64,000 nucleotides of DNA from positions 67,394,001 through 67,458,000 of the forward strand of contig OX638152.1 in the NCBI GenBank assembly GCA_951804945.1. The letters run 5' to 3'. The stretch's first letter is position 1; each line of letters starts with the position of its first letter. The notes under the pieces are model-generated. The model was not told the DNA's origin. It saw only the letters and a program-made list of their open reading frames with translations, and made no database searches. Below, one piece after another: positions 1-64,000 of this stretch. Source of the DNA: Podarcis cretensis (taxonomy: Eukaryota). The position numbers and the translations under genes are program-made.

Positions 1-1780
1 AAGGGGGGTATTGTCACCTGAGCAGCCCAGGACAAACATCCATATACACTGTCCAGGCTTCCACCATGGAGAGATCACTTTGGCGCTGCAAACACAGCAA
101 AAATTAACATGGGATGCTGTCGAAGCGACTCCTCTTGAAGGAAGGGAACCTTTGGAAACAACCCATTATCTTCTAAAGCAGGGATTGCCAACATGGTGCA
201 TGTGGGTGCAATGATGACCTCTATGCCACTCGCCCCACTCACTATCTCGTTGGTCATGAGGTGTTATGGGGTGGTTACTTTTTTCTACTGTTAGAAGAGT
301 TGACACTCTTTCCCACTTCCTTTTCCAGATCTATGCACTTTTCAAAGCTCAGATTAATTCTACTGGACAACACTTTTACCCTGATCCCTTGGGAAAGCAA
401 AGTGTGTTTGTGCATGCACTTTATTTTTGTTTGTCTTGATGGGGGCAGGGCAACCTCTGTTCTGTCAAGTGCACAACTAGCAGCACCATAAAGGGGAACA
501 GCTCCTCCTTAGATTCTTCAAGATTCCACCATTCAAAATTCATCAGAGTAAAAGCTGATGAATTCTGCCAATCCTAGCCAGATCAGACTGGCTAATCACG
601 TAGGTGAGAGGAGCAAAAGCAACCATTTCCTGACATTATCGTTCTCAGTTTCTTTTAATAATAGTTTTTCATCAATTACAAGACAACTTAAAAACTCACT
701 CTAATTTTTATTATACAGTCTCATGACTTAAAAAGTTAACACCTCCAACAGAATTTTTGCTATATCATCACTTTGCCATAAAGACTTCTAACCTTGCTGA
801 GCGCAATAGAGCAACAACAGCTGTGGTGAAAAGATATAATCACAGAACAGGATAAATGCTTATATTTTTATAAAATAAAAAGGGTGTATGATCTCTACTC
901 TAAAAGGCCAACATCTGATAAATACTTTCAGAAATGCAGTAAAACTTTTCCTGTTTGAGCTGGCAATCAACACTAATACAAAAACACATATCCAATTTTA
1001 CTCTAATTGGGTATTGTGCTTTATTTTTAACTGTTACCCTTCCTGAGCACAGAAACAGAACTAAAACATTTTCAGGTGTGTCATAACTAGTTTCATCGTG
1101 GAATTTGTGGACCACTATGGAGAACAATCTTGTACAAGCTTTGACGCCTGTTGCTGTTGTCCTGTTTTTCGCTTGCTAGGAAACAAATGACAGAGTGAAT
1201 TTGTTCACATCCAAAATGTTTTTGGCTTCTGCAGTATTTTTTTTTTTTTAAGCATGTACTAATCCTGTCACAAGTAGCAGAGTACTTCATTAACAAATGT
1301 ACTTGGGATTTGGTAAGCAAGTTAAAGCATTCTTAAAACAACTACTTTGAAGAGAGAGAAAAAGCTAGTGGTCTTTTTCTTTAAGTTTTACAACTGCCAG
1401 TGTAAACACTCCTGCGATAAATAGTCCAAAGTGCTTTGTCCCAAAACACAAGGTTCCAATTCTGGTGCATCAGTCAAATTATTAACTTGACAATTCCAAG
1501 TGGGTTGACTGCTTTAAGGTCCCAAACAGAAAACAGGATGTGTTGCTGGGCTCTTGTGAGCCATTCTTTTTCATCTCACTAACCCTGCTTCAGCTACAAC
1601 CTTGTCGAAAATAAACTCTGAAAATATTGTCACCTTTACATCTACAGAACTACTTGAGTGGCAGGTCAACAGAAACTGATGGGCTATTACTGCCTATATA
1701 CACTAGTCTTGGAGGATTCTCTTTCTCTGCTAGGCCACTCTGGTGAGTCCAATCCAGAACCCTTCCTTTTCCCTCTAGAG

Positions 1781-1963
1781 CAGGGGTAGTCAACCTTTTT
1801 ATATCTACCGCCCACTAATGCATCTTTCTGGATGGTAAAATTTCCTTACCGCCCACCAGTGCTCAATGGAAGGATTCAGCTTGTGCCGTAGAACCCCCTA
1901 CCGCCCACCTAGAATCCTGAAACGCCCAGTAGTGGGTGGTAGGGACCAGGTTGACAGCCCCTG
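1781..1963. mobile_element. hAT-type MITE
   Basis: TIRs CAGGGGTAGTCAACC / GGTTGACAGCCCCTG with a perfect 8-bp TSD CTCTAGAG (1773-1780 and 1964-1971). Confidence 0.85.
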
Positions 1964-4851
1964 CTCTAGAGCTAGAGACACTTGGGGTGGGGAGATTGTT
2001 CAGGAATGTACAACATCAGAATGGAAGTGCTGGGCTGGCATGAGAAATAACTAGATCACAGATATGCTCTGAAAAAATCTTTCTATCAACCCTCAGGACC
2101 TTCTAAAAACAATATAAGAGCATTAGTCGAATCCTCTGCTGAGAACAGCATACATTTCAGATTGCTGCTGGAGATTAATGTGGTGTGATAATACCATGAT
2201 ACACATCTCATGGTATTTTCTACTAGAAAATATTTCAGACACATCATTTTCAAGTGGTAAAATATTTCCACTCTGACAGCATTTGAGTATTTTATTTTGA
2301 CACCTAAGGGATTACTGTAGTCCTTTTTTAATGTATTTATATTTTTGTGCCAGTGTTATTCTTTCTGATGTGATACTGCATTTCATTGTTTGATTTGTGT
2401 TGTGCACCACCTAGAGGACTAGATAATTAATAAATGTAAACAAATGAAATATCACTGATAAGAGAAAGTGAGAACAGCTTAAAAAAAAGAAAAGCATTTG
2501 AAGCATCAGCTCACTAGGCAACTTTCACCACCACAGCCTGAAATTACACTGCATCCACAACAAGAGTGGTGAGTATCCTGTGGCCCTCCAGAGGTTGTTA
2601 AGACCCCAACTCCCATTATCCCTATCCATTTGCTACTGGGAATCCAATAATTTCTAGAGGGCCACAGGCCATCCACCCCTATCCTATAGTCTCCCAACCC
2701 CCAATAAATGTTCATACTGGTATCTGACTACACTGAACCACTTAACATCCTAGGAAAATGCACACTGTAAATGTCTAGAATTTAACATGATCTTAGAATG
2801 CAGGCTTGTGAATTTATCTTCCTGAGATAAACAAGAGGCTAACATGCAACCAGAAACTGTAATTAGGAGAGATTCAGCTGAGCTTGCTCTATTACTAGCC
2901 CAAGCCCAAGGGAGTGAAAGGAAGAGAAAGAAACTCTTGTTTTGGGAAAAACATTGTTAAGGCATCCTCCTCAATTTTCCTGTTTCATTTTTGTATTTGG
3001 CCAAGTAGCTCCTTCCTGTCTAACTTCTAAGAACACACCAAATATAAAGTAGATATTACATATATGTTCTTCAGATACATTTTGGTGTAGGATTGTAGGA
3101 AATGGAAACCAATGTACACATGAGAAGCAGCTTTTGGATAAGAAATAGCTTCTCTGTTGTTGTTGTTGTTGTTAGTTACCACTACTAGCTGGTGATTTGG
3201 CTGGGTTTGCTTTTAAAAGAAAAAAACACTCAGCCTTAACCTAAGGCTAATTGCATTTTTATAGACACAAACATTTAACTATATAACAGCACAATGTCAA
3301 CATGTCAACTCACAATAACTTCCGTTGATTTCAGTGAGGCTTAGACTGCATAAGCATTACTAGATTAAAACACAGCTAGGTTGCTCTTTTTTCAATTTGG
3401 ATCCATGCTGGTTTGGAAAAACACATCAAAGTAAAGCATTTCATTTTTTTTAAAAAGGAAACAGGATAGATGTAGATTGTGGTTAACGTTGTGTGTACAC
3501 AACTTCATGAACCTGTGGTGGGAGTGCACTGGATGCAGAGTAAACAGGAGTGTGTGCACAGTATTAGCCATATAAATAGGTATAGTACTGCAGCCTAAGT
3601 GCTGACTGAACAGGACTGACTCACAAGTCACAGAACATATTAGCTCAAATGTCTTTGTGAAGCAGACATCCTCATCCCATTTCTCATCATGGCACAGTAT
3701 CCAAGCAAATCTCCCCACTCCTGCTGACTGAAGTTTATGTGGGAGGAAAAGACAACAATATTCTTACTCTTTCGTATTTTCAAGGCATCCACTCAAGGAA
3801 ATACTCATCAATACCTATCAAGTAAACGGAATGGGTGATAATATTTATGATCATAGGGGTCCAGTGCTTAGGTATTGCGTCCGATAAATGTATATATTTC
3901 AATCTGCATTCGATGTTGTTTCTTTATTTCCACCCCCACTAATTTCCCCTTACTCCACAGGATCTTGATAGGCTGTCTGGGGGCTAAGTGTTCTTTAAAA
4001 TGGAGGGTGGGAATCTAGAAATGCAGTAGAAATAAGATATAGGTTTTTCAGAGCACATTTATGAGCCCTGTGGCTTAGTAAGAGCATGTTTTAAGTTGAG
4101 GATGAAAAGATACGTCATTAGCACACACTACAGTGGTACCTCAGGCTACGAACAACCTAGCCAACGAACTTTTTGGATTACGAACACTTCAAAATCGGAA
4201 ATGAGTGTTCCGGTCTGCGTATTTATTTATTTTTTGGATTGCAAACGTACTCCGTTTGGGGCTGCACTTCCGCTTGCTCCGCTCCCTCAGCACGCTCCGC
4301 TCTCCCAGCCTCGAGAGGTGCACCTTCCCCCGCCGGGCACAAAGCACCAGCTTGGGAGCGAGCGTGGAGCTCAGCCTGGCAGCAGCGGTGAATGAGGGAG
4401 CCGCCTCCAGCCCAGAGCAGGGCACCACAAGCCCCACACTTCACCTACTGCTTCCTCCAGATCGCCCCGCTCCCCGCTCACTCTTTCCATAGCTATCTTC
4501 CCACTGGCAGAGCGATCCCCGACTCTCAGCAGAACAGAGGCGAGGAGAGGAGAGGCAAGCAGCGGTTGGCGCCAGCAAGGATGGCCCTCCAAGCGGCTGC
4601 CTCGCTCTCTGCTTCTGGGTCTCTCTGCCGTGGAAGCGCTGATTGCAGGCAAACGGAATGGCAGGCGTGAGGCTCTTTGGGCTCCCTGGCTCCGGCTGCC
4701 TGAGGCGGGTGAAGCAGGGTTCTCTCCTGCCTCCATCGCAGCCTGACGGAGAGAGAGATCGGGGAGGGCAAGCCTGACTGACCCTGGAGACAGGTGGAAA
4801 GGTGACCATGGGATGCGCAGGACGGCGTGAGCCGGATGCTGGTGCTGCCGC

Positions 4852-4960
4852 TGTGTCTCCGGACAGCGCTGGCCCCTGGCCTCTTAAGTGAGATGGGCGC
4901 ACAACCCCAGAGTATGTCAAGACTGGCCCGTACGGGCAGGGGTACCTTTACCTTTTTACC
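4852..4960 (+). mobile_element. 5'-truncated Sauria SINE
   Basis: Near-identical to the 3' 110 bp of the copies at 9920, 19279 and 56743; ACCTTT tail. Confidence 0.85.
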
Positions 4961-5192
4961 TCTGGTTACATACTTAATTCATTCCGGAGGTCCGTTTTTA
5001 ACCTGAAACTGTTCTTAACTTGAAGCACCACTTTAGCTAATGGGGCCTCCTGCTGTTGCTGCGCCACCGGAGCACGATTTCTATTCTCATCCTGAAGCAA
5101 AGTTCTTAACCCGAGGTACTATTTCTGGGTTAGCGGAGTCTGTAACCTGAAGCGTATGTAACCTGAAGCGTATGTAACCCGAGATACCACTG
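4961..5192. mobile_element. CAGTGGTACC-family MITE lacking its left TIR
   Basis: Homologous to 37790-38030 and 46709-46911; right end GATACCACTG|TA. Confidence 0.8.
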
Positions 5193-6451
5193 TACTGGAT
5201 AGTAGATTGCAGCCTGGTCTAATGCTTTCGTTTTATGGATCAATGGCCTTGTTAGATAGTAAAATTCATGTTAAAATGTTTTAGGGGTTGTTTTTCATCA
5301 TCTGGAACGGATTAATCCATTTTCCATTACTTTCTATGGGAAAGCACACCTTGGTTTAAGAACGCCTTGGTTTAAGAACACTTTGGTTTAAGAACAGACT
5401 TCCTGAACGGATTAAGTTTGTAAACCAAGGTACCACTGTACACTGCATTTGTTTAAAATCCCTCTTTCACAGGAAGGAGCAAGTCCAAAGACTCCATCCA
5501 TGAGTAACTTTAACAGAGAATAGCCTGACAAACAGGTTGGGACATGATACATAGAAATATTTTAACTATGAGACTTGTTCCACCTGTTACTCCACATTTA
5601 TGATGCTGTGTGACAAATCTTGAATACATTTTTTAAAGCTCTTCAATTTTTGCATGCATACACAAAACCAATTGTCAGATGAGAAATTGTTTTTTTAAAT
5701 GTTTTTGCTTAATGAGTAACTTTGTCATTTATGAAGTACCCAGGTCTCATATGCATTTTTTTTTTTAAGTCAGCAACACTACAAACTGAGATATATGAAT
5801 CATCAAAGTTATTAATTTAGCTGTTGTGTCCCCTTGGCTGCTGAAAGACCCCAAACAGTTCTGGGTACAACTATTCCCATACTGCTGGGCAGAAATACCT
5901 CAGCCGAATACCTTTTCAAAAGTATCCCATGCTCCTCACCCAAAGTCAGGAAATAAAATGGGAGGAACTATCTGCCCGCATCCCAAGACATATGTAGATT
6001 AAGTAAAGATCAGATCTTAGTAATGCAGTAGTTTATTTCCCACTGTAATAATGGTGCAAATTATAGAAGTGAAGTAATTGATATTGAACACACTGCTGCA
6101 CTTTGAAAAGCTATTTGCAAGAATACTCCCTCACAAGCTATCTCCAATATCAACCTGCCCATGCTTTAAAATCAGCAGATGAGGCCCTCCTGGTGGTCCC
6201 CATGTAGGATGAGGTACATGGTGAATGTGCCAGGAAAACTGTGTTTTTTTTAAGTGGGTATAAGATTTGGGCCAGACTTTATATAAATTATTCTCAAAAA
6301 TAAGTGTTTTAACTAAATTTTGAAATTTTGGAATAGAACGGATAGAAAATGAAGTGAATTATTTAAGTCCCAATCTCCTTCTAAAAGCAGAACTTGCAAA
6401 AGTGGAATGCCAACATTTCTTATCTTCCTTGTCTTGAGTGCATATAATTAG

Positions 6452-6707
6452 GAGAAGAAGAGAAGAAGAGTTTGGATTTGATATCCTGCCTTTCACTCCC
6501 TTTAAGGAGTCTCAAAGCGGCTAACATTCTCCTTTCCCTTCCTCCCCCACAACAAACACTCTGTGAGGTGAGTGGGGCTGAGAGACTTCAAAGAAGTGTG
6601 ACTGGCCCAAGGTCACCCAGGAGCTGCATGTGGAGGAGCGGAGATGCGAACCCGGTTCCCCAGATTACGAGACTACCGCTCTTAACCACTACACCACACT
6701 GGCTCTC
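6452..6707 (-). mobile_element. tRNA-derived SINE (Squam3-like)
   Basis: Minus-strand head GAGAGCCAGTGTGGTGTAGTGGTTAAGAGCG with B box GGTTCGCATCT and a (TTC)n tail. Family name is from recall. Confidence 0.75.
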
Positions 6708-9571
6708 CATAATTTTAAAATCTTTAATTAGTAAATGGAATAGACAAGATGGCAGGAAAGCAGGGACAAGAGAGTCTGATCTTCTCTAGCAAAGATAAGA
6801 GTTCCTCACACATACAGTATGCCCCTCTAGATTTAATAGAATTCAACAGAACTGGATTTAATAGAACTTGTTACAGGATGATTCCAAGGTCTCCTTAAAG
6901 ATTAAACCATTTGTGTGCAGCCTCATCAAAATGTGTCAAGATTTGTGAATCTCTGGTGATGCTGTGAGCTTTCCTGTTTTCCTTTTTATCTTCTTCTGCT
7001 GGCTTCATGATGAAGCATTTTTATATCTAATTGTTTTAACTTCTATTGTAAGCTGCACAGAGAACTTGTGCTAATGGGCAGCATATAAATGTACTTTAAA
7101 AAATAATTTAGTTATTTATTTGGGCCAAACCACATAACTTAAATACAACTCTTTAAGGTGAGTCAAGTTGCCTACTACTGGTTCTGCAGCAATGAAAAAC
7201 ACTGAAAAGCAAAAACTCCCTTATGTTTAAAATCACATTATATGATGTTAAGACCAAAGCTAGCAGATGTTAGCCTTTTTCACATTGTTTATAATTTATT
7301 CAGTATCAAGGTGTGTTATGCTTCAGCTCTTCTTAATTTTAAAATCCTGTTGGGTCTATTTGTGAAATGCTGCATTTTAGAGAGCTCAAAACCTTTGGTT
7401 CCAAAAGGACACTACAATGCAGGGGGTGAGGGAGAAGGAAAACATCCTATCCAACACAATGCATATCTCCCTCACATTTTCAGAGAAAACACACAGACAC
7501 ACAGTGCAACCCAGTTGGCTTCATTTTGGTCAGAAAGTCAAGAGCAAGAATGAATTTGCACCCCAGAAGACCTTATACCACCGCGAAAGTGCATTGGGAA
7601 CATTTCCAAACCAAACTGACCTCAAAAACTTTGACACCATGCAGAGGAAATTGATTTTCTACAAAAGCTATGAAAAGGATTAGTCTCAGATTTAGGCCAG
7701 TAAGAGATTTATATTCCATTTGGGCCCAGATATATAACATGATGCAGAAATGAGGGCAGTATGGAGGAATATTTTCAATAGCTTTCAGCATATAAGAAAT
7801 TAAACTCTTGAGAGCAGAGATTTATAAAATAAAATTGGTAATATAAAGCACAACAATATTATTGGGGCTTTCCTTTATAGTTATTCCTTTAAACATAACA
7901 TGAAAATGTAATTTTCACAACCACAGTCCAATCTGCAGCTACAGAAAGCAACCTTTTCACAGGTGAGTTATATCATCCAATTAGTTTTTCAAAGTGACTG
8001 AGAAACTTCCACCCTTCAAAAATAAAGAGAATGGATTGGTACTCCATTCCATCATGGATGATTCCATTTCAGTGCACAATATCTCCAACTTTTTCTTTTT
8101 CTTTTACTATAGTTCTTTTAAACTTGGCCTATAATAATAAAGTCAGGAGTATTGCTTCTGGATGGCAGCCAAGGTTGGCTTTAGGGGCAAGCAGCATGTG
8201 ACTACAGGAGAGAACGGCTGGAAACAGCCACGATCCTTTCCTCAATTGGGAAGAAAAACAAACCTGGAAACACTTACCAGATGTTCCATTGTTTTGTTGG
8301 AAATATGTGACATATTACAAGTTAAAATGTGAATAGGTTGAAGCCAAAGGATAGCATTATTTATTTTAAAATGTGAGGCGCTATACAGTACCTGGATATT
8401 GAGCACATATTTCTAAAGTTATGCAGCAACATCTTTTATATACTGTAACAATGAAGACAGACATAATATTTTAAGTCATGGTAGAGATTGCCCTGGAAAC
8501 ACATTCATTATTTTATCTTGGAGTAAGCTCTGTAGATAAATGTTTCGGCACATTTCCAAAGGGTTGTAGAAAAGTCAACTGAATATTGGCTAGCAACAGT
8601 ATCAGCACACTGCCCTACAATTCCTGACCAGCTTTAATAACTGATTTTAAAAGAGTTTTATTTTAGTTTAGTAATATGAAGAATGAACTTACATGCTACT
8701 TTAACATGGCTTCTTGACAGGACCATCACCCACATGAAACAGGGAGATGCAAGACTAACAAGCTAAGCCAATGCATTGATTTAAAAAAAAAATAAATGTA
8801 TGTAAGCTTAGGCATTTGATTGGTCCCCAAAAAATATTTTGATTACTCGACCAATAAAAATAATAGTCAGTTATTTTCTAAACATTCATACTGTAAAAAC
8901 TAATAAGATAATCAAACACAAGTTTCATAATTATGCCAACTACAAAACAAAACAAATTAACTGTTGTTATGAAACAGTGGATTAGATCCAAAAATGACTT
9001 TCCAGTAGTGGAAAGGGATTTGATCCAGTGGAGACTCTGGCAAATGTCAGAAAGGAAGGGCAACATAATCCAAGAGCCTAGGACTGCAGATGCAGCCACA
9101 GGATTATCTCTTTATGGAAGGATGGCCAGACAATCAGATAGACAAGAGACTTCATCTGTTGTGGGTTGTCACCAGGAAATGACACAAAACATTGCAGCAA
9201 CTCGGAAGGATAAGTAGAACTAATGTCTTCACAGCCCAGAAAGAATCACATTTTCTCCGCCCTGTCAGTAGGTCTTCTGTATTCACTCCAAAGTTACAGA
9301 CAGAGAACAGTTGCTCCAGAAGGTAAATGTAATGATGTTATTTTGGAAAGTTATCCGTCCTGCAATAATCCTACAAAACGTTGTAACTTGTATAAGTATA
9401 CAAGATACAGAGAAATAAGACTATAGTGTGGTGGTGTTTTTAAATCCCAAGTAATACCTGTACTACTTCCAACAATTTTAATGCAACTGATTTGTCTACC
9501 TTTGATATACAATTTTAATCTCAAAAATAAAAATTTGTGCTCCTCAAACAGATAAAGAGGGGGGGGGTTGT

Positions 9572-9573
<2 letters not shown>

Positions 9574-9607
<34 letters not shown>
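9574..9607. repeat. (GT)n microsatellite
   Basis: About 17 GT units read directly. Confidence 0.9.
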
Positions 9608-9609
<2 letters not shown>

Positions 9610-9676
9610 ATACCCCTAACCATAGGGAAAACATAATTAACATTTAGTGGTCAGTGACTCTAATATAACTTGATTA

Positions 9677-9858
9677 CCATATTTTTCGCCCTATAGGACG
9701 TACCAGCCCATAGGACGCACCTAGTTTTTTGGGGGGGAAATCAAGGGGGGGATTATTTCCCCCCGCCCCCCAGGTTTGCATTCGTCCCATAGGACGCACA
9801 CACATTCCCCCTTCATTTTTGTAGGGGAAAATGTGTGTCCTGTAGGGCGAAAATACGG
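9677..9858. mobile_element. Tc1/mariner-superfamily MITE
   Basis: TA|CCATATTTTTCGCCCTATAGGAC ... GTCCTGTAGGGCGAAAATACGG|TA; internal CCCATAGGACGCAC repeats. Confidence 0.75.
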
Positions 9859-9919
9859 TATGTGTGTAAAGTCTTCTCAAGTATATACACATATATACGT
9901 ATTCATTATTTAAATGGTC

Positions 9920-10268
9920 GTGGGTTAAAGCCTCAGCGCCTAGGGCTTGCTGATCGAAAGGTCGGCGGTTCGAATCCCTGCGGCGGGGTGAGCTCCCGCT
10001 GCTCGGTCCCAGCGCCTGCCAACCTAGCAGTTCGAAAGCACCTCCGGGTGCAAGTAGATAAATAGGGACCGCTTACCAGCGGGAAGGTAAACGGCGTTTC
10101 CGTGTGCGGCTCTGGCTCGCCAGAGCAGCGATGTCACGCTGGCCACGTGACCCGGAAGTGTCTCCGGACAGCGCTGGCCCCTGGCCTCTTAAGTGAGATG
10201 GGCGCACAACCCCAGAGTCTGTCAAGACTGGCCCGTACGGGCAGGGGTACCTTTACCTTTACCTTTAC
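9920..10268 (+). mobile_element. Sauria SINE (Squam1), slightly 5'-truncated
   Basis: tRNA-like head with B box GGTTCGAATCC, (ACCTTT)n tail; near-identical to other copies in the window. Confidence 0.9.
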
Positions 10269-12039
10269 ATCCTCGGTTTACTAGGATACATGAGAAATTT
10301 GGATTGTAGAAATATCTAATTTCTTTTGTGGCAGTACGTGAATCATAGTTACTCCTTAACCTTTTAGACATATAAACCCAATGAATAAAAAGTAAATAAT
10401 ACTTACGCCCTCTACATCTGTGTATGCAACAAACATTTGTAGAAGCAAAAGTCACTTGCTAGGTTTAATGCTGGGTCACTTATCAGGCCCATAAAGGCTA
10501 AATGAGCTTGCCTTGCATTACATCAGATCAGTTAAGAGCGCTGTGATTCTGGCAGGACTCCAAGCAACCTTTCCTTGTTGTTTATTTAACCCAGTGAAGA
10601 GGAAAATATACTGGTTCCTTTCAGATGTCACACGAGTTAATAGGAATGTGCCATGGGGCCACAGATTTCCTCCCTTCTCAATTCTGGTTCCCTTCTCTTT
10701 CCTGGCTTGCCTAACCATCGTTTGCTTACTTCAAACATAGCTGCAAACTATAGTTAAGACTGTCTCCAAATCATAGTTTTGATTTTAATTAAGATATGGT
10801 CAAAAGTTTGGCCACAGTTTCAGTTGTTGGGGAGCGGGTTGTTTTCACGCTGTGAAAAACAATAGATTTTGTTTATTTTTATTCTTTACTGCAAATTGTA
10901 AGACACTAGTCCTGAAAACGTGTGCTCCGCAACTACAGAGTACTTACTGTGAGATGGCAACAACTTTATCAGGGAGTCAGCTTGTGTGGCCAAGCCCCAG
11001 GCTGCTTTCTAAAGAATGAAAAGACCCTTTAGAATATAGAAGTCTGTTATACATATATAGTTCGTCTAAAATGCTGTAATCTGTTTAGCCTATATGTTTA
11101 GTCTATATATTATCGTAGTGCTCTAAAACTGTCATCATGAGCCAATAAAATGGTAGGAGTCATCCATTCAGTTGCAAGCATTTTGCAGGGTACAGCCGCA
11201 GATAAAGAACTTCCCTTACCAACCTGATACACATTTTTAGTCAATTAGGATAGATGACTTTATGATAAAGGCTGCTAGCAAAGAGCCAAATCAAAGGGAA
11301 ATGGATCTTTACAGCACAAAATAAGACTAGAGGGGCTGAGCACAGCAAGGGTAAGGATGAGAAACAGCTGCACATCAGGCATGGCCAGCCCAATACATTT
11401 TGGCACCTGAGATGAACCATGTACCCTCGCCTAGCTGCCAGGGAAAAAGAGCTGAGTGAGGCTCTACAGTAGGAACAAGGCGGGAATAAAGATCTACATC
11501 AGGATCTGCTGCCCCTGTGGATCATGCTGCCTGAGGCAGTTGTCTCACCATGCCTTATGGGTGGGGTGGGCCATGTCATGGGAGGCCCTGACTCCCATAG
11601 AAAAGGGGGAAATGTAATGATTAGCTTAGCTGAGAGGATATCAGGTCATGGCTGTGAGAAAAAGAGGAATATCCATTTGGTTTGGTGACTACAAAGCAAG
11701 AAGAGTTAAAGAAGAACTGTCAAGTACAGGAATTTGAAAATCCAATGGAAAAGAATATATTTTAATGTTTCTCTGCAGGGGATGCGTGAACTGACTATTG
11801 AAAAGTTCTGTCTGTGCTATGTGACCTGTGATGCTCATTGAATCATATAAGTTACTGCTTGATGCTGTAGTCATCAAGGGAAGAACCACCCTTAATGGCA
11901 AAATGCCAGTCTTGAAAATAAATACTGCTGGTCACTCTTTCAGAGACGGATAATCTCACTAACCAAGTAAATAGCAACTTCTGTGTAACTGCAAAGGGAC
12001 TGAACTATATTACTCATGCTGACCATTCCAACTTTAGGA

Positions 12040-12178
12040 TCTTAGTTGGTAGAGCATGAGACTCTTAATCTCAGGGTTGTGGGTTCAGGCCTCGCCTTGG
12101 GTAAAAGATTCCTGTATTGCAGGGGGCTGGACTAGAAGACTCTCATGATCTCTTCCAACTCTAGGATTCTATAATTCT
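12040..12178 (+). mobile_element. tRNA-Lys-derived SINE with CR1-type tail
   Basis: TAGTTGGTAGAGCATGAGACTCTTAATCTCAGGGTTGTGGGTTC (tRNA-Lys CTT-like) followed by GGACTAGAAGA...TTCCAACTCTAGGATTCTAT (CR1 3' end). Confidence 0.75.
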
Positions 12179-15100
12179 TCAAGTGTGCTGTAAATATGAC
12201 ATCTCTAGGTCTTAGTTTGTCAGAATTACCAGAAACTGTGTTTTGTGTGCAAGCTTGCCTATGGTTCAAGTGAAAATGTGCTTCTGCATATACAGTATGC
12301 AGAAAATCTCTTAGGGTCAAACCAGAGGTTTCATTTGTTGCATGAAAGCAACTACCATGCTTTTAACAAAGTAAACGGGAACACCTGTGCGGAAGCAGGA
12401 CTGTAGTGTGTGGGAAATGAGTTAATACTGTACTTCTTCCCACCATGGTTCCAACAAACTCCCCTTCCCAGCTACTATTAGCACTATGATTTTATGAAAA
12501 TGGGGCACGGAGGGAATGATAATTTAATCTCGCTCCCAGAAGCTACGTATTTGAGTTAAAAATAACAATATTATTTCACTTTACACAACCAAAATGCCTA
12601 AATGAACGAAACCTGAAAAGGAGACTCTGAGTTTGCATATTACTTAGTATACCCTATGAAAGTACTTCTCTTTTCCTAAGAACATGCAAGATGACTACTC
12701 TTCACGAAATAAAGCTCTTTCCTCAAATTTTTCCCCCACATTGAAAAAAGTTTCATACTTGTGCTTAATTAACTGGCAGCACAACCCTATCCTCAACTCA
12801 TGCTGGCTGGCCAAATCCCAGTGGAGCCCAAAGATATGCCAGCATCAGGGAGACGACATAGCACCACACTTATAATGGCACAAGTGCAATGCTTACACAA
12901 ACCCTAAAAGCAGGCAGCAACAGAGCCACAGTGGAGAAGGAATTGAATTTAGTCACAATCCTATGCTCACCTACAGATGGGTTTGACCACTGGTGACTAT
13001 AACACAGCGTTGCCATATTTTAAAAAGCTTTTTGGGCAAAGTTGTTGAGCTTTTCCTTAGGAAAATTGGCAAAATCAACACTGCTGACATTGGTTGCCAT
13101 ACAGATTTTCCTGCGCATTTAGCTGATTTCCACCCAGACACTCTTTTCGGATACAATATTTCAGGTATGTCCGAGAAATTCCAGACATATGGCAATCCTA
13201 TATAACATTATGTCATCAAAAGAGGTAGTAGAAGTTAAAAACAGTGCCATTATAGTGCAGAGACAAGAGTCATGGTTCAGATAAGGGCCATGCCCAGTCT
13301 AATCTGCAAATGCCAGAGACTGAATCTGGAGCCTTCTGCGTGGAAAGGAGGTGCTCTACTACTTAAAGTTGTTTTTTTTTAAAAAAAAAAATCTAATCTG
13401 CAATGTAGCAAATATAGACTTGGATATCATGAATATTTCCAATGTAGTTTTCAACACTTAAGCTGCTGACCACCTCTGTCATGACACACCTGCTTCCATC
13501 TGTTTGTGAACAACTAGATTGGAAATAATTAACTGGACAAGAAACTCAAGCTTTCAAAATGCTATAGCAGCTCACATTCAAGACTGACTTAAGAAAAGTG
13601 CGAGCGAAAGATCAAAAGATTGTGAGGGCAAAACTGAAAAATTTGAGAGACTGGTTTAAAAATATTTTAAATGAGAGCCAGAATTGCAAAACCTCAAAGC
13701 ATATTCTGCCCTTTATGTTCTTATATGGCTTATTTCTCAATATAAATTGAATCTTCAATGCTCTGTCATATGTGCACTTGAGCTGAAAAACTATGAATTG
13801 AAGGGAAAATCCAGCCACTTGCTACAACAGATTACTGCTGCTAAAAGATATTGCTCTCAATATGGAGTGGGCCAGCTCTAAGTGAGGCACTGCATAGAAA
13901 ATCTGGAGCTACTTAGGAAGAACAAGGGTTTTCGTGAACCCATCACCAATTTTTTTCCTTCTGAACAGCCAGTTACCATTCCAGGACAGACTGTGCTTTA
14001 AGTCCCTCTCCTACATTCCAGAAAATACTTTGCCCTGATTTTCATTTTGATCTTTGTGGAGTTTTGCCCCAGATTTTTTGTTCTGCACTTACCATCCTTA
14101 TCAACCCCCAGATGTACAATATTTGCCAGCGGTTCCATTGAATAGGGTAAAACCTTATTGGAGCATACCGACATTAAACAAAACCAGAACACACACACTC
14201 ACAGGTGGGCAAGCAGAATTACATTCATAGTTTTTGGAACAGAGCCTAGTTGCTGTTGCTATTCCTTCCACCTTTCTGCTACCATCTGTAAATATAAGCA
14301 GATGCCATTTTCTGGGGGCCACGTCAGCATTTTTCACAGATATGAACAAACATTGTGGCCCACTGCAGATGCTTTCAATGCTCATGTGATTAATGACTGT
14401 GATTGGACAAAGGCACAAATTCTATGTTCCAGCACCACCACGTGGGGCAGGGAAAGCATGCCCCCTTGCAATTTGCACAATTACAAGAGCTCAAAAACAG
14501 GTCCTTACAACTGCAACACTGTGTGCCTATTGACATTGTGAAGACATTATATCATACAGTTTAATTTATGCCCTTGCATATAGGTCTGTGTAGTTCATGA
14601 TAAAAACAAGTTACATAATTGAACCCTGGGATATTTGAAAATTAAAAAATAAAAATTTAAAAAACATTGTCCTTAATAAAACACTTTCCTATGCATGAAT
14701 AAAAGCTCTTTACTCTAAACATGGGGGAGTTTATGTTTATAAAAACAACAAGTACCATATTCTTTAAAAAAAATTAAATTTATATACCGCCCCTCATTCG
14801 AAGCTCTCAGTGTGGTTCACAAGATAGATAGCTAAAACTAAAGCAAAACATAACAATAACCCGCTCTCCCACAAACACATTTAAAAGGCTGTAGAATATT
14901 AATCAGCCAAAGGCCTGGTGCGCTACTTGAGGTTTAGTTTAGAATTATGTCTGAGCCTGGACTCATGGATTATCTTCCCCAGACCAAAAGCAAACTTTGA
15001 TTACACCTTGTGGTTTGCCTTGACAAACAACAAGTTCAGGTTCAAATGCAATGCTAAGCCAAACTATCATTTAGCCCTTGGGTAGCACAGCACAGAAGGA

Positions 15101-16795
15101 CAAAGGAGAAGTGCAGTGGCTGTGATCTTCATACGATTGCCCATTTGGCTTAGTGCGACAGGTAATCTGGGTCATGGAGTATGAATACAGAAAGCTGCCT
15201 TACCCAGAATCAACCTAGGCCATCTAGTACAGCATTGTTTAATTCTGAAAGAAAGTCAAAACTCCAAGGTCTTAGACAAGGATCTTTATCTGTCATGCTA
15301 CTGGGAAACTGATAATCTGGGGCATCAAGGATTTGAGGTCTACTATTTGGCAATGGTCCTTCCCTTTGTTCAGCAAGATCACAAAGCAAAATCAGCCCCT
15401 GCATCCATTTCTCACAATATTATCAAGATGTTGGACTAGGTGTTGGACTATAAAACAATATCAAATGTTGGAAAAGGCATCTCTATCCACTGTATTAAGC
15501 CAATAGTTATTCACTATACAACATGCTGTATCCCCACAGAAAATAATGGTATAGGAGCATTTTCCATGACAACACTGTACAGTTTGGAATAAGGAAAATA
15601 CCAGCAAACATCCCATCACAGCAATAACTATTCTGAGAATCTAGCATCAATTAGCAACCCAGTATTTCAAACATAGGGTTATAGCCAATGTTAGTCCTCC
15701 TCATAATAAAGCCTTTGAAACTGATGAACATAGCAATTCCAATTGCTCCTCCAAAGAAAACCTGGTTGGATATGATCCATTATTTTTACTTCTTGTTCCC
15801 CATATGAAGATTTTAAAAATTATTAATGTCTTTGCTAGAATAGTTTCAGCAGATGTTTCATAACACTGCAAACACAAAATTTGGGTAGGAATTATGCACG
15901 TGTCCTTCCAAGGCTATATTCCTGGATTATAGTATGACAACAGCAGATACACTACTTACTTGGAGTCCCTTTAAAGTCAGGTCACACATGATTGGCCATA
16001 AAAGAAAGTGATGTTGCTACAACAACAGTAGCCACCTATTGAGCAGCAATTTCGTATCAGCATCTCATTAAGTTCCAACAAGCATAAACCTGATAGTATC
16101 AAGTTGATGCAGGTGACAGACTTGTTCCACAGGTATACAGCTTTACAAAAATTCATAGTTCAGGTTTCCTGGAGAGGTTCCATCAGATCAAATTAGGTTA
16201 GCATTCCATCTAAAACACTACCTTCAGATGCTTCAGATGAAATTCTGAGACATGTACTGTGGGCGATAATAAAATAATGTATTTGCGATGTGCATTTTCT
16301 CCAGCATTCAGATCTGAATACTGTCTGGCTAAAAATGGTCTGTAGTAATTTTGCATTTCTAATTATAGCTACTAGCTATTAACTCATTGCTGCATGAGAT
16401 TAATCACGTCCTAAACTTGTAAGTGTGATGTAACCTCATGGTAGACATTTGGACTTTTAGTTCAATATTGCTTCTTCCATAGAGCTTTGAGATAGCAACT
16501 TGATAAAATTAAAACCACTTTCATAGTGGTATTCAAAGCAATATAAAGCCTATTTCCTGTGGGTGTTATGCCTATGTGAAAAACAGGAATTCAGTTTTAA
16601 AATATGCTTGTATCAGATTTGTAAATAGACATACAGGAAGTACAGTAGATACATAATCTAATTTCACCTTTCCTGAACTGTACACCACCCACAAACAGAT
16701 GGATTCTATGTGAAGCACAATTCCTTCACCCATCAATTTTTCCATACACGTTTGGGAATGGCCTTTTTTCACAGCTAACCTCACCTTCCTTAACT

Positions 16796-16960
16796 TTATT
16801 TATGTATGTATGTATGCATGTATGTATGTATGTATTTAGTATACCGCCCTATATCCGCAGGTCTCAGGGAAGTTCACAGGATAAAATCACAACATAAAAA
16901 CACAGAATACATAATCAAAATAAAAACAAGAACAACCCAATCACACACAACCCAATTTTT
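16796..16960 (-). mobile_element. L2-type 3' end with (TATG)n tail
   Basis: TATACCGCCCTAT...TCTCAGGGAAGTTCACA next to a microsatellite tail; a similar copy lies at ~14775-14920. Confidence 0.55.
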
Positions 16961-19278
16961 TTTAAGGGCACTGAATGTCAGGAATTGAACGTCAGAAAAG
17001 TATGTCTTTGTACATTATTAGCAGATGTTTCCTTCCTTGGTTCATCTCTTTTTCTGTGAATGTGGATATCTCCAAAACTTCCATTTCCTTCCTCCATCTC
17101 CTTGCCCTTCTGTTTTCCAGTGAAATTGGCAAGGTCAAGAGAAAAACCTTGATTTTTATTTCTTATCACAGCACCATTGCACTTTTTTTAAAAGAAAAAG
17201 AAAAGCCGGCCATGTTTCCATAAAATTGACAAAACCTTCCCCCTAAACTTGTTAACCTCACTGAAGATTGGAGTGGCAATGGTGAAGGAAATGAAAGAAA
17301 AATCTAATGCAGAAAGATGCACATTATCAGAGTTACAGCCAAGGTTTTTTTTTTCAGGCAGAGGTCACCAGAGCTCAGCTCCAGTACCTCTCAGGTAGAC
17401 ACCATTTCCATTCTAAGAGAACAAGGGAGAAGTTCACGGTGAGCTCCAGGACCTCTTTTCCCAGAAAAATAGCATGGTTACAGCCACATAGTGACAGTAA
17501 TCCTGCACTGTAAACTTACCAAAATCTTACAGTGTTCTGATGACAAAACATTGAAAGACCACCCGGCAAGACAACAGCAGAGACTTCAAACTAGATTACG
17601 TATTACCATAGTCTCTCAAAGATCACCTGTACTCCAAAATTAAGCCAGGGCATCTAAACATAGGTATCCTGCATGCAAATTTCAAACAGCTCTAAGATTT
17701 CTTCAGATGCTAGGTACTAATGAGGAAACATTTTAACACTCAGTAACTTCAACTGACAGATTTATTTCAAAATACATAAGCTATCTATTAAATGCAGTTG
17801 AAAGTCTTTTCCTGAAATGGGTGCTTCCTCCTGCCATCAGCAGCAAAGCTAACATACAAAATTGTCACCTCATATTCCTAGCACATTTTTAAAGCATTTA
17901 TTTCCTAATGGTTAAAAAAGAAAGTTTTGTTTGTCTTAGAGCAAACTGATAAAAAGAAATGTTGAATAATGAAATCATATATAGCAGTTCATATGATTAC
18001 CACATAAATTAACACACACACCCGAATTCTGTGGTATCAATGAATTACTTAATGCTATAGCTGAGCATTTTAAGCATAACTTATAAAATTAAGAACAAAA
18101 AACAGAAGACTGTAATGTTCTACACAGAAAAATAAAAACCTGAAAAGCTTTCTTATCACAAATATGTTTTTAAAGATGCATAAAAAGAACCTAATATGTT
18201 GCTGAGAAAGCCCAAGATGGTACTGTATTACACTAAGCAATGAACTACTACTAATTCACAAAAAGCCAAATACAACACAACCCAACACAACACAACACAA
18301 TACTCCATGTTGGTCTATAAGGAAAAAATCTAACATCAACTGTCAGGCAATCTACACTATTAACAAAATAGTGGGCAAGCTTTCAAGTTTTTCAGAGCTA
18401 TTCATCAGGCTGGATGTTTGGATGTTAAGCAAAGTGGTATGGCTGTGTGCATGAGAGAAAAGAAACCAGTTTGAAGTTGAAGCTACAAAGTCTGCATTTT
18501 TAGTCAAAGTCATATGATGGAGTGTAAGAGGAGATAGCAGGCTTAAAGGGATTAGTCTCTACCAGGTGCTATGCAGGCTTCAAATTACACCTATGAAACA
18601 GACGGTAGCTGATCCCCCATTTTTAATAATATAACATCCAGCAGCTCTGCCTCCAGCTTTAAGTGAAACAGACAGGTTCCTTGTTAGGTTGAGAACTCAA
18701 GCAAAACAAAGAACAAAAAATGGCAGTTTCTATATTACCAAAGCTGGAGCTTAACTTTATGTTGAGTACTAAGTAATAGGAGTCATTATTACCCAAACTG
18801 GGTAACGTTACCTACTGACTGTAGAATGCTACCCTCAAATACTCTACAAAATCACCCAACCAACAGAGACCAGCCTTGCTGTTCAGTTCCATAAGCACTG
18901 CTTTCATCAGGGCTAGCACAAGGATTCAGGGGGCCATCTGCATGTCCTGCTGATGCCTGCTGTCCGTCCCCTCTATAGGTCTATAGATAGGGTTTTAAGG
19001 ATTATAATGTACCTCAAATGCAGGGCATTGCATTTGAGATACATTATGATAGTGGGCAGCCAACCACAGATGGAACCCAAGCTTCACTCATTCATAGCTG
19101 CTGGCCACTGAAACAGTTATGTAGGGGCCCAGTGGTGAAAGGAGTGATGACATGGCTTGCACAGGCTGGTAAGGAAGTCTTCTGAGCACCTAGAGCCCTT
19201 GGCCAGTACCTGACCTTGCTGACTACTGGTGCCAGGTCTAGCTTTGTGCTCTAGCTGCCTGAACTGCTACAACCTTTA

Positions 19279-19650
19279 AAAGGTAAAGGTAAAGGTACCC
19301 CTGCCCATACGGGCCAGTCTTGACAGACTCTGGGGTTGTGCGCCCATCTCACTTAAGAGGCCAGGGGCCAGCGCTGTCCGGAGACACTTCCGGGTCACGT
19401 GGCCAGCGTGACATCGCTGCTCTGGCCAGAGCCAGAGCCAGAGCCAGAGCCGCACACGGAAACGCCGTTTACCTTCCCGCTGGTAAGCGGTCCCTATTTA
19501 TCTACTTGCACCCGGAGGTGCTTTCGAACTGCTAGGTTGGCAGGCGCTGGGACCGAGCAGCGGGAGCGCACCCGCCGCAGGGATTCGAACCGCCGACCTT
19601 TCGATCGGCAAGTCCTAGGCGCTGAGGCTTTAACCCACAGCGCCACCTGC
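19279..19650 (-). mobile_element. Sauria SINE with 15-bp TSD
   Basis: TSD CTGCTACAACCTTTA at 19264-19278 and 19647-19661; internal (CCAGAG)4. Confidence 0.92.
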
Positions 19651-22479
19651 TACAACCTTTAGGACTCATCTAACCTGGAGAACATTTGAGGCTTGAATTA
19701 CAATAGTATTCAGTGTTCATCCAACTTTTACAAGTCTGCATACCTCAAATTTGACCTGCTTCCATCTGCACTACTAGAAGGATCATTACAATGTAAGGGT
19801 GACAACTTTTCCCCATAATGACATTCCTTCTTATCTCTCATTTTTTAAAAAGGACTTAGGACAAGCACTGTGCATTTTTGCAAGTGTCAAAAACTAATGA
19901 AGATTTTATGTACGGCTAGTTCAAACCATATTCTTTACCTAGGTCTGAGAAAGATTTTTTTAAATCTACCACTTCTGTATAGATAACATCAAGCAACAAT
20001 GCAAGAACCAAAACTGGCATGTTCAAAGATAAGCTTTTCTTTACATCATAAACCACAGGAAGAGGTTTGCAAAGGAAAAATGTATTTCTGTGCACTGGAT
20101 CAGGGCCACTATTCGCTCTCCTGAAAGGTGATTAGCACAATGCAGAGGAACAATGTTTGGTGGAATAATTTATAGATAACATTTTACGCAAATGATATCT
20201 CAGAATGACATCTCAAAAACTTAACACAGAACCACTTGAAAGAGTAACAAGTGCCCATATTGGTACAGCAGCAAGCAACAAACAACAGACAGTTTCTAGG
20301 GAAACAGGGGACAATTATTAGTGCCTTTAAGGCCTGGCTAGCTTTACCTGCATCCCAACCTAGATTTTAAAATACTTCTTGCTATATGATTTACAACAAG
20401 TGTTTTGAAGTTATATTCTTATATATGAACTACAGTCTGTGTGTTTCTCTACCTTTTCACATACTATTAGAAGCTTTGTGATAATGAATCAATACTGCAT
20501 GGTTCCACAGGCAAAAAACAATAAAACCCCAGGGAGGTTGGTGCCCAAATTGTTGCAGATATGCAATCAGTTTAAAATACAGTTGTGTCTATTGAAATGG
20601 GTAGAAATGTAGATCCAGTTGAGAAATATCATTAATAAATCTGGGGGTATATCAGCCTTTCCAACCCCCACCCCTATCCCCAAGAACATTCTGTTCTAAT
20701 CCACTAACAAAAATGAGAACAGGAACATATGACTATGTCCGGATCTGCACAGTATGGGCGCAGAAGGCAGCTGCTGTGGGGTGGGGGTGGGGTAGAGAAC
20801 TATAGAATCCATTAACTGGCTTTTGTGTAAACTTTACTCTTTGGCTACAATCCTGAACTTACTTGATCAGAAATAAAACCAACTTCAATCAATAGAAGTT
20901 GTCTGTGTATGACTGATGCCAGAAGAACACTGTCTGTTGCATCCACTTTTTTATTTTATTTTTTTGATGTCTACTTATCCTCTTGGTTCAGTGGATTGGG
21001 AATGGGGAAATGAAATGCTGTTTGGGCACATTCCTTTTCTTCCTTTGACAGTTCTAATTATTTCCAAGTTAGGTTACAGTGGGCTGGAGGTCTCAAAATG
21101 TGGAAACAGCAGTGGATGTACAGTTCTCTACTGAATTTGGTGTTCTTTGAATCAAGCAAACAACTTGATTCTCAAAGGCAACTAAAAACTCAACTTCTTC
21201 TACTCTTGTAACTGGAGTGGTATGCATGAGTAACGTTTCATTTGTATCCCAAAGGATCTCAACCTTTAATTCATCCCAAAATAACACAAATGCATACCAC
21301 AAGTGTCTATCTTCCACTACTAGCAAAAATATTAGCCCCTTGAAGGTGAAATAGCATCTATTGTTAGTGCAATATTTTTAAATTAATATTTAAAGTAACG
21401 ATGTTAAACTCAGGAGCAAAATTTTCAGAGGCTACTACTTGCCAAAAAATATTTTTTTAAAAAAAAGCAACAGGAAATGTCTATTATATAAAGACAGCTG
21501 CAACATTTTTGCAGCTGGTAGAGGAGGAGGTATATATCAAACAATAACAAACTGTGTGCCTTTACAGCTGCAAGTTACTACAGTTTTCATTTGTTTTCAC
21601 CTCCCTTTGTAGACTTGCAGAGGAAATAAAGGATGTGGGATGATGAGACAGCATAAAACTAAGGCTCCCTTCCATTGCAATCTACAATCTGACTCCCAGT
21701 GTGAAAAATTAGGAGTTACAATACATGTGAACTACATGACGGAATGAACAGCATTCTGGAATCAAACACCAAGTACCAATAGGTGCATTAGGTAACAAAA
21801 TTCAAAAACAATTCGGAAGTGAGATAGGAGCTGTAATGAGATCTACTCTTGTGTGGGTTTTATTAGGATTACTTCTTGCAAAGATCAAACCAAGAATCTG
21901 TATACAGGGCAATGGGAACTAATGGGTGAATTTGCTTATTCTGTCCTCAAGATGTTCTTGAGTATAAAATAAACAGCAGTTCACTTTTACAAGCTAACAG
22001 CACCCATATTTTCTACAACTCTGTACTGAAAAGGTTTGTCTACCTATACTCTGCAATCTGACAGGAGCCACAGTTTAAACACCACTCCCTGTACTCAAAG
22101 CATGTGTGCACCTTACTAACGAAAGGAGACAGAAGAAACAGAACAAGAGCGTACAAAACACCAAAACAAAAAAAAAAAAAAACGTTGACACAGAGAAAGA
22201 CAACAGAAATGTGTTCTTGCACCACATATCAAGGTTTGCAAAGGGGGTGCAGGAAAGAAGATCGCCTTCTTTTCCAAAACCGCACAACTGGACTCGTCAT
22301 GAGGCTGGGGGCACATCAGACAGGCGAATCACACAACCTCGTGGGAGAAAGTCACAGCATCTCTCTATTTTTAGGCACAACCAGAGTGCAACTCTCCGAC
22401 CTGGGGGAAAAAACCTCACCCGCTAATAGTTAGGATGAAGGCACTCTGCACATGCCCAGAAGACACTCTGCACGTGTGT

Positions 22480-23400
22480 GTGTGAGAGTGTTTGCGCGCC
22501 CCTCCTACTACTTTACCTGATGAAGCGTCTCGGCAGGCAGCTGCGACGCCCGGAACAACTCCGCCACTTTGCTCCCTTCGGCGGCGGCGGCGGCGGCGGC
22601 GGCTGGGGTCGCTCCCGCCGGTCCCCCCGCCTCGGGCGCAGCTTGGCCGCCGCCGCCGCAAAGCGAGAACAGCTCGGAGTAGCCCTGCTGCTCGCTCGCA
22701 GCCAGGAAGAGCGCCGCGGCTCCGGCGGCGGCTGCCGCTGCTCCAGGCTCCATGGCAGCGGGGAATCAGGCAGGGGGCGGCGCGACTCCCGAGGCCGGGA
22801 GAGAAACTCCTGGCGGCGGGCGAGAGGGGCGAGCGAGGAGCCTCTGCAGCAGCCCCGGCTGAACCTCGTCCTCCGTCCGGCGGCGGCGGCCTCCCCCGCC
22901 GCCGCCTCCTCCTCCCCAGTGCGGAGCGGAGCTGCCTCTGCAGTGCTGCCCGAGGGGGGAGGCGGAGGAGGAGGAGGCGGCGGCGGGAGACGGAGAGAAG
23001 CTTTCTTCTTCTTCGCGCCTTCTTCTTCTGCTTCCCTCAGAGGTTTTCCTCAGAAAGCCGAGAGCGGGAAGCAGCGGCGGCGGCGGCGGCAGCTGCTCGG
23101 GAAAGGGAAGGGGAGGGAAGGGGAAGAAAAAAAGCTTCCTCAGGGCACGTGCCCAAAACGGCGTTCCCGCTCCGCAGCCTCCACCTCCACACGCCGGGCT
23201 GGAGCAGGAGGCAACCGCCGCCGACGCCGCCTCCGTGGGGTGAGGGGGGTGAGAGCCACACTCTGAGGAGAAACGCTAGACGCCCACATGGCCACCTCAG
23301 GGACGGGCTTGCTTGACCCTGACGCCCTGCTCTTCGAAGAATGGCGCAGTAGGGCTGCGCATCTGAGCATGTGCAGAGAGCCCTCCCCCCCCCCATGAAA
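22480..23400 (-). promoter_or_regulatory. REPS2 CpG island, GC-rich 5'UTR and promoter
   Basis: Very high GC/CpG content with several (GGC)n tracts; YY1-like and NRF1-like motifs at about 23336-23375. Confidence 0.75.
22517..22753 (-). CDS. REPS2: REPS2 (RALBP1-associated Eps domain-containing 2 / POB1) coding exon 1; exon 2 not found in the window
   Basis: MEPGAAAAAA...SEQQGYSELFSLC...VAELFRASQLPAETLHQ|gtaaag matches the recalled human REPS2 N-terminus (EQQCYSELFARC...VADLFRASQLPAETLHQ); synteny agrees. Confidence 0.92.
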
Positions 23401-23582
23401 AAAGCAGCCCCACAGCGTTTAAATCTCTCTGGCATCTGGGCACCAAGGTGTGCCCAGCAGAGGCCACCTGGGGTTAGCTGTGGACTTTCCTCTCACCTGA
23501 AGACTTAACTCGAAGCCCAGTTCAGAGGGTGGGTGCAGGTGACCGTGGGGTAAAAGTCTTAGCAAAATGGATACTTCTTGGC

Positions 23583-23714
23583 CAGTGCTGTTTTTCTAGG
23601 GGGAGAAAGGGGGTGCCGGAACTCACCAGGGACACCTCTCTCTTAGAATAGCAATGGCACCCACTTGAGAGGTTATGGAACTGAGTTCCGGTGAGTACCC
23701 CTGAAAAAGCCCTG
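23583..23714. mobile_element. Short MITE (inverted relative at ~17340-17475)
   Basis: Ends CAGTGCTGTTTTT...GAAAAAGCCCTG; interior shared, in reverse orientation, with 17340-17475. Confidence 0.55.
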
Positions 23715-25938
23715 GTCTTGGCAAGGGTGCCCATTTGAATGAAATATTGGGGGGGGGGGTCCAAAGAGACCCCACGTCGCATAATCGATCACAAGATGCG
23801 GCGCACGCACACCATTTGAATGGCAATGCCTATCTATTTGGGGTGGGCACCCCCTCACATATTTTATTGGGAAGACCAGAGGGATATCAGCCCCCAGGAG
23901 TTTGGTCTTGGAGAACAACATGGTTTTCCAGAAGTAGTGCAAAAACCCTTGTGCTCAAGCTTTTATTTTGGTGGGCCAGGGAAAGGTGACCAACAGGGCA
24001 AGAAGATTTTGCAGTTAACATAACTACCTCAGGTACTTGGAGTGGGATATAAATAGACATGCAGTTTAAAACTGGTTTGATGACATTGGGTTGCTTTGAG
24101 TTTTTGGCTTGCTTTGAAAACTGCTTTAGAGAACCCTATCTTTAGAAAAGTGATTATTAAATAAATAACAGGGAAGAGAGAATGGCCTGCAGTGAAGTTT
24201 TCAGACAAACACCTGCTGTCTTCTCGGTTAAAACCTACTATGCTCCTGTTTGCCTTTTAAAAACAACCTGCTGGGTGTGCAGTGCATTCCACTGCAAAGA
24301 TGGCAGATTTGCAGGGATAGACCATTTTCCCAGTATGTTATGTTATTTTGCCTTTACTACACGTAGACCTCAAATAACCCACCCTACTGACATAAGAAAC
24401 CATTCAAGTTTAACAGATGGAGGATTATATTTTAATAGGAATTGTTTCTTGAACTACAGAAGAGTTATTAACAGACAGAAATAAAATGAAACATATTTTA
24501 ATACTTGTTTATGCTTCGATTCTCCACATACCTGACAATCAGAATGGAGATGAGAAGAAAAAAGAAGATGTAAGGAGAAACAGTGTTTGGGTTAGTTTCA
24601 ATGGTATAGAAAACTGAGGAAATGTTTAAGTTGATATTGCATCCTTTTATTAACCTTCTGTTGCAGGCATTTGTGCCTTAGGCCAAATGAAAACATACAC
24701 AGCCAACTGCATATTTAAGTATGGCCACAGCTGTAGAAAGTTAAATATGTGCTTATGGCTCGAACCTCAGCTAATAAATGTGCATAAAAACAAAATAATC
24801 AGTCTTATTTGGCAATGAATCACATTTGGTGGAATACTATCATGCATAAATTAAACAGTTCTATCAGACCTTTCTTTAAGATCATAGTTGAGCAAATGTG
24901 TGAACCAGTATTGCCACCACACATGAATTTGAACAAGTTAATTTTTAGCTAGCCGTTCATCACCAAATTAGATCCTAAACAATCCAGAAACTATTCAGTC
25001 CAATTTCACAAAATGTAAGACTGGTAAATATGTCAATAATGATTGACAGGAAGTTGATAAACTCAGCACTCATATTAGCGATTTTGTTCCTTGTTAAATT
25101 GTCAGCTAATGTAAAGTCAATTTTAAAAACATTTTCTACTGTACTTTTCAGTGTTTTACATTTATTCTAACCACAACCTTTCTCAAGGCCACCACATATG
25201 TTCTATGAAGATACAAGCCTCGATTTAGTCAACAGGTTGTCATCCACTGCAGCATATTAGTCACCAGTTTTGAAATTGTCATACTTCGTCACCAGCAGTT
25301 AGTTGCCTTTCCAAATTACCCATTTCCAAATTATTACAACTATGACCATCAATTTCACATTTATAATAAAAATGAGTTTATTTCAAGTTTTAGATGACTT
25401 ACGCTGAATAATGAAATGGCAAGGTAATATGCTATGCCAAGTATATTCAATGGCTTTGTTATTTTCTGCAATAATTCCTGCAGTTTCACACAGTGGAAAT
25501 GGCATGATCTCAATCCCATACATTCACATTGTCCAAGCACATATTAGAAAAGGGGTACTATCCTAAGTTTCTTTTATAGGTCTATAAAAAGGTAAATAGT
25601 TAAGCAGGGGCAGGTACAGCAAAGACACCTGGTAATCCAGGCACAACAAAATCTAGGTTTGCAAGTAAAGCTCAATACAAATAGAAAATATGCAAGCAGT
25701 TCCTATGCAAATATTCATCCAAGGAGCATGTGAGTTTTATACTGGATTAGAGCCATATTGGTCCTGCTGATGTTAACAGAATGTCTTTATGGCTGCTTTA
25801 TACAATTACTAGGAGGATAGCACACCAGTATATGGCAGCTGTGAATAATATGAATTCCATTTTTGTATCGTTAAGGAAGGAATCAAACAAACAAACATAC
25901 AACTGCTAATATGCTATTACAGAAAATCTGGAAAGAGA

Positions 25939-26062
25939 CTACACTTAGAATATTTTGTTCAGTTCTGGTCTCCACATCTCAAGAAGGATATTGTAGAGCT
26001 GGAACCCGTGCATTAAGGTCAACCAAAATGATCAAGGGGCTGTAGCAACTCCCTTACAAGGA
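25939..26062 (+). mobile_element. CR1 LINE ORF2 fragment
   Basis: Encodes the degenerate CR1 motif LEYFVQFWSPHLKKDIVELE...TKMIKGL. Confidence 0.75.
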
Positions 26063-26681
26063 ATGGCTTTTGATCTTCCCGTAATCTTGAGTGTGCATGT
26101 CAAGATTATTTAGAGTGTTACTTAACACCTGTTTTTTCCTTTCATTGAAAAGGATACCGCCAGAAGGCCACCCAAGCTGTGTTTTATTTTAGTGGGTGTT
26201 CTGCAATTGCCTCTCCCAACTCTTACATTCAAGATGAATAGTTAAATGTCTTCTAAAGCTAAACAAAAACAGCTAGAAGTAGATGTAAAACTCAGGATGT
26301 GAAAGAGGGAGCAAAGACTTTGATTTAAAAATGTATTGCCTCCTGTAAGGATTTGTGAACACAAAAAGCAAACAAACTATTGAAGCTCTATCTAACCTTA
26401 CTTTGCAAGCAATAAATATGTCATGGCAGAAATAATTTCCAGGGAACCAGATCTTGCAGAATATTTGACTTTGGAACAGCACCAGCCGATAAAGCAGCCG
26501 TACACAAATTCTTAAATTATTTAAACCACTTGGCTTCATTTCCATATTACCCTAGTCAAGTTTGAAAGGGAGGTTGGGAGCAGCAGTTCATATAACTTAA
26601 AAGTCTATACAGTAGTTGGTTCTGGATGGACAGCTTCCTGAGTGAAAGTGATTATAGCATCAACTGCCTTTGTTAATTCTT

Positions 26682-26768
26682 GGTGAATTTCCTGATGTGT
26701 AAGTGAATAATGCAAAGAATGTTACTGCATCTCTGGGAGGACACCTGACCCTTGCTTCCAAGGACGAC
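26682..26768 (+). pseudogene. Possible highly decayed RBBP7 exon remnant
   Basis: Translates GEFPDV*...LGGHLTLASKDD versus recalled RBBP7 GECNPDL...LSGHLLSASDD, on the expected strand and at the expected syntenic position. Found by eye and may be chance. Confidence 0.2.
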
Positions 26769-28288
26769 CTATTATGAAGATATGAAAAACAATAAAAACA
26801 AGGAGGCAGGCTAAGGTACATTATGCCTCATTATGGTTCAAAGTATGCTTGGAATTTACTATACTTCTCATATATAAGAATTTAATAAGTAAACAGTGCC
26901 TGAGAACAAGAGACATTCCTTCATATTTGCTCCATTCTTCAAATCCCTTTCTGAATGGTCAGTGATATATATTTATGTAAGGCATAAAGCAGTTAATGAG
27001 CCTTGTGGAGCTTGTTTCACAACCTTCATGCTCTGCTCTAACATGGAAAGAGTGTGGATTTATTTTATCATATGTGTAAATCGGGTGGGAAACCTACAGC
27101 CCATGGGCCAATGTTGGCCTACCAGTGGATCCAATGCAGCCAGTGAGGCCATTTCCCCCAAACCTTGTCCATTGGCTGACATCACTGGGCAATTTGGTTG
27201 ATGGGTGGAGTTCAATTCTGTGTTGGCTGCTCCTGCTGGTTCTGCAAAAGGAACTGGCATGTGCAGTCAAAGCAGCAGGATTTAACGCCTACTCACCAGC
27301 TGAAATATAACAACTGAATGCCCTCATATTTGTGCATACTATACCTAAATACTGATCAACATGCAGGCAAAGCAGAAGGAAGAAACTTTGTATATTTAAA
27401 GTTCTTCAGACAGTAATGTAAACCTGATAGCATTCTTCTCGCCTGAGACTTTAATACTGAGGTTTTCTGCCCCTTGAGAACCACTGAATATAAATCCACA
27501 AAAGGAGACTTTTCAAGTAGAGAAGTCATTTTTTAAAACAACCACCCAATTATTAAAAATGTCTCTCTAAAATATAGGTTATTAGTTAACAAATGTAATG
27601 TCTTTTTTAAAACGTGGCAATTTTTTTCTAGTGCTTTCAGTTCTATTAGAATGGCATTTTGAGAAAATAATTGAAGAAACAAAAGATAATGAATTAATCC
27701 AGTACAAAAAGAAACTTGTTTTTGTGCAATAGATTTGTTCATTTTAAAGAACTAGAGGAAACTGATGGATTAACAATAGAGATTAACAAAATTTAGCATT
27801 ATAATCCTGGTTCAAGGGTACTTGAACTGCCCAATTCGTCTTCACTTAGCAAAACACTTATAGCAGAGCTAGGGAAATAGCTGAAATGCCTTCAAGTAAG
27901 AATATTTCGGATTCCAAAGCACCAGCAAGCTACTGAGTTAACTGACTGTTCTCCCATGCTCAACTCCTGTGCCTGGGGAAAAGACATAGGATCAAACCCA
28001 TTTCCCCCTACGTAGCATAATTCTCTGGTCAGCCAGATCATCTATTTCAAGGTGTCAGCTTTGAACTTTGTATGTCAAAGAAAGCTTGGAGTCTAGCAAG
28101 CTAGAAATCCCCAAAGGGGCAACCTTCCCCACATAATCATTGTGGGTAATTTAACCATTTTGTACTAGCAGCATGCTATCATCCCCTTGATCAAAATGCT
28201 CAGGGAGATCTTGAAATGAAGAATGAAATTAAGGAAACACCCAAAAGAGGAGATATTAGAGTAATGGGTGAATTCAACTACCCTACAT

Positions 28289-28510
28289 ATGGCTTTAAGA
28301 GGATTAGACAAATTCATGGAGGTGAGGGCTATTGATGGCTACTCCGCAGTTGGAGGCAGTAATATCAGTTGCTACCACAGGAAGCTGGAGTGCTTTTGTG
28401 CTCAAATTCTGCTTGCAAACTTCCGACAGGCCTCTGGTCGGCCACTGTGAGAACAGGATGCTTGGCTAGATGGGTCATTGTCCTGATCCAGCAGCCTCTT
28501 ATGTTTTTAA
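28289..28510 (+). mobile_element. CR1 LINE 3' end
   Basis: GGCTTTAAGAGGATTAGACAAATTCATGGAGG...CTGATCCAGCAGCCTCTTATGTT. Confidence 0.65.
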
Positions 28511-28814
28511 CTATGAAAACCCAGTGCGTAGACCCCACAAGCCCAGAGAGATTACCTCGCACCTTTCATCATGAAAGGAAAACAGAAGACAACACACTTG
28601 ACACTTTCTGGGTTTTCAATTGACGGAAGACACTATTTGCTAATGTTTCCATAGTCACCTTTGACTGGATTTAACTTTCCAGGGGTCATTTATCTTTACC
28701 TTACCATAGAATTTACCTTTTTTTCCCTTGAACTAGAACAATGTGAAGCAAGGTCATGCTTCTTGTGGAAGAGCTGTCCCTAACTGTCAAGACTTTGTAG
28801 CTCTTTCATGACAC

Positions 28815-29090
28815 AGAATCTTAAGAGTTGTAAGGGACCCAAGGGTCATCTAGTCCAACCCCCAGCACTGCAGGAATCTTAGCTAAAACATCCATGACAG
28901 ATGGCCATCCAACCTCTGCTTCCACTGCTGAACAGCTCTTACGGTCAGGAAGTTTTTTTCGAACATTTAGTCAGAAACTTGAAGCCATTGTTTCGAGTTC
29001 AGCCCTCCAGAGCAGGAGAAAACAAACATGTTCCCTCTTCCATGTGACAGCCCTTGGGATATTTGAAGATGGCTATCATATCTCCTCTCA
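28815..29090 (-). mobile_element. CR1 LINE 3' fragment
   Basis: AGAATC...AAGGGACCCAAGGGTCATCTAGTCCAACCCC is the reverse complement of a CR1 3' end. Confidence 0.65.
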
Positions 29091-29593
29091 GGCATGCCTA
29101 ACAGTAGTGTGATTGGGATGCTTTCTCATAAGGTCACTTAGCAAAACAGGTATTTCCAAACCACCAGCTGCACATTAATGTAGAGAGAGAGAAATATTTT
29201 ATTTTTCGTAATCGTGGAAAAAGCACCTGGCACAACTTGTGGGGGGGGGGGCCTGCAAAAATACACATTAGGCACCTTAATACGAAGACTGTTTGGTTCA
29301 TTAAATCAAATTGCTCCCTGTAAAGGACAGAGGGAAAACTATTGGGCAAAATACTGCTTGTTCACACTGTAGCCAGTGACAGCGAGTGGTAAAACAAAAA
29401 TGAATGTTAGAATGACATCTTGACACTTTCTATCCTTAACTTCTTCCTTTTCGATTTATAAAAAGAGAATTTTGCTTCAATTTATTAGTTGAGATGGAAG
29501 AAATAGTACAGACCACAAGTTTGATAGATAAAGGGATTGTTGTCCTCAGTTTTGTGTAAGACCCATAATAGGTGCTCGTTAAGACTCTGCCTT

Positions 29594-29612
29594 TTGCCAC
29601 TAGATGGTGCTG
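29594..29612 (+). promoter_or_regulatory. Candidate CTCF site
   Basis: TTGCCACTAGATGGTGCTG closely matches the CTCF core consensus CCAC[C/T]AG[A/G][G/T]GGCGC. Confidence 0.5.
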
Positions 29613-32600
29613 GTAAACTCTTTTGATGCACTACTGACGGAAATTGAATGGAGTTTTCCCATCCCATTATTAAAGGAAAGTTTAAGACAGCTATGGTGTT
29701 TTAACATTTAGATACACTAATGGAAGGGCTTTGTTTTCAATTCTGAATCCTTAGGATAGCTATGGAAGTGCAAAACTGCATGTTTACAGTTCACTTAATA
29801 ATACGTACAGTGAACACCACATATCTATGGACAAGACCTACAGCCAGAAAAGTGAAATTTAGTTGAGAACTCTAAAAAAAATAAGACACATAGCCTAGTA
29901 TATTAAGCACACATATTTACTTAATTTATACAGAACTGAGTAGATAAAATTTCAGTTTCACATTAGTGAAAAATCTCTACAAAATGTTCTTGAAAAGCAA
30001 AAACAAGACTGGCTATTTTATTCAGCATTTCTTTTTCATGAAAGCAGGTATGGGTTGTAAAAATAAAGCAGAGTGTTCAGCACAAACTAAATATCTGCAT
30101 CACTTTTCACAGTTATTTCCATCTACAGTCTGAAGAGGTAGATTTTCTGCAACACCTGAGAACTGAACGGTAACATAACCAGGTGTAATAGAGAGAGAAT
30201 GGATTGGAAAGATACAGCCCCCAAGCATGTATGCAAATACACTTAAGAATTACAAATGAAAAAGAGTGTTGGCTTTGAGGGTCCTGTGTGAGAATAGTTG
30301 AAGATTCTAGGGCTTAATCGGCAGATTAACTGTGCATTTGAACCACTGGTTATGCAATAGGAAAAACAGTGCACTCCCCCCCCACACACTGTACGCATCA
30401 TTGCAAAAGGTATAAAGAGATGGACGGTACAAGCAACAGCCTTAAATTTAGCACATGATTACTGGAATTTGCACATTAAAGCAGCTGCCAGTGGTAAGCA
30501 TGGGTTGTACAGGGGGAAGTACACTGGAAAAAAGCTGGAGAACAGCAGTGCAATTCCAGATCAGACAAGGACTGGGCTTATCCCATGCTGGCCCTCTCAC
30601 TGGTTAATGTATGGAATGTCATAAGATTTCAGGAAGCAAAATTTAGTTCTACACTTAGAAAAGACAGGAACCAGAAAGAATACTCAATGCAATTCAATAA
30701 CTTTTAAGTATTAGTGGCCACAATCCTTAGGGTGTTTTTAGCTATAACGTGGAAGCAATTTTTAATGCACCGGGACCCAAAGTCTACTCTTCTCTAAAGA
30801 GAGCAAATGTTACACCAATCCTGGCTACAGGCAAGGCAACCACATACATTGGGTTGGTGGGGTGGGATGGTTCAGATACACTGCAGTTCGGTCCTTCAAA
30901 ATTGCATTCAGTTTCAAATTACTTACTATGACATCTTTGCTTACACATATATGCTTTAAAGTATTGGACAAGGTTTTCTGTTTTGTTTTTTAAAGGAAAC
31001 ATCAGAAAATTTCTCTCCAGAATCAATTACAATCAAATGGTTATGACGGACAAAGCTCATTCTACCCTTCCTCACTATAAAACCTCCCACCAGCTTTGCT
31101 TTCTTTTACTGTACTTGAAATGCATACCAAAAAAGAAAAGAAAAAACTGCAAATGCACCTTATAAGGAATATTAACTGGCCAGTTTCCAAATTTGGTCAC
31201 TGCAGATTTGATTTTGCTCAATGGTATTAGGTAACATTCAGTAGGTGTGATCCAACCTTTATTTCCTTTCAAGACATCTATCTCCATTCTGTACATTTCA
31301 TCAGGAAAAGGGTAGTACATAGCAACATAGCCTGAACATTCAAGTAATCTGCAACTCAGAGAGAATGGGTAGGCAAGGAGAGAACCTGCCAACAATTATG
31401 TGCTTGAGTCAGAAATCCCTTAAAAATGAAAACCAAATTAAATACCAGAAATAGGAGTATTTGTATTTTTCAAAACAACCAGCAACTAGAAAGCTACTAA
31501 CTGCAAGGCAGAGTTCAACAGCATCTTCTGACCTAGTAGCACTCTGCCTAACATTAACAAAGAAAACACTATTGGTCCCTGTCTTTTAAATAAATAAAAG
31601 AAACACAAGTCCAAATTATGGGGGTATCTGGGCTTTTCCAGATCAATCTACATTCACAACACTAACCACAAACGCAACAGAAATAAAGTGGAGCCTCGCT
31701 TGCTGTATATTAGTTAACTGATGTGCCAAATCTACCAGGTAACCTATAGATACCAGAAGGCACTTTTGCTTACAGGTGTGTTTTAATCTAGTCATACATT
31801 TTTATTTTACAAAAAGCAATAGTTGAGAAAACAGATCAGAGTATTCCCCCCTCCATCCCTAGACGACAAACTGTATTATCTATACTCTGACCTATCCTTG
31901 TTAAATAGGCAAGTAAGTTTTCATGGGAACATGTTTCCAGTCAAATATGTGCATTATGGTCTGCTGTACTGTCTATTAAAGGGACCAACAGATGGAGTGT
32001 TATTGGTCATTACACCCATTTTCAGTGATGAACACCTTTGTAGCTGTTCATTATTTCATGCTAATTAGGCACCAAACCTAGTGAAGAAATAATGGCAGAA
32101 AAAAGTACTTTTGCCTAGCACCCACAAACCAAAAACCCATTGCATTTTGTTTTATCAGACAAGCCACAACTACACACATGCATTTGTAGGCAGTAGGTTT
32201 TAACTATTAAGGTTTTATCTCCAGGATGACGCAAAAGTGTGCTCAAAATGCATCTGAGTTTTGGTCAGTGGTTAATTGGACAAACTTTTGAGCGGCTGTT
32301 TTCTTCCCTTGTTTCTTCACTTTTAACAGGTCAGGCAACAGTCACTCCGTCTATGAATTGACTGTGCAGGACAATCCTGAGAAATATATGAGTTGTACAC
32401 CCTGTTTTCCAGTTGCAAAATTATATAGATTTCAAAGCTGTAGGCAAGACTGCAGCTACACTAAACCCTGTAAGAGTTTTTAGTTTTGTTCATATATGAA
32501 TCCAGTAATGAGCTTCCACTGGCCATCACATCTCCAATTATAGTTCACTGTAGTATTTGGTCATTACAATTCAATACTAAGCCTTAATTCACTTAATAGA

Positions 32601-32978
32601 AGCAACGATTCCCTCCCCCTCCCCCAAACCCGAGTCTGTGACACTCTGGCCACAGTTGTTCCCCTGACATGATGTTAAATCTGTACACGAGTCTTAGATG
32701 ACATGGTGATGTGTGCTATGGGGTCAGAAGGAAGGAATCTGCATGCATCCTTTATGAGTTCTGTTTTAAAAAACGAGGCAGATGTGCAACAGTTGTGGAA
32801 AATTTATAGATAAGCTATTCAATAGCCGCTACGCAGCTTCCTGTACCAGGCAAGTTCTGTTCTAAGAAAATACAGATATGGTAGAAAAAGTAAGAAAATT
32901 TTCACCACAAAACTAATAGTTACCACCACCAGTTAAAGTTATACACAAAATATATCTCTCAATACAGTGTTTACACTT

Positions 32979-33305
32979 TTAGTCAACAAAATCTGCAGTA
33001 GGAATGGAAGCCAGGCAAACAGTTTTTTCAGAGCCTTCATTTGCCACTGATGATTCAGGATCTGGCTGAATTCCTTCTTGCGCTCCATTGGCAGAACTCC
33101 CCAGTTCCTCATGCGAATTGAGTGTGCATGACTGCAACACATGCACAGCTAGATCAACATCTGTTTCTCTTAAAGAAACCTGTTCCTTAAGAACTTCCAC
33201 CTTCTCATTCAGCTCATTCCTTTCTGTTTGAAGAGCCCTGCACAGCTTTTCCAAACGCTCCAGTTTTATTTGGAAGCCTTTGTATTCTTTGTCCTTCACT
33301 GTTTT
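32979..33305 (-). CDS. TXLNG: TXLNG exon 10 (last coding exon)
   Basis: ctgcag|KTVKDKEYKGFQIKLERLEKLCRALQTERNELNEKVEVLKEQ...TADFVD*. Confidence 0.95.
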   Translation of the reverse strand, partial: KTVKDKEYKGFQIKLERLEKLCRALQTERNELNEKVEVLKEQVSLRETDVDLAVHVLQSCTLNSHEELGSSANGAQEGIQPDPESSVANEGSEKTVCLASIPTADFVD

Positions 33306-34112
33306 CTGCAGAAAACAAGCAAGAGATTGCACATGATGACATTTGTGTGACCCGTATCTGATGATTCCTCTTGTTGCTGTGAATGCTGTAATATTATCTG
33401 CTCTTTTTATTTTAGAATTGCATGCTTGATTGGTTTTCATTTATATATTGTTGTACCCTGCATTACAATGAAGAACATGCTAGAAATACTTGAAATGTTC
33501 AGAAACAAGATAATAAATTATATGTTTAGAAACATTAAGCAGGGCCCTCCCTTGTTTACCCAGAAGATACTAATAAAAGTGATTTGTATAAAAATAACTG
33601 GTAACTATTTCACAAGAGAAAAAGAAAGACAACAGGCAGTACAGAACAAAGAGCTTCTGCTAGTGCAAGGACTTTTGGCTGTGAATCAGAACTTCGCCTT
33701 CCGCTGTGCACCCCCTAAATCTGTTCTGGGGTCCCACCAACCCTTTGGAGCAGATTTGGGAAGGGTGCAGGGGTTACATAAGGAAGGCAAGTTAAACTGC
33801 ACTAGTGAAATCACTTAGCAGCATACACTGCCCAATGTATTTAGAATATGATTGAAGACATCTATTCAAAATAAATTTGTTCACTAAGACAGCTAAGTTA
33901 TTTGTATGGATCATGACATCAACAAGCTAATCCACAGACATAAAAAAATCTAAAGTCTTTCTCAGCCGCTTTTGTATAGTCTGCTTTCCAATGACGGGTT
34001 GGAGACCTGGTGGTTTTGATTCAACTTCACATTCTACAAAGCTATACAAAACAGGCTACCTGCATAATATATAAGGCACATTGGATTTTTAATCATGAAA
34101 CTTAATACTCAC

Positions 34113-34208
34113 TTCTTCAGCCATTTGCAAGAGAGCTTTGTTGTTGTTTTCCCATTTTGTGCGCCAAACTATTATTTCTTTTTCCAGTTTTTTTATCTTC
34201 TTGGTCAT
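34113..34208 (-). CDS. TXLNG: TXLNG exon 9
   Basis: MTKKIKKLEKEIIVWRTKWENNNKALLQMAEE|gtgag. Confidence 0.96.
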
Positions 34209-35013
34209 CTGAAACGTTAAAGTTATTGATTTCTTTTAAGCAAAAACATTTCACTACTTAAAACCAGGATGACTAGTCTTTTGGTGATCACTAACTCCCA
34301 ATGAGCCTCAGCCAGCTGGTGCCTGCGGCCTAAGATTGGCCAATCCTACCTTTTAATTCTCAGTGCCTCTTTATTCTCAAGTCACTCAAGCTCACTGTTT
34401 AAAATGAGATGTTAAATTGAAAAAAGACATTACAGGAGGAATTCAACACAGTGCTAAGGTGAATGTTCCATCAGTAGGAGGATTTTCCCTTGTGCAATGG
34501 AACTTTCTCCCCTCTCCTCCCCCAGTGCTCCCTAAATGTTTCATTTAAAGGTTTTTGTTTTTGTTTTAAGTGCACTATACTATCTCCCACAAGAAAAGCA
34601 AACCAAGATCACTCAGTTATTGGCATTTTAGTAATTAAAATAATTAATAACTTTTAACGGTGATGATTTCAATAATTAAGATGCGCACAGGCTAGCTAGG
34701 TCTCTTTCACAGTGCAATTCTCTATCTCTTTTATCAGAAGTTAAGTTTCACTGAGTTCAATGGGACTTACTCCTGGGTGAATGTATATAGGATTCAGCGA
34801 CTGGGAGGGTGGACCGTAGCAAGAGTCTATGGCAGGTGGAACCAACTCATTCTAGTTTTGTGTCTATCCGCCTCCCTGCTGCACTCCACGAGGGCAAAAC
34901 TGAGGCTAAGGTGGAGGATTCTGACAGGAAATGCCAACCCTGGAGGCAGGCAGGTAGCTGGGAGCTGGATAAGGGGAGAGTAAGGTTGGTGGGACACTGT
35001 CCCATTCACCCTA

Positions 35014-35250
<237 letters not shown>

Positions 35251-36943
35251 TTAGAGTTACACAAAAAATGCAGTAGCCACACACTGGAAATTCCACTATT
35301 TGGTAAACAGTGAAATATGTGATTTCAAAAGACTGAACTTCACTTATGTGACATCTAAGTATGAGGTGGCTTTCAAAGCAGAACAGCATGCTAAAGGAGT
35401 TAAAAATAATGAGAATAAAGGATTCTTTGTTTTGCTGGGTTGTAGTCAACTAGGTCCTACTCATGAGTAGTCCCACTGAAGTGAACTGCTTTGAGCCCAT
35501 TTCCCCCTCTGAAGAACTTTTATCTAAGCTTTATTCACTCAAGTTTTAAACTCAACCACCACCTATGCACATGCCCTAGGAAAAATCTTGCAAACTAGCC
35601 ATTCGTTCTCCCACTCCTCTCTTAGAACCAACAGATTAAAGATGCAATGTTGCACACAGGTACCTGGGAGAAAGTTGCACTGAACTTAATGGTGCTTTCT
35701 CCTGAGTAGACGTGTGTAGGATTGCACTGCAGGATACCTAACCCATATTAAAGTAATACAAATTCTTTTATTTGCAAAGTATGCAACAATGACGCAAAAC
35801 CTGAGGTGAAAGGGAAAGTACTACAGGAATAACAAGTTCGTGAGTGGTTGGGCTGTCAAGGGTGAACATATCTCATCAGACCTCCACAAAACGTGAACTG
35901 TAAATCCATTACAAACCTTTCAGGACACCACACAAGACATGTTTTTGCCAAAATCATTCTAGAAACTAAATTCCCAATTGAACTGCTTATTTGTGCCGCT
36001 ATTGACCAAGATCTATTTTACTTTAAGCTGCAGAATAAGGCATAGAAGAAAAAAGCCAAGCCACTGGGTGCACAAAAATGGTTTTAATATGGTTAAGTCA
36101 TTGCCAATATTATAGGTTAGTATGCAATTTGTTTCAGCACTGAGTTTCTCAGGGGTACTTTCCCATGCACTATTAGTAAGCATTGGAAAAATGAAGTAAA
36201 TCCAGAGCATTTAGATTTAGGCAGGGCACTACCAAACCAAGAACCAAGGCATTAGAACTTTTTGCCACAAGGTAGAACTTTTCCACGTGGAATCATGCAG
36301 TGGAGGTTCATATTAAAATATATTCTTGTTAGTGGGATCATCATACACTAGGAAAGTCTGATTTTTGAGACTTACCTAGCATGACATAAGAGCAGCCACT
36401 TAAAGTGATAAACCCACTCACAAGAATGGTTTCACAAGTACCTGCATTATGGCCCAAAAACAGCCACCTTGGGGAAAAATAATAGTCCTGTGAATTTGCC
36501 AGAGACCAGCCAAAACGTACCCAGCACCATCAGAACATAAAATGACCTAATATACTGTTTTATATCAATAACAATAATAATGGGCTCAAGCTAGTGCAAG
36601 GATTTCCCCTTGTGCAACAGAACTACTCTGGCTCATCTCATGTGCCCCTCCCCAAATCTAGCCGGAAAAGCTGAGGGGGGAACCAGAACAGATTTAGGGG
36701 GCTAAGTGAGCAGGAAGCTACTCATTATCTCAAGAGTTCACCAATCTTCCAAGGGGGGTGGAATTTCCCAACTGTTTTATCTTCCCTTTCCCAGGGGCTT
36801 CTTGTGGGTTTCCAACTTGTTTCACTGATTTGCTAGTTTCTGAAAATGTTTTAGAAATTCTAAGAGAACAAATAATTTTCTCAATTAAGTTTGTAACTAA
36901 GTGATTAACAGCCTTAATGCAGCAAATGTTTAAATTAGTTTAC

Positions 36944-37018
36944 CTGCTGTTTTAATTGAGCTTCTTGCTGTTTCATCTGTTCACACTTGTGTCTAGACTC
37001 AGTAGCCTCTTTTAGCAG
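36944..37018 (-). CDS. TXLNG: TXLNG exon 7
   Basis: LLKEATESRHKCEQMKQQEAQLKQQ|gtaaa. Confidence 0.95.
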
Positions 37019-37789
37019 CTGAAGAGGAAGAAAAATTGTATTGTCTCTACATTACCTTTATACCAAAGAAAGCACATCATCTACATTTTGCTAAGCCTTT
37101 ATTCTTCCTATTTTATGTAAGAGATTTTAAACAAAGTTATTTATTGGAAGAAGATGAAGAAACTTACCAGCCGGCATTCAAATTTAGTCATTTTTTCAAA
37201 GTGACTTAGAACAAATGTATTTGTTTTCTTAAGGTCAATTATAGTGGTGATACATGAGAGAGACCAATTTACAAATAAATTCAAAAATGTGAACATATTT
37301 AGCCAGTCTTACTGTATTTGGTTTTGTTTAGCAGTTCCTATTAACACTACTGCAGATTTCCACTCCTATGTAGGATATAGTATCACTGGTTACTATATCC
37401 TAACTACTGGAGATTCTACAACACTACTGCAAATTCTTCTCTGCAAAGGCAAAGGTTTGGTTTTGAATGAACATCACTGGAAAGATGTTCTGAGTTTAAG
37501 TGCACTGAAGAATTTAATGCACCATGGATCACACAATGTAATGATCTGGTGTTCGGCAACATACTTTAATTGTTCACTAAAAATACACAGCTTTTGTTGA
37601 GTAACTGCAGAATATCTGTTCAAAATATTTTGAATGTATGGAATTATAAATATGTTAATCTAAATATTTTCTTGTAGCAGTTTTTTTTAATGCTCTCATA
37701 AAACTGCTAGGCATCCCAGCCATCAAGAGTTAACACATCTGTATTTCTTCCGAGCAGAAGAAAAAATAATGGCATGTAGAAATGCATTA

Positions 37790-38030
37790 CAGTGGTACCT
37801 TGGGTTACATATGCTTCAGGTTACATACACTTCAGGTTACAGACTCTGCTAACCCAGAAATAGTACCTCGGGTTAGGAACTTTGCTTCAGGATGAGAACA
37901 AAAAATGTGCTCTGGCGGCATGGTGGCAGCGGGAGGCCCCATTAGCTAAAGTGGTCTTCAGGTTAAGAACAGTTTCAGGTTAAGAACGGACCTCCGGAAC
38001 AAATTAAGTAGTTAACCCGAGGTACCACTG
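37790..38030. mobile_element. CAGTGGTACC-family Tc1/mariner MITE
   Basis: TA-flanked; TIRs CAGTGGTACCTTGGGTTA / TAACCCGAGGTACCACTG. Confidence 0.85.
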
Positions 38031-38084
38031 TACTAAGCTGCTAAGAGGTAATGAGACCAGCAAGAAACCTGAAAGAGCATTTCC

Positions 38085-38410
38085 ACCCTCATCATTCAGC
38101 CCGGAAAGATCCAGCACTGAGGGCCTTCTGGCAGTTCCCCCACTGCAAGAAGTGAAGCTACAGGGAACTAGGCAGAGGGCCTTCTCGGTAGTGGTGCCCA
38201 CCCTGTGGAATGCCCTCCCATCAGATGTTAAGGAGATGAGTAATTATATAACATTTAGGAAACATCTGAAGGCAGCCCTGCACAGGGAAGCTTTTTAAGG
38301 TTTAAGGTCTTACTGTGTTTTTATATGTGCTGGAGGCTGCCCAGAGTGGCTGGGGCAACCCAGTCAGATGGGTGGGGTACAAATACATGCATACATAATT
38401 TTTATTATTT
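38085..38410 (+). mobile_element. L2 LINE 3' end
   Basis: AGGGCCTTCTCGGTAGTGGTGCCCACCCTGTGGAATGCCCTCCC (RAFSVVVPTLWNALP) plus 3'UTR GCCCAGAGTGGCTGGGGCAACCCAGTCAGATGGG. Confidence 0.75.
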
Positions 38411-38627
38411 ATATATTATACATTTTAGTGCTACAAATTTACTCCATGCCAGTGAACTGTGTAGAAGTTGCCAAACTGCCCATTCTAGAGGACTTATGAC
38501 CTATACAGATTACTGATAAGTTTGCTAACATACAGTAAGCACGAGACAGAACATTCAAATGGAGCAGTTTACCATTTGTTCTAGTTATAGTTTCAGACCT
38601 AAAACACACTACTGTACCAAGTTACTA

Positions 38628-38804
<177 letters not shown>

Positions 38805-39076
38805 CTAGAAGAAAGATTGAATGTTGGTACCATCAACACCTAGTATACCTTTTCAAAAGATTCAAAACTGAATTTGCATTTCAGACCTTTTTTAAAAAAA
38901 AACTTTAAAGTTACTCTCATGTTCATCATGGCTCTTACCTGGTTTAACTAACTGGCCACCACCACATATGGAAAGCCATGCTTAACCTGGAAATACGTGC
39001 TAGCAGTTTCGACACCATCAAGAAACCCTTGAAATGGAGTGACCACCACCAACATATGACTGACGAAACACATGCA

Positions 39077-39155
39077 GGCTGCAATCCTATGCACACTTAG
39101 TAACCCCGCTTAACAGAGTAGGCTTACTTCTGAGTAAACATGCACAGGATTACAC
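39077..39155. repeat. ~80-90 bp palindromic dispersed repeat (MITE-like)
   Basis: GCTGCAATCCTATGCA...TGCACAGGATTACACC; diverged relatives at ~34711-34798, 35641-35730, 50030-50092 and 58450-58530. Confidence 0.5.
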
Positions 39156-40465
39156 CATTAAGCAACAGGTGCTGCACATACACCCCACAAACATAAATTC
39201 TTATTCTAACACAGAATATAGTAATCTGCGACACTTCAAAAACAAGTAAGCAGAAGTGGGCTTGAGGAAATGTTTAATAGCTTGACTTATAGTAGAGGCT
39301 TTTTTATTTTATTAAGGAGCAGGATCAAAGACTGAGAAGTGCAGCCATCGAGATGAAACGTAAAAAACCAGAAGCTGATTTCAAACAATATTGTTTAGCA
39401 GCATTAACTCTGTAAAACACACTACACAGTGGATTATTCAATACTAAATAGAACAAACAGTAACTGAAGTTTGGAGAGGGTGGGAAAGAAAATAAAAATT
39501 ATTATTATTATGCCATTCAGAGTTTATATTTAGTTAACTGGTGCAATTTAAAGAGTGTGGAATTTCAGTAAGAGAGTCTTATGGATCCCCGAAGGAATGC
39601 AACAGCATTTTTAAAATGTAAAATGGAGAACATCTATATGTGTTCACTCTTAAGGTAACTCTTGGACTGGTACTTTCTCTCAACCCAATTTACCATGTGT
39701 ACCACCCCCTTGCTTCCAGGAGGAAGGGCAGGAAAAGAAGAGAGGGTTTGATTTAGAGCTGCACCGAGCAAAACATGGGACAATACTATGGAAGAAAGCA
39801 ACATTTGTGAATTCTTCCTTCCCCTGATACCTGCTGAAAATCTGACTGGAGGGCAGGGTAATGGACCCTCCATCACAGAGTAAGAGATGACATGGGGTGC
39901 TGCAGGTGGAGTCAGTGAAAATAATGGCCCTCCTTGTTCCTTCAGCAGAGCTTCCACTGGAGCTCTGCCCTCTCTGTAAATTGAAGGAACTATTCCATTT
40001 GCTGAAAGGCAACTGTGGATACAACCCAGAGTGTCTGAAAGAGCCAGAACCTGTGGCCTTCCAGATATTGCTGGACTGCAACTCTCATCAGCCCCAGTCA
40101 GCATGACCAAGGGACAGGGATTATAGAGTCAAGAGCACAGGTGGAGGACCACAGGTTCCCCACATGGCTATACAGAAACATTGTATAGATCAAACATTTG
40201 CTCCTAAGTTGAGGTAAGCAGAATTTGTATTCCTTTCTGTATTTCTTTATAGTGTGCAAGTACTGCCTCTTATGAAGTCAAGCTTTAAACGGCATCTCCT
40301 TCCTTCTACGTGTAACCTATAATTACTTTGTCAAATGCATTTCCTGCAGTCAGAAGCCACTGCATCACATTCGAACCTAAGAGTAAATATGTTCATGTGA
40401 GATAATTTATCATCAAGCTGTAATATTCCAAAATGAAATGCTATTGAATAACAAAGCAATGTCTA

Positions 40466-40693
<228 letters not shown>

Positions 40694-41520
40694 TTACCAA
40701 GAGAGATTAAAGCAACATGTTTTTACTAATTATTTTGGACAACAATAAAAAATAAATAAATCAGGACAATGTCATATTAATGGTTTAGTCCCTTGGAATG
40801 GATGCTAGCTTCCACTTCTCTGGAACAATTTGCCCATAAGACACATGAACATGCACTGTTTTGCTCTCCAACCAGTATACAGAAGCTTCTCAGTAGGTTT
40901 TGTTGCTCTTGAACAGGAGAAGTGGTGGCTATGAGCTTGAATCAGCAAAAGAAAGCAGCTTATAAATAAATTCTTTTCCACATACCAGCAGCTACTAGTA
41001 CCAGACAATTATTGTCACTTCATTTGCAAAATAGGCTGGTTTCTACTGAAGCAAGCAAGTCTATATTTTGGGGAAACAAGGAGCTATCAATTGTTTTCCA
41101 CAGCAGGGCCTTTGCTGTTGTGCTTCCACACCTCTGCCTCATGAGAATCAATAGTCACCACAAGATCTACACCAACACCCAGCATGAGGTCTAACTTGCT
41201 GTTCTTGCTCCTGCCTTAAATATGCAGACAAGCTCCTGCCTCCACTGAAGTACATTGAAGTACAAGCGCACAGTATGCAAAATAACTCTTTTATCTAAAA
41301 CCAGGCTGGTCAAACTTTGTGACTGACGGGTCTAGTAGGACACCCTAATTTTAACTTCTACTTAACTACAACTATCAACAAAAGTGAGTAGTAGCACATT
41401 TCTATGAATTAAGAGCTGATCTAACTGAAGAATCAGGTTGTTTTTTCCAGAACAGTTGCACGTCACTACAGCTACTTCCCAAAGTGCTAACATTATCATA
41501 GCTTTATCTTCAGGATGGAA

Positions 41521-42240
41521 TAAGGGATAGAAATACTGGAAGGAAATTCAAAACTCTTATCAAAAATGTATAATCAACTATTAGAATGGGATACTAAGGA
41601 CGAGGAAATAAAAGAAGTTATGGTGAAATGGGTGATAGATCTGGGATATAATTTGGAATACGATAGTTGGATTAAGCTCTGGAATAAAGATATGAAGTTC
41701 ACTGCTTGTGTTGCCTTAAGAGAAAACATGGAAAAAATGATGTACAGATGGTACATCACCCCTGTAAAATTAGGAAAAATCTATAAGAATGGAGATAAAA
41801 TGTGCTGGAGGTGTAAAAACAAGGAAGGTAGTTTTTACCACATGTGGTGGACTTGTGAAAAAATCAAGAACTTCTGGGAGCTCATTTATAATGAACTGAA
41901 AAAAATGTTTAAATATACTTTTGTTTAAAAACCTGAAAATTTTCTTCTGGGAATGATTGGCAATGAAATTAAGAAAGAGGACCAGACATTATTCCAGTAT
42001 GCAACAACAGCTGCTAGAATTTTAATCGCCCAAAATTGGAAATCAACCAATATCCCAACAGTAAGAGATTGGCAAAGTAAATTATTTGAATAATTCAGAA
42101 TTGGCAAAATTAACACAAAAAATTAGAGACCAGAAAGAAACAAAGTTTATTAAAGAATGGAATAAATTCATAACCTATATTGAAGTAGATTTAAAAAATC
42201 CAAAGATCACAGTAGGCTTTAATATAACCCTTCGACATAC
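41521..42240 (+). mobile_element. L1-clade LINE, 5'-truncated ORF2 C-terminus, antisense in TXLNG intron 4
   Basis: ORF with YRWYITP...CWRC...GSFYHMWWTC (CCHC/zf-RVT) and FLLG motifs; broken by a stop and a frameshift. Confidence 0.88.
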
Positions 42241-43308
42241 AAAAGTTTTAAAGAAAAACTGTAATGCAGCAGGAGGCACCAGCAGATCTCCTTAAATGGG
42301 GCTGAGGCTTCTTTGTTACTTAGAGAACTAATCTCCCCAAAGGATGCTAGGGAGTGTCAGGGATAGTCAAAAACTGATTTCCAGAGCTGGGAACAGGGAG
42401 GGAGGGGTTCGCTCTTGTTAAGTTTTTTGATGGTGTGAGAACAGTCTTTAATATCCTGAGAACGTTGGGAGGTGGTGAACCCCCCCCACACAGCTGCATT
42501 CCTCAGTTGTGGAGGATAGTGCTGGGAACCTTCTTTGATGTTTGACATTGTTTTTAGAAAGTGAGGCATTGGGAGGGGGTAGCTAATGGATGATCTGCAC
42601 GTAGCCAGTCTTGGAAGCCACACAGGCTATCTATAAAATTGGACAGTTTGGGCAGGTTTTTTTGAAGCTCATGCATGGACTGATCGGCTGCAGGGCCGTG
42701 CAGACTGAGGCTACCTGGGGGAGTCGCTTTGCCGCTTCTTGAAGGCTTCCAAGTGGCAGATTGAAGTGCTTGCTTGGTATGTATATATTGCTTGCTGTTT
42801 TGGAATAAAATCTTTAAATCTTCTCACTCACTTGTGTATTTTGTATTGCTTCTGAATCTCATTATAAAAACAAGCTTGCCTTTGGCATGACTATACCCCA
42901 TACCACCCTTCTGTATGCTGCTTAATCATCTCAAGTGCTCTTACTACTACATCCTTGTCCCACTGTACTTGAAATAATTCATTGCATCCAATATGGGTTT
43001 AGAGCTGGACACAAACTGAGAGAAGCCCACCTTCTTTCTAGCCTCTTATCCCTGGGTTCCAGTGTAAAATGTATTAACAACCTTGTTCGGAGACACATTT
43101 CCAGGGAATAACCAGCAGTCAACTTCTAGAGGATTGAGCATCTTTGCTGTAACATAGCATCAAGGAATAAACTAAACTGGTGCTCAACAGACTGTGTTTC
43201 CATCCACTCCCAATTGTTTTCCATTTTGCTATACTATTGTTTATATATTCCAGCAGCCACCCTATTTTTAGACAACCATATTGCTCTCAGAATCAGCTTC
43301 ATGAACTA

Positions 43309-43494
<186 letters not shown>

Positions 43495-43657
43495 CTAAAT
43501 GAGAAAAAGAAGAGGTTAAAAATGCAACCCCAACCTATTCTTTGCCATTACCCTTTAGAACTGAAGTGGTTTTCTGTACCTACTGTCTCCAACGGATTGC
43601 ATTAGTTTTTAATCAATCCGATACAGAACCAGAACCTCACAATCACAACTTGTTACA

Positions 43658-43804
43658 GAATCATAAAATTGTATAAATTGAAGGGATCCTGAGGATCATC
43701 TAGTCCAACTCCCCGCAATGCAGGAATATGCAACTGTCCCATATAGGGATCAAACCTGCAACCTTGGAGTTATCAGCACCACACACTAATCAACTGAGCT
43801 ATCC
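43658..43804 (-). mobile_element. tRNA-Ile-derived SINE with CR1-type tail
   Basis: Minus strand GATAGCTCAGTTGATTAGTGTGTGGTGCTGATAACTCCAAGGTTGCAGGTTTGATCCC, then the same ATTCCTGCATTGC...GGACTAGATGA tail as the 12040 element. Confidence 0.7.
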
Positions 43805-45099
43805 ACTTGGATTATCTATGTTTCATTTCACTATAAATGAGCATAATCAAATCCAGGTAAGATTGAGGACTGCTAGGGCCTCTTATCCAGAGTGGAGAGA
43901 TCTATGTTAAAGAAGAGGGTCAACACCTCCCCGTTATTTTAGTTTGCAATCTTTGCTACCCTTGTAGTATAACTGGAAGCTTGGAGTGTGGTGATGGCCA
44001 GGTGTCCTTACCCCCACCAACTCAGCCACCACACAATGCATACACCTATAACCATTATGCCTGTTTACTTCGCAACGAGCTTCAGAACAGGATTCACAGT
44101 GCTAGTTTCTTTCAGAATCTTGTGACTTTGGAATCTACAATCCTTTCTTCTTTCCACATTGTCCTTCCATGAATTAAGGCAAATTTCTCAGCAAATCTTT
44201 TAGAACTTTTTGTCTGACAAGACAGTAAGTGCACATAGACAACCTCTCATATGTTGACCTTCATCTATAGAATTTTCTACTCAAGATTTGTTACATTTTA
44301 AACATTTTCTGAATTGAATACACAGCAGATCTGGGGTGTGTGCAGGGGGAAGGAGAAGAAGGGGAAGACCTGTTGCATAAGTAGAAGTCCAGTCTGCTAT
44401 CACGCGGACATGCTGGATACAACCCAGGAACTAGGGGCATGATCCCACATAAACAGAAATTGCATACACTCTTTTCTCGAAGAATTATCCATTGTGCATG
44501 CGAGAGGTAGCAGGCAATCTTGCAGTCAACAATACAGCTGAATGATAGCTGGTGTCTCGACTAAAAATACCTAGCCAAAACACATGTAAAAACCATTTCC
44601 TCTGTATCTATACATATTCCAATTACAGCTTGGATGTGGAACCTATGACTGTCCAGTTGCTGCTGAAATATTGCTTCTGAGTCACAGGTTTCCCACCCCT
44701 GAATTAGGGCGTCTTTGAATGAAGTAGCAATAGGGGCAACAGAAAGTATAGTTCTGCTTCCTCACCTTTATCAAAACCAAATAATGTCTTAACATGTAAC
44801 CAGGAGCTTAAAAAGTTCCCACACTTTTGAGAGGACAGTGCCAAATAACATACATTAAAAAATATTTTTTCCATGATCCCGTTATAATAAGCTTTAACCA
44901 GGGTGATATTAAGCAGTATAGAAACAGTGCAAATAACAACATTAAGATGTTTAATTGTTCTTGACATTTGACATTTCAATCTGTTTCTATTGGTTGTTCA
45001 AAGGAATGAAACTCCAATGCTAAGACACCTATGCATGTTTACAAAGTTAATTTGCAACTACAGAGAAAGCACGTGACTTTAATTGTAGTACATAATTAC

Positions 45100-45191
45100 C
45101 AGATCAGCATATTTCTTGCAGAGTGCAGCCAACTTTTCTTCTGGAGTAGCAAGAGTATTTAAAGCTTGCATCAATAAGAGTACTTCTTTCC
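45100..45191 (-). CDS. TXLNG: TXLNG exon 3
   Basis: ctgtag|GG AAA...GAT CTG|gtaatt; KEVLLLMQALNTLATPEEKLAALCKKYADL. Confidence 0.95.
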
Positions 45192-45486
45192 CTACAGACC
45201 AAGAATAAAAGTATTTTAGAAGTATTACCAGAACATTTTGTGCTCTGAGTAACATATGTTGATAGTAGAAAATGGAACATTTATAATTATACCTAGAAAA
45301 TGCAAAGTATTAGGCAATTATCAACAAAAAAAGCAACAAGAACTTTGGTACAATACAAGGCCAGATTACTGAAAAAGGACTTAAGAAGTTTGATACAGTA
45401 GGAATACTGGACATTTCTTAGGATCTCTACTTCAAAGACAAAGTGATGAAACAGAGCAAGGCATTCTTCAAAGTACCATAAAAAAA

Positions 45487-45600
45487 ACATAAGAAGAGCC
45501 TTGCTGTATCAGGCAAAAGGCATATCTGGACCAGGATCCTATTCTCACATTGCGAACCAGAGGCCTATGGGAAGCCCGCAAGCAGGACTTGCTACAACGG
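45487..45600 (-). mobile_element. CR1 LINE 3' end fragment
   Basis: ACATAAGAAGAGCCTTGCTGTATCAGGC is the reverse of the 28289-28510 tail type. Confidence 0.55.
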
Positions 45601-46293
45601 CGATTTCCCCACTTCCGATTCCCAGCATACTACCTCCAGTACTGAAGGTAGAACATAGCTTTATTCTCCAGTTATCAGAATGTCTCATCGTTTTCTAAAA
45701 TTAGATTTGATAAAGCAAAGGGGGGGAAAGCAAAGAACAAGGCAGTAGAAGAACCTTCTGTTGGGTGTCCTAATCCCCGATCAGCACTGTGAGAGGGAGT
45801 TAGGCTTGAGGGGAAGTGTCTCTCTGCCAGGTTCTGCTCGGGGGGGGGGGGGGGGGCGGGCGGGGGGGAGGTACTCCACTAGCACAGAGGCCTCCACTGT
45901 GACTACCAAAAGCACAGGATGTTGAAAAGCTATTGCTGACACAAACTACCATAGGGTTCCAAAACAGGGGAAAGATCAGGGACAGGGATGTATCCACCTG
46001 ATCCTAAGCCAGTCATTTTATTAGAGAAGGGCCTGATCTGAGCATGTCTCCTGCACCAGACTAGAGCTGCCACAACAAAGACTCCCTCTCCCCTCATACA
46101 CATCTTCTTCGGTCCTAACTGGCAGGGCTATGGAAGAGGATCCACTGCTTCACACCACCTTAGCCCCTTTTGATTGCTTTGCTAAGTATGTTATCAAGAA
46201 ATGTAAACAAGCGTTCTATTTTTTCAATGCTGGACAACCTAACTTCAAAAGTCAATGTTCAATTATTTATCCTGGTTCAGCACTGTCGTATAC

Positions 46294-46609
46294 CTAAGGT
46301 TTTCTCTTTGCCCTTCTCACTTTCTGGGTCTTGCTGGCCATCAGGTGGGTCAGTACGAGTCTCTTCTCTTCCAGGGGTCTCCTCTCGCAATTCCTGAGGG
46401 CAGAATGCTGCTCCCAACACATTTCTGTTTCTGGGAATAAAATCCTCTGCCTCCTCCAACGCACCTGCATTTTCCGCACCATCACAATTTGTATCTGAAT
46501 GTTGCAACATTGTATTCAGCGCAGCGCACTTGCTGTTCCTCAGCTGCCGGTCCGGGCTGCTCCTTCCAAATTTACAGTTTTGCGGTTCTTCCTCAGTAAG
46601 CAGCATATG
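46294..46609 (-). CDS. TXLNG: TXLNG exon 2
   Basis: tttcaaag|CAT ATG...TTA G|gtatac; contains QELREETPGREETRTDPPDGQQDPESEKGKEKTLG. Confidence 0.9.
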
Positions 46610-46708
46610 CTTTGAAAGGGAGAGAAAAGAGCTCAGGTTACCCAGGCGGAAAAGACCCATTTGTATTTCGTCCTGAGATTAACACACGCATTGACAAAAC
46701 CCCATATA

Positions 46709-46911
46709 CAGTGGTACCTCGGGTTAAGTACTTAATTCGTTCTGGAGGTCCGTTCTTAACCTGAAGACCACTTTAGTTAATGGGGCCTCCTACTGCTGCC
46801 GCACCGCCACGATTTCTGTTCTCATCCTGAAGCAAAGTTCTTAACGTGAGGTACTATTTCTGGGTTAGCGGAGTCTGTAACCTCAAGCATATGTAACCCG
46901 AGGTACCACTG
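46709..46911. mobile_element. CAGTGGTACC-family Tc1/mariner MITE
   Basis: TA-flanked with a perfect 18-bp TIR CAGTGGTACCTCGGGTTA. Confidence 0.88.
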
Positions 46912-46989
46912 TACTGTATTACGTGTTTTTTGTTTTTTACAAATGAAATAGCAGCAGGCTAGGGATGCCAGAGCAAACCCTTCTAGTTA

Positions 46990-47500
46990 ACCGCGCCTCG
47001 GTACAATCCCTCGCGGTACAGTCCACTTCTCCTGAAAAGAGCTGAGGATTGTGCGGGGCAGAAAGAGCGCGGCGGAGGATGCTACCCGCCACCCGAGAAG
47101 GTCCCTGACAAGCGAGGACCGGGAAGGGACGGCGCCGAGAGACGGGGGTCGACGACTACCGGCGCCTTTTGTCCCGAGGCGCGGCTGTTGCTCAGCTGAG
47201 CGCGCGGCGGGAAGCGGTTTACCTGCTCCGCCATCCGCCTCGTCCACCACCACCGAGGACCCGAGGAACCTGCGAAGCCGGAAGCTGGCTGGCGCAGGGG
47301 CTAGAAGGGCGCCAAGGGGAGGAGGAGGGATTTCCGCTCCCTGCTGCTTAAATACCCGGCTATTGCCGGAGCTCCGTCGCGTGCGCCCCCGTGGGCGGGG
47401 CTTGGGCGCGCACGCGGGAGAAAGGACGTCAAAGCGGCATCTGCGGCGCCGGCTGCCGGCGAGGAAAGCGCAGGCCAAGCGGGGGCTGCTTAGGGGACAA
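46990..47500 (-). promoter_or_regulatory. Second CpG island in TXLNG intron 1, candidate alternative promoter
   Basis: Dense CpG. Read on the minus strand: TGACGTCC 47431-47424, GC box 47393-47401, TATTTAA 47354-47348, pyrimidine tract 47330-47314, then ATG and splice donor. Confidence 0.65.
47223..47234 (-). CDS. TXLNG: Putative alternative TXLNG first coding exon (1b), MAEQ
   Basis: ATG GCG GAG CAG|gtaaac in a second CpG island; phase 0, in frame with exon 2. Inferred from sequence only. Confidence 0.5.
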
Positions 47501-50500
47501 TGGAGTTCCATCCCCAAATGGGAGGGCAGCCCAGGTTGTTGTTTTTTTTAAATGTGCACACACCCGCTCTCTCAGTGCCATGGGGAATTTCGAAACAAAA
47601 ATTAGTTGCACGTTTATTTGAAGTTTATTTAAAAGGAAGCCTGATGCCGGGTTTGTTTTTTGGAAAGAGGCTTTCTTAATAGCTATCGGAATGTCCCGCA
47701 GGGGAAATGAATGTAACAACTGTTCAAACCCGACGGCTCAATTACTCTGCAGTTTAAAAACCCTATAACAAATCAGCAATATGCAGTTTCAGCATTTGAA
47801 AGATTCCATCAGCACGCTCGATGGTATGAATTGATTTGCGGGTAAGGAGAGAGATGCATGGTTAACTGGGCTCCAGCTTTAGGAAATAAGCTACGGATTA
47901 GGTTGGGAAAGTTTATGGAATATTGGCCACAATTTTTATTGAAATAGGGTCATGAAGGGAAATTAAAGTAATGAAAATATATGATGCTCTATTTAGAAAG
48001 GAAAAAGCTATTAACTTAGCCTATTGGAATCTTCGGTAAAGACTGGCAAAAAAAAAGGGGGGGGAATGAAAATAGCATGGGGGGAATGGGATATGATGTT
48101 ATTAAGTACCTCTCTTTTCCTGACAAACTGTTGCTGCACAGGGAAAAAAAGGACAAGGAATCAACATTTTGTGACAGCAGCAAGATTTCTATATGCAAAA
48201 TATTGGAGACTTCTGAGCATATCATCTTAAACAGAAAAGGTCATGTGGGAATTTTAATCTATAGTTAAATGACCTAATTAAGGGTCAAAAGAACAAATGG
48301 AGTAAGCTTGCTAAAATGTGGTCATTCTTTAATTTTTGTACAGTAAAATCAATCTACAGCAAATGCACAATTATTGTTTCAATGTTATATTTATTTTGTT
48401 TTACCTAACAATATAGAGTTTGGTTATGGATTATATAGTCATTATTTGTATATTTATCCTGATGTAATTTTGCTTCCAATCCATATTTAAAAGCTATCTA
48501 ACAAACTACGTATTCATACATCAAGAATAAAGGGCAAACTATTAAAAAGGTAGGGTCTGAGCCATCGTGTTCCATCTGTATAACAAAATTTCCCCCTTCT
48601 TTTCTCTGCAGCTGGGGGGTGGGGTCCTCTCTACAGAAGATTTTGGGTGTGTGCAAGGAGAGGAAGGGGAAGTCTCATTGCATGACTGGAACTCTGCTTG
48701 TTGTAGGGTTAGATACAAAGTCCGTAAGAATTCAGAATTGATAGTTAACAAACCTGCATTTATATTTGGCCACTACATATGCATTGTAACTTGCTCAGCA
48801 AGAGGAACTATGGATATGTAGCAATTCAGCTATGAAAAAGTCAGCCCTTCCATTCATCACATGTTCTCTACAGCAATGTGGATTTTCTGAAAATTTTTGA
48901 ATATGCCTTGGAAAATTCAGTTTGCATCAGAAAAAATTCTGATGTCCTAGAGAGCGATCTAATTTGCCTTGTTAATTTTACTTGTATTTAATAAGCAATT
49001 TTTTTTGAAAACTATAATATATTATTAAATATATTTGCAACCGAGAACTCAGAGCTAGTTGGTAGTTATGTCTTAGATTAGGAGCAAAAGCAAAATTTAT
49101 ACCATACTGGAGATCATGACTGTGCTAAGATACAAACTTTGACTATGCTAAATAATGCTGGCTCTACAGGCTAGGGGCCTGTGGAAAGATATTCTAGGTA
49201 GGAGAATGATATGAAGCATGTGATTTAATGCTAAGACTGCAGCATTGGCATCAAACTGTTACAAACAGTTGCTTTTCAAAGCATGTTTTAAATACTCCCC
49301 TACTCAGCAACTGAGCAAACAGTATACAAACAACCCCTGATTTGCGCAGGGCTTGTGTTCTGCATCATCGTGCATGTTGGTAGACCGCGCAGAAGCCTGA
49401 CCTGCTATCTTCTGGGTTTGAAAACAGCACACTTGCTTTGAGCACACACAAAATTGTCATCCCCTGTACTTCTAAACTGCAGTGACATTTACACATATTT
49501 TTAAAGCAATTATATTAAACTATAGCTCTTCACGCAAAAGCATGGTCTCTCAAATTATTTATGGTCTGCAGTAATCTATGTTAGATGTTACCAAGATATT
49601 CCTGTCCATTATGGAAGTTCCTTATGAATATATTTCACAACAGAATAGCTAGTCCAGAACATACCTGTTGTCTGGTAAGAACAGGAAGAATCATCTTTAA
49701 AAACTTCACAGAATTCTTATGTGCTTAAGGACACACATTAAATTTTTTGTTTTTGACATTTTAAAGTTTGAAATTTTGCAGCCTGCTCCCATAGGAATCT
49801 ACCTTTTGAGACCTTGGATGTCTCTATGTGCCGCTACCTTCTGAACTAAGGTGGGTGCCTACAAGAGACAAGAGCCTTTCTTTTGAACTTTTCCAACCTT
49901 CCTTGAGTTTTAAGAATCAGTTAAAATTTTGCTTTTAACCATTTGGTGAGATTTGAAATGGCTGTTGTTACTAAAGCTCACTGTCTAGTCAGATTTAATA
50001 TTAATAAATTATTATTCTGCATCACAATCTACTTAAAAGTCCTACTGAATTCAATGTGGTTAACTCCCCTCTAACTAGGGCGAGGACTGCAGTCTTGCTT
50101 TATTATCTGTTGCTTTTATTATATGTTGTAAGCTCCCTGTTCAGTATGCAGGATTAATTCATTTTACATAAGCAGAATACTGGGAGAAGTAAAAGGTGTC
50201 TTTCCCTTTCCCATATTTTGCACACTTCACATCTCAGATACGTAGCAAAATATAGCCAAACACCCTTTTTCACATGTTACATTTTAGTGGTATTTACCAC
50301 CCCACATAAGCAAAATTTTCTTCCAATAGTACATAATAGATAACCAAGCAAGTACTCGTCTTTTTTGTTCACTGTAACAAGTGTCCCGCTGTCCTTGGAC
50401 AAACTTGATTAACAACCAGTCTTCTAACTCTAAGATTTGCTTTGGCATCAAACCCCCATCTGCTCTTTTAGGCTCTGGATCAGGAAAGGCTTCCTTGGCT

Positions 50501-51444
50501 GCCGCACAGGGGACTCTTGAGTGACAGTGTCCAAGCCAGCATATTCCCACTTGCCTTTCATGAAGGACATGTTGTATGGATGGCTTTCTTGCCCACTGCT
50601 TGGTGAGGTGCTCAAACCAACACACACATCCCAGCCTTTTTTTCCCAATAGGGAAAAAATTCATAGGGGTTTTTAGTGTTGCTTTTGGACAAAGCTGTTT
50701 CAATGCCTTTGTCCATCCTTATTACCTTTCTATACTGACCTAGGGCCTCCACAGTTGCTGCTGGGCACCAGCGTGTGAGAGGGAAGCAAAAACAACTATC
50801 AGCATTTTTGGTTTGGCTAAAAGAGGCTGAGAGGCAACCAGTGCATGCTCACATATAAACTCGCAATCCTTCCTTCTGAACAGGTGTTTGTTAGCAAGGC
50901 CTGGGAGATCCGTATGGCAAACCCATATCGATATGATTTTGTTGTATCTGACTCCCATCCCTCGCCAGAAAGGAGGGCTGGAAAATATTAATATCACCTT
51001 GCTCACAAAAGCCTATTAAGAGACATTTCTTCCTGCTGCTGCTGCAGTCGTTACGACTTTGTGCGGCTACGCGAGAACGGCCTGCCGGCCTGCCTGCCCT
51101 TTGGCGGGGAAGCCATAACGCCCCGGGAGAAAGAGAAACGCAAGAACCGGATTAGCTGAGCTGCCGTTTACCAAGCGGCCGCCACGGGCAGCCCAGCTTC
51201 GGTTCCTGCGCCCTGAAACGTACTTGAAGCCCTCACCTCCCCAAGGGCCTCTGCCCCGAGTCGCCCCACACCCAAGAAGAGGAGGCGCGCGCGGCGCTCC
51301 TGGGAGCACCGTGTCCCGCTTCCTCAGGGAGCCCTTCGAGAAGCCCCTTGCCGTTTCCACTGCGCCACGGGGCAGCAGCGGCAGGGGCCGCGTGGAGAGC
51401 AGGTGCCCCTGGCCCGGGCAACGGAGAACGGTCAGGGCTCTTAC

Positions 51445-51579
51445 CTCAGAGCCGCCTCCTGACGCCCGCGCCGCCGCCGCCGCCTCCTGCCCCTCTCGCT
51501 GCTCCTGTGCAGGACTCGGTCCGGTCTCCACAGCGCGGCTGCCGTCGACACACGCTAGCTCAGCTCTGCGCGCCGCCAT
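51445..51579 (-). CDS. TXLNG: TXLNG coding exon 1 (1a)
   Basis: ACTATGG in a CpG island; MAARRAELAC...GGGSE|gtaaga; 45 codons; phase 0 fits exon 2. Confidence 0.8.
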
Positions 51580-51950
51580 AGTGTGACGGTAATACCCAAA
51601 CAAGCCGGCCTACGCCGGAAGCGCCTCCCCTCAGCCAATCACCGGCCACCCTTTCCCGTGTCATGTGACGCAGAAGAGACGCCACCGCTTGGGCCCGGCT
51701 GAAGAGGCGAGTGAGGGAGCGAGCCAAGGACTCGCTCGAGAGGCGGCCGTGAGAGCAGCTTCGGACTACAACTCCCAGCATGCCCTCTCGCTTTCCCTCC
51801 GCCCGCATTGCTTCGCGGGAGTTGTAGTCCAAGGCGCGCTTCCTTCTCTCGCTGGTAGCGGCGGGGTGCGCACATGTCCGCTGCAGGATGCCTTCCGCTC
51901 CTGAGGCGCTTTCTCAGCAAAGCGCCCCACTCCAGGCTCGGGTGAGTCCA
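51580..51950 (-). promoter_or_regulatory. TXLNG CpG-island promoter
   Basis: CpG-rich from about 51050 to 51950. ETS CCGGAAG ~51615, CCAAT ~51635, GTCATGTGAC E/M-box 51660-51669, and inverted ACTACAACTCCC (ZNF143/THAP11-type) motifs at 51763-51785 and 51805-51830. Confidence 0.8.
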
Positions 51951-52406
51951 CTCCATTTTCAGGAGTTGTTTTGTAATCCTGGACAGACATTCCGACGTTT
52001 CCTGAAGCTGCTAAACGTGGAATGCTGGCGGGTGAAACCCTGGTCTCTCAAGGGGTGGGGCAATTCAGTGTGAACACAGTACCGCGAAACAGCCTCATTA
52101 GCACTGCTTTATCCAGGAAGAAATGTACTTCGCATTAAAGGAGTAGCATCAGCAAAGAGGAGGCCTGGAGACTTATTTTTAAGATCACGGTTTCACTTCC
52201 ACACTTTTAGAACAGTATGCAACTAAGTTAGAATAGATCCCGGAAATTAATGGACCCATTATAATGGTCCATTATTTTCAGTGGATCTACTCCAGGTAAG
52301 AGTAATTATGTATACACCCCTAGTGCCCATCTAATTTAAGCACAGTGTAGTAAGTGAACACTAACTTCAGTCCAGGATACTGTTTATACATCTAAAATAA
52401 ACAAGG

Positions 52407-52412
52407 TTTATT
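52407..52412 (-). terminator. Candidate distal polyadenylation signal of SYAP1
   Basis: AATAAA on the minus strand at the end of about 1.85 kb of AT-rich putative 3'UTR. Other AATAAA hexamers occur near 53000 and 53110. Confidence 0.45.
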
Positions 52413-54116
52413 GAAAGCAGGCATACAGGGACGTCAAATCCTTGTATGTATTCCTGTGTGTAAATCACACCCCTAGTAGTTTCGGTAAGGGAGAAGAATA
52501 ATACAACCTATAAGACATCCTACAAGACAAGTTAAGACTAAGCTTGGCTATACCTGCTAAAGGAAAAGCCCCCACCCCCATCCCAAGCCTAGTTTTGCAA
52601 CCAGTGTGCCCTTTAAAGGAAAAACGTAATTAATCTAATCTGGCAGTGTGTAACAGAAAACTCAAGTCTGCATAGAAACATCTCTTAATAAATATTTTTG
52701 GACTTTTAACATTTTTTACATTTTCAAAAAAAATAGGGTGTCTATTTTTAAAATTGACAACACCGATTACCACCTCAGATAAATTCTCTTCTAATGCACA
52801 GTATCTACTTCATTTTATATGTTTCCATTTTGTATTAGCCTTCTAATATAGCAGTAGTGTATTACACTATATACATTAGCATAATGAACTTCAGAAGTGC
52901 ATACTTTACACAAAGTCAAATAACTTGCTCATGTATTACAGAGAACCAAGCTATTTCCTGTAGGAAAACAACAGCTTATTTATGATTCTGTGAAATCTTT
53001 ATTTGGGAATTAGTAAGAAAAGATGTCTCGTGAATTCTTTACATCTGGACATCAAGCAAAGTTAACATTATGCTTTAGCAACCATCATTTCAGTTACTAG
53101 TAACCAGTTTATTCTCCAGCAGTTTGCTCAAAAAATCAAGTTCCTAGTACTTTACATTTTAAACAAAGGCAATAGAAGTCAATTACTGACCCAAAGTTAG
53201 ATGCGTAGTCTCCTGCAACACTGCTAAATATAACATATTACCTTCCATTCAGTTCTGACCCCTTTACCCAGCTGTAGTGTTGTCTTGTCAGTCTAGGATG
53301 GCAGTCATATTTTGACTTCTGATTATTCACACTACAGTGTTCCTCCCACACCTTAATAAACATTTAACACTTATGAGTATAGCACTACTCAACCACACCC
53401 ACAGGCCAAGCCTGAATTTCTTGCTACACTTTGGTTCTACTTTTTAACCTATGCTTCACTCTAAAGTATATTATACATTTTAGCAATTAAATGAAGAGAT
53501 ACTTTTATCCTAAACAGAAGAACTGAACCGTTTTTCTTCTAAAACGCCCTATTATTCTTGGAGTGAAAAAATCCCAATAAAGTAAGTGAACCCTGAGCCA
53601 GTTGATGTGCCATTTATGTATATCTTGAGCGGTCATTGTTTTATCTGTCTAGTGACTAAAGTGAGGATAATTGAATCACTGAATTTTTGATTCGCCACAC
53701 CATATCATCACTCTAAACCTTCACCGCTTTTGATGTCCAGGTGCCAAGGTTCTGCTAAGATAAAAAAAGCTATAGACAAAGCCTGATAACACTTTCTAAG
53801 AGAACATATGGTATTAAGGGACTAATACCTAGATGTATTATGAACTTATATTTATAAATGAGCCAAAGGGATCAAAATACTAACATGACTTCCTATTACT
53901 TGTAGGAATATGGTTGGAAGTTTTCAATTTTTACCCCAGTACAGAAAGCAGCTCACAAATTATTTTTAAAATTCACTTCCGATTATCCAGTTAACATTTT
54001 CCAGCAACTTTTGTTGTTTCATTAACTTTTAAAACTTGCCTCACATGCCACTGGATGATTAACAGTACTTTCAAAGAACTGTTTTTACACCCGATTACAT
54101 ATCACCTGGAGTCCGT

Positions 54117-54160
<44 letters not shown>

Positions 54161-54162
54161 TC
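54117..54162. repeat. (TTTC)n microsatellite in SYAP1 3'UTR
   Basis: About 11 units read directly, ~90 nt past the stop codon. Confidence 0.9.
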
Positions 54163-54254
54163 ACAAAGAGCAATTTTATGCCTTAGAAAAGTCTCTGAAG
54201 CAAGTATAAAAATGGGTTCACATCAGTTTCCAAAAAAACATTTATGCAAAGTGG

Positions 54255-54382
54255 TTAATTTTCTCCTTGTAGCATTTCCTCTATTTCTTTGTCCCAGTTA
54301 TCATCTCGTTTTTCTGACTCTGCAACTACTTCATATTCCTGAAGTTCTTGTTGTAGTTCCCTTTCCCAGTCTGCAGTTTCTT
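54255..54382 (-). CDS. SYAP1: SYAP1 exon 9 (last coding exon, TAA stop)
   Basis: ttttag|AA GAA ACT GCA GAC TGG...GGA GAA AAT TAA; [39 protein letters not shown]. Confidence 0.95.
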
Positions 54383-55296
54383 CTAAAAACAAAACATACA
54401 TGTCACAGGACTGAATAAATATTGCACTATTTTAGTACTAATTTTGCTAATAAGGACTAGTCTATCCACACAACAAAATGTTTTGTACCAGTTCAAACTG
54501 CAAGTAAGGGGAAATCACAATTGTTTAAATACTTATCTACTTTGACAATTTACACTCTCTTCTCTTTGGCATTCACATTTCCAAGCTTTCTTAAGCATGA
54601 ACGTGTAGAAAACAAACCTGTACATCAAGAAATTACTGCTATATTTTTTACTAAAATGTCTTCCAAATGCTATGCATTTGGGAATTGCTGGTGTCCAAGA
54701 TTATCTAATCACATGCAAGGCATGCCAATTGAAAGAATACTCTGGAAGGGCCAGAGCTGAGCACATACAGAAATAAAACCCTTACTTGGAAGTAAGTTGT
54801 ATAAAAAAGCTGTTCCCAAATTAGTGACATCTAGATTTCCTTTTCAACACTGTTCTCTTCCTTGGGATATGCACTTCCTATAAACCTAGACATCCAAGTA
54901 CTCTAAATCTGCAAAACCAGTTTCCTGCACATACTGCTTCAGCCACAGTCCAGGAAATAAAGGATACTGCTGTTAACAATTATGGTAAGATAATTCAAGA
55001 CTTCAGAATGCAGGGAAGATGAGCAGTGTTAAGAACAGGACACATTTCTAGCTTTGCTTATTATAAACCACCCTGTGAGCTTTGGATAAAGGGTGGTATA
55101 GAAACTAAATAAATAAATAAATAAATAAAATAAGCAAATAAAGGCACAAATCTTACTATTTCAGATAGCCTATCCTCTTTGGGTAAGGGGATATTTCTAA
55201 AGCTATTTTTGATTCAAATATGGAATATATTTACAAATTTAATATACCCATAATGAGAGGGAGCAGAATTTGCAAAAAGTTGTTGTTGTTTTTTAC

Positions 55297-55441
55297 CTTC
55301 TACTATAGTTGTTTCCTTGCTCTTGTCAAGTACAAGTTGTTCAATCTCTTTCCTCAAATCTTCCCGATTCAAGCTGCATGCATCAAAAGCGTCACTCACA
55401 AATTCTGATACACCTGGGCTAGTTGAAATTTCTTCTTCCTC
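55297..55441 (-). CDS. SYAP1: SYAP1 exon 8
   Basis: tttaag|GAG GAA...GAA G|gtaaaa; [40 protein letters not shown]. Confidence 0.95.
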
Positions 55442-56490
55442 CTTAAATTGGAGATGAGAAAGGAAGGAAATCCTTAGTCACAGGAGATGGTGAAGGAATT
55501 TAAAAGTGTGTATATATATATATATATAAATAAATATCGTGGGCATTTCTCCTTAATGTTATGCACCATTTTCCTATAGTGAAAGGGAAAACAATGAGGT
55601 CACATGCACAGAATCTCTACACAGAACAAAGGCCTAATAGGAATTTGTAAAATAGCTTATCTTCATGAGAATCACCATGGCAGGTAGAAAGGATAGACAA
55701 AGTCATTTTGCCCTCATTTTCCTTCTGTATTACTTTCTTAGGAGATATGCAATGCAGCAGAAAGTCAGATGCGGAGAATCTCTGGCCCTCCACATGTTAC
55801 TAAGCTACAACTCCATCAGTTCCAGCAGACATTGTCAGGGATAGTGGGAGCGGTTGTTGGCATCCATCTGTCTCAAGAGACAATGGAGTGTGACTCTGGG
55901 GATGAAGTCAAACCATTAGTAGCACTGAAGTGACCTCCCCAGGGTGCAAGCCTGGGCAGTGTGCTTGAAGGTCCTGCAACATCTGGAGGGTCAAAGGTCC
56001 CTCATACCTGGTGCTGGCTAACATTACAAAAACAGGTACCTTTGTTTTCCAGCTGGAAAGTTCAGCACAGAGCTATGCCCTTGCACTATTCCTTTCCACT
56101 ATCCCATCCCACATCTGGCATTAATGGTATAAATAAAATACTTGAATCAACCATAGTAAAGTGCAAAGTTTCCCAAAGAGAGGAAGTGCTGTGATACAGG
56201 GTTGGGGAAGGGAAAATTGCACTTTAGCTGCTCAGCTAGAACTTGCCAATCATAGGCAATCACTTGATTAAAAGGGTGACCTCCTTCGCGCAGGATTCTG
56301 AAGGTCCTCAAACAGCCACCATTTTAAACCTTGTTTCAGCCAAATTCTTGATTCCTCCAGTACATTTGTTTAAGGGCTTTTTGTGAAGCAATTTTGGAGT
56401 TGGCCAAACTAACATGCACCTAAAAAACGTAAAGTATAAAAAACGGTTATGCTGTAAATACACATATTAATCTTAAATGGAGAATGTTAC

Positions 56491-56549
56491 CTCTTGAGGC
56501 TTTAGCTGAGATTTGATCGCTACGGGTGGTGTCTTTGGTCGTACAGTTT
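56491..56549 (-). CDS. SYAP1: SYAP1 exon 7
   Basis: tcctag|AA ACT...CAA GAG|gtaac; ETVRPKTPPVAIKSQLKPQE. Confidence 0.93.
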
Positions 56550-56742
56550 CTAGGAAAAAGACAGAAAGGATAGAATTTAGAAGAGCATTTAAAGCTCAAG
56601 TTGTGGCTGAGTGAACAGTGACTCAAACATAACAAGCCAAGTACAATACACTCACACACTTCCTCCCCTTCCTCTCTCTTTTCACACCAAGGATATTTAA
56701 AGCTTCTGGTTCTGATTGGTAACAAGCTGCAGCTTCCCTTTA

Positions 56743-57107
56743 AAGGTAAAGGTAAAGGTACCCCTGCCCGTACGGGCCAGTCTTGACAGACTCTGGGGTT
56801 GTGCGCCCATCTCACTTAAGAGGCCAGGGGCCAGCGCTGTCCGGAGACACTTCCGGGTCACGTGGCCAGCGTGACATCGCTGCTCTGGCCAGAGCCAGAG
56901 ACGCACACGGAAACGCCGTTTACCTTCCCGCTGGTAAGCGGTCCCTATTTATCTACTTGCACCCGGAGGTGCTTTCGAACTGCTAGGTTGGCAGGCGCTG
57001 GGACCGAGCAGCGGGAGCGCACCCCGCCGCAGGGATTCGAACCGCCGACCTTTTGATCGGCAAGCCCTAGGCGCTGAGGCTTTAACCCACAGCGCCACCT
57101 GCGTCCC
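56743..57107 (-). mobile_element. Full-length Sauria SINE with 14-bp TSD in SYAP1 intron 6
   Basis: Head GGGACGCAGGTGGCGCTGTGGGTTAAA; TSD GCAGCTTCCCTTTA at 56729-56742 and 57110-57123. Confidence 0.92.
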
Positions 57108-58007
57108 ACGCAGCTTCCCTTTATGAATAGGTAAAATTGTGGCTTGTACAAGCCATGTTATCCAGTTTGATTTTCTGGTTTGTTAACTATGGTTGAACAA
57201 AATGTAGTCTGAAGGTTTTTGGCCACAGTTTGCAATGTCTTTGCTTTCTTTTTTGTGGAGTGAAAGAGAAAGTGTGTGTGTGTGTACAAATTCTGTGCTT
57301 GCTGCAGCTTATATGCATATGCATGGCTTATTCACATGTCTGATTCCACAATTCTTGACTGGCCTTGATAGCTGAAATGGATTTTGTCGTTGCCAGGAGC
57401 TACCCATCTCCTTGTCCCTGGCCTTATACTGTGCTATAATGTGAGATTAGAGATAATACTCTGCTTCCACCTCAGGCTCCAAATTTGGAGCCTTGGTAGT
57501 TTGACCTTGTGCTTTCAAGGCACTCCTTGTGTTTCAGTGCAATGGCCAAACCGCTCTATCTTCCCCCTAGCCTTAGAGCTAAGGAAGGAACAATGATAAT
57601 CCGCACCCCCATGTTCAGCTCCTGAGGTAAAAGGCTAGGGCTTCATCCCCACCAAAAGGCAGCAGCACAAGCTTTCATGAAGAGCAAAACTTTCTACATG
57701 AAACTATTTTTAATTCTTAACAGAGAAAGTAATATAACTGAATATTGTGAAGAAATTGAACTATAGTCCTGAACTTGTGCTTATATTGTGGAAATATGTA
57801 TCTTAGATTTCTCTTCCTCAATAAGAATATCTGTGGAACTGTAACAGAACTATTTTGCTTGTTCTCAAATTTTTGAAGGCTAATAATTTATGAAACTTCT
57901 ACCATAAGAAATGTTTAAAAAGTGACGGAGGGAGAAAGTCTGGAATGTGCATTTGTCAGGCAGGTGAGAAAGGAGTCGCCACCCAACATAGTGAAACAAA
58001 TCTCTAC

Positions 58008-58150
58008 CTGCTAGCTGTCTGTCCTCTTGGCTGCCATTCTGTTCTTTCCTCACGGCTTGCTGTTGTGCAGCCAGTGCTGTAAGCTGTGCAGACTGCTTAA
58101 TCAGGGAGACACGGTAAAAGTAATTCCTCCAAAACACATCTTCTTTTACA
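58008..58150 (-). CDS. SYAP1: SYAP1 exon 6 (BSD domain FWxxYF motif)
   Basis: ctccag|T GTA AAA...GCA G|gtagag; [31 protein letters not shown]. Confidence 0.95.
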
Positions 58151-58848
58151 CTGGAGACAACAAAATATATGGTTTTGATAACTACGCTATATAAATATAA
58201 CATGAAACATGCATGCAAGGTGGGAGTTTACTGTATGCATAGTGGAGGGATGAGTGGAGCAGGAGAGTTGCTTCGGTTTCTTCCCTGCAAAGCAGTTCGG
58301 AAGAGCCGTAGGACCTTCCAGAACAGTATGAGAGATGGCATGGAAAAAGGGGGAATTGACAAAAATCACTCTTCCTACTTTTCCATTGGAAGCCTCTGCT
58401 GGATTGGAGTTTGCAGGTGGGCATATCTGGATCCAACCTGATGGCTACAAACCTACATGTATTTGGCCAGGAATAATTCCCATTGGACTAAATGGAACTT
58501 GCTTTTGAGTAGTTATGCATAAGGTTGTGCTATGAGCTTGCACTAAACTATTACTAGCTCTGACAAAGATAAAATAAAATTCCTCAGAGGTAGGCATAAC
58601 AGTATTTGGCAAGTTAGGTTTCCAAAAAAACAAACAAACAAAAGCCCCACTGAGAAATAATTTAATGTTCAGGTTTAGACTGTGACTTAAATTTCAGAAT
58701 AGAATACCATGAACTATTTATTGTCACATTTTAATGTACAAATGGAAACACAATATTAGTAAATATTGCAAGTTACACAAAGCTATTATTTTTACTCAGA
58801 CTTAAAAAATTGTTCAACAGCTTATGAAAATATAGGGAGATCACTCAC

Positions 58849-58988
58849 TGCTTTGGAACAAGATCAAATCTCATTCTGTTCAGAAGTTCATCTTCTTGGA
58901 GCATTACCAATGCCACTGGATACATCTGATCAAAGTCAAAATTAAATTGAACCCCAGCTGGTGGGTCACGCAGGAAGTTTCTTCGGTC
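58849..58988 (-). CDS. SYAP1: SYAP1 exon 5 (start of BSD domain)
   Basis: gcaaag|GAC CGA...AAG CA|gtgagt; [46 protein letters not shown]. Confidence 0.95.
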
Positions 58989-59285
58989 CTTTGCAAAAAA
59001 TAATAATAAATCTATCTGTCAATGGTGAAAAAGTTATGTTTCTGTTTCCAAAGAGCACTTGTCAATAATTACATTGAAAAGTAACTTATAGCATAAGCAG
59101 CTCTGCCAGATACATGGGGAAACATTTTTCAATAAAAGAAGTCTTTATATCATCAATTAACATGATCTCACTAAATCCCATCAACAGTTTTATTATTCAA
59201 CACATTGATGCCTCAAAAGTCCTGTTTTAGGTAGGCAAAAAGGAGGAGGAAGAACCTTAAACAGAAAGAACACAACACTACTTAC

Positions 59286-59359
59286 TGCTGATAATGCCAG
59301 TATTTGTTGCTGAATTGTTTCTTCTTCATTGCTGTCTACCCAAGGAGGCACAGCTGCTT
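59286..59359 (-). CDS. SYAP1: SYAP1 exon 4
   Basis: ttacag|AA GCA...GCA|gtaag; [25 protein letters not shown]. Confidence 0.95.
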
Positions 59360-59859
59360 CTGTAAGGAAAGGGGAGCATATGTATATTGCATTCAGTAGT
59401 AGAAGACATGTGAACTACAGGCATTTTTGATTGAAAAAGGCCTCTTGCCAAGATCTGTGTGATAAGTGTTCCCAACTAAATTTCATTTTAGCTGAGGGAA
59501 TTAGGATGCTTCAGGTGTCCCCTGGCAGTGTGTGTGCATGGGTCTGCTACCACAGAGATCTCTGCTGTGCTATCTGAAAGCATAGGGGAATGCATGCTAC
59601 TACTGCCAGTGTTCTCACTGGCAGAAAGAAATCACTGTTAAGGCTCCGAAATAGGACGCTGCAGTGGTAGGACAGGACCTGTGATGGACCCACTAGATCC
59701 AAAGCTGGTTCATTTCCAAAAGAAGGACCCAATCTAGATACCTGTGCTGTGCCGGCCTGCAACAAAACCCAAAACCTTTACACCCTGGCTAGATGCAGCA
59801 TGGATTCCATTGCCCTGTGTCTTCCCAGCCCTGGTTAAGATTAACCTGTTATACATTAC

Positions 59860-59926
59860 CTGATTTTTTTGTTTGCTGCTGTTGAACAAATTTTTTCTGC
59901 TCCTTCTGAAAATCTCCTATAATTGT
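59860..59926 (-). CDS. SYAP1: SYAP1 exon 3
   Basis: ttatag|ACA ATT...TCA G|gtaatg; TIIGDFQKEQKKFVQQQQTKKS. Confidence 0.95.
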
Positions 59927-61904
59927 CTATAAGAAAAAACAAAGTTATATATAGAACAACAATTAATTTGCCAGATTACTTGGGTTCTCACTGTTGCCAA
60001 CAACCTATTTACATGTAAAACTGGAATCTATTTGTATTGCCCAAAGTCAACCAAATTCCTATCTGTAACATGTATATATCAGATTCCAATAGTACACCCA
60101 AATACTTACACATTGTATAGTGATTTGAAACTGCCTTCAATACAAAGGTTTAGATCCAGACTATGCACAGATGTAACTCCATCCATGCAGCCCTCTTCTG
60201 GAGGAAGGTTGGGGAGGCTATTTTCATATATTTGCCCTGCTGCCACCTGGAAATCTCGTCCAAAGGACTGGAGTATGTCCTGGTACAGCAAGGGAGATGG
60301 CATAGAGGGCTGTAGGGGGAATTGGCAAAAGAGTCTCTACCCTTCTTTCTTCAGAAGGAACCTCCACTGGATCTTGATCTCTTGCTTTCATGAAAGGAGT
60401 TCTTCCATTCATGAAAGGTGGGTCTGGAGCCAACCTAAAGAACTTCAGGCTGAGTACTGGGATGCCTCCACATACCTTCCTCTCTTAACCTGTCAGACTC
60501 TGCCCCTTTTCTTCTACCAGCATAATTATTTGTTATGATATAGGCATGAGAGGAGAGAAATAACCAATAGTATCCCATAAACTTTTTTTATTAAAAAAAA
60601 CACCCTTAAAAAATGTGCAGAGTGTGTGCGCAAGCTGTGATTGAACCAACTGGGAATTTTCTGTTGTCTCTGACAAAAACTGCTAGAAGACCCAATGCAG
60701 TTCTTCTTCCAATCTTCTGAGCTAGCATAGGGACACCTACAGTGGTCAGTATGCAGGCTCATGTGTAACAGGTTTCAGAAACAAATAATAGTTTGAGGGC
60801 AGGTTTAACTGATTGCACAGAAGAGAAACATTATCAGATCTCTTTTGTTAATCTTTATATTTCTTTAAAATGTTTGCACAAAGAAACTTGCATAATGTCA
60901 ACTGTAGCTTTCAAATATAATACTCAAACCATTTATCTCTGTTTAATAAGCTGGGACACCTTTTGCTCTTTTACACAGTTCCTTCCTGGTGTGAGGAAAC
61001 CTACCAGTTTCCCATTTTGTCCACAGCAGGAAGCAATGGCTGCCACATTTTGAATAGGCCAGGATATTAAAACATAGCTTAATATGTTTAATTTTAAACA
61101 TAGTTTAATATCCTAAGTTTCTTGGAATCCTAGAAACTTCCTAGTTTGGATGAAATGAGAAGCTATAGTTGATTAGAGGCCTTCTGGTTTGATTGTTTGT
61201 GCTAAAAAGGAGCTGTGTCATTGGGAAAAGGTTCACTGACATTTTGGTTTAACAAGTCAATGATAGTCAGATCTGGGTCTGTCATGTCATATTTGCTGGA
61301 AATGACTACTCTTATTTCTAATAAAACATCATGGAGAACCTTAACTGCTACCGCTGTGTGTAGTTTTAAAAACACAACACATCAAAGGTTCTCATTCTAG
61401 ACTGGTGTTTCAAGATTTGGTGCCTGCAGACTGTACATTATAGTGTCAACAAGTTTCTAATTGCTTTCAGTCCCGCATACTACCTTTGATAAACACAAAC
61501 TGTGAAAAGGCAGCATAAATATCAAATATTGGCCTAATGCATAATATTTTTTGCAACACAAATTGATATATTTCTTGTAAACTGCTTACAATTGTTCCAG
61601 GATATTTCCTGTATGTGCTTGGTTTGCCTGAATTATATTACTGCATTATTAAGTATAAAAATTTAAACGAGTGGTACTGATTAATTAATGTGTTTAAAAT
61701 ATTCCTAAATTACCGGTAGCTCAATGAAGTTTTTATTAGCTACTGATCTGGCTTACATTTCAGTTTTTCTTCCTTGAGTACAGTGCTTGATGAAAACACT
61801 TTATTGGCACTAAAACCCATCATGTCAATAGCCTTAAATATAAGTAGAATATGCAAGATCAGATACCAAATTTATTAACAAATTATTTACAGCAGAAAAG
61901 TTAC

Positions 61905-62023
61905 CTTGTCAATTATATTTTCTATTTTTCCTTCTTCTACAGACTTCTTTATAGTTTGTGCCGTTTCAGCAACTGACTCAGATATCTTTTTTGTGGCAGT
62001 AGTGGCAAAACTGAAGAGATAAC
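61905..62023 (-). CDS. SYAP1: SYAP1 exon 2
   Basis: ccaaaag|GT TAT CTC...GAC AAG|gtaac; [39 protein letters not shown]. Confidence 0.95.
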
Positions 62024-63987
62024 CTTTTGGAAATAAGACAATTAACTTTTTCTTTATTACAAAGTCTTTAAGATATGCTGCATAATAACCTACTAGGGCC
62101 TTACAGAGTCAAGTTATTCACTTCTTCCAATTCCTAGAATGAATAAAGAACTGAACCAATTCTGTTGTCCAATGTGCAGGCCTTGAGGCATTTTTGGCAG
62201 CCCCCAGCAACAATTCACACCCCCACACACCCCCTTGCCTTGTGCTGCCTCACCAAAGCCAGGTGAGGGATGAGCTTTGGTAAGGTGGTGTGAGGGCTCT
62301 GACAGGGTACTAGAGCCCTCCCCTCTCCTTCCCAAAGCCTGGTACCTTGCTTTTGGTACCTTCTGACTTTGATCTTTCAAATTTCAGCAGTGCCCTCTGC
62401 AAGGCCAAAATTTGGCGCCCCCAGTCTTTAATTTTGCTCAGTTCACTACATCATAGTTGCAATACTCTGCAGTGCCCCCTAGGCTCAGTGCCAAATGCAG
62501 CTGAACTTGTCATGCTGCCCTAAATCCACCTTTGGCCTCACCCAGCTTTGGGAATGCAGCACGAGGGGTTTGGGGGGTGTCAATTTTTTTGCCTCCCTCC
62601 CCACGTGATAAGGCAATGTGTGGCCTGTGGATTCCGTTTCGAAGTACTCTTGCAGCCACTTGACATGAAAAGTTGGGCCACCCTGTCCTAGAAAATCACA
62701 TGATATTGATGCACAGGCCACATTAATTTCCCTCTACCTATTTTGTGTGTGTGTGTGTGTATGGCAGATGTGAGGAATTCTGGACTGAGCATTTTGCACA
62801 GTGGGAGAGAGCAATGTGTATTATGTAAAAATTTAAGGTAACAGTACCTTTTCCAAGATGCTGCATTTGAAGCTGCACTACAAGTACACAGCAATAGAAA
62901 AGGAATCCATTATGAAGACAATCTGTTTTGCAGACATAAAAAGCTAACATTTATCTGTATCACTGATAACGTAATGCCTTATTTTAGCTGGATTTGTTGT
63001 TACATTAGGAAAAATCTAACTACTCTGGAATTAGTGCTTTATTGCTTACTATCCATTCCTCAGTTGTAATTTAAAGTCAATTGTGGTAGTTTCTATTAAA
63101 TTCAAAGCAAATAATGACAATTTAGTAAAGCTCAAAATGTTGATAGAGAAATCTAGTTATGTTCAGAGAAGTCACATGCTACTTTTAATAAATCAAGCGG
63201 TATCATTATTGCAAATTGGAAAGGACCAACAGGGCTTGCATAAAGATACAGTACTGTTATTTCCCTTTAATAACACATCCAAAGACCATAATTTTGAAGT
63301 GTTCCTATTTTTAAAGAGTCATACCCCACGAAAACATTAGGCACAAAGCTGACATCCCAGTGTTTTTGTTAATGTCACTTATGTTCCGTTACAGTTCCAT
63401 ACATCTTAAAACTTATCTGTTTTAATGAAATATCCACGGCATGGCATTTCTTTAACCTTTTCTAGTGTCCCTGAAAGAGGTGAGTGATTTGCGTTTTTCC
63501 TGTGCTTAAAAGATGCAACTCTTTAGGAGATGCTGGGGTGCTCACTGAAGGAGAAGCAATAATTTCAAGGGGAAGTTTGCTCAGAAATAAGGCCCGCAGA
63601 AGTGGGTGAAGCTTACTCCCCGATTACTTGCACATACGACTACTTAGCTGCAACCCACAATCCATACTAACAGAAGCCGATGCAACTTCCACGGAGTTAA
63701 ACAGGCTACAGGCTGCTGCTTTGAAAGCCGCACTTAGGTTGGCAGTAATCCCTAGTGAGCACACTCCTGCGAAGCTCCACGCTGCGCAAGTGCACGTCCA
63801 GGGGGGCTTAACTCCAAGCAACTGCGAAGAGGGTACCTGAGCAGGTGGCTTGCTACATTAATAGGGCGGCTGTGGGGGTTTAGTTATATGAGCTGGGCCA
63901 GTTTGAAGGGATGCTTTGGGAGTCTGGACGGGAGGAAGAAAGGCCTTTGGGGAAAGGGCGTTAAAGGGGAGCAAGGGAGACACTCAC

Positions 63988-64000
63988 TGCCCAGCCCCTT
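63988..64000 (-). CDS. SYAP1: SYAP1 exon 1, 3' end (partial)
   Basis: AAG GGG CTG GGC A|gtgagtg (KGLG+S); phase 1 fits exon 2; corresponds to human AKDFGN. Confidence 0.8.

Follow-up and report, generated by a model that had tools for sequence, protein, structure and literature searches.

No intact RBBP7 coding exon between TXLNG and a REPS2-type exon in a lacertid lizard, and a likely loss of the gene in squamates

The absence of RBBP7 from squamates has already been reported by Salve, Sonal and Vijay (2026, BMC Biol 24:72; PMC13005343; preprint 10.1101/2025.07.03.663111). In chicken, turtle, tuatara, platypus, mouse and human, RBBP7 occupies the slot between REPS2 and TXLNG in plus-strand sense (Table S4, PMC13005343). 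The gene was missing in 30/30 annotated squamates, including four lacertids, and intact in 5/5 outgroups (Table S2), and it is annotated in the tuatara (Table S8), which makes it likely that the loss is squamate-wide. The authors proposed segmental deletion as the mechanism, and the closest paralogue that they retrieved was RBBP4 (Tables S1, S7). They filed RBBP7 as an 'unretrieved ortholog' and not as a confirmed loss, citing divergence; its identity to human is given as <65% in the text and as 74.3 +/- 9.6 in Table S1. In the accessible literature on RBBP7 in squamates and on lizard gene loss, the absence was found only in this paper and its preprint. The absence of RBBP7 is thus already known and is not new to the DNA described here.

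The same paper describes further cases of this kind in squamates (KDM3A/KDM3B, SUV39H2/SUV39H1, ADAP2, CAV3, TBC1D14), in which a chromatin or signalling gene is likewise gone from a conserved block and its paralogue is kept. These were classed as ortholog losses with a retained paralogue, whereas RBBP7 was placed one tier lower (PMC13005343). Our analysis concerns the same gene, clade, proposed mechanism and closest paralogue, RBBP4, with flanks that we read as the same (TXLNG-SYAP1 and a putative REPS2). It differs in that it covers one further lacertid genome, in a 64-kb window only, and in that it includes a detection-limit simulation and a diagnostic-residue check of squamate RBBP4, neither of which we met in the accessible text and tables of that paper. 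The absence across squamates, the tuatara presence and the shortened intergenic distance are taken from print (PMC13005343); the flanks, the gap between them, the lack of a match and the lack of an island were computed here.

The window (the whole stretch of DNA that was analysed, 64 kb) carries no N. The features that define the locus are:

22500..23400, no strand: CpG island at the REPS2-type exon, bounding the empty slot on the left (base composition)
22517..22753, minus strand: initial coding exon, putatively of REPS2, 79 codons, ATG at 22753, GT donor after 22517 (sequence; putative name from N-terminal sequence and published synteny)
23450..29800, plus strand: the RBBP7 slot, here without RBBP7 coding sequence and without a CpG island (Pfam six-frame scan, tblastn with controls, CpG scan)
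30000..32978, minus strand: presumed TXLNG 3'UTR, extent inferred (AATAAA hexamers)
32979..51579, minus strand: TXLNG (gamma-taxilin), 10 coding exons, the last at 33305-32979 (tblastn, Pfam Taxilin, homologue search)
54255..62108, minus strand: several exons from the 3' portion of SYAP1, stop codon at 54255 (exon translations, partial BSD match, synteny)

The TXLNG exons were located by tblastn with the gamma-taxilins of Podarcis, turtle, duck and tuatara. A homologue search returned 57 matches; the named ones were all gamma-taxilin/TXLNG or uncharacterised, and the best was Podarcis muralis (97%). Exon 2 was 97% identical to Podarcis muralis, 78% to Varanus, 59% to tuatara and 58-59% to turtles, indicating that the window comes from a squamate, a lacertid lizard. 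Minus-strand AATAAA hexamers at 31801, 31258 and 30017, with more at 29481 and 29198, suggest a presumed TXLNG 3'UTR of ~3 kb. Upstream of TXLNG, a partial exon matching the BSD domain (Pfam PF03909, E 4.5e-05, 23.8 bits against a cut-off of 24.6) fits SYAP1.

On the left flank, the exon at 22753-22517 encodes what we take to be the N-terminus of REPS2. In its correct frame the exon gave no Pfam match and no relevant PDB match, REPS2 exon-2 motifs had no match within the 64-kb window, and a search of published papers for the peptide of this exon found none. The exon is read as REPS2 on this putative N-terminus and on the published Podarcis gene order, REPS2-[RBBP7]-TXLNG-SYAP1 (PMC13005343). 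The island in which the exon lies has a GC of 0.63-0.75 and a CpG o/e of 0.63-0.92 (500-bp bins, 22501-23500). From the TXLNG stop (32979) to the start codon read as that of REPS2 (22753) we measured 10.2 kb on the window, and ~9.6 kb to the island edge; the first-pass annotation had correctly placed the stop less than 10 kb from the REPS2 promoter (~23400).

We searched this interval for RBBP7. The earliest tblastn queries were invertebrate-type RBBP4 ORFs from metagenome contigs (118 loci), and an RBBP4/7 motif search of viral contigs gave no match. When eight vertebrate RBBP4/RBBP7 proteins were used as queries, tblastn gave no WD40-core match above the reversed-window control in the 64 kb; the best E inside 23400-32978 was 1.5, and the reversed-window bests were 0.037-0.87. 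Only two matches in the window had lower E-values (0.003 and 0.007); in both, an N-terminal extension that is not conserved, each from a different query, was aligned to the GC-rich exon read as REPS2. Pfam, run in six frames over 22501-34500, reported neither a WD40 nor a CAF1C_H4-bd family; Taxilin, found in the same scan (E 2.9e-09), served as an internal exon-level positive control. An Rfam search of the interval found nothing, and neither did a plus-strand pattern search for the 16-base first coding exon (ATG/donor). From 23300 to ~33000 there were zero 200-bp windows with GC of at least 0.5 and CpG o/e of at least 0.6, and the composition across 23450-30000 was GC 0.39 and CpG o/e 0.20. 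The earlier description of an AT-rich interval, with RBBP7 missing between TXLNG and REPS2 (the latter a putative name), no intact WD40 exon on the plus strand and no CpG island in 23450..30000, was thus borne out.

The sensitivity of tblastn was estimated with simulated sequences. Intact exon-sized pieces were recovered in 30/30 cases, with 30 bits in 30/30 runs (1, 3 or 11 pieces), and bird RBBP7 reached at most 20 bits in the interval. Simulated relics, with all 11 pieces present, were detected in 18/30 runs at 0.4 substitutions per site, 10/30 at 0.5 and 1/30 at 0.6. The protein search is thus nearly blind to old relics, so that deletion and decay in place are not separable by sequence here.

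RBBP7 may have been inactivated in place and eroded, with no large deletion, in which case the ~6 kb that separate the REPS2 island from the TXLNG 3'UTR would be largely its former body. We regard this as improbable. Relics at 0.5 substitutions per site or more would mostly escape tblastn, the tuatara split from squamates ~250 million years ago (PMC13005343, section 10), and no more than three short segments of the interval have repeat copies in other parts of the window, all of which would suit such an erosion. However, the REPS2-TXLNG intergenic distance underwent a squamate-specific shortening by five significant ratio tests (one of two phylogenetic regressions was non-significant; MPLE p = 1, IG10 p = 0.0044; PMC13005343), and the plus strand carries neither a CpG island nor a first-exon-like ATG/donor pattern. 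Removal of most of the gene body is the reading that we prefer.

The interval also contains repeats and repeat-like sequence:

23586..23708, no strand: dispersed repeat fragment, no family assigned (69% match to 17474-17350)
25936..26043, plus strand: decayed peptide, presumed C-terminus of CR1 LINE ORF2 (translation; no Pfam match)
28403..28508, no strand: dispersed repeat fragment, presumed CR1 3' end (74% match to 45591-45483)
28815..28880, no strand: dispersed repeat fragment, presumed CR1-type 3' tail (79% to 12170-12105, 85% to 43681-43727)

The CR1 labels for 25936-26043, 28403-28508 and 28815-28880 are presumptive. CR1 and MITE fragments had been noted here before: three stretches do have other copies in the window, but the long terminal inverted repeats that the MITE label would imply were looked for and are absent, and the family names are tentative. 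Weak RBBP7 tblastn matches at 25948-26008 (E 2.6-8, two of them at E 2.6-6.7) were rejected as a relic; they are within the control range and lie inside the CR1-like peptide, and thus likely contain no RBBP7 relic.

RBBP7 could also have been present in the animal and dropped through local mis-assembly, which we consider the most remote of the alternatives. The window has zero N, the same absence recurs across the 30/30 annotated squamates, long reads showed no assembly gap at the locus in Crotalus, Pogona and Podarcis muralis, and RBBP7, with a mean GC of 45.9%, is not GC-rich (PMC13005343). Furthermore, half or more of the words sampled from the interval occur in at least 10 sequencing runs, drawn from three studies; this is a measure of presence only, and the runs that match best may come from the source sample. 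Among the matches listed, 20/24 runs contained all or part of the stretch, and no RNA run was listed as containing it; runs with shares of 0.20-0.35 that might be RNA were left out of account.

That RBBP7 moved elsewhere in squamates or lacertids, by translocation or as a retrocopy, and is still functional there appears very unlikely. Human RBBP7 does show BLASTn coverage of 32-72% in 12 squamate rows, chicken RBBP7 exons align at 92-99% to squamate genomes (Table S9), and transcription was seen in cross-species RNA mapping (PMC13005343). However, in trees the RBBP7-like matches group with the paralogue RBBP4, and this extends to sequence retrieved by raw-read assemblies, including that of the lacertid Zootoca (PMC13005343). 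We observed that bird RBBP7 and Anolis RBBP4 are identical at 378/412 positions, which is enough to explain such cross-alignment. As a weaker point, Anolis RBBP4 was the only squamate-labelled protein among the matches listed (48, at most 15 from clusters of up to 2279 members). The conservation of the RBBP4 and RBBP7 proteins also makes a hidden, diverged RBBP7 orthologue unlikely.

As RBBP4 is the retained paralogue, we evaluated its state in one squamate species. Of the alignment columns in which RBBP4 differs diagnostically from RBBP7, Anolis RBBP4 shows the RBBP4 state in 26/26, and it is identical to turtle RBBP4 at 412/413 positions. In an RBBP4/RBBP7 gene tree, this one squamate protein (P0204) clustered with RBBP4 (94/96 support). 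Judged from Anolis, RBBP4 appears to be intact in squamates. Since all 26 sites are unchanged, any compensation is probably regulatory.

RBBP4 and RBBP7 are common to PRC2, NuRD and NURF, and HAT1 works with either, so that any tissue expressing RBBP4 would be expected to tolerate the loss of RBBP7. In mouse ES cells, RBBP7 depletion had little effect and most of its binding sites were common with RBBP4, and the two were called non-redundant in RBBP4's favour (PMC10287929). Chicken DT40 cells show no RbAp46 expression and are RbAp48-dependent, and H4 is acetylated by Hat1-RbAp48 (PMC5097169). By analogy with these cells, and with Anolis RBBP4 intact, RBBP4 would likely cover for the lost RBBP7, as the first-pass annotation had put forward as a possibility. 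In Drosophila (p55/Caf1-55), Tetrahymena (RebL1) and DT40 (RbAp48 only), one subunit similarly serves all RbAp-dependent complexes (PMC10287929, PMC5097169). DT40 is one cell line, and the single copy in Drosophila and Tetrahymena is presumably ancestral, whereas squamates would have come back to one copy secondarily and as whole organisms.

Together, these results show an interval between TXLNG and the gene read as REPS2 that lacks any intact RBBP7 coding exon, and we consider it probable that the gene had already been lost in the ancestor that lizards share with snakes. Most of its body would have been removed, either by inactivation and then deletion or by deletion outright, an order that we infer, and the near-identical RBBP4 would take its place in chromatin complexes. 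Where mammals require RBBP7, as in germ cells, the demand in squamates would have to be met by expression of RBBP4. Loss or translocation had earlier been ascribed to 'this lineage'; loss is the best reading, and its scope is likely all squamates rather than one species (PMC13005343, 30/30).

The present analysis adds little to this: a further lacertid genome, a measurement of how decayed a relic can be and still be detected, and an initial check, in Anolis, indicating that the squamate RBBP4 protein is unchanged, which shifts the question to RBBP4 expression in the germline. RBBP7 is not redundant in every setting: a human hemizygous truncation of the gene has been linked to spermatogenic maturation arrest (PMC10575721). 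Squamates would apparently be a natural knockout of this gene, which is implicated in male infertility in humans. KDM3A and SUV39H2 are also reported lost in squamates (PMC13005343). More speculatively, and with considerable doubt on our part, a whole amniote order may have gone back to a single RbAp with an unchanged RBBP4, its germline jobs (spermatogenesis, oocyte meiosis) being met through altered RBBP4 expression, and with the KDM3A and SUV39H2 losses this might form a concerted simplification of germline chromatin. What the locus means, as is already in print, is that one lineage of amniotes apparently manages with a single RbAp histone chaperone in NuRD, PRC2 and HAT1, where two are otherwise available.

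We observed that TXLNG exon 2 of the window had 57 matches in the protein collection, the top one being gamma-taxilin of Podarcis muralis (97% identity), followed by Varanus (78%), Rhineura (75%), geckos (66-70%), tuatara (59%) and turtles (58-59%). Since the best match is to P. muralis, the DNA is that of a lacertid. The genes flanking the slot where RBBP7 would be expected were placed as follows.

51579 to the stop at 32979, minus strand: TXLNG, 10 coding exons
ATG 22753 to the GT donor after 22517, minus strand: REPS2-type exon 1, 79 codons, inside a CpG island
About 22500-23400: the CpG island holding the REPS2-type exon 1

The REPS2-type ATG and the TXLNG stop are 10.2 kb apart. SYAP1-compatible exons were seen upstream of TXLNG, one of them with a partial BSD match slightly below the cut-off. 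The 79-codon exon at 22753 is presumably REPS2 exon 1, as judged from what is known of the protein; its translation had no Pfam match and only one weak, unrelated match in PDB. A second basis for this reading is the published Podarcis order, REPS2-[RBBP7]-TXLNG-SYAP1-CTPS2 (PMC13005343, a 2026 survey of squamate genomes).

A second CpG island (47000-47500) lies within TXLNG intron 1. It contains a minus-strand ATG at 47234, four codons and a GT donor after 47223, in phase 0 and compatible with exon 2, making it a candidate alternative TXLNG promoter and first exon. The four residues from this ATG start none of the 57 TXLNG homologues. Just past the presumed TXLNG 3' end is a tentative CTCF-like motif (29597-29611), the window's only match to a pattern that was written after the site was seen. 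A TXLNG intron also carries a 134-codon open stretch (41524-41925, plus strand), which we take to be a LINE ORF2 C-terminal remnant and for which a Pfam search gave no match.

The first-pass annotation had noted that RBBP7 appears to be missing between TXLNG and REPS2, with neither an intact plus-strand WD40 exon nor a CpG island in the slot, and this was borne out. A six-frame Pfam scan of 22501-34500 gave no WD40 or CAF1C_H4-bd domain, while the same scan recovered Taxilin (E 2.9e-09) and one unrelated sub-threshold family. The slot had a GC content of 0.39 and a CpG o/e of 0.20, and no first-exon-like pattern was found in it. The tblastn search that the annotation had proposed was run on the window with eight queries: RBBP7 of quail, junco, platypus, mole and gorilla, and three RBBP4. 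These were retrieved by using a short motif to reach metagenome RBBP4-type genes and, from one of them, named vertebrate RBBP4 and RBBP7. No match in 23400-32978 was better than the control (best E 1.5, against 0.037-0.87 for the reversed window). The only lower E values elsewhere in the window (0.003 and 0.007) came from N-terminal extensions of two queries falling on the GC-rich REPS2 exon. A weak match at 25948-26008 (E 2.6-6.7) lies in a peptide which we assume to be CR1 ORF2.

Three stretches of the slot resemble repeats at other sites in the window. The CR1 and MITE labels used for the slot are presumptive, and a search for long terminal inverted repeats was negative. A weak tRNA match (35.3 bits) within 12031-12170 runs directly into a tail with 79% similarity to the repeat at 28815-28880; we read it as a probable SINE of tRNA origin, not as a tRNA gene. 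A young short repeat, presumably Sauria SINE, is present in nearly identical copies at about 4770-4950, 10070-10250, 19280-19530 and 56700-56980 (same translated text). The region 4000-5000, in the presumed REPS2 intron 1, is CpG-rich and GC-rich, and the SINE copy accounts for part of this only.

We further estimated the detection limit by simulation. Back-translated platypus RBBP7 was cut into 11 pieces (about 38 codons), randomly decayed and inserted in the interval, and a bird RBBP7 was used as query with a threshold of 30 bits. Undecayed pieces were detected in 30/30 runs for each number inserted (1, 3 or 11). When the full set of 11 was decayed, detection was 30/30 at 0.3 substitutions per site, 18/30 at 0.4, 10/30 at 0.5 and 1/30 at 0.6; a single piece at 0.3 was detected in 9/30. 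The top score in the real interval was 20 bits. RBBP7 exons that are intact or recently broken are thus excluded from the interval, while an ancient, eroded remnant may be there and would mostly escape a protein search. Decay in place, which protein searches cannot separate from deletion, is an unlikely explanation in our judgement.

The absence of RBBP7 is already published for squamates overall, and the case of this window is ordinary for the clade. According to PMC13005343, 30/30 annotated squamates are without RBBP7 (including Podarcis muralis, P. raffonei, Zootoca and Lacerta agilis), while it is intact in alligator, chicken, green turtle, human and Xenopus and annotated in tuatara. The survey gives five significant distance tests for RBBP7 and two phylogenetic regressions, one significant (p = 0.0044) and the other not (p = 1). 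It also reports that checks with long reads showed no gap in Crotalus, Pogona and Podarcis muralis. The window itself contains no N. Of the words sampled from the interval, half or more were present in 10 of the sequencing runs listed, which came from three studies; this indicates presence, not adjacency. That a mis-assembly dropped the gene is hardly credible.

A move of RBBP7 to another place in the genome is very improbable: in 5/6 raw-read data sets, including Zootoca, the assembled sequence had RBBP4 as closest paralogue (PMC13005343). Against a simple reading, the same survey aligns chicken RBBP7 exons at 92-99% to squamate genomes (Table S9) and finds signal in cross-species RNA mapping of RBBP7. 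Since Anolis RBBP4 and bird RBBP7 have 378/412 residues in common, both signals are likely explained by cross-alignment to RBBP4. The survey names RBBP7 with segmental-deletion evidence, yet classes it as an 'unretrieved ortholog', a rank assigned for divergence that looks too cautious given the strong conservation of RBBP7. Its section 6 puts RBBP7 at <65% identity to human; its Table S1 says 74.3 +/- 9.6.

RBBP4 (RbAp48) and RBBP7 (RbAp46) are 89% alike and members of the same complexes (PMC10287929). Most binding sites in mouse ES cells are reported as common to both, RBBP4 being essential and RBBP7 depletion having little effect (PMC10287929). Chicken DT40 cells are described as expressing RbAp48 alone, with which Hat1 acetylates H4 (PMC5097169). 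From these data, RBBP7 is the member of the pair that certain cells, at least, can do without. RBBP7 was likely lost in the squamate ancestor, a loss that would be tolerated wherever RBBP4 is present; RBBP4 would probably compensate for it.

We also evaluated whether squamate RBBP4 has acquired RBBP7 features, and rejected this for the one species covered. Anolis RBBP4 had the RBBP4 residue at 26/26 diagnostic columns (defined from three RBBP4 and four RBBP7 sequences), was identical to turtle RBBP4 at 412/413 positions, and clustered with RBBP4 in a 17-sequence tree. In this species, the sequence suggests that any compensation would work by expression. This matters because RBBP7 has roles in the germline: in humans, a truncated RBBP7 has been associated with arrest of spermatogenesis (PMC10575721), and knockdown is listed as disturbing mouse oocyte meiosis (Table S11, PMC13005343). 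KDM3A and SUV39H2 are also reported lost in squamates (PMC13005343). It is possible, though we hold it only tentatively, that alongside these losses an unchanged RBBP4 took over the germline functions of RBBP7 by regulation.
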